The translations under genes and the position numbers were made by a program. From the IMG/VR virus record IMGVR_UViG_3300037419_001302, positions 1 through 51,229 of that record: 51,229 nucleotides of DNA; one strand, given 5' to 3'. Positions 1 to 51,229 of this stretch are shown here, piece by piece; the stretch's first letter is position 1; each line of letters opens with the position of its first letter. The notes below the pieces were generated by a model that was not told the DNA's origin, did not search any database, and worked only from the letters and a program-made list of their open reading frames with translations. The DNA comes from a virus (lineage: Duplodnaviria; Caudoviricetes).

Positions 1-127
1 CTCGCAACGTTCCGCGTTTTACCGCAGACCGGCGTAAGGCTTGGGAATGGCGAGAATGCTAGATAACTAGCGGTTTTCCTGGTGCCGTCGAGTGGAATCG
101 AACCACCGACCCCGTCCTTACCAAGGC
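1..127. repeat. Terminal direct repeat, identical to 51103-51229; likely circular-assembly overlap
   Basis: Exact 127-bp identity of both ends; 127 is a common assembler k-mer size. Confidence 0.95.
80..126 (-). other. attP: attP core: 3' half of tRNA-Thr(GGT)
   Basis: Minus strand reads CCTT-GGT-AAGGACGGGGTCGGTGGTTCGATTCCACTCGACGGCACCA (anticodon loop, T arm, acceptor strand, CCA). The 5' half is absent. It lies about 30 bp from the integrase stop. Confidence 0.9.
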
Positions 128-155
128 TGTAAATACCACGTATTCCCGCCATTTT

Positions 156-1130
156 CTACCGCACCCCTACCTTTTTCCCTACTCGCGCCAGATTTTCGCG
201 CACCGCTTTCACTTCCGCCGCTTGGTAGCGGGCCGATGACTTCATATCGGCGTGACCTAGGGCCTCCTGTATTAGCCTTTGGGAGGCCCCAGCGGAGGCC
301 AACCACGTTCCCAGGCTGTGACGGGCCATGTGAGGCGTAAAACGCACCCTCGATTCTCTAATGGTCGGTGCGAGGGCTTTGTATGCGGCCCACCGATTCG
401 CCCACGGGAAAACCTTTCCCTCATCCATCCCCTGTGTCTTCAATTCCGCAACCACGCGGGCGTCCAGAACGAACTCCCTCCACTGCTGGGTCTTTCCGAT
501 CCAGACCTTCCCCACGCCGCGCTTCAGATCCAGGTATTTGCCCTCGACGCTTAGGGCTTCGCTAATTCGGTTCCCCTGAAAGAATAGCCACAACAGCAGG
601 AGGCGGGGTTTGCCGCTTGCGGCCTTCAATAGCTTGGCGGCGTCGGCTTCCTTGAGCGAGCGCGTGACTGGCTTGGGCTCGCGGTACTTCGCAAACCTCC
701 GGTACGGGCACCACTCATTCTCCGCCGCGTAATGCAGCACGGCGGCCGCGGGAACGATGATGTTCCTGTTCTTTGAACTATTTTGGTAGCCGGGGCACAG
801 CTTGTTGGCGGCCTCGGTCAGGTCGTCCTGCCGTATCTCGTCTACCGGGCGCTGGCCTATCGTAGCTTTCAGCGCGTTCAATCGGCGTAGGTCGTCTGTG
901 CCGGGATCGAAGCGGGCGATATAGCGGTCAACCGCCTCCCCGAAGGTCAGTCGGTTTGTGGCTTGCCCTGAGGCTCGGATTCGGGCTTCGGCGTCGGCCT
1001 TAATCCTTTGAGCAGCGACCTTGTCTCTCGTGCGCGTTGAAATCTCGTAGTAGCGCCCATTGATCTTCCCAAGGGCGAGATAGAATTTGTTGTTCTTCCG
1101 CTTGCCGGGGGCGACGAGCTTGAGCGACAT
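156..1130 (-). CDS. int: Tyrosine recombinase / phage integrase
   Basis: Catalytic R (GNRISEAL), HxxR (HMARH), LGH and Y (SARY); adjacent to attP; start placed at MSLKL. Confidence 0.95.
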   Translation of the reverse strand: MSLKLVAPGKRKNNKFYLALGKINGRYYEISTRTRDKVAAQRIKADAEARIRASGQATNRLTFGEAVDRYIARFDPGTDDLRRLNALKATIGQRPVDEIRQDDLTEAANKLCPGYQNSSKNRNIIVPAAAVLHYAAENEWCPYRRFAKYREPKPVTRSLKEADAAKLLKAASGKPRLLLLWLFFQGNRISEALSVEGKYLDLKRGVGKVWIGKTQQWREFVLDARVVAELKTQGMDEGKVFPWANRWAAYKALAPTIRESRVRFTPHMARHSLGTWLASAGASQRLIQEALGHADMKSSARYQAAEVKAVRENLARVGKKVGVR

Positions 1131-1297
1131 ACTATGGCTTCCTGAACCTCTTGAACCTGTGCAGGACTGAAATAGAGTTTGCACCCCGGCGCCGCCTGAT
1201 AGCCCAAACGGGACAAAAGAGCCCGAAGCTGGCGCTCTTTGATAGGCACCATGCCGAGCAATTCAGCGAAGGTAATAATTTTCCGGGCGGCAGTCAT
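947..1297 (-). CDS. Putative excisionase (winged-helix N-terminus), overlapping the 5' end of int
   Basis: Position immediately upstream of int; basic HTH-like N-terminal ~55 aa. Confidence 0.6.
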   Translation of the reverse strand: MTAARKIITFAELLGMVPIKERQLRALLSRLGYQAAPGCKLYFSPAQVQEVQEAIVCRSSSSPPASGRTTNSISPLGRSMGATTRFQRARETRSLLKGLRPTPKPESEPQGKPQTD

Positions 1298-1312
1298 TCC
1301 TAGTCTCAGGTG

Positions 1313-3031
1313 TTAGAAAAGATCATCGGATGCACGCAATTCGCCACGGCCTTCGATCAGTTCGAGGGTCCGAAGGCGGGATAGTGCGTTGTTGAATCCT
1401 CCGCCGTTCGCCTCATAGCCAGCGGCGGCCGCGAGCGATGTTTTATCCATCGGCTCCGGGTAGGCTCCCGCGAGCGCCTCAAGGATCAGGCGTGGGGCCT
1501 TGTCGAGCTGCCGGAGCCAGTGGGCGAGGAGATCGGGTCCGGTCGGCAACGGCTCATAGGAGCCGAGCGCCGACAGACCGGCCTCCGTGATCCGCAGCGG
1601 ATCGCCGCGACCCTCAAGCCAGCCCTTAGTGCGCAGCGAAGAAAGGGCATTGTTGAAGCCGCCGCCGTTGATCGCGTAGCCGGTGAGGATCGCCACTTGG
1701 CGCTTGCTGCGACCGCCCGGGTATTGCGCGAGCGCAGAGAGGATTTTCCGCTCGGCTGCCGACATTTTCTCGCCGTCTCCGGTGGGGATGGCGCGAACGG
1801 CAGGACTCAAACCTGCGGCCTTCGGGTTCGGAACCCGATGCTCTATCCGCTGAGCTACGTCCGCTGACTTCCTGGCGGCGGGGTGGTCGCTGATCGTTCG
1901 GTTAGACCAGCCCTTTGTGATCCCCGCTATGTGCGCCGCAATGTCGGACTCAAGACCATGAAGGTCGGTTGCAGCAATGCTCCATGCGTCGAACCGGCCT
2001 TGCGCATATCCGTCACGATAGCCACGAGTTTCGGCTTCGCGCAGCAACGCGGTATCGGGCGTGGCGGTCGGCGCCGCTGCCAACTGCCGCTTCAATCCGG
2101 CAATCTCGGCTTTCAGAGCCTTCGGATCGTTGGCTTTGGCCTCGGTCTCGACTGTGGCGAGGCGTTCCTTCAGCGCGCCGAGATCGAGTGGCGCGAGGCT
2201 GCCGGATGATGCCTTCTTCTCTCCACGCTTCGGCGTGCGCGATGAGTCGAAGGTGCGCTTGAGCGGGAAATCGGCCGTCGCAAGAACGCCCCGAGCCGGC
2301 ACCCACACCACGCCTTGCCCGCGCTGCATCGTCGGCAGCGAGCCGAGGATGGTGCGGCCCTGCGTGCGGTCGGCCTGCCCTTCGATCCAGCTTCCCAATG
2401 CATCGCGGTCTTGCGAGGACGTGAGCTTGAACGCCACCAGCCCGTCAACTTGACTCAGAACGTCTTTCGAGACGACGGCGGGCCGCTGGGTGATCAGCCA
2501 GGGAATGAAACCCTTCACCCGCCCGCGGCGCACGACGGTCTCCATCATGCCCAGCAACCGGGCGGCGTCGCCGTCCTTGTCCATGAGCTTTTGGGGCGCC
2601 CACATATCGGCCTCGTCGAACACCACATGCACGGGCTCGCCGGTCGCGTTCCGATAAAGGGCGGTTAGGAATGCCAGCATAAACCGGCGCTCCGCCGCCT
2701 TGGTGCCGAGATCGGAGAGATCGACGATGCAGCTTTCTGCCATGCCCGCGACGGTCTCGCCGATGAGAGCTCCGGCGTGCTCGTTCAGCGGCAGATCGCC
2801 ATGAGGACCGCCGAAGATCGGCAGCCGGTAGGGTGACGGGGTTTTGCCGTCCGGCATAAGCCGCAGGCCCCACCACACCCCCAGCGGATCGGGGATCACG
2901 ACGCGGGCCTTCTTGTCCAGCAGGCGTTCGACTGCGGAGCCGGAGTTGTAGGTTTTGCCGCTGCCCGCCGTCCCGACAAAGCCGAGCCGATCGTCAAGCG
3001 CCGCGTCTGGAATCGGATGTGTCACGTTCAC
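1313..3031 (-). CDS. HerA/FtsK-like ATPase (DUF87-type) with two C-terminal winged-helix-like repeats
   Basis: Walker A GTAGSGKT, Walker B VVFDEAD, RRGR, ITQRP; duplicated C-terminal motif GYxxNGGGFNNALSxLR. Confidence 0.85.
   Translation of the reverse strand: MNVTHPIPDAALDDRLGFVGTAGSGKTYNSGSAVERLLDKKARVVIPDPLGVWWGLRLMPDGKTPSPYRLPIFGGPHGDLPLNEHAGALIGETVAGMAESCIVDLSDLGTKAAERRFMLAFLTALYRNATGEPVHVVFDEADMWAPQKLMDKDGDAARLLGMMETVVRRGRVKGFIPWLITQRPAVVSKDVLSQVDGLVAFKLTSSQDRDALGSWIEGQADRTQGRTILGSLPTMQRGQGVVWVPARGVLATADFPLKRTFDSSRTPKRGEKKASSGSLAPLDLGALKERLATVETEAKANDPKALKAEIAGLKRQLAAAPTATPDTALLREAETRGYRDGYAQGRFDAWSIAATDLHGLESDIAAHIAGITKGWSNRTISDHPAARKSADVAQRIEHRVPNPKAAGLSPAVRAIPTGDGEKMSAAERKILSALAQYPGGRSKRQVAILTGYAINGGGFNNALSSLRTKGWLEGRGDPLRITEAGLSALGSYEPLPTGPDLLAHWLRQLDKAPRLILEALAGAYPEPMDKTSLAAAAGYEANGGGFNNALSRLRTLELIEGRGELRASDDLF
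1789..1864 (-). tRNA. tRNA-Arg(CCG)-like cloverleaf embedded in frame in the ATPase CDS
   Basis: GCGGACG TA GCTC AGCGGATA GAGC A TCGGG TT-CCG-AA CCCGA AGGCC GCAGG TTTGAGT CCTGC CGTTCGC G CCA; 76 nt, all four stems pair, C56 is T. Confidence 0.85.
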
Positions 3032-3198
3032 TCCTTCACTACTGGGACAGACACAAGGCCAGCGGTGCGGAGGTAGGCGCGGATTCCCGCGTCGATCATT
3101 GCGGCGGCAGTATCGCGGCGCACATGGCCCGTGACAGCCGTGATCGCCGCGTCAATCGCCAATTCTCGCGCCCTCTCATCCAGTTCCACCTCATCCAT
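3028..3198 (-). CDS. Small hypothetical protein (56 aa, MDEVELDERARELAIDAA...)
   Basis: Translated by hand, below the ORF-track cutoff; stop overlaps the ATPase start. Confidence 0.65.
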   Translation of the reverse strand: MDEVELDERARELAIDAAITAVTGHVRRDTAAAMIDAGIRAYLRTAGLVSVPVVKE

Positions 3199-3272
3199 GG
3201 TCAGTCCCTGTTAAGCCGTTGAACGTTTTTCCTGCCGTGCACAATTCCGGCGAAAACTTAAAGCCCTCCACC

Positions 3273-3536
3273 TCAGCCATGATCAGCTCCCTCCTTGGGT
3301 TTGTGCTCGCCGCACCATTCGCATCGGTAAAAGATCGCGCCGTTCGGCTCAATAGGTCCAATGCGCCGCACCCAGTGCCGATTGAAGCGGTGGATCAGGC
3401 GCATGTGATGCCGGTAGATGAAGCGGCAATAGAAATAGAGATGAATGGGCCGCCAAAGCCGCTGGGCAATTCGTCGGAGTTTCCAGCGCACAGGCTCACG
3501 CCAGTTTGGATCAATCTGCGCGCACGTCTCACCCAT
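3273..3536 (-). CDS. Hypothetical protein with C-terminal CxxC
   Basis: GGAGG-type RBS; overlaps neighbours in the leftward operon. Confidence 0.6.
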   Translation of the reverse strand: MGETCAQIDPNWREPVRWKLRRIAQRLWRPIHLYFYCRFIYRHHMRLIHRFNRHWVRRIGPIEPNGAIFYRCEWCGEHKPKEGADHG

Positions 3537-3873
3537 TCCCGCCCTCCTGTGGTGTGATGGCGGCGAACGCCAGCTTGCGGAATTGGTCAACGTATTCGTC
3601 CCACAGGCCCTTGCGGACGAGGAAGTCATCGACCGAGTTAACGCGACCGAGCAGCCTCTCGATCTCCCGGCGCGCTTCGTCGCGCTCCCGTTCGGCGGCT
3701 TCGGCGCGGGTCATCAGGTGATCCATAGAATCACGCATTTCGGCCGCGTAGGTGCGATGCGAGGCATAAGATTCGGACAGTTTCGCTTCCAGCTCTGCCA
3801 CACGGGCGGTGAGCCGGGTGAGTTCGGCAGCGGCTTCCTTGGGGTTTTCGTAGCACCACATCCAGTCGCTCAT
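3529..3873 (-). CDS. Hypothetical coiled-coil protein
   Basis: ATGA coupling; heptad-like pattern. Confidence 0.7.
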   Translation of the reverse strand: MSDWMWCYENPKEAAAELTRLTARVAELEAKLSESYASHRTYAAEMRDSMDHLMTRAEAAERERDEARREIERLLGRVNSVDDFLVRKGLWDEYVDQFRKLAFAAITPQEGGNG

Positions 3874-4208
3874 TTTGTCGTCTCCCTGGAGGCGGGGAGG
3901 GCGCGGACTTTTTCAACACGGTCGTTCAGCATCTTGCTGACCTCTGCGGTGACAAGAAAACGTGCGGCCCCATTTTCCGTTTTTATGCGCTCTCCGTTGA
4001 CAACGAAGGCGTGTGACTCCAGGTCAGACGGCGCGACGAAGATTTCGACCGCAGCCGAACGCATCTCCGTAGCGCCGCGCTCGTAGGCTTCGCGGAGGGC
4101 TTGGGCCACGGCCTGAATCATCGGGGCTCGATGCTCGCTCGATCCAATCGGCCGGGTGAGTTGGATGGCGAGGTCCAGGTCCCACGTCAGCGTTTCATCC
4201 TGGCTCAC
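3870..4208 (-). CDS. Hypothetical protein
   Basis: 4-bp stop/start overlaps on both sides. Confidence 0.7.
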   Translation of the reverse strand: MSQDETLTWDLDLAIQLTRPIGSSEHRAPMIQAVAQALREAYERGATEMRSAAVEIFVAPSDLESHAFVVNGERIKTENGAARFLVTAEVSKMLNDRVEKVRALPASRETTK

Positions 4209-4459
4209 TTCTTCCTCCGTGGCTTCGGTGCGGGGGTGACGGGCTCGGCCGTCTCATTCAGAAGATCAACGGGCAGCGCGTGATAGAGAAAGACAAACCG
4301 GCGTGCATCGCAGCGATAGTTCCGCCGGGCGCCCTCGCTGATCTCCTCCCAATATTTCGCCTTGGTCGTCTCGGGCCGGGGCGATTGAAACCCGAGCCAA
4401 CAAATCTCGCGGGCGATCTTCTCGACCGGATCGCGCACAGCTTTCACCTTCCCGGCCAT
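4205..4459 (-). CDS. Hypothetical protein
   Basis: Operon position, RBS-like sequence. Confidence 0.7.
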   Translation of the reverse strand: MAGKVKAVRDPVEKIAREICWLGFQSPRPETTKAKYWEEISEGARRNYRCDARRFVFLYHALPVDLLNETAEPVTPAPKPRRKK

Positions 4460-4528
4460 TTACCTGTCCTCACGTTCTGATGGAGCGGCGGGGAGTAGTA
4501 AGCTACCTCGCAACGATAGGCTGCCATG

Positions 4529-5062
4529 CTAGTCCTCCCGTTGTGCCGGGGCGGCGGGAACTCGGATCGGGATGAAGAACACGCCCGCGCAATGATTCGG
4601 CCGCCGTGAGTAGTTCGGCGGGATCACGCTCTGCTTAATCTCGCCGCTCCACTGGTGGTACTCCCATGCGAGCTTGCCTTCCCATTCTCGCGGCGCGACC
4701 TCGGCTGCAACCCACCCCTCCGGCACCGGGCGTGAGAGGGCGCGGCGCAGGGCTATCTGTTTATCGCGAGTCGCGATTGCAGCCTCGGCATGTTCCATGT
4801 GGGCTGGGCCGGTGAACTCATCCCAATCGTTGCCTGCGGCGCGACATATGGCCCGAGCCACTTCTTCGACATCACTCACAAGCGCGGGCGTCGCCCGGAG
4901 CGCGCGGTAGGCTTTCAAATTCTCCGCCGCGCGGGCGATAATCTCGTCGTGGTCGCCGGGGCCACAGTGCTCTTGGATGGAACGTAGTAGAGGAAGCACG
5001 GCATCGAGTGACGCCGCGATCCGTTCCGCCAGCACCAGCACGTCGGCATCGTTGGTGGTCAT
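4529..5062 (-). CDS. Hypothetical protein
   Basis: Coupled to upstream gene; typical phage accessory segments (VEEVARAIC, PVPEGW). Confidence 0.7.
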   Translation of the reverse strand: MTTNDADVLVLAERIAASLDAVLPLLRSIQEHCGPGDHDEIIARAAENLKAYRALRATPALVSDVEEVARAICRAAGNDWDEFTGPAHMEHAEAAIATRDKQIALRRALSRPVPEGWVAAEVAPREWEGKLAWEYHQWSGEIKQSVIPPNYSRRPNHCAGVFFIPIRVPAAPAQRED

Positions 5063-5298
5063 GCGATCATCCTCAGCTTTTGCGGTCGGGGCGGGTCTTG
5101 CGGTCCGGGTGGTTTCGGCCTCGCTTCCACCATGGAGAGATAGACCCGCACGGCCTCATTCCTGGCCGCGGCGACTTCAACGACGCTGAAACTGTCGGGC
5201 CACTTCGTTCCGTCCTCGACGCGCACGAGCCGTTGCGCTCCGGCGTCGATCATCTCCTCGGTCGGATAATCTGGCATCAGCAGGCGGTTGGTGGTCAT
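5059..5298 (-). CDS. Hypothetical protein (PTEEMIDAG motif)
   Basis: ATGA coupling; start at MTTNRLL. Confidence 0.7.
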   Translation of the reverse strand: MTTNRLLMPDYPTEEMIDAGAQRLVRVEDGTKWPDSFSVVEVAAARNEAVRVYLSMVEARPKPPGPQDPPRPQKLRMIA

Positions 5299-5477
5299 GG
5301 CTGCTCCTTGGCCATCATGTCGGTGATGGGAAGAACAAGGCCCGGTATGGCGGCCCGCGCACGTTCTGGCGCGACGTGAGAGCAGCCCTCGTTTCCCCCG
5401 CATATCGGGCACGGCAGCCACGGATAGCCGGGGAGTGCCTTCAAGGTGGCGATCTGCGTTCCGAGGGTTTCCATCAC
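5295..5477 (-). CDS. Small putative Zn-binding protein
   Basis: CPICGGNEGCSH; coupled to both neighbours. Confidence 0.65.
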   Translation of the reverse strand: MMETLGTQIATLKALPGYPWLPCPICGGNEGCSHVAPERARAAIPGLVLPITDMMAKEQP

Positions 5478-7216
5478 CGCTCCCCCTTCGCTGGCGACGA
5501 GAGGGCGGCGATCCTCTCGAAGCGCCCGTCGAAGAACTCAGCCTCCGGGCGAACCCAAATGGTGCCGTCCTTCTCGGCCTCGTAGATCACTACGGGGGCC
5601 AGGGACCATTCGAGCTTGCCGTGTGCGACCACCTTGTAGGTGCCTCCGCTCTTTACATGCCTGTACCGATGCGCGGGCTCCCCCGTCCCCGTCGAGGGGA
5701 GGGCGGCAGCAAGGTCGCGGATCAGGTCGGCAACCTCGTCGCAAATCGGCGGGTGATACTTGAGCGCCGGAGGGCCGTCCGGGTTGTGAGCCGTTATTAC
5801 TAGCGCCCGCATCGCGCCCTCACCCTTCTCCGCCCGCTCCCGCAGCGCCGCTATGTCCGGCGAGGGGGTGCGTGCTGGGGTCGCAGCCTCTGCTTGAGCC
5901 TGGACTGCCGCTACCGTCGCGCACGACTTGCAGCGCCACGCTCTTTTGTCGCCGTCGAACTTCTCGCCGCAATCATTGCAATGGACCCAGTAGCCGCCCG
6001 GCGCGTATCCGAAGTTTCGGAGGGCAATGGGTTTCCCCGCCCTCGTCTCGTCCGTCTGCGCCTTGCTGGCATCCGGTACAGGGGAGGAGGGGGCCGTCTG
6101 CGCCGATGGCGCGGCACGCCACGGCAAATCACGCGGCCCAGTCTCCACTTTCGAGTATGGGAAATCTGCCGAATGCTGGACCGGCAGATCGTAGAAGCGC
6201 ATGCCGGGCTTCAGCAGGATGGCGTCTGTCGGGCGCAAATACTCATCATTTACATGATCTGGCGAGACTTCCCTGTACCATGTGCGGCAGTCCATCGGCC
6301 TTTCCGTGGCGCAGGCCATGTCGATAGCTGACATGGTGACGCTGGGCGGAAGCTTGTCGTGTCCGTTCTGCTTGTACCAATCCCGCACGTCATAGGGCTT
6401 GTCGTTGATCCAAATGATGAATGGTTCCCCGTCCGTCTGCGCGGATGGCGCTACCGGCATCCCCTCTAACATGTTCCGAACCATCGCCTCGGCCTGTCCC
6501 GCGTCGAACAGATTGGTTCCGACCGGCCAATCGTGATCCGCCGGCGCATGGAGGAAATTGGGGCGCCGGTAACTAATCCCGTTGTCTGGGTGCCATGGTT
6601 TTGGCAATCGCCAGCAGAGGAAGCGATCGACCATGTGCTTGATTTGAGCGTCGGTCAGTGCGGCGCTGGCTGCCTTCGGTTCTGAGGTCATGGCTGTGTC
6701 CGGTGCTGTGGTGGGAGAGCCGCCGCATTTGGGGCAGACGATCGGGTGTACACGCGCCCATTGAACCCGCTCGACATCGGCGGCGTGGCCGTGTGTCTCA
6801 AGCGTTGTCGGCGCTGATATTTTTCCTGTCCCGCCGCAAACAGAGCAGCGCATCTCCCCCGCCCTCGTCTCGTCCGTCTGCGCCTTGCTGGCATCCGGTA
6901 CAGGGGAGGAGGGTGGGCGGGCCTCTGCATAAGCCGCTTCTTGGAAGTCGCTGGCGATCTCATGCACCGCATCGGTGGCCTCTTTCCAGCCCCGGTAATA
7001 GTCGCCGCGCTTGCCGTCGCTGTCCCAATTCGACGCATCGCAGAACGACAACAGCCGGTTGACGATTTCACTGGCCAGCCCCGCCATCGCCTCGGCGTGC
7101 CTCTCCAGCTCTCGGGCGTAGCGGGCGAGCGGGTTTGTCCCCATGCTTTCGCGCAGCGCGACATCGACGCCCCGCCGCGCCTCTCGCACTTCTTCCGGTG
7201 TCATCGGGGCGCTCAT
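5474..7216 (-). CDS. Mosaic multidomain protein: Zn ribbons, ubiquitin-like domain, C-terminal DUF1653-like SH3-fold domain
   Basis: CSVCGGTG/CPKCGG and CNDC/CKSC; C-terminal YRHVKSGGTYKVV..VVIYEA..IWVRPEAEFFDGRF; repeated linkers. Confidence 0.8.
   Translation of the reverse strand: MSAPMTPEEVREARRGVDVALRESMGTNPLARYARELERHAEAMAGLASEIVNRLLSFCDASNWDSDGKRGDYYRGWKEATDAVHEIASDFQEAAYAEARPPSSPVPDASKAQTDETRAGEMRCSVCGGTGKISAPTTLETHGHAADVERVQWARVHPIVCPKCGGSPTTAPDTAMTSEPKAASAALTDAQIKHMVDRFLCWRLPKPWHPDNGISYRRPNFLHAPADHDWPVGTNLFDAGQAEAMVRNMLEGMPVAPSAQTDGEPFIIWINDKPYDVRDWYKQNGHDKLPPSVTMSAIDMACATERPMDCRTWYREVSPDHVNDEYLRPTDAILLKPGMRFYDLPVQHSADFPYSKVETGPRDLPWRAAPSAQTAPSSPVPDASKAQTDETRAGKPIALRNFGYAPGGYWVHCNDCGEKFDGDKRAWRCKSCATVAAVQAQAEAATPARTPSPDIAALRERAEKGEGAMRALVITAHNPDGPPALKYHPPICDEVADLIRDLAAALPSTGTGEPAHRYRHVKSGGTYKVVAHGKLEWSLAPVVIYEAEKDGTIWVRPEAEFFDGRFERIAALSSPAKGER
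6035..6091. repeat. 57-bp direct repeat, copy 1 (encodes PSSPVPDASKAQTDETRAG)
   Basis: Identical to 6857-6913. Confidence 0.95.
6857..6913. repeat. 57-bp direct repeat, copy 2
   Basis: Identical to 6035-6091. Confidence 0.95.
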
Positions 7217-7644
7217 CGGTGGGACTCCCGAGCCTTGAGGGCGGCGAGGGTGAGAGCGAGTGGGCCCGTTGGCGCGGTTGCCTGCCAGCGTCCATCAAAG
7301 GTGCCGTGCCAAATCTGCCCGTTCTCGTCTTTGTGAGTAGCGGCGATCGTGGCGCGAGCATTGCCGGGCCAGATTGAAAAGCCGTCGAGAATGCACCCCT
7401 CCGGCACGAGCGTAAGAGCCGCGTCGAGGCTGGTGGTATAGTGGGGCGCTTCGGGAATTGCTGGCTCGGGACCGAACGTCGGGTCTTTGACGACGCTCAG
7501 CCATTCGCTGAGGTTCCATTCGCCAATCCCGACGTAAGCAGCAATCCACGAATCAAGGTGGCGGCTCCCCTCCATCGCCCGTTCCAGCCGTTCTATCAGT
7601 GAGTCCATAGGGGCTTCCGGTGTCATGGCCTTATCGGTGGTCAT
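7213..7644 (-). CDS. Phage ABA-sandwich-like protein
   Basis: PHYTTSLDAALTLVP and C-terminal ATAPTGPLALTLAALKA pattern. Confidence 0.6.
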   Translation of the reverse strand: MTTDKAMTPEAPMDSLIERLERAMEGSRHLDSWIAAYVGIGEWNLSEWLSVVKDPTFGPEPAIPEAPHYTTSLDAALTLVPEGCILDGFSIWPGNARATIAATHKDENGQIWHGTFDGRWQATAPTGPLALTLAALKARESHR

Positions 7645-8006
7645 CGGGCGTGGCTACGAGCTTGGTTCTTTTCCGCCTTCATGCGGTGCGGAGACCGCTT
7701 CCAGAGGTCGTCGACGATGGCGCGGAGTCGGATGCCGTACTTGCGCTCGAAGGCCGCTTCTCCGATCCGGTGCTGTTCGTCATGTGCGGATTCGTATCCG
7801 GGGTAGGCGAAGCAATCGGACGGCTTCACCCCCATCCCACCGTCCGTTCCGGTACGGACGTGGCAGGCCTCGATCTTGCCGCGGCAGGTGTGCTGGTCGG
7901 CGATGACGCAGTCAAAGCCGCGGACGAACTTGAGATGCCTCGGCGAGCGGAGTTGCGGCGCCGTGCGCAGACCAAGCTTCGGCGCTTTGCGGCGACGGAG
8001 GATCAT
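7641..8006 (-). CDS. DUF968 / HNH-like putative nuclease
   Basis: RSPRHLKFVR..C..C..EACHVR..GGMGVKPSD..HDEQH. Confidence 0.75.
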   Translation of the reverse strand: MILRRRKAPKLGLRTAPQLRSPRHLKFVRGFDCVIADQHTCRGKIEACHVRTGTDGGMGVKPSDCFAYPGYESAHDEQHRIGEAAFERKYGIRLRAIVDDLWKRSPHRMKAEKNQARSHAR

Positions 8007-8512
8007 GCGGCGCTCGCTTTGCTCAAGGTCGCGGCATCCGTCCCGATGAGTTGGGACACGACGTCAAGAACCCTCTGCTTGCTCTCGTTAAACTCTGTCT
8101 TGCCCATGGCGCGGACGCTTTGGGACTTCGCGGTGTAAACCGTGACCGTCGCCCCCGTGACGACCACGAAGGCGTAATCGTCGAGAGGCTCGATGAAGGC
8201 GGCCATCCGCTTCGCTTCTTCGGGCGAGGCGCAGGCGATCGAACGTTCATCCCGATAGCCCGCGCGGATCAGGGCGTATTTCCGTAGGTGATCCGGGGTC
8301 GCGAGCTTCTCGGCCAGCCCTTCGGGAAGGTTGGCGTGAGCCTCGGCGATCGCTGCAAAAAAGTGGCGATGGGATGCGCCGGAGCGCTCCTCGCGGATCT
8401 CCATCCGGTAGACCTGGCCGCAGACGAACTGCCGGTCGGCAGCCTTCGGGATCAAGGGGCGCATGGATTCCCCATCCCAGGTGAATGAGAGGGCGTGGAG
8501 CGCTTCGGCCAT
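8003..8512 (-). CDS. NinB/YbcN-like recombination accessory protein
   Basis: ERSxxSHxHFFA and KSQSxRAMxKxEF motifs; directly downstream of bet. Confidence 0.55.
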   Translation of the reverse strand: MAEALHALSFTWDGESMRPLIPKAADRQFVCGQVYRMEIREERSGASHRHFFAAIAEAHANLPEGLAEKLATPDHLRKYALIRAGYRDERSIACASPEEAKRMAAFIEPLDDYAFVVVTGATVTVYTAKSQSVRAMGKTEFNESKQRVLDVVSQLIGTDAATLSKASAA

Positions 8513-8514
8513 GG

Positions 8515-9576
8515 CTATTTGCGCACCGCCTTCTTGAGGGCATCGCGCCGCTTGGCGACGGCGGCTTCCCAGCGCTCAAGTAACGCAGCCGGGAGATACC
8601 CGATGCGCTCGGCATTGGCCTCGATCACCTCCTCGATGTCGGTGTCCGCCTGCGTGACCGAAAGCTGTTCGGTGAGGTCGTCGAGAACGGCCTCCCAATC
8701 GCCAACGGTCTCAGCTGCAGCGCCGGAGTCCTGCGCCTCGCCCTCGATCGTCGCGGCTTCGGCCGGCGCCGGCTCGACGTCGGTGACTTGGCTGGCCTCG
8801 GTTCGGAACTGCTCGCGCGTCGGGCGCGTCGGCGGATCGGCAGGATGGCCACCCATTGTGTTCGCCGGCGTCACGTCGACGATCCGTCCTTCCATTTCCT
8901 CGGCCGTCGGTTCATCCCCGAGCTCCTCCGGGAACGCCCGACGCAGGGCAGCCGCCTCAGCGACCTTCTCGATCATGTAATGGGGCGAGCGCTCCCACTT
9001 CTCGTTCGGGAGATCGGAGCGGCCGCGACGCCCGTAGTTGGCGAGCCAGTAGACCTTGGGACCGACGAACGCGACCCGATGGCCGAGGACGATCTTGTAG
9101 ACCGTCACCCGCGCCCACTCGGGGAAGGTGACTGTGACGCTCTTTTCCTCCCAGCCGTCCTTGCTCTTCACCCGGCCGGTGAAGGCCTGCTCCTGCTCGG
9201 GGCCGAACTCGGTTGCATCACATCCGGCATAGCGGCCGGTGCGGGTCGCCGTGGCGCGGTGCTCGCCGATGCCGGGCCACACGCCCTCGACCTCACGGCC
9301 GAGTTGGGAGTTCCACACCGGCACGATGTGGACCATCTTCTTGAACGGGTCGAGGTTGCGCGCCTTGCAGTAGGAGAGGGCGAGCACGACGGCGTCGACC
9401 GACTTGGCGGCCGGGAACACCGCATCCACGAGAGCGGGCCACTGCGTCTTGCTGACCCCGAATTTCTCCTCGATCGCCGGATGGAAGGGCAGTCGGGGCG
9501 GCTGGAACACCGCCACCTCGCCTTGGGATTGCGCCGCCTTCGCTGGCGTTTGAGCCTTGGTCTGCGCCTGAGCCAT
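8515..9576 (-). CDS. bet: RecT / Red-beta single-strand annealing protein
   Basis: YCKARNLDPFKKMVHIVP, R..A..TGRYAG, W...P..MIEKVAEAAALRRAFP. Confidence 0.9.
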   Translation of the reverse strand: MAQAQTKAQTPAKAAQSQGEVAVFQPPRLPFHPAIEEKFGVSKTQWPALVDAVFPAAKSVDAVVLALSYCKARNLDPFKKMVHIVPVWNSQLGREVEGVWPGIGEHRATATRTGRYAGCDATEFGPEQEQAFTGRVKSKDGWEEKSVTVTFPEWARVTVYKIVLGHRVAFVGPKVYWLANYGRRGRSDLPNEKWERSPHYMIEKVAEAAALRRAFPEELGDEPTAEEMEGRIVDVTPANTMGGHPADPPTRPTREQFRTEASQVTDVEPAPAEAATIEGEAQDSGAAAETVGDWEAVLDDLTEQLSVTQADTDIEEVIEANAERIGYLPAALLERWEAAVAKRRDALKKAVRK

Positions 9577-9585
9577 GGGTTCCTC

Positions 9586-10362
9586 CTAGCGAACGACGGC
9601 TGTGGTCGATTCGTAGATGTGCGCCCCGGCGAGATCGCGGCCGCCGGCGCGGACAAAACCACGGACCGCCTTGTCGAGATCGGCGGGAGCGAAGTAGGGC
9701 CGGAGCTTCTCGAGATCGAGCACCGCGCGGTCGGTGATCTCGAAAACCCAGGACGTGCGCAGCGAAGAGAGCGCCCCGTAGTCGCCGCGGGTGCGGGAGA
9801 GCTCGGCCGGTTTCGCGGAAGCGGCAGCCGAGGCCTCGATCGCATCGGCCTTGGACTGCTCGGCGGTTTCCTCGATGGCAATCGCATGGGCAAGGGAGTC
9901 GTCGTCCTTGGCCTGCTCGGCGGCTTCGCGGGCCTCGCGTTCCTTGCGGGCGGCCTCCTCGCGCGCGGCGGCTTCGGCGGCCAGACGACGTTGGCGCTCC
10001 TCCTCGGCTTTCTTGCGCTGGTAGGCGGTCAGGCGATCAGTGAGGGCCCGCTTCTTGGCCTCCAGGCCATCGATCACCGCCTTGAAGAAGCCGTCGACGA
10101 CGCGGCCGGCCTCAAGATGGGGTTCCTTCTCGGCGGTGCGGGCGTCGTTCGCGCGCTTGATTGCGGTCGAGAACTGCTTCACGAAGTCGGCCATCTGGCC
10201 GGCGATGTCGTCAGAGTCCACCGCAGCCGGCGCCCGCCCGTAGGCGGCGCTGAGTTCGTCGGCGCGCGCAAGGATAGGCTGGTGACGCTCGGCGAGTTCA
10301 TCGCGCAGTATCTGCACCCGGTTCCCGGAGTTGTGGCCCGCAAGGGCCGCTGAGCCTTCCAT
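9586..10362 (-). CDS. Coiled-coil phage protein upstream of bet
   Basis: N-terminal GHNS, RxxEKEPHL..GRxVD, long charged helix. Confidence 0.8.
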   Translation of the reverse strand: MEGSAALAGHNSGNRVQILRDELAERHQPILARADELSAAYGRAPAAVDSDDIAGQMADFVKQFSTAIKRANDARTAEKEPHLEAGRVVDGFFKAVIDGLEAKKRALTDRLTAYQRKKAEEERQRRLAAEAAAREEAARKEREAREAAEQAKDDDSLAHAIAIEETAEQSKADAIEASAAASAKPAELSRTRGDYGALSSLRTSWVFEITDRAVLDLEKLRPYFAPADLDKAVRGFVRAGGRDLAGAHIYESTTAVVR

Positions 10363-10374
10363 GGTGTTCTCCCG

Positions 10375-10728
10375 TTAGAAGATCGGTTTGGTTTTCATGT
10401 GATCGATGGGACTACGCGGCGATGCTTGAGGTGCATCCGGGTCGTGCTCGACGGCCCATTTGTGATCGGCAAGCAGGAAGCGGTACTCGGACTCCTCGAT
10501 CGGATGGGCGGCGCAGTACGGCCAGACCAAATCGACGTCGATCTCGCGGCCAAGTCTCTCGGCGTGCCACGTCGGCGAGCGGTCGAGTTCCTCGCCGGTC
10601 ACGGGATCCGTCGATGGTGCAAGCCAGATGCGGATTGGCACCCAGGGACCGCCGCGCACCATGCGCGACTTGTAGAAGCCGGCCACCGGCGTGTCGGCAC
10701 TGACCGGCGCCATGCGCTTGCGATTCAC
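10375..10728 (-). CDS. Hypothetical phage protein (GFYKSRMVRGGPWVPIRIW)
   Basis: GTGA coupling; protein-like composition. Confidence 0.75.
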   Translation of the reverse strand: MNRKRMAPVSADTPVAGFYKSRMVRGGPWVPIRIWLAPSTDPVTGEELDRSPTWHAERLGREIDVDLVWPYCAAHPIEESEYRFLLADHKWAVEHDPDAPQASPRSPIDHMKTKPIF

Positions 10729-10973
10729 CGTGCATCGCTCCCGACTTTCTCTGGCGCCTTGATCAGCCCCATCTTTGCTGCCCAATTCCGCCCGAGCTGG
10801 GTGGGCGCGATGCAGACCCTGCGGGGCTCACCGGGCGGATAGGTCACGCGGGCAAGTCCGCGCTGCTGCAGGGAGTTGCCGAAGCGGGCATCGCCGAGCA
10901 GGCGGATTTGCTTGTCGCCGTTGATGATGTCGACCAGGAGCTTCTCGGCGGCGGAAAGGGCTTCGTACTTCAC
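10725..10973 (-). CDS. Hypothetical winged-helix-like protein
   Basis: GTGA coupling; LSAAEKLLVDI..SLQQRGLA..PTQLGR pattern. Confidence 0.6.
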   Translation of the reverse strand: MKYEALSAAEKLLVDIINGDKQIRLLGDARFGNSLQQRGLARVTYPPGEPRRVCIAPTQLGRNWAAKMGLIKAPEKVGSDAR

Positions 10974-11167
10974 GCGGCCACTCCCGGAATGTCTCGCTCG
11001 ACGAAGGTGTCGGGAATGCCGGAGAGATAGCCGCCGTCCAGCAAGCGGACGTCGTAACGCGGCTGGCATTCGATCGTACGGCCGATCAGAACGGCGGCCT
11101 TCCACTCGACAATGTTGCCAGCGGGTATCCCCACCTTCACGGGCGTTAAAAGATCGATCATCTCCAC
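10970..11167 (-). CDS. Small hypothetical beta-rich protein
   Basis: GAGGAG RBS. Confidence 0.65.
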   Translation of the reverse strand: MEMIDLLTPVKVGIPAGNIVEWKAAVLIGRTIECQPRYDVRLLDGGYLSGIPDTFVERDIPGVAA

Positions 11168-11171
11168 CTCC

Positions 11172-11453
11172 TCAGTGAACGACGCGAAGGGCGATGCCGA
11201 GCGCGAGCGCCAAGGCGATCACTAGGGCGGCGCCGATGTTGGCCCGGCGACGGTCGCGCCGCTGTTCACGGATCGCGTCGACGTGCTCGTCCATCTCGTA
11301 GTCGTGCCAGCCGAATTGCCTGAGTCGGCGGCGAAGCTGCTGCTCGGTGAGTCGTCCGGCCACGAAGTCGTCGATGAACTTCTGGTCGCGGGTGAGGACA
11401 GGGGCGTCGGCGAGCATGAAGGGCTCCATCTGGAGGGCGGAGAGTCGCGGCAT
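11172..11453 (-). CDS. Hypothetical protein with C-terminal membrane anchor
   Basis: Hydrophobic tail IGAALVIALALALGIAL. Confidence 0.7.
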   Translation of the reverse strand: MPRLSALQMEPFMLADAPVLTRDQKFIDDFVAGRLTEQQLRRRLRQFGWHDYEMDEHVDAIREQRRDRRRANIGAALVIALALALGIALRVVH

Positions 11454-12064
11454 CAGCCGAGCTCCCGAGCCAAGTTGCCAACGATCTCGGTGGTGATCTC
11501 TCCGACCGGGCGCGCCTCATCGTCGAGGCGCTCGGTGAAATGCTGGTCCGCGTGGACCTTGCCGCAGAAGATCGGCGCATCGGCCGGGGCGACGATGATC
11601 CGGTAGACAGTGGGATCACCCTTGATCCGGGCGCGCGCCTGATGGATGCCGAACAGCCCGTTCGACTGGTGCTGATCGATCATGATGTCGCTGGCCGCGA
11701 CGGCGAGGCCGAGGGTGCGCTTGATCTGGCTGACGATGTAGCCGGGGTAGATCATCATCACCTTCCGGGGCACAGCCGCCGCCTGTTCGGCCTCAAGCCG
11801 CCGCACCTGATCGCGGTAGGTGCGCCACGTCACGCAGAGGTTGTTGCCGTTCTCGGTCAGCCCGTTCCAGTAGGTCGGATGGGCGCGGCGCTCGCGCGCA
11901 ACCCTCCGGGCCTCGGCCTTGAACCAAGCCATGCCCTCGCGGAGCAAAGCGATACGCTCGGAAACGGACGGCGGGTTATCGACCGCCGCACGAGCCGAAG
12001 CCGGGATCGGTCCGTCATAGCGCTGCTCGAGTTCAGCGAGCCTGGAGAGTGATGAAGAGGGCAT
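11453..12064 (-). CDS. Hypothetical protein, first gene of the leftward early operon
   Basis: GGAGG RBS directly downstream of PL/OL. Confidence 0.75.
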   Translation of the reverse strand: MPSSSLSRLAELEQRYDGPIPASARAAVDNPPSVSERIALLREGMAWFKAEARRVARERRAHPTYWNGLTENGNNLCVTWRTYRDQVRRLEAEQAAAVPRKVMMIYPGYIVSQIKRTLGLAVAASDIMIDQHQSNGLFGIHQARARIKGDPTVYRIIVAPADAPIFCGKVHADQHFTERLDDEARPVGEITTEIVGNLARELG

Positions 12065-12084
12065 TGGGGGCCTCCGTCGTTTTC

Positions 12085-12133
12085 GTAAAGCATGCTTTAC
12101 ACCCGGCGGGACCTATCGTCAAGCATGCTTTAC
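12085..12133 (-). promoter_or_regulatory. OL operators and PL promoter
   Basis: Perfect palindrome GTAAAGCATGCTTTAC at 12085-12100 and GTCAAGCATGCTTTAC at 12118-12133; minus-strand TTGACG-N17-TAAAGC overlaps both. Confidence 0.85.
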
Positions 12134-12276
12134 AACGGGAAGGCGGTTTTTCACCCGGCGCAAACCGGTTCTGTCGTTAACCCATTGAAGATTTTTGGCT
12201 AATCAGGAGCCTTTTTCGGCTCTTCTTTTGACCTGAACAGGGTCTTTGCTGCGCGCGGAAGAAATGGCCAGCCGAG

Positions 12277-12558
12277 TTATTGTTCGCGGAGTTTAGCTCG
12301 GATCAGGCTGGCGAGGAGAAACACGAGGCCGGTGACAAGAACACCTCCGAGGAGGCGGCCAGCCACATGGGGGACGGGCATGGAGTAGCCGGGATTGAGA
12401 TGGGCGACGAGCGCGATCATGGCGCCGGCCCAGGCGACCCCGGCACCGATCGCGGCCCAGGCGTTGCGGAGCAGGGCGCCGGCGGCGACGTAGCCAAGCA
12501 TCGTGATCGGGTCGAGGAGCGATGCGGCCATGACGGTGAAAACGATCTCGAGCGTCAC
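12277..12558 (-). CDS. Small membrane protein (about 3 TM) co-transcribed with the repressor
   Basis: GTGA overlap with the cI stop; hydrophobic segments. Confidence 0.75.
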   Translation of the reverse strand: MTLEIVFTVMAASLLDPITMLGYVAAGALLRNAWAAIGAGVAWAGAMIALVAHLNPGYSMPVPHVAGRLLGGVLVTGLVFLLASLIRAKLREQ

Positions 12559-13301
12559 ATTCGCCTCCAGCCGCCGATCACGCGCCCCTGGATATGTGCT
12601 TCTTCAAGGGTGCGCTCGTAAGGATCGTATTCCTTGTTGTCCGAGCTGATCTTGACCCGCGGCGGGTCGGAGTGGGCCACGTACTGCACGCGCTTGAGAA
12701 CTAGGCCGAAGCCGTCGAAGACTACGAAGATCCCCGGCGGCGTCGGCGCTCGGTCTTGCGTATCGACCATGACCTTTTGACCGGGAAATAGGGTCGGCTC
12801 CATCGAGTCCCCGACCACCTCCAAGATGCGAACGCGATCAGGCTCCGCACCATAAAGCTGACGAAAGCCCGCGCTCGGGAATCCGTGTGCTGCGACCGTT
12901 GCTGTGGCTTCATCGGTGTCTTCCACGTCGATCAGCCCTCCGCTTGTCCCCGACCTCGCTCTAACGTCGAGTTCACGGATTAAAACCAAGTCCGCAGCTT
13001 GGTCATGCAGATGACTCACTTCAACCACAGATGATTCGGATTTATCTGATCCTCTCTTCACGTGCGATCCCTTGGTGGTTCCCATGGGGGAACCGCGACC
13101 TGTGGCCAGCCATTGGGGGTCGACGTCGGTGTCGATGGCGATGCCGACAAGGTTGGGGCCGGTCGGCACCGTCTCGTCGGACAGCCATTGCTTTACGGCT
13201 TGCCGCGACACTTTGCGCGCGCGCGCGAGGTCGGCGGGGGTCATATCAGCTTCGCTGATAGCCCACTTGATCCGTTGCCCGAGCGTGAGTTGCTGTTGCA
13301 T
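12555..13301 (-). CDS. cI: CI-like repressor (XRE HTH plus S24 peptidase)
   Basis: HTH PADLARARKVSRQAVKQWLS; VVGDSMEP (Ser) and LVLKRV (Lys); divergent from cro. Confidence 0.95.
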   Translation of the reverse strand: MQQQLTLGQRIKWAISEADMTPADLARARKVSRQAVKQWLSDETVPTGPNLVGIAIDTDVDPQWLATGRGSPMGTTKGSHVKRGSDKSESSVVEVSHLHDQAADLVLIRELDVRARSGTSGGLIDVEDTDEATATVAAHGFPSAGFRQLYGAEPDRVRILEVVGDSMEPTLFPGQKVMVDTQDRAPTPPGIFVVFDGFGLVLKRVQYVAHSDPPRVKISSDNKEYDPYERTLEEAHIQGRVIGGWRRM

Positions 13302-13325
13302 GGGCCGGACTATGGCGACGGCGCT

Positions 13326-13365
13326 GTAAAGCATGCTTGCATTGTCGTAAAGCATGGTTTACAAG
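13326..13365 (+). promoter_or_regulatory. OR operators and PR promoter
   Basis: GTAAAGCATGCTTGCA at 13326-13341 and GTAAAGCATGGTTTAC at 13347-13362 match the OL palindrome; TTGCAT-N17-TACAAG. Confidence 0.85.
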
Positions 13366-13370
13366 GGGGC

Positions 13371-13625
13371 ATGCTCGAAATTGTTCAGCAAGCCGCCGAC
13401 ATCGTGGGCGGCACTCAAAAACTGGCGGATTTGCTGGGTTGCTCGCGCCAAGCGCTCTCCCAGTGGGATGAGGTGCCGCGCGGCCGTGTCCTCGAGATCG
13501 AGGAGGCGACCGGTCGCAAGATCACGCGCCATCAACTCCGCCCTGACCTTTATCCAGAGGCACCGCAGGAGCCCTCCGGCGGCAACGCCGCCGAGCCAAA
13601 CCGCCCACGCGGGAAGGCCGCCTAG
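13371..13625 (+). CDS. cro: Cro-like (YdaS family) regulator
   Basis: GGTQKLADLLGCSRQALSQW..VP..IEEATG..LRPDLY. Confidence 0.9.
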   Translation: MLEIVQQAADIVGGTQKLADLLGCSRQALSQWDEVPRGRVLEIEEATGRKITRHQLRPDLYPEAPQEPSGGNAAEPNRPRGKAA

Positions 13626-13646
13626 CCATGGCGCGCCGGGGGAACA

Positions 13647-13835
13647 TCAGCACGGCCACCAGTCTTCGGGAATCTTCTCCCGCAGGAGCTTGGTCAATTC
13701 GCGGTCGACTTCGACCCGGATCAGTTCTCCATCGTCGACCGCAAAGCAAAACGCTGTGGAGCCGTGGGCGATCCATGATCGCGTGGCTCGGTAGCGGGTC
13801 AGCGCCGGCGCATTCTTCATCGTCTTGGTCCGCAC
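13647..13835 (-). CDS. Small hypothetical protein antisense to the PR operon
   Basis: Fills an otherwise empty gap; protein-like composition. Confidence 0.45.
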   Translation of the reverse strand: MRTKTMKNAPALTRYRATRSWIAHGSTAFCFAVDDGELIRVEVDRELTKLLREKIPEDWWPC

Positions 13836-14076
13836 GTCCGGACCGGGACCGCTTCCTCAACGTTCTCTCCGTCGCTGGCTCGATCCCCGCTGGCCGTGCC
13901 GGAGATACGGGCGGCGAGGGCCATACCCCCAGCCTTCGCCGCTCGCCCCTCTCTAAGCCTCTCCACGAGTCCGGCGGTCACGCTGCCAAGAGTGCGCCAG
14001 GTCGTGTCGTTGTCGTTCATCGCTCTGCTCAAGCTCCGCTTCGTTGCGCCCAGAAGAAAGCGCACGGAGCGATGCA

Positions 14077-14430
14077 ATGTCCTGCAATTCAAATTACCGA
14101 AAAGTGCGGTCAATGAACGCGGCTGTCGCGATCGCGCAACTCGACATGGAAGGCGGCCCGGTGCTGCGGGAGATCGCCCGCCGCGAGCCCGCCAAGGTTG
14201 TCGCGCCGAAGTTCGGGTTCCGCCCGCGCCACGTCTACAACCTGCGCGAAGGCGAGACCGGCATCGGGTGGCAGCACTTCATCCTCGCCGCGCAACAGAC
14301 GCCGGAGCTGCGCGCCTTGGTGGCGAAGTGGCTCGGCTTCGAATCGCCGCTGATGCCGCAGGCCGTCGAGATGCTGCGGCAGATCAAGCAGCTTGCCGCA
14401 TCGTTGCCGGAAGAGGGGGACCAAGCTTGA
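14077..14430 (+). CDS. CII-position HTH-like regulator
   Basis: PAKVVAPKFGFRPRHVYNLREG HTH-like segment; position after cro. Confidence 0.6.
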   Translation: MSCNSNYRKVRSMNAAVAIAQLDMEGGPVLREIARREPAKVVAPKFGFRPRHVYNLREGETGIGWQHFILAAQQTPELRALVAKWLGFESPLMPQAVEMLRQIKQLAASLPEEGDQA

Positions 14431-14777
14431 TGTTCCCGTTCGCCAATCACTTCACGCTGCGCGAGGCCGATGCAATCGAGCGCCTGCGCGACGAGAAGGG
14501 CGACCGCGAACTGCTTGAATGGTGGAACCGGCCCGGTGGACGCGGCAGGCCTGTTCGGAAATCTACCAACGAAATCGGCGCGTATCTCGAGCGCAACCCG
14601 CGCACTCAAAAAAATTTTCTCGGATGTGTGGCAAAAAGCGAGCACGAAAGCGGCACCTGTGCCGTTTCCGCCGCATCCCGTCACACGGATTCCCCCGCCT
14701 CCATCATCGCCTCTACGTCGGTCCACACCACGGCGCAGAGGGATGACGGGCGCGATCTTAAGGGGAGGCGGGGGTAA
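14430..14777 (+). CDS. Hypothetical protein
   Basis: TGATG and TAATG coupling at both ends. Confidence 0.55.
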   Translation: MFPFANHFTLREADAIERLRDEKGDRELLEWWNRPGGRGRPVRKSTNEIGAYLERNPRTQKNFLGCVAKSEHESGTCAVSAASRHTDSPASIIASTSVHTTAQRDDGRDLKGRRG

Positions 14778-15136
14778 TGGAGCGCCGCCGCTTTTCCACG
14801 AAGGTGAAGGCCGAAGTCGTCGCGCGCTTCGATGGTCGCTGCGCGCATCCGGGCTGCATGTCCACCGGGCCATTCGAGTTCGACCACCTCATCGCGCTCG
14901 ATCTCGGCGGCAACGACGAGCCCGCCAATCTCCAGCCGCTTTGCGAAGCGCACCACAAGGCCAAGACCGCGCTCGACATAAAGCTGATTGCGAAGGGCAG
15001 GAGGATCAGGGCAAAGGCCGAAGGAACGTTCCGGCCGAACCGCAAGGTCATTCGCTCGCGCGGCTTCGACAAATCCCACCGCCAGAAGTTTGACGGCTCC
15101 GTGGTGGAGCGCACCGGCGCCGCGAGGATGGGGTGA
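14777..15136 (+). CDS. HNH endonuclease
   Basis: CAHPGC..EFDHLIALDLGGND..NLQPLCEAHHKAKT. Confidence 0.9.
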   Translation: MERRRFSTKVKAEVVARFDGRCAHPGCMSTGPFEFDHLIALDLGGNDEPANLQPLCEAHHKAKTALDIKLIAKGRRIRAKAEGTFRPNRKVIRSRGFDKSHRQKFDGSVVERTGAARMG

Positions 15137-16063
15137 ATGCCTGCTTACTACAACGAGATCGACGCCTACGCCGCTCAATGGCTGCGGAACCTGATCGCGG
15201 CTGGGCACATCGCGCCAGGCGACGTGGACACGCGCTCGATCATGGAGGTATCGCCCGATGACCTCCGCGGCTACAGCCAATGCCATTTCTTCGCTGGAAT
15301 CGGAGGATGGTCGCTCGCCCTCCGCTTGGCCGGTTGGGACGACACTCGACCTGTTTGGACCGGCTCCTGTCCCTGCCAGCCGTTCAGCGCCGCCGGCAAG
15401 CGCAAAGGCGAAGCCGACGAGCGCCATCTGTGGCCCGAGTTTCGACGCCTCATCTCCGTCTGCGCGCCTCCAGTCGTCTTTGGAGAGCAGGTTGCGAGCG
15501 CGCCTGGGCGCCGCTGGCTCGCCGGAGTACGAGCTGACCTGGAAGCATTGGCCTATGGAGTCGGGGCCGCCGATCTGTGCGCTGCGAGCGTCGGCGCGCC
15601 GCACATCCGGCAACGACTGTGGTGGGTGGCCGACTCCGAATACCCCGAACGGAGGCCGGAGCGTGGACCCGTCGAAGATGAGCGCGACGGGAAGAACGCT
15701 CGATGGAAGGAAGCACACAGTGTCGCTGGAGCATGTAGCCCGATTCGCGGGCAACACGGACTCCAGCCGCAAGACGGTGGACCTGGTGGCGGGGTGGGTA
15801 TCGCCGCAGAAGGGCGACGGGGATCGGGGTGGACAGGCGAAGCGGTATCTGGAGGGAAGGCACGCTGTTCGGCTGAACGATCAAGCGCATCTTTCTGGTC
15901 CGACGCCCTCTGGCTCCCCTGCACCGACGGAAAAGCGCGGCGCACTCAACCCGGCCTTCAGCCGCTGGCTCATGGGGTATCCGGCCGCGTGGGACGACTG
16001 CGCGCCTACGGCAACGCGATCGTCCCCGAAGTCGCGGCGGAGTTCATAAGGGCAGCCGCATGA
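15137..16063 (+). CDS. C5-cytosine DNA methyltransferase, large polypeptide
   Basis: FFAGIGG (motif I), SCPCQPFS (IV), EQV (VI), HIRQRLW (VIII), RLRAYGNAIVP (X). Confidence 0.9.
   Translation: MPAYYNEIDAYAAQWLRNLIAAGHIAPGDVDTRSIMEVSPDDLRGYSQCHFFAGIGGWSLALRLAGWDDTRPVWTGSCPCQPFSAAGKRKGEADERHLWPEFRRLISVCAPPVVFGEQVASAPGRRWLAGVRADLEALAYGVGAADLCAASVGAPHIRQRLWWVADSEYPERRPERGPVEDERDGKNARWKEAHSVAGACSPIRGQHGLQPQDGGPGGGVGIAAEGRRGSGWTGEAVSGGKARCSAERSSASFWSDALWLPCTDGKARRTQPGLQPLAHGVSGRVGRLRAYGNAIVPEVAAEFIRAAA
15258..16049 (+). CDS. Overprinted alternative-frame polypeptide carrying C5-MTase motif IX
   Basis: LNPAFSRWLMGYPAAW and WPTP segments; nested within the MTase gene. Confidence 0.7.
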   Translation: MTSAATANAISSLESEDGRSPSAWPVGTTLDLFGPAPVPASRSAPPASAKAKPTSAICGPSFDASSPSARLQSSLESRLRARLGAAGSPEYELTWKHWPMESGPPICALRASARRTSGNDCGGWPTPNTPNGGRSVDPSKMSATGRTLDGRKHTVSLEHVARFAGNTDSSRKTVDLVAGWVSPQKGDGDRGGQAKRYLEGRHAVRLNDQAHLSGPTPSGSPAPTEKRGALNPAFSRWLMGYPAAWDDCAPTATRSSPKSRRSS

Positions 16064-16398
16064 ACAATCCGCTGCCCGATCTCCTGACCTACCGCGACCG
16101 CTATCCAGACGCGCCTGGCTTCAAGCGTTGCGGCACGAGCGAAGCTGCCGCGCGCTCGGTGAAGAAGCGGGCCGACCGGCTGCGCGTCATGGTTCTCGAT
16201 CAAGTCACCAAGGCCGGCGACTACGGCATTACCTGCGATGAGTGCGCCGATGCCTTGGGCGAAGAGGACGGCAGCATTCGCCCGCGTTTCAGCGAACTGT
16301 CCACTGCCAAGGAAGGTCACATCCCGAAGGTGAAGGAGTCCGGCCGCAGGCGCATGGGGCGGCGCGGGAAGATGATCACGGTATGGGTGCTGGCGTGA
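16060..16398 (+). CDS. Winged-helix DNA-binding protein
   Basis: TSEAAA..GITCDECADALG..SIRPRFSEL..SGRRR..ITVW. Confidence 0.75.
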   Translation: MNNPLPDLLTYRDRYPDAPGFKRCGTSEAAARSVKKRADRLRVMVLDQVTKAGDYGITCDECADALGEEDGSIRPRFSELSTAKEGHIPKVKESGRRRMGRRGKMITVWVLA

Positions 16399-16748
16399 CC
16401 GAAGCCCAACTCCACGCCTCGGTCGCGCAGTATCTGACCCTCGCCCTCGATCCCTCCGTGTTCTGGTTCCATCCGGTGAACGAGGGCAAGCGCGGGTTCA
16501 AGGCGCAGCGCGATTTTAAGCGGCTCGGCGGACGTGCCGGCCTTCCCGATCTGTGCCTGGTTCACAACGGTCGCGCATGCTGGATCGAGCTCAAATGCGC
16601 GACGGGCCATCTCTCTCCCGCCCAGCGCGAATGCGCGATGCGTCTGCGCGCCGCCGGATGCCCGGTGCCGCTGGTCTGTCGTTCTTTGGACGAGGTGATC
16701 GCCGCGCTCGCTGAGTTCGGCATTCCGGTTCGAGCGAGAGCGGCATGA
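16395..16748 (+). CDS. VRR-NUC domain nuclease / resolvase
   Basis: TEAQLH..FHPVNEG..AGLPDL..IELK..GHLSPAQ. Confidence 0.85.
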   Translation: MTEAQLHASVAQYLTLALDPSVFWFHPVNEGKRGFKAQRDFKRLGGRAGLPDLCLVHNGRACWIELKCATGHLSPAQRECAMRLRAAGCPVPLVCRSLDEVIAALAEFGIPVRARAA

Positions 16749-18124
16749 CGTCCGGCTTCCCCGAAGATTGGGGCCTTGAGCCTCCGAATCGTGTGAAGGT
16801 CGCGCACGGTGATAGCCGCGAGGTCATAAAGCGGCTCGCCGACTGCAGCATCGACTCGGTCGTCACCGACCCGCCTTACGCGCTGGTCTCGATCCAGAAG
16901 CGGTTCGGAAAGCCGGGCAGCGCACCGACGAAAGACGGCGACGTTTATTCCCGCGCCTCCGCTGGCTTCATGGGGAAGCAGTGGGACACCGGCGATACGG
17001 CGTTCGATCCCGAGTTCTGGCGCGACGTGCTCCGCGTGCTCAAGCCCGGCGGCCATGTTCTCGCCTTCGGTGGCACACGGACCTATCACCGCCTCGCCTG
17101 CGCGATCGAGAACGCGGGCTTTGAGATCCGCGATCAGGTGGGCTGGCTCTATGGTTCGGGCTTTCCGAAGTCGCACGATGTTAGCAAGGGTATCGACAAA
17201 GCCGAGGGCGCCGAGCGCGAAGTCATCCGCGAGCGCTACACCGCGAAGCGAATCAAGCCGGGCGCAACGGTCGTGCGCGAGGGCGCGTACAGCAAGCAGG
17301 ATGTAACTTTCACCGCCTGCGATACGGCCCCAGCGACGGAAGATGCGGCGCACTGGCAAGGCTGGGGCACAGCCCTCAAGCCCGCATGGGAGCCCATCGT
17401 CCTCGCCCGCAAGCCGTTGATCGGCACCGTCGCCGAGAACGTGCTGCAGCACGGCACCGGGGCGCTGAATATCGACGGGTGCCGTGTTGACGCAGAGAAG
17501 CCTACAGGCTGGGCTGGGGCTGGGGCTGGGGGCAATACTTGGAACGAGACGAACAACGGTCTCGGCAAAGACGGTGAGCCGCGCCCGGTAAATGGCCGCT
17601 GGCCCGCCAACGTGATCCACGACGGTAGCGAGGAAGTGGTCGCGGCGTTTCCTGAAGCTGGGGGGCAGCGCGCCACGGTAGGCCCGCAGCATGGCCCGAA
17701 GTCCAGCGTGAACACTTACGGCGATTACGGCCCGCGGGAAACGTTCGAGCCCCGTGGCGATTCCGGCTCCGCCGCCCGGTTCTTCTACTCCGCCAAAGCC
17801 GACGCGAACGACCGCCTTGGTTCCAGGCATCCGACCGTTAAGCCCGTGGATCTGATGCGCTACCTCTGCCGGCTGGTGACGCCGCCCGGCGGACTGGTCC
17901 TTGATCCTTTCGCGGGCAGCGGTTCAACGGGCGTCGCCTGCATCGCCGAAGGATTCCGCGCCGTCCTGATCGAGCGCGAGGCCGAATACGTCGAGGACAT
18001 CCGCCGCCGGATCGCGTGGGCGCAAGGCGAGGGCGGACTGACCGAGGGCGAGAAGGTCGCCAAGGTGCCGGAGGACAAGAAGCGCGGTGACGACCTGCCG
18101 CTGTTCGGAGGTGAAGCCGCATGA
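16745..18124 (+). CDS. N4-cytosine/N6-adenine DNA methyltransferase (beta class)
   Basis: VTDPPY near the N-terminus; HPTVKP and VLDPFAGSGST near the C-terminus. Confidence 0.93.
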   Translation: MTSGFPEDWGLEPPNRVKVAHGDSREVIKRLADCSIDSVVTDPPYALVSIQKRFGKPGSAPTKDGDVYSRASAGFMGKQWDTGDTAFDPEFWRDVLRVLKPGGHVLAFGGTRTYHRLACAIENAGFEIRDQVGWLYGSGFPKSHDVSKGIDKAEGAEREVIRERYTAKRIKPGATVVREGAYSKQDVTFTACDTAPATEDAAHWQGWGTALKPAWEPIVLARKPLIGTVAENVLQHGTGALNIDGCRVDAEKPTGWAGAGAGGNTWNETNNGLGKDGEPRPVNGRWPANVIHDGSEEVVAAFPEAGGQRATVGPQHGPKSSVNTYGDYGPRETFEPRGDSGSAARFFYSAKADANDRLGSRHPTVKPVDLMRYLCRLVTPPGGLVLDPFAGSGSTGVACIAEGFRAVLIEREAEYVEDIRRRIAWAQGEGGLTEGEKVAKVPEDKKRGDDLPLFGGEAA

Positions 18125-18333
18125 CCCCCGCCGACCTCATCACCTGGGCCCACCAAGAGACCAACACGGTCGGGCAGCCCATTACGCCCGCCGAGGAATG
18201 CCTCGCCGCGCATTTGGCCGAAGCCCTGAAGGGATGCTCGGTCGCCTTCTTGCGATGCCACGCGATCCTGAACGGACTCAGGAACGCGGAACTGCCGAAG
18301 CTGAAGCTCGATACCGAGGAGCCCGTCTCCTAG
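18121..18333 (+). CDS. Hypothetical protein
   Basis: Coupled to both neighbours. Confidence 0.55.
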   Translation: MTPADLITWAHQETNTVGQPITPAEECLAAHLAEALKGCSVAFLRCHAILNGLRNAELPKLKLDTEEPVS

Positions 18334-18734
18334 TGTTCAGCTATTCCCAACATGGCCTGCGGCAGACGGCGCCGGTGGCGAAGGCGAAGGCCACGAAGTC
18401 TGACCCGCGAGTCGATCCCGCCCGCGACGCGAAGCTCGCCCGACTGTGGGCGCAAGGCATGTCCGGAATCGAGATTGCCAAAGCTCTCGGCTTCGCCCGC
18501 CGCACCTCGGTCTATGCCGCCGCCGCTCGGCTCAAGCTGCCGGCTCGTAACAACGCCGCGGCGCGGGACTTGGGTGAGGTCGACCGCATTATCCGCGAGT
18601 GCTGGCCAGATCGCTCCCTGACCACGGCGGACATCGCGGCCAAATGTGGGTGGCGACACGGGCAAGCGGTAACGAAGCGCGCCCGCGCTCTCGGACTTCC
18701 GAATCGGCTTCGCGTGAAGAGGACCCCAGCATGA
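18333..18734 (+). CDS. GcrA-like protein with two HTH units
   Basis: LARLWAQGMSGIEIAKALG..SVYAAAARLKL and a second unit TADIAAKCG..AVTKRARALGL. Confidence 0.65.
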   Translation: MFSYSQHGLRQTAPVAKAKATKSDPRVDPARDAKLARLWAQGMSGIEIAKALGFARRTSVYAAAARLKLPARNNAAARDLGEVDRIIRECWPDRSLTTADIAAKCGWRHGQAVTKRARALGLPNRLRVKRTPA

Positions 18735-20149
18735 GTACCGCCGCCCTTCCCGAATCTCTTCCGCTGGCGAACCTCCCCGCCGAGCAACGCCTGTTGGGAG
18801 CGCTCCTCCACAACAACAAGACCTACGACCGCGTTGCCGGGAAACTGAAGCCTGAGCACTTTGCAGAACCTCTGCACGGACGGATTTTCGCCGCCATCGC
18901 CCGGCTGATCGAGCGGGGTACGCCGGCCAACCCCGTGACCTTGAAGAACCTGTTCGAAGCCGACTCCGCGATGAAGGACGCCGGCGGCCCGGTCTATCTC
19001 GCACGCCTCGCCGGCCACATGATCGATCCGCGTCCGGAAGGCTACGCCGGGATCATCACCGATCTGTGGGTGCGCCGGCGCGTGATGACGATTTGCGCCG
19101 ATGGCATGGAACGGGCCTCTGTCCCAGCCACGAACGAATCGGCTGCGGACACGGTTGCCGCGATCGGCAAAGACCTCGATTCCGTACTGGAAGGAACGAC
19201 CGACAGCGAGCTCGCGCCTCTGTCCAAGGGCGTCGCCGGAGCGCTCCACGGCATCGAAGCGGCTTGGAAGGAGAAGGGGAGGCCGCAAGGCGTGGTCACC
19301 GGTATCTCCGACCTCGACACGCGTCTTGGAGGACTGCGGCCGGGCAACCTCTACGTCCTCGCTGGACGTCCGAGCATGGGCAAGTCTTCGCTCGCCGCCA
19401 ATGCCATGCTCGGCGCCGGACAGGCGGGGTTCGGTGTGGCGTGTTTCTCGGCCGAGATGACCGCAGACGACTACAGCACCTTCATGCTGTCCCGCGTCAC
19501 CGGGATCGATATCGACCGGCTGCGCAAGGGTGCCGTCGATAACAACCATTTCGAGCAACTCATCCGGGCCCAGCGCGATATCGACAAGCTGCCGATCCTG
19601 ATCAACGACCGCGCCCGCCCATCCGTGGCGGAGATGCGCGCTCAGGCTCGCGTAGCCTGCCGGCGGCAAAAGCTCGGCTTGATCGTCGTCGACCACATCG
19701 GCTTGGTCCGTGCCGACCGTCGCTACGACAATCGCACGGCCGAAATCACCGATATCACCGGGAGCCTGGTCCAGCTCGCCAAGGAAACCAACACCGCCGT
19801 CCTGGCTCTCTCGCAGCTCTCCCGAGAGGTCGAGAAGCGCGAGGACAAGCGGCCGGTCCTTTCCGACCTGCGCGACTCCGGATCCATCGAGCAGGACGCC
19901 GTGACGGTGATGTTTCTCTACCGTCACGAATACTACCTCGAGCGCAACCCGCCGGGCGCCAAGGCCAGCCCGCAGGCGAAGCTCGATCACTCCGAGATGT
20001 TCGATCTCGCCCGCAACCGCTGCGAGGTGATCTTCGCAAAGCACCGGTTCGGGCCCATCGGGAAGATCGATCTCTACTACGACGACAGCATCTGCCGCTT
20101 CGGCAACCTTGCCGACGCGCCGAACGAAAGTGTTGGGGGGCTCCTTTGA
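18731..20149 (+). CDS. dnaB: Replicative DNA helicase DnaB
   Basis: AEQRLLGALL, AGRPSMGKS, IVVDHIGL, LSQLSR, DLRDSGSIEQDA, AKHRFGP. Confidence 0.95.
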   Translation: MSTAALPESLPLANLPAEQRLLGALLHNNKTYDRVAGKLKPEHFAEPLHGRIFAAIARLIERGTPANPVTLKNLFEADSAMKDAGGPVYLARLAGHMIDPRPEGYAGIITDLWVRRRVMTICADGMERASVPATNESAADTVAAIGKDLDSVLEGTTDSELAPLSKGVAGALHGIEAAWKEKGRPQGVVTGISDLDTRLGGLRPGNLYVLAGRPSMGKSSLAANAMLGAGQAGFGVACFSAEMTADDYSTFMLSRVTGIDIDRLRKGAVDNNHFEQLIRAQRDIDKLPILINDRARPSVAEMRAQARVACRRQKLGLIVVDHIGLVRADRRYDNRTAEITDITGSLVQLAKETNTAVLALSQLSREVEKREDKRPVLSDLRDSGSIEQDAVTVMFLYRHEYYLERNPPGAKASPQAKLDHSEMFDLARNRCEVIFAKHRFGPIGKIDLYYDDSICRFGNLADAPNESVGGLL

Positions 20150-21126
20150 CCGAACCGTCTCCGTTGACGCCGATTGACTGCGATCTGCGAGATTTCGCTT
20201 TCATGCCCCTCGATGTCGTGCGACTCCGCGACAGCGATCTTGCCGCCGTTCCGGACGCTGAGGTGTTCCGGGCGGCCGTCCTGGCATGGTGCGCGTCCTG
20301 GCATCAAATCCCTGCCGCCAGCCTGCCTGATGACGATGCAGTGCTGGCTCGACTCCTCGGCTACGGACGCGACGTGAAGAGCTGGATGAAACTGCGCGAG
20401 GCGGGGGCCCTCCGCGGCTTCCGGAAGTGCAGCGATGGGCGCCTCTACCATCCGGTTGTTGCAGAAAAGGCGATCGACGCCTGGGAAGCCAAGAAGGCGC
20501 AACGCGACAGAACCCGCAAAGCGCGCGAGGCGCGCCTGTCACGCGGTCAGCAACAATCAAAGTCACAGGATCAGTCACAACAAACCTCACAACCTCTGTC
20601 ACAGAACGGAGAAACGTCTGTCACAGAACCAGTCACAGACGACGTTACAGGCTCCAAGGGACAGGGACAGGGACAGGGAGAATCTTCCGTTCCTAACGGA
20701 ACGGGCGCCAGCGCCCCGGTCGAGTTGTTTCCGAAGGACCCACCTGCCGAGCGACCGAAGCCGAAATCCGAACCGGACCTGACGGTGATCCCGCTGAACC
20801 TCGTCGCGGTCACCGACCCCGGCAAGGCGGTGTTCAGCCACGGCGTGGCGTTCGTTCGCAGGCTGACCGGCAAGCCCGAGGACGCGGTGCGGCGGATGAT
20901 CGGCAAGTGGCGCCAGCAGCTTCGCAACGACGACCGCCGGCTGTGGGGGCTATTCGTGGCGGCCGACGCTGTGCCCGGCGGCGTGGCCGATCTCGCAAGC
21001 TGGATCGGTGCCCGCTTGCGCGAAGGACCGCCCGCGAGCGCCAAATCATCCGAACCCGACGACGGCCTTAACCCGACCGCTCGCGCCATCATCGACGAGC
21101 TCAAGGCGACGAAGGGGGCGGCATGA
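20146..21126 (+). CDS. DUF1376 / YdaU-like replication protein
   Basis: FMPLDVVRLRDSDL..SWHQIPAASLPDDDAVLARL..DGRLYHPVVAE; VT-rich linker ending KGQGQGQG. Confidence 0.8.
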   Translation: MTEPSPLTPIDCDLRDFAFMPLDVVRLRDSDLAAVPDAEVFRAAVLAWCASWHQIPAASLPDDDAVLARLLGYGRDVKSWMKLREAGALRGFRKCSDGRLYHPVVAEKAIDAWEAKKAQRDRTRKAREARLSRGQQQSKSQDQSQQTSQPLSQNGETSVTEPVTDDVTGSKGQGQGQGESSVPNGTGASAPVELFPKDPPAERPKPKSEPDLTVIPLNLVAVTDPGKAVFSHGVAFVRRLTGKPEDAVRRMIGKWRQQLRNDDRRLWGLFVAADAVPGGVADLASWIGARLREGPPASAKSSEPDDGLNPTARAIIDELKATKGAA

Positions 21127-21428
21127 CCGGCGCCATCAACACCCACGCGATCGAGCGGGCCCGCGAGCGCTATGGTTTGACGCTGGATCGTTGGGACTTG
21201 CTCGCCATTGCCAGCATCATCCGCGCCGGGAAAACCGTTTTGACGCGCCGGCAACGGGACGGGCGCGAGGTCCACGCGCTTGAGTATCGGGGCGTCGCCG
21301 TCGTGGCCCTGTACGATCTGCGCGATCGCTGCGTGACGACGTTTCTGCCGATGCGCGAAGTGATTTCGAGCCGCGCCGCGCGGCGGGGACGCAAGACGGC
21401 GAAGCGCCATGAAGCGGGTGCGGCATGA
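21123..21428 (+). CDS. Hypothetical protein (THAIERARERYG ... VTTFLP)
   Basis: ATGA coupling; pattern loosely resembles the RelE/DUF4258 fold. Confidence 0.7.
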   Translation: MTGAINTHAIERARERYGLTLDRWDLLAIASIIRAGKTVLTRRQRDGREVHALEYRGVAVVALYDLRDRCVTTFLPMREVISSRAARRGRKTAKRHEAGAA

Positions 21429-21979
21429 CGGTCATCTGCGCTCTGCACCTCCCGGGTCAAGGAACGTGGATCGGCAGCGACCGGCAGGTGACGGTCGGGG
21501 ATACGCCGCTGATGCTCGAACGAAAGTTCGTGAGCCTCGGCCGGTGGTGGGTTGGGGTGAGCGGCAGCATGACGACGCTCAACCTGCTCGATGAACTTGA
21601 GCGCGCTGGGTACTGCCCGGACAGTCCGTCCGCCCTATGGGAGGTGATCCGTGAACGCATGGATCGCGCCGGCTACAGCACATCCACCGAGCGCGACGGC
21701 GGCCCAAAGGGTTACGACCAAGCCTTCATCGCCGCTGATGGCGATGGCGTCTGGGACATCAACGGCCGCGGAAGCATCGTTCGCGTGCCGGACGGGAAGG
21801 TGTGGGCGCGCGGCGGCGGTGGGGATTACGCCATCGGTGCCGGCCTCGCCTACCGCGAGATGGACGTCGCCCCGCGCACCGTCATCGAAAAGGCTGTCCG
21901 CGCGGCTGTGGATAGCGATATCTGCTGCGGCGGGACGCCGTGGCTGCACCACATTCGGCCCGAGCAAGGGGGATGCTGA
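21425..21979 (+). CDS. HslV / proteasome-beta-like Ntn peptidase
   Basis: N-terminal M-T, GSDRQVT, K, VGVSGS, GGGGDYAIGA, D..CGG. Confidence 0.75.
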   Translation: MTVICALHLPGQGTWIGSDRQVTVGDTPLMLERKFVSLGRWWVGVSGSMTTLNLLDELERAGYCPDSPSALWEVIRERMDRAGYSTSTERDGGPKGYDQAFIAADGDGVWDINGRGSIVRVPDGKVWARGGGGDYAIGAGLAYREMDVAPRTVIEKAVRAAVDSDICCGGTPWLHHIRPEQGGC

Positions 21980-22443
21980 TGGCAAAGCGCAAGGGCTGGC
22001 GGAATCGAAAGCGTCCCGCCGTCATTCGGGAAGAGCGGTGGGGGCCCACTCCTGAGACGCTGGCGAAGATCCAGCCCGACCCGTTGGCCCTGTTGCTCGA
22101 CAGCGACGAGGCGCGGGAATGCCTGTGCGGCAAGACCCGGCTCGAATCCGCGGCCGAGGAAATCCGCGCCGTCTACATGGCGGTGACCCGGACCGTGATG
22201 TGCAAGCTGCCGAGCGCCAACGGTGGGGGAGGCCGGTCGCCGGAAATCCCCGATGCGCTGGCGTGGGCTCATCTGCACACGTACATGCCGTGGGCCAATC
22301 ACTGGGGGCACAGCCGGGTGCTGGAAGCGGTGATCGACGTCGTTGTCGATCGCTACCAGTCGCCCCCTGCCGCCCGTGCGTCCATCGTCACAGCCCTCGC
22401 GGACTACGCCAAGCGCATGCGCGAGCGGGCAGTGTCAAATTAG
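21979..22443 (+). CDS. Hypothetical protein in the late-regulator (Q-like) position
   Basis: Last early gene before the promoter and terminator that precede terS; function inferred from position only. Confidence 0.6.
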   Translation: MAKRKGWRNRKRPAVIREERWGPTPETLAKIQPDPLALLLDSDEARECLCGKTRLESAAEEIRAVYMAVTRTVMCKLPSANGGGGRSPEIPDALAWAHLHTYMPWANHWGHSRVLEAVIDVVVDRYQSPPAARASIVTALADYAKRMRERAVSN

Positions 22444-22467
22444 GACACTACCGCGTCACTACCCAAC

Positions 22468-22496
22468 TTGACATTTTCCCCATCCCGGTTGACAGT
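22468..22496 (+). promoter_or_regulatory. Putative late promoter
   Basis: TTGACA-N17-GACAGT in the intergenic gap before terS. Confidence 0.5.
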
Positions 22497-22515
22497 ATCC
22501 GCACTCTGATTTTCT

Positions 22516-22552
22516 GCGCCCGCCCGGACCCTCCGCGCGGGCGTTTTCATTT
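22516..22552 (+). terminator. Terminator-like hairpin between the late promoter and terS
   Basis: GCGCCCGC..GCGGGCGT followed by TTTCATTT. Confidence 0.55.
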
Positions 22553-22563
22553 CCGGAGGCCCC

Positions 22564-22998
22564 ATGCCCGTGCTGTCCAACGCACGCTGGGAGCGCTTCG
22601 CTCAGGAGCTTGCCAAGGGCAAGACGCAGGACGAGGCCTACAAGCTCGCTGGGTACAAGCCCAACGCGGGCAACGCCTCGCGCCTGAAAGGAAATGACAA
22701 GATCGCTGACAGGGTGAGAGAAATCCTCGGCAAAGTCGCCAAGAAGACCGAGGTAACGATCGAGACCATCGCCGCACAGCTCGATGAGGACCGTTCGCTG
22801 GCCCACGCGGCGGAGCAAGCGGGCGCGGCAGTTTCAGCGACTCTCGGCAAGGCCAAGCTCTATGGCCTCCTGGCGGAGAAGCACGAGCACTCCGGCCCCA
22901 ACGGCGCGCCGATCCAGACCGAGGATGTCTCGCTTCTCACTCCGACCGAGCGCCAGCAGCGCTTGGCGGCCCTTCTTGTGGGGAAGACCGGAGCCTGA
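22564..22998 (+). CDS. terS: Terminase small subunit
   Basis: LSNARWERFAQELAKG..AYKLAGY..NASRL; C-terminal HSGPNGAPI. Confidence 0.85.
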   Translation: MPVLSNARWERFAQELAKGKTQDEAYKLAGYKPNAGNASRLKGNDKIADRVREILGKVAKKTEVTIETIAAQLDEDRSLAHAAEQAGAAVSATLGKAKLYGLLAEKHEHSGPNGAPIQTEDVSLLTPTERQQRLAALLVGKTGA

Positions 22999-23001
22999 TC
23001 G

Positions 23002-24567
23002 TTGGATGCCATCGCTGACCTTGTGGCGCGGTACGACACGCTGCCCGAGGACCAGCGGGCTCTTGTGGACCAACTCATTGCCGCGGACATCAAGGCGGTT
23101 CCGTGGCGGCCGCTGATCAATCTGACCGATCCCTCGATCCCGACGCCGCAGCAGCAGGCCTACGAAAGTCTGGCCGATATCATGCTGTACGGCGGGGCTG
23201 CGGGTGGAGGTAAGACCGACCTCCTTGCGGGGCTGGCCCTGACCCGACACAAGCGAACGATTCTGTTTCGCCGCGAATCAACGCAGCTGTCCGGATTGAT
23301 CGAGCGGATCCTGGAAATCCGCAAGACCCGCGACGGCTACAACGCTCAACCGCCGCCCCGGTTCAACCTTCCCGACGGTCGTTTGATCCGGCTCGGGGGC
23401 ATGCAGCATGCGGGCGACGAGATCGCCTATCAGGGGCGCCCGTTCGACCTGATGGGCTTCGACGAGCTGACACAATTTCTCGAGCAGCAGTTCCGGTACG
23501 TCACGACCTGGAACCGGTCTACCGATCCAAAGCAGCGGTGCCGGATCGTCGCGGCCACGAACCCTCCAACCACGGCCGAGGGAGAGTGGGTCGTTCGGTT
23601 CTGGGCGCCGTGGCTGGACGATCAGTATCCCAACCCGGCGCTCCCGGGCGAGCTTCGCTGGTTCGTCTCCGACGAGCACGGAAAGGACATCGAAGTCGAA
23701 GGGCCTGAGCCGGTGAAAGTCGGCGCGGACTTGATGACCCCTCGTTCGCGGACGTTCATTCCGTCGAGCATCGACGACAACCCCTTCTTGGTTGCCACCG
23801 GCTACAAGGCGACGCTGCAGGCGCTTCCGGAGCCCCTGCGCTCGCAGATGCTGCGGGGCGACTTCACCGCCGGCCGAGAGGACGACCCCTGGCAGGTCAT
23901 TCCGACGGCGTGGGTCAAGGCGGCCCAGGATCGCTGGACGCCTGATAAGCCGCGCGAGCGAATGTCAGCCCTCGGCGTGGATGTTGCCATGGGCGGAAAG
24001 GATCAGACGGTCCTTCAGCCTCGTTACGGAGATTGGTTCGGCGAGCCGATCGCCAAGCCCGGTGCGGAGACGCCGGATAGTCGCATCACGGCCGGGCTGA
24101 TTGTCGCCACGCTGCGGGACGGCGCGCCGGCATGCATTGATGTCATCGGTCCGGGCGGTGAGGCTTTCGGGCATCTCGACGGCCAGGGCCTGAACGTCAT
24201 CGCCATGGATGGCTCGAAGCCGAGCTACGAGACCGACAAATCCGGGAAGCTCTCGTTCTACAACCTGCGGGCGCAGTGGTATTGGCGCATGCGCGAGGCC
24301 TTGGACCCGGCCGGGGATTTTCCGATTGCACTTCCTCCGCACTCGGCGCTCCGGGCCGATCTGTGCGCTCCACGCTGGAAACTGACTCCCCGGGGAATCC
24401 AGGTCGAGGCCAAGCCCGACATCATCAAGCGGCTCGGCCGGTCCCCAGACTTCGGCGACGCCGCTGTGTATGCCCTGCTGGACCCACCCAGGCACGATCT
24501 CCGTAAAGGCGCGCGGCCCGTTCGCGCGAACAGCAGCTATTCGCCCCACCGGTTCCGGAGAGGTTGA
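23002..24567 (+). CDS. terL: Terminase large subunit
   Basis: YGGAAGGGKT, FDELTQF, ATNP, GVDVA..G.D.T, SPDFGDA. Confidence 0.95.
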   Translation: MDAIADLVARYDTLPEDQRALVDQLIAADIKAVPWRPLINLTDPSIPTPQQQAYESLADIMLYGGAAGGGKTDLLAGLALTRHKRTILFRRESTQLSGLIERILEIRKTRDGYNAQPPPRFNLPDGRLIRLGGMQHAGDEIAYQGRPFDLMGFDELTQFLEQQFRYVTTWNRSTDPKQRCRIVAATNPPTTAEGEWVVRFWAPWLDDQYPNPALPGELRWFVSDEHGKDIEVEGPEPVKVGADLMTPRSRTFIPSSIDDNPFLVATGYKATLQALPEPLRSQMLRGDFTAGREDDPWQVIPTAWVKAAQDRWTPDKPRERMSALGVDVAMGGKDQTVLQPRYGDWFGEPIAKPGAETPDSRITAGLIVATLRDGAPACIDVIGPGGEAFGHLDGQGLNVIAMDGSKPSYETDKSGKLSFYNLRAQWYWRMREALDPAGDFPIALPPHSALRADLCAPRWKLTPRGIQVEAKPDIIKRLGRSPDFGDAAVYALLDPPRHDLRKGARPVRANSSYSPHRFRRG

Positions 24568-24752
24568 TGAACCGTATCGAGCCGACCGAGGCAGAGCGCC
24601 GCAACGGCTGGGACGCCGACTCGCTCGCCCGGTACGTCGCCGAGCGCAACCAGGCGAACGCGGCGATCATCAACCACGATCCGGAGGCGCGTCCGAAAGC
24701 GCGACCCACGGTGGCGAACAGCAAGTATTCCCCGCATCGGTGCTGGAGGTAG
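24567..24752 (+). CDS. Small protein whose C-terminus duplicates the TerL C-terminal tail
   Basis: ARPTVANSKYSPHRCWR versus TerL ARPVRANSSYSPHRFRR; RBS and TGATG coupling. Confidence 0.75.
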   Translation: MNRIEPTEAERRNGWDADSLARYVAERNQANAAIINHDPEARPKARPTVANSKYSPHRCWR

Positions 24753-24754
24753 GT

Positions 24755-25024
24755 GTGAACCCGTTCGCTCTCGTCACCTACGGGACATGCGACAGCGGCG
24801 CCAGCCCGACGATGATTGCACTGACGCAGGACGCGGCTCTGCGGCGCGTCGGCTGGCATCCCGGCATCCCTGTGCGGCGCTCCGTGGAAACGCGGGAAGG
24901 CGTCGTCTTCCATTTCGCTGAGGCCGATATCCCCCGCTGGCGCACTTGGCGCGCTCGCCTTGTGGTGCGCTATTGCTGGCGCATCCGGTATCGCTGGCTG
25001 TGGCTCAAGGCGGCGTTCGAATGA
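24755..25024 (+). CDS. Hypothetical protein
   Basis: GGAGG RBS, GTG start, ATGA coupling. Confidence 0.55.
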   Translation: MNPFALVTYGTCDSGASPTMIALTQDAALRRVGWHPGIPVRRSVETREGVVFHFAEADIPRWRTWRARLVVRYCWRIRYRWLWLKAAFE

Positions 25025-25503
25025 AGCCCCACCAGCCTCTCCGCTGCAAGCCCGGCGACATGCTCGAATACGCCATTTGGCTCGACGGTCGTGAAACACC
25101 GGAGGCGCGGGCGGACTTCGAGGAGGCCTGCCGGATCGCCATGAAGCGCGCCGAGGAGGAGGCCAAGATCGTCACGGGACCGATGACCTTCACCGAGAAG
25201 CGCCCGGGCGAGCATCGCGTTCCCCCGGTTCCGCGTGACATCGCCGGGCCGAACGTCCGGTTGCTTGTCGCTGAGGCCCCGGTGATCGGCCGCAAGCGGC
25301 TGGTGATCGAAACCTCGTTCCTGATGGACCTGGACCCCAAGGACCTGGAACGCCTGCGCGCGGTCACCAAGGCGGCCTACGCGAAGGCAAACCCCGACGC
25401 CAACCACGTCCTGAGCGACGAGAAGGCCGACGCCTACATCGAATCGCTCGGCCCCGACGCGGCGTTGGAAACGCTGCGCAACGGAACGCGCACGGTCCAC
25501 TGA
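25021..25503 (+). CDS. Hypothetical protein
   Basis: Coupled to both neighbours; GC-rich third positions. Confidence 0.75.
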   Translation: MKPHQPLRCKPGDMLEYAIWLDGRETPEARADFEEACRIAMKRAEEEAKIVTGPMTFTEKRPGEHRVPPVPRDIAGPNVRLLVAEAPVIGRKRLVIETSFLMDLDPKDLERLRAVTKAAYAKANPDANHVLSDEKADAYIESLGPDAALETLRNGTRTVH

Positions 25504-26150
25504 TGGTCAAGAAGTTCGTTCGTCGCCGCCCGAAGCCGAAGCCGAAGCCGAAGCCGAAACAGGAACGGACGGAGGCGCGGGCTCTCGTGGTGTTCTCCGA
25601 TGGCGGCAATCACCCGCTGTCCCGGTTCCTCAAGCCCGGCTTCGGCCATTGCTTCGTGTGTCTGAGGACCGGCGATTACTGGATCAAGGTTGACGGCCGC
25701 GAAGGCGTTCCTGAGTTCGAGGTCTTGACCCTGGGCACCTTCGATCTCGCCGCCTTCTACCGCGACAACGGCTACACGGTGGTGGAGACCGAGCCGGGCT
25801 CATCTCCGATCCGCGGCCCGTTCATTCCCGCCAACTGCGTCGGCTTGGTCCGTGCTGCCCTGTCCCTGCGGACCTGGGCGCTGACGCCGTTTCAACTGTT
25901 CAAATTCCTCACGAGGGCGCCGATGCAGATACTCCCCGGCTTCGACTCTCCCGCTCCGCCGCCCGCTCCGCCGCCGCCACCGACTCAGACCGATCCGGCG
26001 ATCAAGGATTCGCAGGACAAGCTCCGGCAGTCGGAGCTCCGGCGCAAGGGCCGCGCCGCGACCCTGCTGACGCCTCCGGACCAGAACGGCCTCGGCGACG
26101 CCAATCTGTCCCGTCCCCAGGCCCGTGCGGCCAAGCTCCTCGGCGACTGA
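25503..26150 (+). CDS. Permuted papain/NlpC-P60-like domain fused to a Pro-rich pre-portal small virion protein
   Basis: GHC..NCV..TPFQL (His before Cys); C-terminal SPAPPPAPPPPP..RRKGRAATLLT..KLLG. Confidence 0.6.
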   Translation: MVKKFVRRRPKPKPKPKPKQERTEARALVVFSDGGNHPLSRFLKPGFGHCFVCLRTGDYWIKVDGREGVPEFEVLTLGTFDLAAFYRDNGYTVVETEPGSSPIRGPFIPANCVGLVRAALSLRTWALTPFQLFKFLTRAPMQILPGFDSPAPPPAPPPPPTQTDPAIKDSQDKLRQSELRRKGRAATLLTPPDQNGLGDANLSRPQARAAKLLGD

Positions 26151-26153
26151 GCC

Positions 26154-27809
26154 ATGGCCGTCAGCGACCGCGCCAAAGACCTGATCGGGCGCTACCGCAC
26201 GCTCAAGGGCGCCCGCTCGCAATTCGATTCGCAGTGGGAAGACCTGGCGCGGGTCATGTTGCCGCAGCGCATGGGCTTCGTGTCGGACACGGTTCCTGGC
26301 GAGCGGCGCACCGACGACCTGTTCGACGGCACGCCGATGCAGGCCGCCCGTGGTCTGGCCAATGCGACCGGCGGGTTCCTCCGCCCCGATGGGCAGAAGT
26401 TCTTTTTCATCAAGACGGTGGACGACCGGGTCGGCCAGAGCGACGAGGCCAAGGAATGGCTCGCCGCCGCCGAGGACCGCATGATCGAGGAAATGCTGAA
26501 GCCGAAGGCCCGCTTCCGGCAGGCCACTGGCGAGGTTGATCTCGATCTCGTCGTTCTCGGTACCGGCATCATCTACACCGGTGAGCGAGCGGCGAAGGAC
26601 GGGCTCCTGTTCCAGTCGCTCCACCTCAAAAGCGCTGTGCCGTTCTTCTCCGACGAGGGCGATGCCGAGGGGATGTTCCGCGAGCGTTGCTTCAAGGTTC
26701 GCCAACTCGTGAAGCGGTTCGGTGAGGAGGCCCTGTCCGAGGGGGTGCGTCGCAAGATCGTCGAGAAGAAGCTCGACGACGATGTGATCATGCTGCACTG
26801 CGTCGTGCCGCGCGCCGAGGGCCGGGCCGATGCGCTCTTGGCCAAGAACCTGCCATTCGCGTCGATTTGGATCGAACTCGCCGCCAGCAATGAGGTCGAG
26901 GTCGGCGGCTTTCACGAGTTCCCGTTCGCCGTGCCCCGGTGGGACACGAGCTCGGGCGAGACCTACGGCCGCTCGCCGGGCATGATCGCGCTCCCCGACG
27001 CCGACACGCTGCAGGCGATGGGCGCGACCATCCTGATCGCCGGCCAACGCGCGGCCGACCCGCCGCTGCTCGTACCGGATGACGGGTTCTTCGACGGCGC
27101 GAACTCGTTCCCAGGCGGCCTGACCTACTACAACGCCGATCTCGCCAAGCAGATGGGCAAGATCCCGGTCGGCCCATTGGAGACCGGAGCCAATCTCCCG
27201 ATCACCCGCGACATGCAGAACGACGAGCGCCAGCAGGTGTTCGCGGCGTTCTTCAAGAACGTGCTGAACCTTCCCGTCGAAGGGCCGCAGATGACCGCCG
27301 AGGAGGTCCGGGCCCGCAAGGAGGAGTTCATCCGCGAGATCGGTCCGGTGTTCGGGCGGTTGGAATCCGACTACACGGCGCCGATCGTCGAACGGACATT
27401 CAGCGTCATGCTGCGGGCCGGAGCGCTTCCCCCGATCCCCCAGGTTCTGGCCGGACAGGGCATCCGCTTCGAGTACGAGAGCCCGGTCAAGAAAATCCGC
27501 CAGCAGGTCGAGGCGGCCGCGGCGCGTCTGTGGGTGCAGGACCAGATCAACATCGCCAAAGCGACCCAAGACCCGTCGCACCTCGACATCGTCGATTGGG
27601 ACGAATACTCGCGCTTCACCGCCGATGCCGGGTCGGTGCCGCACACGATCGTCGTCGGCAAGGACAAGGTCCAGGAGAAGCGCCAGGCCCGTGCGCAAGA
27701 GCAGGCTCAGCAGGCCCGCATGGCGCAGGCGAGCCAGGCGGTCGATCTCGCGGCCCGTGCCGCCGATGTGCCGGGCGTGAAGCGCGCGGTCGAAGGCACC
27801 GCCGCCTAA
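26154..27809 (+). CDS. Portal / head-tail connector (T7/BPP-1 type)
   Basis: DLVVLGTG, RW..SGETYGRSPG..ALPD..TLQ, MTAEEVRARKEE..GPVFGRL. Confidence 0.95.
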   Translation: MAVSDRAKDLIGRYRTLKGARSQFDSQWEDLARVMLPQRMGFVSDTVPGERRTDDLFDGTPMQAARGLANATGGFLRPDGQKFFFIKTVDDRVGQSDEAKEWLAAAEDRMIEEMLKPKARFRQATGEVDLDLVVLGTGIIYTGERAAKDGLLFQSLHLKSAVPFFSDEGDAEGMFRERCFKVRQLVKRFGEEALSEGVRRKIVEKKLDDDVIMLHCVVPRAEGRADALLAKNLPFASIWIELAASNEVEVGGFHEFPFAVPRWDTSSGETYGRSPGMIALPDADTLQAMGATILIAGQRAADPPLLVPDDGFFDGANSFPGGLTYYNADLAKQMGKIPVGPLETGANLPITRDMQNDERQQVFAAFFKNVLNLPVEGPQMTAEEVRARKEEFIREIGPVFGRLESDYTAPIVERTFSVMLRAGALPPIPQVLAGQGIRFEYESPVKKIRQQVEAAAARLWVQDQINIAKATQDPSHLDIVDWDEYSRFTADAGSVPHTIVVGKDKVQEKRQARAQEQAQQARMAQASQAVDLAARAADVPGVKRAVEGTAA

Positions 27810-27829
27810 GCGAAACCGAAGGAAACGAC

Positions 27830-28111
27830 ATGAGCGACGACAGCCACTGGATCGAGCGGGCCCAATCGGCCGAAGCCAAGCTCGCGACGTTGAAGAACCA
27901 GTTTGAGCCAGCCCTCGAGCGCGTGAAGGCGTTCAAGGCCAACTTCGGCGTGCGTGAGAAGTCGAACGGCGAGATCGAGATCGACTTCGAGAAGATGGTC
28001 GAGCGTCTTGGCGCCGACGGCTGCCTGGAACTGCGGCGCGTCATCGACGAGCGCTGGAACATCTCCGGGAATCCCGGCGAGAAGCCCAAGGTTCGCGTCA
28101 AGGCCGCCTGA
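27830..28111 (+). CDS. Hypothetical protein
   Basis: AAGGA RBS; coupled to the next gene. Confidence 0.75.
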   Translation: MSDDSHWIERAQSAEAKLATLKNQFEPALERVKAFKANFGVREKSNGEIEIDFEKMVERLGADGCLELRRVIDERWNISGNPGEKPKVRVKAA

Positions 28112-28449
28112 TGGCCGAGGAAACCACGGTCGAGGAGACCCCGGAGGACACCGCCACGCTGCTGCGGATGGCGACCTCTCTGCCGGCCGCGCGCGACTAC
28201 ACGCCGATGGACCGCTACCGGGACTTCCGCAAGGTCTTCCTCGGCTCCGACGACGGTCAGCGGGTGTTCCGGGAGCTGCTCTCCTGGGGCCACATGTTCA
28301 AACCCTCTGCCAACGGTTCACCGATCGATCCCTTGCTGATGGCGATCCACGAGGGCGAGCGCAACTACGCGCTCCGGCTGCTCGCGACCGTCACCCGCGA
28401 GCCCATCACAAAGCCCGTCCGGGCGAACACGACAGCGAAAAAGGACTGA
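28111..28449 (+). CDS. Bbp19-like small post-portal protein
   Basis: FRKVFLGSDDGQRVFREL..AIHEGERNYALRL. Confidence 0.75.
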   Translation: MAEETTVEETPEDTATLLRMATSLPAARDYTPMDRYRDFRKVFLGSDDGQRVFRELLSWGHMFKPSANGSPIDPLLMAIHEGERNYALRLLATVTREPITKPVRANTTAKKD

Positions 28450-28452
28450 CGC

Positions 28453-29481
28453 ATGTTGCTCTTCAACAATGATGATTTCCGGGCTCGGCGCATGCTGTTT
28501 GCCGATGGCGACGGCGCCCAGGGCGGCGGCGGTTCAGGCTCCGGCGACGGGAGCCAGGGCGGCGCTCAGGGCGCCGGTGGCGAAGGCCAGGGGGCTCAAG
28601 GAGCCCAGGGAGCCCAGGGAGCCCAGGGCCAGCAGCAACAGCAGCAGGGCGCGCAGGGTCAGCAACAGCAGGCCGACTGGCGCACCGGCATCACCGACGA
28701 GAAGCTCCGCGAGCACGCGAGCCGCTTCAACAGCCTCGACGACGTGATCCGCGGCAACCTGGATTTGCGGTCCCAGTCTGACCGCCTGCGCTCGACGGCG
28801 GTTGTGATTCCGGGCAGGGACGCCAAGCCCGAGGAGATCGCCGAGTACCGCAAGAAGATCGGCGTGCCCGAGACCAAGGACGCCTACCTGGCGCTGTTCC
28901 CGCAGCCGGAGCAGGGGAAGGAGCTGTCGTCCGAGGTTGTCGCGGTGCGCGGCAAGTGGGCCGAGCGCTTCCACGCCGCCAATGTCCCGTCCGACGTCGC
29001 GGCGCAACTGGTCAAGAGCTTCGCCGAGGACGCCGAAGCCGAGAAGAAAGCCCAACTCGAGGCCGACACGCGCTACGCCAACGAGACCGACGCCGCGCTC
29101 AAGAAGGAATGGGGCGCCGACTACGAGCCCAACAAGGCTTATGCGAACCGCGCCGCCGAGAAACTGTTCGGCGCCGATTTCGAGACCGTGCGTGGTCTTG
29201 AGGACAAGAGCGGCCGCTTCGTGCTCGACAGCGCCCCGATGCTCCGGGCCCTTGCCCGGCTCGGCCGCGAGATGGGCGAGTCCGGTCTCGGTGGAACGGT
29301 CACCGAGGGCGAACGTGCGACCATCGACCAGCATATTTCCGACCTTCGCAAGCAGCAGTCGGATGCCCAGGCGGCCGGCGACAGCAAGAAGGCCAACGAG
29401 CTCTACAAGCAGGAGCAGGCGCTGATCGCCAAGCGCAACGGCAATCAGCCCGTCGTCGGCGCGCGCGGTCGCGCCGCCTAA
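28453..29481 (+). CDS. Capsid scaffolding protein
   Basis: Low-complexity G/Q N-terminus, KIGVPE, LKKEWGADY; lies between portal and capsid. Confidence 0.85.
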   Translation: MLLFNNDDFRARRMLFADGDGAQGGGGSGSGDGSQGGAQGAGGEGQGAQGAQGAQGAQGQQQQQQGAQGQQQQADWRTGITDEKLREHASRFNSLDDVIRGNLDLRSQSDRLRSTAVVIPGRDAKPEEIAEYRKKIGVPETKDAYLALFPQPEQGKELSSEVVAVRGKWAERFHAANVPSDVAAQLVKSFAEDAEAEKKAQLEADTRYANETDAALKKEWGADYEPNKAYANRAAEKLFGADFETVRGLEDKSGRFVLDSAPMLRALARLGREMGESGLGGTVTEGERATIDQHISDLRKQQSDAQAAGDSKKANELYKQEQALIAKRNGNQPVVGARGRAA

Positions 29482-29693
29482 CCCCATTCGGACCGGCCGG
29501 CTGATCCTGCCCATTCCGTAACCGCCGCCGAGCGCCGGATTCCCCGCGAGGGCCCCGGACCAGCGGCATCCTCCCCAGCGTTCCCGAAGCCCCGCAGCAC
29601 GGCCCGCGGCCCCAGCAATGGATTCCCGCCCGGCCCGATGTGGATTCCAGAGGGCGACGCCTGATCCCACCAACCAAGGGAAAAGGTGTTCCC

Positions 29694-30587
29694 ATGAGCA
29701 CGTCCATCGATACCGCGTTCATCACCTCCTACGAGGCCAAGGTCCACGAGGTTTTCCAGCGTCGTGGCTCCTACCTCCGCGAGGCCTGCCGCCTGAAGAC
29801 CGACGTCGTCGGCTCCACGGCGGTGTTCCAGAAGATCGGCAAGGGCGTCGCGACGACCAAGGCGCGTCACGGCACCATCACGCCGATGAACCAGGACCAC
29901 ACCGCGCCGAGCTGCACCCTCGCCGACTTCTACGCCGGCGACTGGGTCGACCGTCTCGACGAGGCGAAGACCAACATCAACGAGCGTGACGCGATCGCCA
30001 CCGGCGGTGCGATGGCGCTGGGCCGCAAGGTCGACGACCAGATCACCACGGTCCTCGACACCACGACTCAGTCCACCGTGACGCTCACGGTGACCTCGAA
30101 GGCTTCCATCCTGGCGACCGCGATCCAGTTCGCGGAGTCGGCGTGGGCCAACGACGTCCCCAACGACGGTCAGGTCTACGCCGCGGTGACGGCACGCTAC
30201 TGGTCCCAGCTCATGCTGCTCGATCAGTTCCAGCGTGCGGAGTACGTCAACGCCGCCGGTCAGGCCTTCGTCTCCGGTCCCACCATGGGCGCCGGCCGCT
30301 GGAAGGACTGGATGGGGATCAAGTGGAAGATGCAGACCGGCCTCCCCGGTGCGGGCACAGCCACGGCCAAGAACTTCATCTGGCACCAGACGGCGGTCGG
30401 TTACGCCATCGCGGCGGCGGCCGGCAACGTCGCCGGCAACGAGGCGGTGGGCGCGGACATCACCTGGCACGGTGACCGCGCGGCGCACTTCGTCAACCAC
30501 ATGATGTCCGGTCAGGCCTGCCTGATCGACGACACCGGCGTGATCGAGGGCGACCTCGACGACACCGCGGCGATCGCCACGAGCTAA
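29694..30587 (+). CDS. Major capsid protein
   Basis: MSTSIDTAFITSYEAKVHEVFQRRGSYLR..VDRLD..AMALGRKVDDQI; strong codon bias; followed by a terminator. Confidence 0.92.
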   Translation: MSTSIDTAFITSYEAKVHEVFQRRGSYLREACRLKTDVVGSTAVFQKIGKGVATTKARHGTITPMNQDHTAPSCTLADFYAGDWVDRLDEAKTNINERDAIATGGAMALGRKVDDQITTVLDTTTQSTVTLTVTSKASILATAIQFAESAWANDVPNDGQVYAAVTARYWSQLMLLDQFQRAEYVNAAGQAFVSGPTMGAGRWKDWMGIKWKMQTGLPGAGTATAKNFIWHQTAVGYAIAAAAGNVAGNEAVGADITWHGDRAAHFVNHMMSGQACLIDDTGVIEGDLDDTAAIATS

Positions 30588-30593
30588 CGGGAC

Positions 30594-30629
30594 GGCGGGC
30601 GGGGCTTCGGCCTCGCCCGTCTTTCGTTT
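30594..30629 (+). terminator. Intrinsic terminator after the capsid gene
   Basis: GGCGGGCGGGGC-TTCG-GCCTCGCCCGTC followed by TTTCGTTT. Confidence 0.8.
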
Positions 30630-30666
30630 GCGTCTTTCTTCCACTTCTCACTGATGGAGGCCTTCA

Positions 30667-30960
30667 ATGGCTTTCGATGCTTCCAACCTGGCGCTGGTCT
30701 CCAGCGTCAACGGCTACGGCCTGTACCGGTACGACACCACCGACGCTTTGGCGACGGTGGACGGCGACGGCTACATGAACAACTCGGACGACACGGTGAA
30801 CCTCGCCGTGGGCGACGTCATCGAGGTGGTTGTGTGGACGACGGCGGTTCGCACCGGCACGATCTCGGCCGTCGGCCGCCACATCGTGATGGCGGTCTCG
30901 TCGGGCTCGGTCAATCTGTCGAACGACCTGCTCGGCGCTACCGTCGTCAACTCCGACTAG
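30667..30960 (+). CDS. Putative capsid decoration/cement protein
   Basis: Small beta-rich protein directly after the capsid gene; GGAGG RBS. Confidence 0.65.
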   Translation: MAFDASNLALVSSVNGYGLYRYDTTDALATVDGDGYMNNSDDTVNLAVGDVIEVVVWTTAVRTGTISAVGRHIVMAVSSGSVNLSNDLLGATVVNSD

Positions 30961-30984
30961 CCGTAGGGCGGGGCGATTTCCGTC

Positions 30985-31752
30985 ATGGCGATCGCTCCGC
31001 CCGCCTTCTACGTCACGCCCGGGCGCGAGCCCTCCTTGGTTCTGGGCAAGGCCTTTGCGGAAGGGTGCGGCGGCGATCTCGTCGATACGCGCTTCGTGGC
31101 CAACCGGCCGGCCGCGTTCTACGGGGTCAGCAAATACACGCTGCCGATCTTCCAGGCCTGCCAGGCCCGGGGCCTCGATCACTACTACGTCGATAACGGG
31201 TACTTCCGGCCCGGCCATTTCGACGGCTACTTCCGGATCACCCGGAACGCTCCTCAGCACTCCGGCATCGGGCGACCCGATTACGACCGCTGGAAAGCCC
31301 TCGGGCTGGCGATCAAGCCATGGCGTACGACCGGCCGCCACGTCCTGGTCATCGGCCAGAGCCGAACGTATTTCGAGCTTCGCGGCGAGCGCCCTGTAAC
31401 GCGCTTCTGGGACATCGTGACCGCCATTGCCGAAGTGACCGACCGGCCAATTCTGTACCGTCCCAAACCGACGGCGTCGGGACCGAGGCGCTCCCTCGCA
31501 GAGGACCTGCGCGACGCTTGGTGTGTGGTCGCCTTCACGTCGAACGTCGCCGTTGAGGCCCTGCTCGAGGGTATCCCTGTGTTCGTGACCGGCGACTGCG
31601 CGGCACGGGTGATGGGCGAAACCGATCTCGGGCAAATCGAAACGCCGCGGCGCCCCGATACCCGTGACGAGTGGGCCGCCGTACTGGCCGCGAATCAGTG
31701 GACCGTCGATGAAATCCGGTCCGGAAAGTGCTGGCGCGATCTCCATGTTTGA
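30985..31752 (+). CDS. GT-B glycosyltransferase resembling the capsule-biosynthesis KpsC/KpsS family
   Basis: YVDNGYF, VLVIGQ, YRPKP, CVVAFTSNVAVEALLEGIPVF. Confidence 0.7.
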   Translation: MAIAPPAFYVTPGREPSLVLGKAFAEGCGGDLVDTRFVANRPAAFYGVSKYTLPIFQACQARGLDHYYVDNGYFRPGHFDGYFRITRNAPQHSGIGRPDYDRWKALGLAIKPWRTTGRHVLVIGQSRTYFELRGERPVTRFWDIVTAIAEVTDRPILYRPKPTASGPRRSLAEDLRDAWCVVAFTSNVAVEALLEGIPVFVTGDCAARVMGETDLGQIETPRRPDTRDEWAAVLAANQWTVDEIRSGKCWRDLHV

Positions 31753-32419
31753 CTTTGAAGGTGTCTGGCTGCCGGACAACGAGGTCCATCTGCCGCAATG
31801 GATGAAGCGGTCCGGGCTGCACAAGCGCGACGGCTTCCCGACGTACCAGTACCGAAAGTATGAGGCGGCCCTTGCGCTCTGCAGCACCCGTCGTCTGGCG
31901 ATCGACGTCGGCGCCCACGTCGGTCAGTGGTCGCGGGTGATGGCGATGGACTTCGACACCGTCGTCGCGTTTGAGCCGGTGGCCCGCTATCGCGAGTGCT
32001 GGCTGGCAAACCTCAAGGATTTTTCGAACGCGAACCTCGCCCCATATGCGCTCGGGGATGAGGTCGGCAACGTCGGCATGGAAACCCCCACGAAGGGCAG
32101 CCACGGCGATACCCGCGTGGTTCTCCGGCCCGGCGGTCCAGGTGCTGTTTCGATGCTGCCGCTCGATCGCTTCGCCTTCACGAAGGTCGATTTCATCAAG
32201 ATCGACTGCGAGGGCTTCGAACTGATGGTGCTCAAGGGAGCTCGCGAGACCCTGATCCGCAACAAGCCGGTTCTCTGCGTCGAGCAGAAACCGGGGCACG
32301 GCCGGCACTTCGGCATCGGCGACACCGACGCCATCCCGTTCCTCAAGGATCTGGGATTCGCCGTCCGCCACGTCATCTCCGGCGACTACATCTTCGAATG
32401 GGACTCGGCGACGATTTAA
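31745..32419 (+). CDS. FkbM-family SAM methyltransferase
   Basis: AIDVGAHVGQWS, VAFEP, ALGD, DFIKIDCEGFELMVLKGA. Confidence 0.9.
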   Translation: MFDFEGVWLPDNEVHLPQWMKRSGLHKRDGFPTYQYRKYEAALALCSTRRLAIDVGAHVGQWSRVMAMDFDTVVAFEPVARYRECWLANLKDFSNANLAPYALGDEVGNVGMETPTKGSHGDTRVVLRPGGPGAVSMLPLDRFAFTKVDFIKIDCEGFELMVLKGARETLIRNKPVLCVEQKPGHGRHFGIGDTDAIPFLKDLGFAVRHVISGDYIFEWDSATI

Positions 32420-33180
32420 TGGCGACGGCGCACGCGCGCCGCGTCTATCGGCTTGACCCAACCCGCAAGGTAGCGATCGGAAACGAGGAGCGGCGCTTCT
32501 ACTGGTCCGAGGTGTTCTGGCACAACCCGATCATCGCCAGCCCGGCTGAGATACGCTCCAAGCGTCCCGTGCAGTGGATCGTCAATGCGTCCGGCTGCCG
32601 GCCCTACATCGACTACGCGGCGACGGGTTGTCCGGCCCGAACGGCGTCCCGGTTCGTGTGGAAGGACATCGGCCCGCTCGAGCCAGGAGAAATCCACTTC
32701 ACGGCGGCTGAGCGCGAGCCGTTCGCCGAAGGACGTTTTGTCGTCGTCGAGCCACACGTCACGCGGGCGAACAAGGATTGGACGTTCGCTCGGTTTCAGG
32801 CCGTCGTCGATGCGCTTCCCGATCTTCGCTTCGTTCAGCCCGATTACGGCAAGCAACGGCTGCGTGGGGTCGAATCCATCATCACTCGCACGCTCCGCGA
32901 TGCCTGCCGGCTCATTCGGGACGCTGCGGCCTACATCGGGCCCGAAGGCGCCCTTCATCACGCCGCTGCCGCGGTGAACACGCCGGCCGTGGTCATCTTC
33001 GGCGGTTTCATCTCGCCGCGTCAGACCGGCTACGAGGGCCAAGTCAGCCTGTTCGCCGGTGGCGCGCCGTGCGGCAGTCGTCAGCCCTGCACCCACTGCA
33101 CCGAGGCCATGGCCGCCATCACCCCGGAGAGCGTCGCCGATGCTCTCCGCTCCATCCTCTCGATCAAGGACCAGACATGA
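32398..33180 (+). CDS. GT9 (heptosyltransferase-like) glycosyltransferase
   Basis: MGLGDDLM, NKDW, LRDACRLI..YIGPEGALHHAAAAVNTPAVVIFG, C..C..C..AMAAITPESV. Confidence 0.85.
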   Translation: MGLGDDLMATAHARRVYRLDPTRKVAIGNEERRFYWSEVFWHNPIIASPAEIRSKRPVQWIVNASGCRPYIDYAATGCPARTASRFVWKDIGPLEPGEIHFTAAEREPFAEGRFVVVEPHVTRANKDWTFARFQAVVDALPDLRFVQPDYGKQRLRGVESIITRTLRDACRLIRDAAAYIGPEGALHHAAAAVNTPAVVIFGGFISPRQTGYEGQVSLFAGGAPCGSRQPCTHCTEAMAAITPESVADALRSILSIKDQT

Positions 33181-33671
33181 GCGAAAACGCAACCCTTCAC
33201 GCCAAGCACCAGCACCTGACGAATCCCCAGGACGGCACCACAGGGAAGGTCTTCACCTACACCTGCGACCACAACCTTTCGGAATGCCTGAAGGACGGCT
33301 ACTTCGACACGCTGCGAAGCAATCTCCTTCCCGGCGATTCGATCCGCCTGGTCCAGAAGGACACGCTGGCCGAGCTCCGCAAGGCTCGCGTTCTGGCGGT
33401 GCTCGACGCCATGGTGGTGGCGATCGAGGCGCCGCACGTCTTCGTCCGTCCCTGCGGCGAGCGCTGGACGTTCAAGTTCGGCTCGGCCACCGAAGCGGCC
33501 TCTGCCCAGTCCGATGAGCGGTACGTCGAGGAGACCGGCGAGGTGAAGTGGAACCCCGGGACCAAGACACACGATGTCATTGTCAAGGGCGAGGTCGTCG
33601 CCAAGCTGACCGACAAGGAAACCGCGCACCGAATCGCCCACGGCGACGCGCCCTTGCCCGTCGCGGCCTGA
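33177..33671 (+). CDS. Hypothetical protein, possibly a paralog of the decoration protein
   Basis: FTYTCDHNLSECLKDGYF..LLPGDSI resembles YRYDTTDALATVDGDGYM..LAVGDVI of 30667-30960. Confidence 0.65.
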   Translation: MSENATLHAKHQHLTNPQDGTTGKVFTYTCDHNLSECLKDGYFDTLRSNLLPGDSIRLVQKDTLAELRKARVLAVLDAMVVAIEAPHVFVRPCGERWTFKFGSATEAASAQSDERYVEETGEVKWNPGTKTHDVIVKGEVVAKLTDKETAHRIAHGDAPLPVAA

Positions 33672-33694
33672 AATCTGGAACCTAGGAGGGCGCG

Positions 33695-34318
33695 ATGGCC
33701 ACCGACATCGGCATCGCCAACGCCGCCCTCCGGCGGCTCGGCGCGAACACGATCACATCCTTTACCCAGGGCACGAAATCGGCGAACTGCGCCAACGATC
33801 TTTACGTGGAAGCGCGCGACGAGTTGCTGCGCTCGCATTACTGGAACTTCGCCCAGCGGCGGGTCAAGCTCGCGCAGCTCTCCAAGGTGCCCTCGTTCGG
33901 CTTCGATTTCGCCTACGCGCTGCCGTCGGACTGGATCCGCACCGTGTCTGTCTTCGACAACGACGCTGGCGTGGGCACGGTCGAATACAGCGAGGAATAT
34001 CAGGACGGTCAAAACGTCCTCCTGTCCTCCGCGACCGATATCTACCTCGTCTACACCGCGCGAGTGACGGACCCGAACCGGATGCCGCCCGACTTCCGCC
34101 GGGCGCTGTCACGGTCACTCGCCGAGGCGATGGCGGTCGATCTCACCGGCAGCAACACGCTCCAGCAGGCCTGCGCCGAAGAGGCCAAGGAGTTCGCCCG
34201 CAAGGCGCGCTCTGCCGATGCCCAGGGCTCGACGCCCAGGGGACGTCCGAGAGGATCGTGGGCGACGTCGCGCGGCGGGTTCCGGTCACGCTGGGACGAC
34301 ACGTTCGGCAATGACTAG
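33695..34318 (+). CDS. Tail adaptor / tubular protein A (T7 gp11-like)
   Basis: IANAALRRLG..RDELLRSHYWNFA..FAYALPSDWIR. Confidence 0.9.
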   Translation: MATDIGIANAALRRLGANTITSFTQGTKSANCANDLYVEARDELLRSHYWNFAQRRVKLAQLSKVPSFGFDFAYALPSDWIRTVSVFDNDAGVGTVEYSEEYQDGQNVLLSSATDIYLVYTARVTDPNRMPPDFRRALSRSLAEAMAVDLTGSNTLQQACAEEAKEFARKARSADAQGSTPRGRPRGSWATSRGGFRSRWDDTFGND

Positions 34319-36854
34319 GGCAAACCCCTACTCGCCCTCCATCAATGCCGGCGAGATCAGCCCGCGGCTCCACGCCCGCACGGATTTCGTCAAGTATCCG
34401 AACGCGCTGGAAATCTGCCAAAACCTGATCCCGCTGGCGGAGGGTGGCGCGATGCGGCGCTCGGGATTCCGCTTCGTCAAGGAGATCAAATCCTCCGCTG
34501 TGAAGGGCAGGCTGAAGCGCTTCCTCTACTCGACGACCCAGGCTTACATGCTCGAGCTGGGCGCGGGAGTGATGCGCTTCTACAAGTCCCAGGCCCAGAT
34601 CACCGCCGCCAACATCACCGGGTCGATCTCAAACGGTACGTTCGCCACCGACCTCACGAGCTGGACCGACAAGGATTCCGGGGGAAGCGCCGCCTCGACG
34701 TGGAACTCAGGCGGCTACATGGACCTCCTCGGCGACGGGACCAATTACGCCTGGCGCCAGCAGACCGTCACGTCGATCACCAACGGAGCCGACTACACCC
34801 TGAAGTTCCGCATCTGCGGAGCCCCCGGCGATGTCGTCTATCTCCGGGTTGGAACGACTGACGGCGGCACCGAAACGATCAACGATCTCGCGTTCGAGGT
34901 CGGCTACCACTGCTACACGTTCACCGCCGGCGCGACCACGATCTATATCGGCTTCCGCAACAATGCGGCCAAGTCGCTTGGCGTCGATGACGTGAGCTTT
35001 ATCGACAATTCCGCGATAGAGATCGACACGCCCTATGCCGAGGGCGACCTCTACACGATCGAAGGCCCTCAGTCGGCCGACGTCCTCTACTTGTTCCATC
35101 CGAGCTACCCGGTGCACAAGCTGGAGCGGTTCGCGCATACCTCATGGTCGTTGGTCGAGGTGGCGTGGCAGGACGGCCCTTGGCTCGATATGAACGACAC
35201 CGGGACGACCCTCACGCCCGGGGCGACGTCGGGTCTCGGCGTTACGGCTACGGCATCGGCCGTCACCGGGATCAACGACGGGCAGGGGTTCTTGGCCACC
35301 GACATCGGCCGTCTGGTGCGGATCGACAACCCGGCTTCGGGAGTGAACTGGGGCTGGGGCATCATCGTCGGCCGCACGTCCTCAACGGTCGTCACGGTCG
35401 ATGTCAAGCGCGCCTTCGGAGCGACGACGGCGGATACACGGTGGCGCCTCGGCGCATGGTCAGCGACCACCGGCTATCCCGCCTGCGGCGCGTTCTTCGA
35501 GCAGCGGATGATCGCGGCAAATACCGGTGATCAGCCGCAGACCTTCTGGGCGTCGCAGACCGCCGATTTCGAGAACTTCTCTCCCGATAGCGCGAACGCC
35601 TCCGGCAATTGGGATGGCACGGTCGAGGACGACGACGGCTTCGATTACACCATCTCCGCCGACGACGTGCACGCGATCCGCTGGCTGTCGCCGGGTTCCG
35701 ACACCCTGATGATTGGCACGGTGGGCGGGCAGTGGACGCCATCCTCGACCGGGGCGGTTCTAACGCCGACGGACATCGTGGTGCGTCTCCAGACCAGCGA
35801 GGGTTGCGCTCAAGTGCAACCAATCCGGGTCGGCAACGTGGTTCTGTTCGTCCAGCGCGCAAAACGTAAGGTCAGGGAATCGTCCTTCGACTTCGCCACC
35901 AACGGCTACAAGGCCGAGGACATGACGCGGCTCGCCCAGCACATCACCAAGGGCGGCATTGTCGAGATGGCGTTCGCCGAGGAGCCCAACAGCCTGCTGT
36001 ATGCGGTGCGCTCCGATGGTGTGTTGCTGTCGATGACCTATCGCCGCGAGGAGGACGTCGTCGGCTGGAGCCGGCACATCGTCGGCGGGTCGTTCGGAAC
36101 CGGCAATGCGGTCGTGGAAAGCGTCTCCGTCATCCCCGGCGCCAACGGAACAGCGGATGGGCAGATTGCCGATTCGACCGATCGCGACGAGGTCTGGGCG
36201 ATCATCAAGCGCACCATCAACGGCTCGACCAAGCGTTACATCGAGGTCATGGAAGGCGATTTCGAAGGGCCGATCGCAGGTGACTATGAAACGACGGACG
36301 AGTGGAAAGCCGCCATGCTGGAGGCGCAGAAGGATGCCTACTTCGCCGACAGCCTGATCACCTACGACGGCACGGCGACGACGACGATTTCCGGCCTGGA
36401 TCATCTCGAGGGCCAGGTCGTGAAGGTGCTGGCCGACGGGGCGATCGCGTCCGACGCCACGGTGTCATCCGGCCAGATCACACTCGATTCGGAGGCCTCC
36501 AAGGTTCAGATCGGACTCGCCTATACCCATCGCGGCAAGACCCTGAAGATGGAGGCCGGGGCGGTGGCGGGCACAGCAGTCGGCAAGAAGAAGCGCATTC
36601 ACGGCGTGACCTTCGTGCTCCTCGATAGCCATGTGTTTTCGTTCAGCGATGGCGTCGGCACTGCCGAGGATCACGATTTCCGCGAGGTCGCGGACGCCAT
36701 GGATTCGGCCGCACCATTGTTCTCCGGCGAGAAGTATTACGAGTTCGCCGGCGATTGGGTCACCGATGCCCGGATCGTCTACGAGTCCGACGCCCCGGTC
36801 CCGTTCCACCTCTCGGCGCTGGCGCCGGAAGTGACGACGATCGATTTGAAATGA
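34311..36854 (+). CDS. Tail nozzle / tubular protein B (T7 gp12-like)
   Basis: NAGEISPRLHARTD..N.IPL..GG..RRSG, QSADV, GYP..FFEQR, GLDHLEGQ.V.VLADG. Confidence 0.9.
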   Translation: MTRANPYSPSINAGEISPRLHARTDFVKYPNALEICQNLIPLAEGGAMRRSGFRFVKEIKSSAVKGRLKRFLYSTTQAYMLELGAGVMRFYKSQAQITAANITGSISNGTFATDLTSWTDKDSGGSAASTWNSGGYMDLLGDGTNYAWRQQTVTSITNGADYTLKFRICGAPGDVVYLRVGTTDGGTETINDLAFEVGYHCYTFTAGATTIYIGFRNNAAKSLGVDDVSFIDNSAIEIDTPYAEGDLYTIEGPQSADVLYLFHPSYPVHKLERFAHTSWSLVEVAWQDGPWLDMNDTGTTLTPGATSGLGVTATASAVTGINDGQGFLATDIGRLVRIDNPASGVNWGWGIIVGRTSSTVVTVDVKRAFGATTADTRWRLGAWSATTGYPACGAFFEQRMIAANTGDQPQTFWASQTADFENFSPDSANASGNWDGTVEDDDGFDYTISADDVHAIRWLSPGSDTLMIGTVGGQWTPSSTGAVLTPTDIVVRLQTSEGCAQVQPIRVGNVVLFVQRAKRKVRESSFDFATNGYKAEDMTRLAQHITKGGIVEMAFAEEPNSLLYAVRSDGVLLSMTYRREEDVVGWSRHIVGGSFGTGNAVVESVSVIPGANGTADGQIADSTDRDEVWAIIKRTINGSTKRYIEVMEGDFEGPIAGDYETTDEWKAAMLEAQKDAYFADSLITYDGTATTTISGLDHLEGQVVKVLADGAIASDATVSSGQITLDSEASKVQIGLAYTHRGKTLKMEAGAVAGTAVGKKKRIHGVTFVLLDSHVFSFSDGVGTAEDHDFREVADAMDSAAPLFSGEKYYEFAGDWVTDARIVYESDAPVPFHLSALAPEVTTIDLK

Positions 36855-37396
36855 GACACTTCGAGAAGCTCGCCGAATACGACGTCGACGCAGTCGAGCG
36901 CCAGCTCGACGAAAACCCCGGGCTCTGGAATGTGCATAGCCAGAGAACGGAGAACGACGTGTTCTTCGGCACGTCCGACATCTGGGTTCGCTTCCGCGAC
37001 CCGAGCGAATTGATCGAACCAAAGAGCTTTTCCGAGCTGCACTTCCCGGTCTGGTATCCGGCGTGGGATCGATTGCCGGCGCTGCGGCCGATCGTCTTCG
37101 ACCTGATGGCGACGGTAGAGGCCACGCATCTGGGCGGGATTCTCATCACCCGGATCCCCCCGCATGGCCGGATCAAGACCCACCACGACCGCGGCGGCTG
37201 GCATGCCGAGTTCTACACCCGGAAGGTCTACGTGCCCCTAAAGGCCAATCCGCAGTGCGTGAACATCTGCGAAGACGAGCGCGTAGTGATGGATCGGGGC
37301 GAGGCGTGGTGGTTCAACAATCTCGTCGACCACAGCGTGGTGAACGACGGCGATACCGAGCGGCAGACGTTGATCGTATGTATGAGGGCGGAATGA
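36851..37396 (+). CDS. Asp/Asn beta-hydroxylase-family 2OG-Fe(II) oxygenase
   Basis: I..HxD (HHD), YVPL, GEAWWFNNLVDHSVVN..ER..LIV. Confidence 0.85.
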   Translation: MRHFEKLAEYDVDAVERQLDENPGLWNVHSQRTENDVFFGTSDIWVRFRDPSELIEPKSFSELHFPVWYPAWDRLPALRPIVFDLMATVEATHLGGILITRIPPHGRIKTHHDRGGWHAEFYTRKVYVPLKANPQCVNICEDERVVMDRGEAWWFNNLVDHSVVNDGDTERQTLIVCMRAE

Positions 37397-37752
37397 ACGA
37401 TCTCCCAAATCTCGTGCTTGCCACCGAGCAGCCCCCCGACGACGTCGAGTTCCACACGATCGACAGCGTTTTCATCAAGCAGATGCGGATCGCAAAGGCG
37501 GGGACATTCATCCCGCAGCACAGCCACGTCTACGAGCACGCCTCGATGCTCGCCAAGGGAAGCGTGCGGGTCTACGAGGACGGAAAGATGACCGGAGAGC
37601 ACAGCGCTCCGACGTGTCTCAGCATCAAGGCCGGGGTCAAGCACACCTTCGAGTCCCTTGAGGACGACACGATCATATACTGCATTCACAACCTCATGCG
37701 TTCCGAGATCGTCGAGATTTTGGAAGAGCACCAACTCGTAGGGGGCCGCTGA
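37393..37752 (+). CDS. Cupin-domain protein
   Basis: IPQHSHVYEHASMLAKGSV..IKAGVKHTFESLED. Confidence 0.85.
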   Translation: MNDLPNLVLATEQPPDDVEFHTIDSVFIKQMRIAKAGTFIPQHSHVYEHASMLAKGSVRVYEDGKMTGEHSAPTCLSIKAGVKHTFESLEDDTIIYCIHNLMRSEIVEILEEHQLVGGR

Positions 37753-38252
37753 TGCCCTGGGGGTTCGCCGCCGCCGCCGTCGCGGCCGCTGGGACGATCT
37801 ACGCGGGGATGCAGGCCAACCAGCAGGCCAAGACCCAGGCCAACATCCTCAACCAGCAGGCCGATCGGGAACGCCAGCAGGCGGCTGAGAACGAGGCCGA
37901 GTTCCGCGACCAGCAGGCCCGGGCCGAGGCCACGCGCCGCGCCATCCTTGGCGGGTCAGGGGTGCGTCTCGACACCGGGTCTCCCTTGCTAGCCTCGGAG
38001 GACTTCGCCGGTGACGTCGAGCTTCAAGCCTTAAAGATCAGGAACGGCGGCGATGTCACGGCGACACGGCTTCAGCAGAGCGCCGCGCTCACCCGCGCGC
38101 AGGGCAGCGCACTCCAGACTGGGAGTTATTTCCGCGCCGGCTCGCTTCTGATCGCGGGCGGCGGCAAGTCGGGCTTCTTCGACAAATCGCCCACGTCCAC
38201 CGCGAACATTTCCTGGAATCAATATGTTGACCCAGCCTCGGTGAGGGATTGA
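37752..38252 (+). CDS. Internal virion / ejection protein (T7 gp14-like)
   Basis: Hydrophobic Ala-rich N-terminus, Q/A-rich helix, GGSGV..GSP. Confidence 0.8.
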   Translation: MPWGFAAAAVAAAGTIYAGMQANQQAKTQANILNQQADRERQQAAENEAEFRDQQARAEATRRAILGGSGVRLDTGSPLLASEDFAGDVELQALKIRNGGDVTATRLQQSAALTRAQGSALQTGSYFRAGSLLIAGGGKSGFFDKSPTSTANISWNQYVDPASVRD

Positions 38253-40366
38253 TGGCCATTACCCTCCCGACTCCTGTTCGCAACGACGGCGGCGATCCGG
38301 GGCGGCGCAACGCGCGCACGCCAACCGCGGCGGATGTGCCGACAGTCGCCATCCAGCGCGATCCCGGCGTGGCGTTCGGCCGCGATTCCCTCACCAATGC
38401 CCAGGCGGTCGGCAAGGGAATCGCCAATATCGGCGACAAGCTGTTCGACGTCGCCGAGCGGCAGAAGAAGCTCGAGGACGCGACCCAGACCACCGATGCC
38501 CAGACGGCGTTCGATCAGGCCGGGATGGACGAGTTCCGCCGCCGGCAGACCGAGGGCGACCCGTCCGACCCGAATTTCATGTCCGACTTCCGCTCCTTCC
38601 TCGACGGCAAGCGGGACGAAATTCTCGGCCCCCTCCAGGGCAAGGTGTCGCCGGAAGCCTACGAGCGCATCCGCGCCCGGATCGGCACCCAGAGCCAGGC
38701 GATGTCCGATGCCGCGGGGAGAGTCCAGCTCGACGCGGTCGAGAAGAAGGCCTTGGGCCAGATCGACGATCGCATCAACACCTGGTCGGCGCAGGCGTCG
38801 CGCGACCCGGCATTCCTCGACACCTTCCTCGGCATGGCCGACGAGGGGCTCGCGGACTATTCCGGGGCGCTTCGGCCGGATCAGGAGAAGGCCGCACGAG
38901 ACAAGGCGCGCAGCAGCATCATCGTCAACGCGTTCTCGGGTCTCGTCGGGCAGAAGAAGTTCGCCGATGCCGAGAAAATCCTTGGGGATGATCGCTTCAA
39001 CGAAGACATCAAGCCGGAAACCCGCCGGTCGATGATGACCGTGCTCGACAACGGACGGAAGGTGGCTCAATCGGAGCTCAGGGCCGATGTGAAGCTACAG
39101 CTTGAGGACGAGGTCGCCTCCATCCGCGAAACGGGGGCGGGAATCGGCCTCAGCCGTGACCGCATCGTGGCTGCCTATGGCGACAAGGCGCCGCGCATCC
39201 TCAAGGCGCTCGACGACGAAAAGACCTTCTATCAGCAGCGGACCTCGATCGCGCTCAATTCCCCGGACGAGGACGCGGCCCTCCTGCGATCCCTCCAGCC
39301 GTCCGGGGACGGGTTCAAGGTCGAGGCGGAGCGCCGCGACCTGGCCATCAAGGCCATCACCCAGAAATACGCAGCCTTGGAGAAGGACCCGGTCGCCTAC
39401 GTCATGTCGTCGTCGGACGACGTTCGCGACGCCTATGCCAAGGCGCAGAACGACCCTGCGGCTTTGCGCCGGGCCGTGGCGATGTCGGAATCGGCCCAGG
39501 AGCATCTCGGAGTCCCGGAACATCTTCGCCGGGCCCTGTCGGATGATCAGGCGAAGAGCATGGTGGCGACGATCACCAAGGTCGCGCCGGAGACCGCGGC
39601 GGATGCGATCCAGTCCCTGGCCACGCAGTACGGCGACCAGCTCTGGCCCCAGGTCTACCGCGATCTCGTGAAGGCGAAGCTCCCGCCCGAATACAGCGTC
39701 CTGGCGACCACGGACAATCCCGTTGCGCGGAAGTCACTGGCCGAAGCCCTGAAGGTGGAGGCGAACGACAAGGGGGCCCTGCGCCGAGGACTGGCCAAGC
39801 CCGATGCTCAGTCCGTCGACGACAGCGTGGCCGACGGCATGGAGGCGTTTCGATCCTCGCTCGCCTACGCCCCGAACGGAGCGGAGATTGCCGACCGCTA
39901 CCAGAAGTCGGCAAGCCTCCTCGCCTACCGCTACGCCGCGACCATGGGCCCTGCGGATGCGGCCCGCCGTGCTGTTTCCGACCTCATCGGCGACAAGTAC
40001 GACTTCGTTCAGGACGACAGCCACAACGCGCGGGTTCCGCGCGGACAGGGCGCCATCGTCGAGGGTGCGGCCGATCAAATCCTCGGCAGTCTGAAGGCCG
40101 ACGATCTTCCCGATCCCGGCGGTGGTCCCGATCTCTCGCCGGAGCGCCGCAAGGAGATTGCCCTTTCCGCCGCCCGCCGCGGGACCTGGGTCACAAACGA
40201 GACCGACGACGGCTGGCTCCTCCTCGATGTGAACCAGCAGCCGGTCCTGAAAAAGGACGGCTCACGGGTCACATTCAAGTTCGCCGATGCTCCGTCTTAT
40301 CGTTCGACGAGCGATTCGGGCTACATCTCCGATCCCAATACCGGTCAGTTGATCCAGGTGCGCTGA
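38252..40366 (+). CDS. Internal virion / ejection protein
   Basis: Large helical protein at the expected position. Confidence 0.75.
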   Translation: MAITLPTPVRNDGGDPGRRNARTPTAADVPTVAIQRDPGVAFGRDSLTNAQAVGKGIANIGDKLFDVAERQKKLEDATQTTDAQTAFDQAGMDEFRRRQTEGDPSDPNFMSDFRSFLDGKRDEILGPLQGKVSPEAYERIRARIGTQSQAMSDAAGRVQLDAVEKKALGQIDDRINTWSAQASRDPAFLDTFLGMADEGLADYSGALRPDQEKAARDKARSSIIVNAFSGLVGQKKFADAEKILGDDRFNEDIKPETRRSMMTVLDNGRKVAQSELRADVKLQLEDEVASIRETGAGIGLSRDRIVAAYGDKAPRILKALDDEKTFYQQRTSIALNSPDEDAALLRSLQPSGDGFKVEAERRDLAIKAITQKYAALEKDPVAYVMSSSDDVRDAYAKAQNDPAALRRAVAMSESAQEHLGVPEHLRRALSDDQAKSMVATITKVAPETAADAIQSLATQYGDQLWPQVYRDLVKAKLPPEYSVLATTDNPVARKSLAEALKVEANDKGALRRGLAKPDAQSVDDSVADGMEAFRSSLAYAPNGAEIADRYQKSASLLAYRYAATMGPADAARRAVSDLIGDKYDFVQDDSHNARVPRGQGAIVEGAADQILGSLKADDLPDPGGGPDLSPERRKEIALSAARRGTWVTNETDDGWLLLDVNQQPVLKKDGSRVTFKFADAPSYRSTSDSGYISDPNTGQLIQVR

Positions 40367-42285
40367 TGGCCGGGATCATCACCGACCCGATCGAGACCAA
40401 CCGGGCGCTGGCCGGGCAGGGTGTCGATGCGATCCCGTCTTCGACGGGCGAGGTTGCCGGAGCCACATTCGAGGAAAGCCTTGTCCGCAATCCGACCGCG
40501 AGCCTGGGACGGGAAGCGTTCCGATCCAGTGAAACCGCGCTCGCCCAAGGTCTCCAAGACGACAGCCTCCGGCCCGAAGGCGCTTTCCTCCGTGACACCA
40601 ACACAGGGCGCCTGATCGATCCTCGACTGCGCGGCGATGTTCCGCAGCCGAAGATGCTTTCGGCCGACGAGGCCAACGATCGCTTCGGGATCGATGGGAA
40701 GCTGACCTTCGACGCGCCGGTGGCCGACACCGTTGCCGAGCAGTTGAATCGCCTGAAGCGGGACGAGCTGCAACGTGCGGATGTTCTCCGCAGGGCGCAG
40801 GGCGGGGTCGGTCAGTTCGTCGCAGCGACGGGCGCTGGGCTCCTCGCCTCTGCCCTCGATCCGCTGAACGTCGCCTCGGCTTTCATTCCGGTGGTTGGCG
40901 AGGCCCGTTACGCCTCCATGCTGGCCCGGGCCGGATCGGCCGTCGGAAGGCTTGGAGTTCGTCTGCGCGTCGGCGCCGTGGAGGGTGCGGCAGGTGCTGC
41001 GATGGTCGAGCCGTTCGTCCTCCACACCGCCCGGCAGGAACAGGCTGATTACGACGCCACCGACAGCCTTCTGAACATCGCCTTCGGGTCTGTAATTGGC
41101 GCCGGGCTTCATGGCGCCGCGGGCGCTGTGCGGGATCGTCTGTTCGGGTTCTCACGCGCCGTCGAGGACTTGCCTCCCGTTGACCGCGAGAACGCGCTCC
41201 GGAGCGCTATTGCGCAAATCACGGAAGGCCGGCCGGTCGATGTCGGGGCGTATTTCCTCCGGCAGGAATTGATGTCCGGAACGGCGCTGGGCGGTCTCCC
41301 GCGAGCGGGAACCGATGTAGAGCGCGCGCTTCAGCGGGGCGTAGAAACGGCGTCCACCGAGCCCTCCGTCCGAACGGCGGCCCCTGTCTTTGTGCCGATG
41401 CCCGACCGGGTCTCCGGCTTCACACGATACGATTCGGCGGAGGAGGCGGGCCGGGTCGCCGCTCGATTGGAGCGCCGGACCGGTGAAGCGGTTGACGTAC
41501 GAGAGACCCCAGAAGGCTTCGTCCTGGTTCGCCAGACGGTCATCGAGCCGGTGCGCAACCCCGACGGAACCCCGCTGCTCCTCAATACCGAGCGCCAGGC
41601 CCAACGCTATGTCGCGCAGCAGCTTAAGGGGGAGGCGGTCGATATTGTACGAGTGGGCAAAACCGGTGAGCGCGGGTTCGCGCTGCTGAAGAATGCCACT
41701 CCGGACGATCTCAAGGCGATCCGGGCGGAGCCGTCGCTGGTCGATCTCGGCCAAGCCCCCGATCACTCGGCGGCGGGCATGGTCAGCGCCCAACAGGCCA
41801 AGGCAGCAGAAGTCCGCGCCGGAGCAAGAGCGGACCTCTCTCGCAAGGTCTCCGACATCGTCCGTCAGAGCGTCGCCGGCTACATCGATCCCCGGGATGC
41901 CGAAGCCGCCGCGGCGATCCTGCGGGTCGCGAGAAGGGCCGGTGACACGCGGAGCAATGCGGAGGACATTCGCTGGACGGCCGCCAGCGCCCCTCAGGGT
42001 TTAGACCGCAGCAAAGCAGGCCCTGTTGACGCCGGAACGACCGTCCAGGGCGAGAAAGTAGGGCAGCCGGCGCCGGAGGGCAATGCCGCCCCCGGCCGCA
42101 CCGTGACCTCCAAGGCCATCTCCAATGCCCAAGCCATGCTTGACGCGGACATGCAAAGGCTGGACGCTGCCCATACTCTCGGCGAGGTGCCGGAGCTTCG
42201 GGAAGCCGACGAGATGATCCAGAAAGCCGATGCGCTCGGCCGGGCGTTCGACGTCGCCGCCTCCTGCGTCGCTGGGCGCGCATGA
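40366..42285 (+). CDS. Internal virion / ejection protein
   Basis: ALDPLNVASAFIPVVG and Gly/Ala-rich membrane-like helices; ends AASCV. Confidence 0.75.
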   Translation: MAGIITDPIETNRALAGQGVDAIPSSTGEVAGATFEESLVRNPTASLGREAFRSSETALAQGLQDDSLRPEGAFLRDTNTGRLIDPRLRGDVPQPKMLSADEANDRFGIDGKLTFDAPVADTVAEQLNRLKRDELQRADVLRRAQGGVGQFVAATGAGLLASALDPLNVASAFIPVVGEARYASMLARAGSAVGRLGVRLRVGAVEGAAGAAMVEPFVLHTARQEQADYDATDSLLNIAFGSVIGAGLHGAAGAVRDRLFGFSRAVEDLPPVDRENALRSAIAQITEGRPVDVGAYFLRQELMSGTALGGLPRAGTDVERALQRGVETASTEPSVRTAAPVFVPMPDRVSGFTRYDSAEEAGRVAARLERRTGEAVDVRETPEGFVLVRQTVIEPVRNPDGTPLLLNTERQAQRYVAQQLKGEAVDIVRVGKTGERGFALLKNATPDDLKAIRAEPSLVDLGQAPDHSAAGMVSAQQAKAAEVRAGARADLSRKVSDIVRQSVAGYIDPRDAEAAAAILRVARRAGDTRSNAEDIRWTAASAPQGLDRSKAGPVDAGTTVQGEKVGQPAPEGNAAPGRTVTSKAISNAQAMLDADMQRLDAAHTLGEVPELREADEMIQKADALGRAFDVAASCVAGRA

Positions 42286-42473
42286 AGATCGTCCTCTGTC
42301 TCACGCTGAGCATCTGCATCACGGCTTTGGGCGGTGCGGTTGTCACGCGCCTTGAGGGCTACCTGGGCACCGCCCCGGACATCGTGACGATCCCGGTGCT
42401 GTCCGTTCTCTTCTTCGGCACCATCGCCCTGGTCTGGGCGCCCTGGTATTTCATCTTCATCCGCGAGCGCTGA
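42282..42473 (+). CDS. Small 2-TM membrane protein inserted between ejection genes
   Basis: Two hydrophobic segments; ATGA coupling. Confidence 0.65.
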   Translation: MKIVLCLTLSICITALGGAVVTRLEGYLGTAPDIVTIPVLSVLFFGTIALVWAPWYFIFIRER

Positions 42474-42477
42474 TCCC

Positions 42478-44979
42478 ATGGCATTTGAAGCGTGCCTCTC
42501 CGCCATCCAACAGGCGGCGGGCGGAGCTTTGTCGGATGACGACCTCGACGCCATCCTCACCGACATCGTCCGGCGCCGTCGTCTGCGCGAAGGGCTGCAT
42601 CCGCTCGAGGGCGATGAAGCGGCCTTTGCCGCCGTCGCGCGTGAGATGGCCGAGGAAGAGAAAATCGCCGCCATCACCGAGAAGCGAAACCGGGTCAAGA
42701 ACATCCTCGCCCAGAAGAAGCGCGCCACCTTCTACGACGCCAATGCGGGCAAGGAAGCGTTCGCGATCTCCGCCCTTAACGTCGGCTCGGAACGCAAGGG
42801 CGAGAATTTCGCCCGCTCCACCTATGCCCTGAAACTCGGCTACGAGCAGAAGCTGGTCGGCGGCCTGATCGCGGACCTTCGCCGGGCCGGCGTTCTCGAT
42901 GCCCTGGTGACGCGCGACGCGAATTTCGACCGCGACGTGGCGCGGGAACTATGGCGCCTGAACGACGGCGGTGGGGTTCCGTCCGAGATTTCCTCGCCGG
43001 AGGTGACCAACAAGTTCGCCCGCGATGCGGCGGAGATCATCCACCGCTATCAGGAATCCGCCCGGCAGATGCAGAACGACGCCGGGGCGTGGATCGGCAA
43101 GGAGGCGGGGTACATCGTGCGGCAATCGCACGACATGTTCCGCATCCGCAAGGCCGGGTTTGAGACCTGGCGCGATACCATCGTTCCTCTTCTCGACGAG
43201 CGGACCTTCAACGACGTCAAGGACCGAGACGACTTTCTCCGCAAGGTCTACGCCAACCTCGCCTCGGGCAATCACCTGAAGAGCGAAGGGGCTCAGGATG
43301 CGCTCGGCGGTTTCAAAGGGCCTGGCAACCTCGCCAAGCGCCTCTCCCAGGAGCGCGAGCTGCACTTCAAGGACGCGGACGCGTGGTTCGACTACAACGC
43401 GAAATTCGGATCGTCCTCGGTCCTTGAGGCTGTGTTCCACGGGCTCGAAAGAGCGGCCCGCAACACCTCCCTGATGGACGTTTGGGGCACCAATCCCGAG
43501 GCTGCGTTCCGTGCCGATCTCGACCGGCTGATCCTCAAGGCCAAGGAGCGAGGCGATATCAAGGCCGTGGACTCGCTGAACGGCTGGCGGATCAAGGCTG
43601 AGATGGACCAACTGACCGGGGCGGGGAACATCGCCGTCAACCCGAGCCTGGCGCAGAACGCGGCTGGTGTGCGGGCATTCGTCAGCATGGCGAAATTGGG
43701 CGGCGTTGTTCTCTCGTCCCTTCCCGATCTCGCCACTCGCGCCGCGACCCTACGACACAACGGCGTGGGGTTGCTGGAATCCTATGCCGGTGGGCTCAAG
43801 AGTCTGTTCGAGGGTCGGACCAAGGGCGAGACCCGCGAGATCGCCGATCTTCTGGCGGCGGGAGTAGACGGCCTGATGGGTCGCGTCCTCGATCGCTTCT
43901 CGGTCAACGATTCGCCAGCCGGCCAGATGTCGCGGCTGATGAACCACTTCTTCCGCGTCAATCTGCTGACGTGGTGGACCGACGCGCACACGACCGGGGT
44001 CGGGCTGATGCTCGCCCGCAACCTGGCGCGAAGCCGGGAGAAGGCCTTCGGCGAACTGCCCGAGCTCCTCCGCACTAATCTCACCCGCTATGGCATCGGT
44101 GAGAAGGAATGGAACGTTCTCCGCAGGGCCGACACCCGCGCCGCGGACGGGGTGCAATATCTCACCCCCGATATGCTAGCGAGCGTGGCCGACGATCAAC
44201 TCGACGGCCTCAGCCGGAAGGATCTGGAGAACTCGCTTCGCTCCTACTACGCCGAGCAGGTCGACGAGGCCCTGACCATCCCCGGCGCCCGGGAAATGGC
44301 GATCACCCGAATGGGTTCTCAACCGGGGACTCCGCTGGGCGAGGCGGTCCGGTTCTTCATGCAGTTCAAGACCTTCCCGGTGACGTTCGTGTCCCGGCAC
44401 CTGACCCGCGAGTTCCGGCGAGGGGGCGCAGCGGGAATCGCTCACCTCATCGTCGCCTCGACGATCCTGGGATATCTCAGCCAGTCGGCAAAGCAGGTGG
44501 CGAAGGGCCGCACTCCGCTCGATCCCACGTCTCTCGCGACGTGGACCTCGGCCATGCAGCAGGGCGGCGGGCTCGGCATCTACGGCGACTTCCTGTTCGG
44601 CGAATACAACCGCTTCGGCGGAGGACTGGCTGAAACGGTGGCCGGACCGGCGGTGGGCTCGGTGGGCGACTTCGCCCGCGTGCTCGGGGCTCTTCGTGGA
44701 TCGGCTGAGAACGCCGCCGTCGGCAAGGATGCGAAGATCGAGAATGCCGGGTCGCAGTTCGTTCGCGCCGTGATCGGCAACACGCCGTTCGCCAACCTCT
44801 TCTACACGCGCATGGCGCTCGATTACCTCGTGCTTTACCAGCTGCAGGAAAGTCTCAATCCGGGCTACCTCCGGCGCATGGAGCGCAGCGTCAAGAAGAA
44901 CGGCCAGGACTTCATCATCCGGCCCTCGCAAGCCATCCCGAGAGGCGGCGGAAGCCGTCTCTTCGAGGGCGTCCGCTAG
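42478..44979 (+). CDS. Large internal virion / ejection protein
   Basis: RELHFKDADAW..Y..FG, GTPLGEAVRFFMQFKTFP, QGGGLGIYGDFLF, PFANLFY..NPGYLRR. Confidence 0.85.
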   Translation: MAFEACLSAIQQAAGGALSDDDLDAILTDIVRRRRLREGLHPLEGDEAAFAAVAREMAEEEKIAAITEKRNRVKNILAQKKRATFYDANAGKEAFAISALNVGSERKGENFARSTYALKLGYEQKLVGGLIADLRRAGVLDALVTRDANFDRDVARELWRLNDGGGVPSEISSPEVTNKFARDAAEIIHRYQESARQMQNDAGAWIGKEAGYIVRQSHDMFRIRKAGFETWRDTIVPLLDERTFNDVKDRDDFLRKVYANLASGNHLKSEGAQDALGGFKGPGNLAKRLSQERELHFKDADAWFDYNAKFGSSSVLEAVFHGLERAARNTSLMDVWGTNPEAAFRADLDRLILKAKERGDIKAVDSLNGWRIKAEMDQLTGAGNIAVNPSLAQNAAGVRAFVSMAKLGGVVLSSLPDLATRAATLRHNGVGLLESYAGGLKSLFEGRTKGETREIADLLAAGVDGLMGRVLDRFSVNDSPAGQMSRLMNHFFRVNLLTWWTDAHTTGVGLMLARNLARSREKAFGELPELLRTNLTRYGIGEKEWNVLRRADTRAADGVQYLTPDMLASVADDQLDGLSRKDLENSLRSYYAEQVDEALTIPGAREMAITRMGSQPGTPLGEAVRFFMQFKTFPVTFVSRHLTREFRRGGAAGIAHLIVASTILGYLSQSAKQVAKGRTPLDPTSLATWTSAMQQGGGLGIYGDFLFGEYNRFGGGLAETVAGPAVGSVGDFARVLGALRGSAENAAVGKDAKIENAGSQFVRAVIGNTPFANLFYTRMALDYLVLYQLQESLNPGYLRRMERSVKKNGQDFIIRPSQAIPRGGGSRLFEGVR

Positions 44980-44996
44980 CCCCACCACCCGACCAC

Positions 44997-45024
44997 GCCC
45001 CCGCATCCGCGGGGGTTTCTTTTT
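44997..45024 (+). terminator. Intrinsic terminator before the tail fibre gene
   Basis: GCCCCCGC-ATCC-GCGGGGGT followed by TTCTTTTT. Confidence 0.75.
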
Positions 45025-45036
45025 GGAGCAAAGCCA

Positions 45037-46509
45037 ATGGCGCTTTCCTCGACCACGACCCGTGTCTCCTACGCTGGCGATGGAGCCACAAGTTCGTTCG
45101 CGATCCCGTTCAAGTTCAACGCCGACAGCCATATCGAGGTGGTCTTGCGGGCGTCGGACGGGACGGAAACGACCTGGACCGACGGAACGCAATACACACT
45201 GACCGGCGCCGGAGAAGCGAACGGCGGCACGCTGACGGTCGACACCAGCCCAACCGACTACACACCGGCCTCGGGCGAGACGCTGGTGATCCGCCGCAAG
45301 CCGCCGCTCACGCAGGGTTCGGCCCTTCCCTTGGGCGGCTCTTTCCCGTCGACCACGGTGGAAGCGGCGCTCGATCTTCTCACCATGCAGGCGCAGTTGC
45401 TCGATGAGGAAATCGGACGCGGTTTGAGATTCCCGACGACCGACAGCGCCTCGTTGGACCCGACTCTGCCCGCGAGCGTCACGCGCGCGAACAAGGTGCT
45501 GGCGTTCGACGCTAGCGGCAACCCGACCGTCTCGACCGAGGACCTGTCCGACATCGAGGGCGCGGCGACGTCGGCAACCGCCGCCGCCGCGGATGCCGCG
45601 GCTGCCGCCGCGTCGGAAACCAATGCGGCGGCGTCGGCCGCGGCCGCTCTCGCCAGCAAGAACGCCGCTGCCGCCATCCTCGCCTCCGGCATGTTCTCGG
45701 CCGTCCAGGACAAGAGCGCCGACTACGCCGTGGTCGAAGCGGACGCCGGCGATCTCTTGCGCGTCGCCACGGGTGCCGCCGACAAGACCATCACCCTTCC
45801 GCTGATTTCCGGCCTCGCCACGCCAGAGGGCTTCAAGAGCGCGGCGGTCAAATGGTCGGGCACCGGCAACGTGATCGTCGCCGCGAGCGGAGCCGAGACG
45901 ATCAACGGCGCGGCCAGCTACACCATCATCACGCAGTACGAAACTGCGGTGTTCGTCGCCGATGCCGAGACGCATACGTGGACCGCCATCGATCAAAGCC
46001 CGCCGCTGGCGGATGGGTCGGTCACAACCGCGAAGCTCGCCGCCAACGCGGTGACGAACGCCAAGGCGGCGCAGATGGCGGCCAACACCATCAAGGGCAA
46101 CAACACGGGGGCGACGGCGGACCCGTCCGACATCGCGTTTCCGATCGTCACGGGCGGGTCGTGGACGCCCGCCGATGGCTCGGGCGCCGGCCTTTCGTTC
46201 ACGGGCGTTTCAGCGAAATACACGCGCACCGGCAACATGATCTTTGCCTACGCGCAATTGCACTACCCGATTACGGCGGACACCACGGCGGCCACGATCA
46301 CGGGGCTGCCGGTAACTGTTCCTAACCAGGATTATGCGCAGACGCCTTCCACTGTCTACACGAACACCGCAGCGGCGACGGGATCGAAGGCTATCGCCAT
46401 CAAGAACACAGTGACCCTCCAGTTGTTCAAGCCGGATGGCACCTCTCTGACAAACGCCAATCTGAGCAACGCTCAGGTCAACATCCTTTGCATCTATCCG
46501 GCGAGCTAG
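45037..46509 (+). CDS. Tail fibre (T7 gp17-like N-terminal anchor)
   Basis: YAGDGATSSFAIPFKF..YTLTG..EAALDLLTMQAQ; Ala-rich shaft; DGSVTTAKLA/AVTNAK repeats. Confidence 0.9.
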   Translation: MALSSTTTRVSYAGDGATSSFAIPFKFNADSHIEVVLRASDGTETTWTDGTQYTLTGAGEANGGTLTVDTSPTDYTPASGETLVIRRKPPLTQGSALPLGGSFPSTTVEAALDLLTMQAQLLDEEIGRGLRFPTTDSASLDPTLPASVTRANKVLAFDASGNPTVSTEDLSDIEGAATSATAAAADAAAAAASETNAAASAAAALASKNAAAAILASGMFSAVQDKSADYAVVEADAGDLLRVATGAADKTITLPLISGLATPEGFKSAAVKWSGTGNVIVAASGAETINGAASYTIITQYETAVFVADAETHTWTAIDQSPPLADGSVTTAKLAANAVTNAKAAQMAANTIKGNNTGATADPSDIAFPIVTGGSWTPADGSGAGLSFTGVSAKYTRTGNMIFAYAQLHYPITADTTAATITGLPVTVPNQDYAQTPSTVYTNTAAATGSKAIAIKNTVTLQLFKPDGTSLTNANLSNAQVNILCIYPAS

Positions 46510-46513
46510 AGCC

Positions 46514-47473
46514 ATGACGAAGGAACTCATCGACTTCCGCGAAGGCAGCAATCTCGCCGACGTAACCTTCACAACCGGCTTCGATCCCGCGAAATACAAG
46601 CGGTATGAGCTTCACCTCGACAATCTGGTGGAGATGAACCCGGCCGTGTTCGGGCCTCAATTCGTCTTGACGCTCTCGGCCGACGGAACGACGTTCGACG
46701 CGGGGCCGAACTACCATTCCAGCATCGGCTACTCCTGCAACGCCTATGCACCGATCGACCCGCCAAACGATCCGACCAATCCTTTCCGCATGTATCTGGC
46801 GCACTACTCGAAAGAGAACGCCGGAATTTACATCAGCCTCGACAACGCGCAGAACGCCTATCAGGGCCTGAGCGGGAAACTGACCGTCCGCTCCCCCGGT
46901 GTCGTCGCCGGCCTGAATGTGGACACCGCCATCGAGGGCGTGCTGAGCCGCGGCATCTTCACCAACAATCTCATGCCGTTCGGGCATCTCGTCTGGGGGC
47001 GGTGGACCGGGGCCGTCGGCTCGGCGGTCAAGGGCATTCGAATCAAGAACAATCTTCAGCCGATGCGCGGCCGCGTCGAGCTGTGGGGCGTGAGCGAAAC
47101 GGCCTCTGTGGGTGGATCAATCCAGGTCAAGAAGGGAACGACCTTCTACGATATGGCCGGAGCTGTGCCGCCGCCGGTTTCAATCAACGTCGGTTTCCAG
47201 CCAAAGAAGGTCGAGTTCCGCTGCTGGTATAACGACAAGATGGGGATCGGCGACTGCGACCAGACGGGGGCCGGTGACTGCCTGTTCCAATATGATGACG
47301 CCGGTGTTCACAAGGCCAATTGGGCGTCATCGAATCCCATCGTCGGGGCTACCACTCTCGGCAATTGGGTTTTGGGCTCCATAGCGATTAACCCGACCGG
47401 ATTCACGATCACCTATTCCAAAGTCGGTGCCCCAACGGGCGGGCTGTCGGTCGGCTACACGGCGGTCGGATGA
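46514..47473 (+). CDS. Second tail fibre / receptor-binding accessory protein
   Basis: Follows the fibre gene; beta-rich; INVGFQPKKV motif seen in fibre tip domains. Confidence 0.6.
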   Translation: MTKELIDFREGSNLADVTFTTGFDPAKYKRYELHLDNLVEMNPAVFGPQFVLTLSADGTTFDAGPNYHSSIGYSCNAYAPIDPPNDPTNPFRMYLAHYSKENAGIYISLDNAQNAYQGLSGKLTVRSPGVVAGLNVDTAIEGVLSRGIFTNNLMPFGHLVWGRWTGAVGSAVKGIRIKNNLQPMRGRVELWGVSETASVGGSIQVKKGTTFYDMAGAVPPPVSINVGFQPKKVEFRCWYNDKMGIGDCDQTGAGDCLFQYDDAGVHKANWASSNPIVGATTLGNWVLGSIAINPTGFTITYSKVGAPTGGLSVGYTAVG

Positions 47474-48423
47474 AGCACGAAGCCGAACCGATCTTTCATC
47501 CAGCGCGCCCGGGTGGGCTCGCGCATCTTCCACAGGCATTGATCGAGCCAGATGTGAGCAATGCCGAGGGCATAGATGATCGCGAGTCCGGCAGCGGGAA
47601 ACGCGGCGGTGCGGAGTGCGCCCGCATTGGACCAGATCAGCCACGCGAAGAGCATGATCGCGGCCAGTGCGGGAAGCGCGTAGCGGCGCGCGGATCTTGC
47701 CGCTCCGTGCGCGCCGAGAAAGATGAGGTACTGGAGCCCGTGGGCGACCGTGAAGGCGACGAAGCCCATCACGTAGTCGTCGGTCAGGTACATGGCGAAC
47801 ATGAAGGTGACGCCGATGAACAGCGCGGCGCCCGTCAGGAAATGACCGCGTTTGAACGCTCGCAGCGCCAGCACCACGGCTATTCCGGCCATGGTCGCCG
47901 CCGCCACCGCACCTACGTCGTAGGCCACTGTGATAGCACGGGTCGCGCGAGGCCCCACCGGCATCCATTCCGCGCCGATCAGATAGCCCGGCGCCATGGC
48001 CTTGAGAACGCCGAGCAGACCGACAACCACTCCGGCCTTGATCGCGCTCTTCTCGATCCGATCGAGCGGCCGACCGCGCTCGTAGAGCGAGATGAACGAC
48101 GCCACGCCGACGTTCTGCGCGCCGAAGTGCCAGTTGTTCCAGAGCAGGTAAGTGAGCATCGCGGCGACGAAAAACGGCTTTCCTGGAACGGCCAGAAACA
48201 GCGCGGTCACGGCGAGCGCGAGAGCCGCCGGCAGCGCGATCAAGCGCCACGGGTTGTCGGCGGCGTAGCGGCGCACGTCGGGATCGGTGAAGAGATAGGC
48301 GGTCGCCAGCACATGCGTCCCGCCCAGCGCCGCCAGGGCGGAGAACAGCGACACCGGAGCCGACACGCCGAGCAGGGCGAACGGCAGAACGGTCGCGGTC
48401 AAGAGCCCAACGCAGAACAGCAT
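47455..48423 (-). CDS. Polytopic membrane protein with four His motifs (moron)
   Basis: About 8-9 hydrophobic segments; GTHV.ATAY, WHFGAQN.G, HGLQYL, HIWLD..LW; antisense to the late operon. Confidence 0.8.
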   Translation of the reverse strand: MLFCVGLLTATVLPFALLGVSAPVSLFSALAALGGTHVLATAYLFTDPDVRRYAADNPWRLIALPAALALAVTALFLAVPGKPFFVAAMLTYLLWNNWHFGAQNVGVASFISLYERGRPLDRIEKSAIKAGVVVGLLGVLKAMAPGYLIGAEWMPVGPRATRAITVAYDVGAVAAATMAGIAVVLALRAFKRGHFLTGAALFIGVTFMFAMYLTDDYVMGFVAFTVAHGLQYLIFLGAHGAARSARRYALPALAAIMLFAWLIWSNAGALRTAAFPAAGLAIIYALGIAHIWLDQCLWKMREPTRARWMKDRFGFVLHPTAV

Positions 48424-48542
48424 CGCGTCACCCCTTCAGCGCCCCCGGCCGCCGCGTCAACGACGGCCGGGGACTTCCAAAGCCAACCTTACGCGAGGTC
48501 AGCCATGGCTCCAATACCCGAGCACGAAAAGGTTAACGCGCC

Positions 48543-48761
48543 ATGAGCACGCCTGAGGAGCGCATCGCCGCCCTCGAAGCGCGGATGAACGGCGCCGAGG
48601 GCTGGCTTCAATCGATCGACACCAAGCTCGATACGGTGATCGAGGCCATGAACATGGGCAAAGGAGCGTGGTTCCTGCTGCTCAAGGTCGGCGCGGCGAT
48701 AGTGGCGGTTGCCGGGGCGGTCGCGTGGCTCAGCGATCACATTCAGGCGGCGTGGAAATGA
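48543..48761 (+). CDS. Single-TM coiled-coil lysis-region protein (holin-like)
   Basis: ERIAALE coiled coil plus C-terminal TM; precedes the endolysin. Confidence 0.65.
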   Translation: MSTPEERIAALEARMNGAEGWLQSIDTKLDTVIEAMNMGKGAWFLLLKVGAAIVAVAGAVAWLSDHIQAAWK

Positions 48762-49171
48762 ACTTCGACCTCGCCGCCCTGCAAAACGAACTGATCCGCG
48801 ACGAAGGACTGAAGCTCAAGCCCTACCGTGACACGCGCGGAATCCTCACCATCGGCGTCGGGCGCAACCTCGAGGGCGTTGGCATATCGGAGCGAGAGGC
48901 GAAGATCCTGCTCGCCAACGATATCGTTTCCGTCGCCTCCCAGCTCGACACGGCGCTCCCCTGGTGGAAGAGCCTGTCGGACGGCCGCCAGCGTGCCCTG
49001 ATCAACATGGGCTTTATGGGCGTCCAGAAGCTCCTGGGCTTCAAGAACATGCTCGCAGCTCTACAGGCCGGGGATTGGGACACCGCCTCGCGTGAAGCGC
49101 TCGATTCGGATTGGGCGCGCGAAGTGAAGGCCCGCGCCAACCGCGTGGCCGTGCTGATATTGGAGGGCTAG
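48758..49171 (+). CDS. Endolysin, GH24 lysozyme
   Basis: DEGLKLKPYRDTRGILTIGVGRNL with the E-x8-D-x5-T triad. Confidence 0.93.
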   Translation: MNFDLAALQNELIRDEGLKLKPYRDTRGILTIGVGRNLEGVGISEREAKILLANDIVSVASQLDTALPWWKSLSDGRQRALINMGFMGVQKLLGFKNMLAALQAGDWDTASREALDSDWAREVKARANRVAVLILEG

Positions 49172-49753
49172 ATGCCGCTCATTCCCCTATTGCTTCAGGC
49201 CGCGCCGTTCCTCGCCAATCTGATCCTGGGCGACAAGACTGGCGATGCGGTGCAGAAGGTGGCCGACATCGCCGGCCAGGTGCTTGGCGTGCCGGGCACC
49301 GATCACGACGCCCTCGCATCGGCCCTGACCAAGATGGACGGCCCCACCGCTGCGGCGCTGCAAACGAAGCTGACCGAGTTCGCCCACGACGAGACCATGG
49401 CGCGGCTCGATGCCGACAAGGCCGAGCGCCAGCAGCAGCACGACGAAATCATGGGGCGCATCGCCGACGTCGCCAACGCCCGCGCTCAGACGATCGCGCT
49501 GGCCCAGGCGGGCTCGCCCCTCGCATGGGGTTCGGCCGTCATCTCGGCGCTGGTGCTGGTCACGTTCGCCATCGTGCTCCGCATGGTCCTGACCAAGGCA
49601 ATCCCCGATGGGCAGGAAAGCCTCGTCTACATCATGCTCGGCGCGCTGACGACGATGGCGACGGGCGTGGTCGGATATTGGGTCGGGTCGAGCTCGGGGA
49701 GCGCGATGAAAACCGATCTACTCAGCAAAGCGCCGCCGGTGCCGAAGCATTGA
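49172..49753 (+). CDS. Putative holin
   Basis: DVANAR, two C-terminal TM segments, VVGYWVGSSSGS..K. Confidence 0.7.
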   Translation: MPLIPLLLQAAPFLANLILGDKTGDAVQKVADIAGQVLGVPGTDHDALASALTKMDGPTAAALQTKLTEFAHDETMARLDADKAERQQQHDEIMGRIADVANARAQTIALAQAGSPLAWGSAVISALVLVTFAIVLRMVLTKAIPDGQESLVYIMLGALTTMATGVVGYWVGSSSGSAMKTDLLSKAPPVPKH

Positions 49754-49791
49754 CTTGAGTGCGTGCGCGTACCGTGAAGACCTCCGAACTG

Positions 49792-49818
49792 AGCCGCCCC
49801 TAACCGGGCGGCTTTTTT
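49792..49818 (+). terminator. Late-operon terminator
   Basis: AGCCGCCC-CTAACC-GGGCGGCT followed by TTTTT. Confidence 0.85.
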
Positions 49819-49908
49819 CGTTTCAGGCCATGGGAATTACAAAACGCTGATTTTCGGAGGGCGACGACGCGGAAGTGCCGATAAATCCTGTGCAACTTGG
49901 GTAATTCT

Positions 49909-49943
49909 AAAATAGAAACGCCCCCGGTTTCCCGAGGGCGCTC
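49909..49943 (-). terminator. Terminator of the tRNA-like RNA transcript
   Basis: Minus strand GAGCGCCCTCGG-GAAA-CCGGGGGCGTTT-CTATTTT. Confidence 0.8.
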
Positions 49944-49946
49944 TAT

Positions 49947-50133
49947 TGGTTGGTGTGGCCTATCACATTTCGGCTGCGAGGGCTTGTCAGGTTTACCCCG
50001 GTGAACGAGTGATCCGCGTTTCCCGCGGCGTTGCCCGGATACCGCACATGTTTGTTCCCACCCTGTGCAGGGCTGCAGAGATCAATTCCCTCCGTCTATC
50101 TGCGTCAGCGTGTCCATCCACGCCGCTACACCA
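49947..50133 (-). ncRNA. tRNA-like RNA 2 (about 187 nt, ends ACCA)
   Basis: TGGTGT/ACACCA closing stem, D-like arm GCGT-GGATGGAC-ACGC, large branched insert, degenerate T-like arm. Confidence 0.55.
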
Positions 50134-50159
50134 ACATCGGACGCTCTTGCGAGCGAAAC

Positions 50160-50293
50160 TGTTGCTGCGGGCCGGGCTTGATACCGGCTCGGTCCGTTTT
50201 ACAGTCCCGGCTTCCGCTGCCGAGCGATCCCGATCCTTCGACGACCGACGCAACTGAACGGAAAATGTGCGTTTCCTTCAACGCCGCCGCAGC
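50160..50293 (-). ncRNA. tRNA-like RNA 1 (about 134 nt)
   Basis: Perfect 7-bp stem GCTGCGG/CCGCAGC, D-like arm GCGT-TGAAGGAA-ACGC, T-like arm GCCGG-TATCAAGC-CCGGC, about 80-nt structured insert. Confidence 0.7.
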
Positions 50294-50299
50294 GCCGCT

Positions 50300-50328
50300 A
50301 TTCTAGCCCTGGAGAGAATCGGGAGGAA
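50300..50328 (-). promoter_or_regulatory. Putative promoter of the tRNA-like RNAs
   Basis: -10 element (GC)TAGAAT six nt upstream of RNA 1; weak -35 TTCCTC at 17-nt spacing. Confidence 0.5.
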
Positions 50329-50384
50329 GCCCAATGTTATCGGGCATAACCTCAGATAACGGGCGGCAGAGGAAATCACCCCGA

Positions 50385-50603
50385 CTAATGACGAGTGCCC
50401 TTTATCCGTCCAAAATACCCCATAAGTTCGGCTACGCGCTTCTTCCCGATGCCGGGGATGACGGCTAATTCCCTCTCTGTCATGGCCGCCACTCTTTCGG
50501 GGTCAGTCAGCCCGGCCGCGAACAGACGGCCCAAAGTCGAGGCGGTAATGTCGCCGGTCCATTTCTCGGCGGCCGCCCAATATTCGTCTGAGAAGCGCTT
50601 CAC
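50385..50603 (-). CDS. Small helix-hairpin-helix protein (RNAP alpha-CTD-like)
   Basis: LFAAGL..MTERELAVIPGIGKKRVAEL. Confidence 0.65.
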   Translation of the reverse strand: MKRFSDEYWAAAEKWTGDITASTLGRLFAAGLTDPERVAAMTERELAVIPGIGKKRVAELMGYFGRIKGTRH

Positions 50604-50638
50604 TTGGTCCCCACAGCACGGCTGGCTGTTGCAGTCCG

Positions 50639-51070
50639 TTATAGCCCGCTATTTTCCCGGCCGTGAACATGGTAGGTGCGTGGAGATCGGCTGGTGAACC
50701 GGCGTCCGCCGTATCCATATCGGCTATAGCGCGGTGCGCCAGCTTCCCACGCCGCCGCTCGCTCTCTGCGGTCGTCCATCTGCCAAGACAAGCGACGCTC
50801 GAATCGCTTCTGCACTGTCTCGCGGACGGCGTTGCTTTCGATGAAGCTCAGCAACTCAGTGGAGGCGTTGAACCATTCGCCGCGCAGGCGATCTTTCGCA
50901 AAGCGGCGGTGCAGCGACCTCTCGGCCTCGCAATCACCGCCCATGACGCCGAGGATGCGCAGCGGCTCCGGGTGAGATGTCTGAAGCGCATAGAGCCGCC
51001 TGCTTGCATCGCTTTTGGTGTAGCCGATCTTGATGGCGCCAGCCTCTCCCGCGCGAATGAAGTAGATCAT
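50639..51070 (-). CDS. GIY-YIG nuclease (T5orf172/MUG113-like)
   Basis: MIYFI..IKIGYT..RRL..LQT..ERSLHRRF..RLRGEWF; AAGGAG RBS. Confidence 0.88.
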   Translation of the reverse strand: MIYFIRAGEAGAIKIGYTKSDASRRLYALQTSHPEPLRILGVMGGDCEAERSLHRRFAKDRLRGEWFNASTELLSFIESNAVRETVQKRFERRLSWQMDDRRERAAAWEAGAPRYSRYGYGGRRFTSRSPRTYHVHGRENSGL

Positions 51071-51102
51071 CCCAACTCCTTCCCAACCATTGCCCGCATG
51101 TT

Positions 51103-51229
51103 CTCGCAACGTTCCGCGTTTTACCGCAGACCGGCGTAAGGCTTGGGAATGGCGAGAATGCTAGATAACTAGCGGTTTTCCTGGTGCCGTCGAGTGGAAT
51201 CGAACCACCGACCCCGTCCTTACCAAGGC
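51103..51229. repeat. Terminal direct repeat, copy of 1-127
   Basis: Exact identity to the first 127 bp. Confidence 0.95.

Follow-up and report, generated by a model that had tools for sequence, protein, structure and literature searches.

To gene finders and curators, tRNA genes and open reading frames (ORFs) exclude one another, and a peptide translated from a tRNA is filtered as an artefact. The virus record IMGVR_UViG_3300037419_001302 (Duplodnaviria; Caudoviricetes) raises the question of whether one stretch of DNA can be both. In this record, analysed over its full 51,229 nucleotides and called the window below, a tRNA-Arg(CCG) sequence lies on the same strand and in frame inside the gene of a HerA-like ATPase. 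An earlier note had read this as dual coding, and had named an absorbed tRNA gene and an integration target as alternatives. Here, we ask whether both the tRNA and the ORF are genuine, whether the arrangement recurs in related loci, and which explanation fits it best.

Results

The window represents a temperate phage of 51.1 kb, assembled as a circle, with the following features.

1-127, no strand: terminal overlap, identical to 51103-51229 (repeat search and identity check)
76-126 (-): probable attP, a tRNA-Thr(GGU) 3' part running from the anticodon loop to CCA, 29 nt past the int stop codon
156-1184 (-): tyrosine integrase, int (Pfam Phage_integrase PF00589, E 8.4e-18)
947-1297 (-): candidate excisionase ORF (ORF list), overlapping the int ORF as listed
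1313-3031 (-): HerA/FtsK-superfamily ATPase ORF, 572 aa (ORF list, homologues, AlphaFold2, Foldseek)
1331-1759 (-): two tandem winged-helix-like domains, residues 425-567 (pLDDT 83-96; repeat; Pfam on homologues)
1784-1912 (-): disordered linker, residues 374-416 (the only segment with pLDDT<50)
1789-1864 (-): complete tRNA-Arg(CCG), 76 nt with encoded CCA (ARAGORN and Rfam RF00005)
2267-3031 (-): ATPase domain, residues 1-255, Walker A GTAGSGKT (pLDDT ~90; HerA fold matches)

The terminal overlap means that the record is either a 51,102-bp circle or a terminally redundant genome; IMG/VR classes it as "direct terminal repeats" with a completeness of 100.

ARAGORN reported a single tRNA in the whole window, the tRNA-Arg with anticodon CCG. 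The Rfam RF00005 match at 1792-1864 (-) reached 70 bits against a gathering score of 29 (E 2.5e-13) and spanned the full model (1-71 of 71), and RF00005 was the sole Rfam family above threshold within the window. With up to three mismatches allowed, the sequence occurs once in the window (0/100 shuffles). All 21 pairs of the four helices are standard, one being a G-U at 4-69. The near-universal tRNA nucleotides are U8, A14, G18 G19, T54 T55 C56, A58 and the 3' CCA; the window tRNA has all of them except at position 56, where T stands in place of the C that pairs with G19. This U56 is the same in contigs from four runs, whereas four other embedded tRNAs (see below) have C. The anticodon contains C35 G36 and the D-loop AGCGGATA has A20 after GG, as in all three embedded Arg copies; A20 and C35 G36 are tRNA-Arg identity elements. 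The paired stems, the CCG anticodon, A20, the encoded CCA and the C56-to-T deviation thus stand as the earlier note described them. The predicted minimum-energy fold in the mRNA context keeps the D, anticodon and T hairpins and lacks the acceptor stem (z -0.52), a prediction that carries little information. CGG makes up 25% of the phage's Arg codons, the second commonest, a figure that describes the usage of the phage alone.

Misassembly is unlikely to have produced the tRNA-in-ORF arrangement, because contigs from three runs extend across the tRNA and into each flank without differences (X2, 1284-3073; X3, 1284-2188; X4, 1733-2269); neither X3 nor X4 carries a flag as a possible source of the record. 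Judged by its sequence, the stretch 1789-1864 is a real tRNA-Arg(CCG) gene of the phage, and it shares bases, strand and frame with the ORF.

The ORF continues through the tRNA without a stop codon, with tRNA base 1 as a first codon position. The tRNA-encoded peptide ADVAQRIEHRVPNPKAAGLSPAVRA corresponds to residues 390-414, and residue mapping placed all 26 residues touched by the tRNA (390-415) inside the linker. The predicted layout of the product is an ATPase domain, a helical region, the disordered linker and two winged-helix-like domains (AlphaFold2 mean pLDDT 82.9), so the tRNA lies where the earlier note had put it, between the ATPase part and the winged-helix domains. In the homologue alignment the linker is hypervariable in length and sequence and unalignable. 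Since the peptide sits in the single disordered segment, the protein can tolerate the tRNA-encoded residues.

Judged by the RecA-like fold of the model and the Walker A and B motifs (GTAGSGKT and FDEADMW), the protein is a HerA/FtsK-superfamily ATPase. Homologues number 1959 proteins at E<=1e-3; the best 120 of these measure 536-628 aa, with a coverage of 97-100% in all but one, and G20, G23, G25 and K26 of Walker A are invariant in the alignment. Foldseek matched the model to HerA chains (E 2e-11 to 1e-8, prob 1.00) and to STIV2 B204 (TM 0.72, normalised to the target). On the window protein, Pfam DUF87 and HerA_C fell below their cut-offs (17.2 bits vs 23.2 and 15 vs 22), and precomputed PF01935 is present on some homologues. 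The C-terminal part shows a repeated helix-helix-helix-strand pattern in the model and an internal repeat, GGGFNNALS.LRT; precomputed Pfam HTH_Crp_2 and MarR_2 are found on homologues P0045 and P0089. The ATPase part and the window-type C-terminal part lie in one frame in 80/158 related loci and are split in 0/158. The ORF is therefore not spurious, because the tRNA peptide is flanked in frame by two confidently folded domains conserved in 80 loci. At the level of DNA, dual coding is borne out as a canonical tRNA in frame inside a conserved single ORF.

The arrangement recurs. Four other related loci carry complete, sense-strand, in-frame tRNAs in the same linker.

L003: Arg-CCG (Rfam 67.7 bits)
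L051: Gln-UUG (Rfam 61.8 bits)
L086: Gly-UCC (Rfam 70.5 bits)
L172: Arg-UCG (found by ARAGORN)

CCA is encoded in all embedded tRNAs. At the DNA level, an embedded tRNA is present in 5/118 long-form genes; tRNA-encoded peptides appear in 7/120 homologous proteins, and the two counts combine to 11 distinct tRNA-bearing genes. The isotypes of P0004, P0010, P0022, P0057, P0063 and P0070 are read from the peptides only. Over 121 ORF tails, a tRNA profile at E<=1 returned only the 5 intact copies and no decayed relics. A scan of the viral collection for the Arg tRNA body matched only G002, a provirus described below.

All five embedded tRNAs are in the sense orientation and the four 76-nt copies share one frame, although a 76-nt tRNA can be read without a stop codon in four frames out of six, two of them sense and two antisense. 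Sense orientation is what co-transcription with the mRNA requires; if the copies have a common ancestor, the five orientations do not count as independent. The bearers are only ~4-6% of the family and show a scattered distribution over the ATPase tree (7 label changes; 92/200 shuffles as low), so the family can do without the tRNA, and gains or losses of it are frequent. Prophages of the family in Bradyrhizobium, Afipia and Rhodoplanes isolates have copies of the gene that lack an embedded tRNA. The copies may not be orthologous: the upstream flank alignment is near chance, and the tree groups the window with L172 and P0005 at an SH-aLRT of 84. An in-frame restart Met after the tRNA is present only in the window. 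Among the other relatives, L062, L079, L085, L069 and L181 have same-strand tRNAs just upstream of the ATPase gene, without window homologues further upstream, so that these tRNAs may be either internal or at a border, and many have tRNA 3' fragments ending in CCA near the gene.

The earlier note had asked whether homologous linkers carry tRNAs of other isotypes with compensatory changes and whether their stems decay. Both checks came out for an intact tRNA: the isotypes include Arg-UCG, Gly-UCC and Gln-UUG, and the cloverleaf is kept. Across four embedded copies, 83/84 stem cells are paired and 4 pairs are changed on both sides, an outcome reached in 2/500 shuffles; slid controls gave 31-46%. 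L003 has a C27-A43 mismatch. The window tRNA and that of its nearest neighbour, L172, differ at 11 positions, namely 2 compensatory pairs and 7 unpaired positions, with no stem broken, a pattern that random placement gave in 34/20,000 trials. The sequences on either side of these two tRNAs match at no more than 55/90 and 60/90 positions, and indels are needed to align them. The compensatory changes could predate capture, having arisen in cellular donor lineages before independent captures.

The embedded tRNAs also have an architecture of their own. The Arg copies have 76 nt vs 77 nt in 16/17 cellular Arg tRNAs of the loci examined. The embedded Gly-UCC has 76 nt with an 8-nt D-loop vs 74 nt in 3/3 cellular copies, a type that would carry an in-frame TAG; it shares its 5' 31 nt with the window Arg tRNA. 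In G001, a contig with recognisable host genes, the host tRNA-Gly(UCC) is located elsewhere and is 78% identical to the embedded copy. The G001 Gly tRNA is thus not a recent capture from that host, because the cellular isoacceptor is only 78% identical.

In the search for a cellular donor, the order around Rhodoplanes (401 genomes) gave a best match of 86-87%, and matches in five named hosts that carry the gene family reached 80-86%; across the class, 0/401 genomes matched at E<=1e-18. As a control we used the attP fragment, which must match the host; it was absent from 151 genomes of the donor search (0/151), and the family, with 401 genomes, yielded a single 85% match. The host lineage is therefore absent from the genomes sampled, and failure to find a donor in ~800 of them is not informative. 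One X2 contig is alike up to exactly the tRNA 5' end and then diverges, which suggests a similar, separate tRNA-Arg gene in the same soil, possibly the donor.

The phage appears to integrate elsewhere. The tRNA-Arg is placed 605 nt upstream of the int start, so it is not directly beside int. The earlier note had set it just upstream of xis-int: the integrase is confirmed by Pfam, but the xis label found no backing, with 0 Pfam and 0 PHROGs families matched for the ORF at 947-1297. No tblastn homologue of the integrase was found at E<=1e-3 in 137 other loci. The probable attP fragment is repeated at 51178-51228, within the terminal overlap. Over 47 nt it matches a cellular tRNA-Thr(GGT), part of a Tyr-Gly-Thr cluster, with 85% identity. 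Contigs from runs X1 and X3 are interrupted within the fragment, and bin 1-200 shows raised depth. Since the fragment extends to CCA, the host tRNA-Thr would be rebuilt on integration.

Two relatives are classed as integrated by the host genes beside their tRNA and int. G001 has the host PBP2 and RodA genes, a tRNA-Lys(CUU), int, and then an intact ATPase ORF with a tRNA-Gly ~4 kb inside. The provirus G002 has int, a tRNA-Arg(CCU) and then a PPK2 gene, and its tRNA-Arg(CCG)-bearing ORF is intact 6.4 kb inside, with 5 kb of recombination genes between the embedded tRNA and int. The borders therefore lie at tRNA-Lys(CUU)/int in G001 and at int/tRNA-Arg(CCU) in G002. At the opposite ends no att repeat was detected, either across the trimmed G002 record or within 20-120 kb of the G001 contig. 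An attP within the ATPase ORF was considered and rejected, as the Thr(GGU) fragment adjoins int and the gene is intact in both integrated relatives. As in integration-dependent immunity, an attP core might have lain in the ORF with integration truncating it, or, as in tRNA-dependent lysogeny, the phage tRNA might have had the isotype of the disrupted host tRNA with a core that does not rebuild it; neither arrangement was found here. A scan of 1200-3300 gave no promoter-like site and a single terminator-like one, against 1.4 expected; it is a weak test for such a host. Among the sequencing runs matched to window 1-4000, no RNA run contained the sequence, and the contigs compared above are all DNA.

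Discussion

The reading that we favour, to which we give slightly less than an even chance, is that the embedded sequence is a functional phage tRNA gene nested in the ORF and released from an early transcript. A leftward early operon would be transcribed through the ATPase gene. Transcripts translated intact would yield the full-length protein, with the 26 residues from the tRNA serving only as a spacer. Where the cloverleaf folds, ordinary tRNA-maturation enzymes could cut it, RNase P at 1864 and 3' trimming at 1789, and the released tRNA would read CGG. Charging would follow, and the phage might gain, for example, from codon supply or from resistance to defences that target tRNAs. Excision would destroy the full-length mRNA and leave a non-stop 5' fragment, which would be a cost. 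This functional reading is favoured by the canonical form of the tRNAs, their recurrence without decay, the sense orientation, the kept structure, the distinct architecture and an att site elsewhere; further support comes from the fact that this is the phage's only tRNA, from the share of CGG among its Arg codons and from the disordered location. Against it stand U56, the C27-A43 mismatch of L003, the rare and scattered bearers, and the loss of the acceptor stem in the mRNA-context fold.

A more far-reaching version, which the sequences make conceivable but which we consider doubtful, is a lineage of tRNA genes adapted to life in a protein gene: in soil alphaproteobacterial temperate phages, functional tRNAs of the Arg, Gly and Gln isotypes would be maintained in one frame in the ATPase linker. 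The need to be stop-free would shape their architecture (76 nt, 8-nt D-loop), and the Gly-UCC 5' half matching the Arg copy hints that isotypes were remoulded in the phage lineage itself. From each early transcript would come either the full-length protein or, once RNase P and 3' processing had acted, a tRNA and a severed message, and tRNA supply might thereby be coupled to the expression of the ATPase and the downstream integration genes.

The main rival, already raised in the earlier note as a captured tRNA absorbed as a linker, is a passenger or relic: a tRNA captured where in-frame sequence is tolerated and carried without tRNA function until it is deleted. We regard this as possible but rather unlikely. 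It fits the hypervariable, predicted disordered linker and the few, scattered bearers, and it would readily account for U56 in the window copy and the mismatch in L003; the X2 contig that diverges at the tRNA 5' end suggests a separate similar tRNA-Arg as a possible donor. The intact look of the cloverleaf would then reflect recent captures and loss by deletion, not slow decay. However, no partly decayed copy appeared in 121 tails, and all five copies are sense though antisense frames are open. The embedded Gly tRNA is also not of the cellular 74-nt type and has its 5' 31 nt in common with the window Arg tRNA, and in G001, where the host is known, the cellular isoacceptor (78% identical) is too different for that copy to be a recent capture from this host.

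The sense orientation and the structural conservation would suit equally well a cis-acting tRNA-like processing site, where RNase P cuts the early transcript and the released RNA has no decoding role; the cut would uncouple or down-tune the downstream genes (the winged-helix part, xis and int) or destabilise the ATPase message. The position ~0.6 kb upstream of int in the window and the absence of promoter-like sites in 1200-3300, consistent with read-through transcription, agree with such a role, for which U56 would matter less. We nevertheless consider it quite improbable. A processing signal needs neither standard sense-reading anticodons nor A20, yet these are kept, A20 in three Arg copies, and L086 has the acceptor/discriminator pattern expected for Gly. 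The 5 kb of recombination genes in G002 show that the link to xis-int is not conserved, and the restart Met is confined to the window. Far less probable still is an attachment site, whether as an attP that splits the gene on integration, a secondary att or a satellite landing pad. Tyrosine integrases usually target tRNA genes, the ATPase gene is near int, and the CCA-ending fragments in many relatives would be compatible with such a site. But a classical attP candidate, the Thr(GGU) fragment, lies 29 nt past int; the contigs break there and not at the tRNA-Arg, which three runs bridge; the tRNA-bearing ORF is intact in the integrated G001 and G002; and the gene is split or interrupted in 0/158 relatives. 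Integration of the phage itself at the embedded tRNA is contradicted in the three cases that could be tested, and the integration target for satellite elements proposed in the earlier note is disfavoured.

Our analysis revealed a tRNA and an ORF with shared bases, strand and frame, an arrangement that recurs within a single phage protein family. Should the tRNA be expressed, as the favoured reading holds, compact genomes would have a new means of carrying tRNAs. Translation and RNA processing would then inherently compete for one transcript, and the sequence would be a natural example of constraint both as a cloverleaf and as stop-free coding sequence. If it is not expressed, disordered protein linkers can still absorb whole structured-RNA genes. 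The locus also cautions that a phage tRNA near an integrase is not always the att site.

Residues ~1-255 resemble HerA-NurA, SIR2-HerA, DUF4297-HerA and STIV2 B204 in fold and in Walker A and B. Unlike the solved HerA systems, the window protein has a C-terminal coiled region and two winged-helix-like domains, and its gene is positioned in the phage early/integration region. tRNAs matured from mRNA-bearing transcripts are known from the E. coli tyrU-glyT-thrT-tufB operon and from mitochondrial tRNA punctuation; those tRNAs lie between ORFs, whereas excision here would cut an ORF in two. SgrS/SgrT and RNAIII/hld are dual-function RNAs, both structured RNA and mRNA. They are regulatory sRNAs with small peptides, in contrast to a tRNA in the gene of a 572-aa protein. 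AntiFam filters spurious ORFs that translate tRNA genes (AQ..EH...GS.P peptides); the peptide here has the same signature but is flanked in frame by conserved folded domains. A literature search, with most subscription journals outside its scope, found no report of an in-frame tRNA gene inside a phage ORF.

The closest phage parallels are mycobacteriophages. In the tRNA-dependent lysogeny of Fionnbharth, as PMC10865867 describes it, the phage tRNA has the isotype of the host tRNA that is disrupted, and a short core does not rebuild that tRNA. Like Fionnbharth, the phage of the window is temperate, has a tyrosine integrase targeting a host tRNA gene, and carries its own complete tRNA gene; unlike in Fionnbharth, the probable att is a Thr(GGU) fragment reaching CCA and the phage tRNA is an Arg(CCG) in frame in an ORF. 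In Cluster G/N/P mycobacteriophages such as BPs, according to PMC9262239, a 35-bp common core serves as attP in the repressor gene, and integration removes the 3' end. BPs and our phage share a tRNA-derived sequence translated within a phage ORF close to int; compared with the BPs arrangement, the window has a full 76-nt tRNA, an ORF that stays whole in two integrated relatives, and a separate probable attP.

The embedded tRNA gene

A complete tRNA-Arg(CCG) read in frame inside the ATPase gene, as the earlier note had claimed, was recovered by independent tools. ARAGORN called it as the sole tRNA gene of the window, the Rfam tRNA model matched its full length with 70 bits (gathering score 29; E 2.5e-13), and 21 of 21 stem pairs were standard. 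The ORF reads through it without a stop codon, tRNA base 1 being a first codon position, and residues 390-415 are touched by the tRNA.

1789-1864, minus strand: tRNA-Arg(CCG)
1313-3031, minus strand: ORF of the HerA-like ATPase, 572 aa

The one clear deviation was also as described: position 56 is T. In the other embedded copies it is C. CGG, the only codon read by this tRNA, makes up 25% of the phage's Arg codons, and a scan of window 1200-3300 found no promoter-like sites near the tRNA. The misassembly raised as a refuting alternative is unlikely: in three sequencing runs, contigs span the tRNA together with its flanks on either side and show no differences from the window, and two of these runs carry no flag as a possible source of the record. 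In run X2, one contig matched the window up to exactly 1864, the tRNA 5' end, and continued with 255 nt that are unlike it and less GC-rich; this contig probably represents a separate, similar tRNA-Arg gene from the same soil sample.

The ATPase gene and its product

The protein-collection search returned 1959 relatives at E<=1e-3 among 8000 scored candidates; the best 120 of these were 536-628 aa long, with query coverage of 97-100% in all but one. The locus set numbered 158, of which 57 were viral, 80 came from genomes, 20 were metagenomic, and one was the window; some records are in it twice, through two collections, e.g., L024/L184, L028/L186, and L031/L188. The ATPase part and the window-type C-terminal part lay in one frame in 80 loci and were split in none; the remainder comprised 38 loci with another long tail, 25 with a short form, and 15 that were cut. 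ORF 1313-3031 is a real single gene. The short form (L097-L123 and others, mostly Acetobacteraceae MAGs) stops shortly beyond the ATPase domain and is without the helical linker and winged-helix part.

The AlphaFold2 model, run on a 28-sequence alignment (mean pLDDT 82.9), resolved residues 1-255 as an alpha/beta domain and residues 425-567 as two helix-helix-helix-strand domains, all with high confidence, and placed long helices at 285-375. Only one segment, 374-416, fell below pLDDT 50, and the tRNA-encoded residues are predicted to lie wholly within this disordered segment. Foldseek matched the N-terminal domain to HerA hexamers (E about 2e-11) and to the STIV2 B204 NTPase (TM 0.72 by target length), while Pfam DUF87 and HerA_C matched below their cut-offs only. 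The protein alignment of homologues shows several types of C-terminal winged-helix-like module by sequence (GGGFNNALS, KRSSRDAY, HKSGTWATYLS, SSTSYTNP). Their distribution does not track ATPase-domain similarity, and the linker therefore looks like a module-shuffling junction.

Recurrence in related genes

The linker could not be aligned among the proteins, and tRNA-type peptides occurred there in several homologues. At the DNA level, four further loci carried a complete sense-strand tRNA between the two parts of the gene with the frame open. The expectation that homologous linkers might hold tRNAs of other isotypes was borne out.

Embedded tRNAs in related loci (locus, isotype, score)
L003, Arg-CCG, Rfam 67.7 bits
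L086, Gly-UCC, Rfam 70.5 bits
L051, Gln-UUG, Rfam 61.8 bits
L172, Arg-UCG, ARAGORN call, no Rfam score

Including the window, 5 of 118 long-form genes bear a tRNA at the DNA level. A tRNA-type peptide was found in seven of the best 120 proteins (P0004, P0010, P0022, P0057, P0063, P0070, and P0114; six by a strict version of the pattern, one by a loose version). Since P0114 is the product of the L003 gene, there are 11 distinct genes overall with an embedded tRNA or a tRNA-type peptide. The anticodon doubles as a codon in the frame used; read from the peptide and not from DNA, five of the six protein-only cases could be tentatively assigned, four looking Gly-UCC-like (…PSK…) and one Arg-UCG-like (…ASN…). 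A tRNA profile over 121 ORF tails picked up, at E<=1, just the five intact copies, with no decaying intermediates.

In several relatives, the ATPase start codon is preceded by a same-strand tRNA at a distance of 160-900 nt (Val-UAC, Pro-UGG, Lys-UUU twice, and Thr-UGU), at L062:3757-3833, L079:3767-3843, L085:3261-3336, L181:2282-2357, and L069:3036-3110. These may be prophage borders or phage tRNA genes.

Conservation of the cloverleaf

Of the 84 stem cells in the four 76-nt copies without gaps, 83 were paired, a value reached by only 2 of 500 shuffles (slid controls, 31-46%), and four pairs were altered on both sides. The compensatory changes that the earlier note had proposed to look for are thus present; such change also builds up in cellular tRNAs and would show selection on the cloverleaf in the phage only if the copies shared one insertion. 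The ATPase-domain tree, made by a quick method and with many open forks, placed the window and L172 as nearest neighbours (path 0.59), in a trio with P0005 (SH-aLRT 84). Between their tRNAs there are 11 differences in 76 positions and no indel, made up of compensatory pairs 4-69 and 5-68 and seven unpaired positions; 11 random substitutions left all stems intact in 34 of 20,000 trials. The flanks aligned at 55/90 and 60/90 with many indels. Stop codons are absent from four of the six frames in which these tRNAs could be read, and two of the four are antisense; the orientation was sense in 5 of 5 DNA-level copies, and the four 76-nt copies share one frame.

The embedded copies have an architecture in common. 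All three Arg copies are 76 nt long, whereas 16 of the 17 cellular Arg tRNAs in the examined loci have 77 nt. The embedded tRNA-Gly(UCC) (L086:5132-5207) has the same length of 76 nt, and its D-loop has 8 nt; each of the three cellular tRNA-Gly(UCC) has 74 nt and would bring TAG into the frame used. Over its first 31 bases the embedded Gly copy is nearly the same as the Arg copy of the window, and these bases include the acceptor strand GCGGACG, a start absent from every other tRNA among 57 distinct ones in the examined loci; its T-arm is like that of cellular tRNA-Gly. From these similarities, this copy looks chimeric.

The tRNA-bearing genes are scattered on the tree (seven label changes, with no more than that in 92 of 200 shuffles), and the embedded Arg copies are 84-87% identical to one cellular tRNA-Arg(CCG) versus 86-87% to each other. 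The window copy has the blemish U56, and L003 has C27-A43. In mRNA context, the minimum-energy fold had the D, anticodon, and T hairpins and lacked the acceptor stem (z -0.52), a result that weighs neither way. None of about 800 genomes held a near-identical cellular tRNA. Those genomes also lack the attP fragment, for which a match in the host is required; the host lineage therefore lies outside the sampled genomes.

The phage genome and its probable attachment site

Bases 1-127 are identical to 51103-51229, and IMG/VR classes the record as having direct terminal repeats and 100% complete. The window is therefore a free phage form, either circular, at 51,102 bp, or terminally redundant. The PHROGs matches, which include a DNA methyltransferase, a head-tail adaptor, and a tail protein, mark the phage as temperate.

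8515-9576: RecT-like annealing protein
9586-10362: exonuclease
12555-13355: CI-like repressor
18599-20149: DnaB-like helicase

The crude gene map has two arms, leftward (156-15772) and rightward (16060-50697). A 24-nt element with the palindrome TAAAGCATGCTTTA occurs in three copies, 83-100% identical (12083-12106, 12116-12139, and 13345-13368), which flank the repressor gene on both sides and are probable operator sites. An exact 57-nt direct repeat (6035-6091 and 6857-6913) places the peptide PSSPVPDASKAQTDETRAG twice in the 580-aa ORF 5474-7216, which has a C-terminal DUF1653. ORF 947-1297, taken earlier as xis, shares 238 nt with the int ORF as listed. It matched no family in Pfam or PHROGs, and the true starts of both genes are uncertain.

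On the strand of the integrase gene, 29 bases beyond its stop codon, lies a tRNA 3' part (anticodon loop, T-arm, acceptor strand, and CCA, from 126 to 76). A cellular tRNA-Thr(GGT) in a Tyr-Gly-Thr cluster matches it with 85% identity across 47 nt, and 76-126 is probably attP, derived from the 3' part of tRNA-Thr(GGU). Within this stretch contigs of runs X1 and X3 break off, and depth across bin 1-200 exceeds that of the phage 2.5- to 18-fold. A sequence that the phage has in common with a host gene or junction would be expected to behave so, though the contig evidence is weak. The candidate (also 51178-51228) is wholly inside the terminal overlap; the assembly ends of the record fall in sequence shared with a host tRNA gene.

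Two relatives are integrated. The L086 MAG contig runs PBP2, RodA, tRNA-Lys(CUU), integrase (PF00589, E 7e-14), about 4 kb, and the intact ATPase gene with tRNA-Gly, and phage-like genes extend to at least 93 kb. The tRNA-Gly(UCC) that belongs to the host is at another site, next to tRNA-Tyr; it is unoccupied and only 78% identical to the embedded copy. The L003 record, a provirus by IMG/VR, runs from the intact ATPase gene with tRNA-Arg(CCG) through YqaJ exonuclease, RecT, integrase, and tRNA-Arg(CCU) to PPK2. Far-end att repeats were not found in either. The window integrase had no homologue in 137 other loci compared, and other tRNA 3' fragments lie near the ATPase gene in many relatives. 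The integration module is a mosaic, and the ATPase gene is merely its neighbour.

Possible role of the embedded tRNA

We tentatively read the window tRNA, with slightly less than even confidence, as a phage tRNA gene nested in the ORF. An early leftward operon transcript would carry it along with the ATPase message; transcripts not under translation would release it by normal tRNA processing, and intact transcripts would give the full-length protein. It may instead be a tolerated passenger in a permissive linker, a less probable account that gains some support from the probable separate tRNA-Arg gene in the X2 soil sample. That it is a tRNA-like processing site with no decoding role seems improbable. 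An att-related role, including the integration target suggested in the earlier note, is very doubtful, since the attP candidate lies elsewhere and the gene is intact in both integrated relatives; on the same findings an attP within the ATPase ORF is rejected.

Comparison with known systems

Phage tRNA genes are common. In the literature searched, which was partial in coverage, no report was found of a phage protein whose reading frame takes in a complete tRNA gene. In tRNA-dependent lysogeny, a phage tRNA makes up for the host tRNA destroyed by integration (PMC10865867). In contrast, the phage tRNA here is of the Arg isotype and the att fragment of the Thr isotype, and this fragment would restore the host tRNA. 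In integration-dependent immunity, the repressor gene contains attP and loses its 3' end on integration (PMC9262239). Our phage resembles that system in having tRNA-derived sequence in an ORF; however, that sequence is the attP core there, whereas in the window the probable attP lies outside the ORF.
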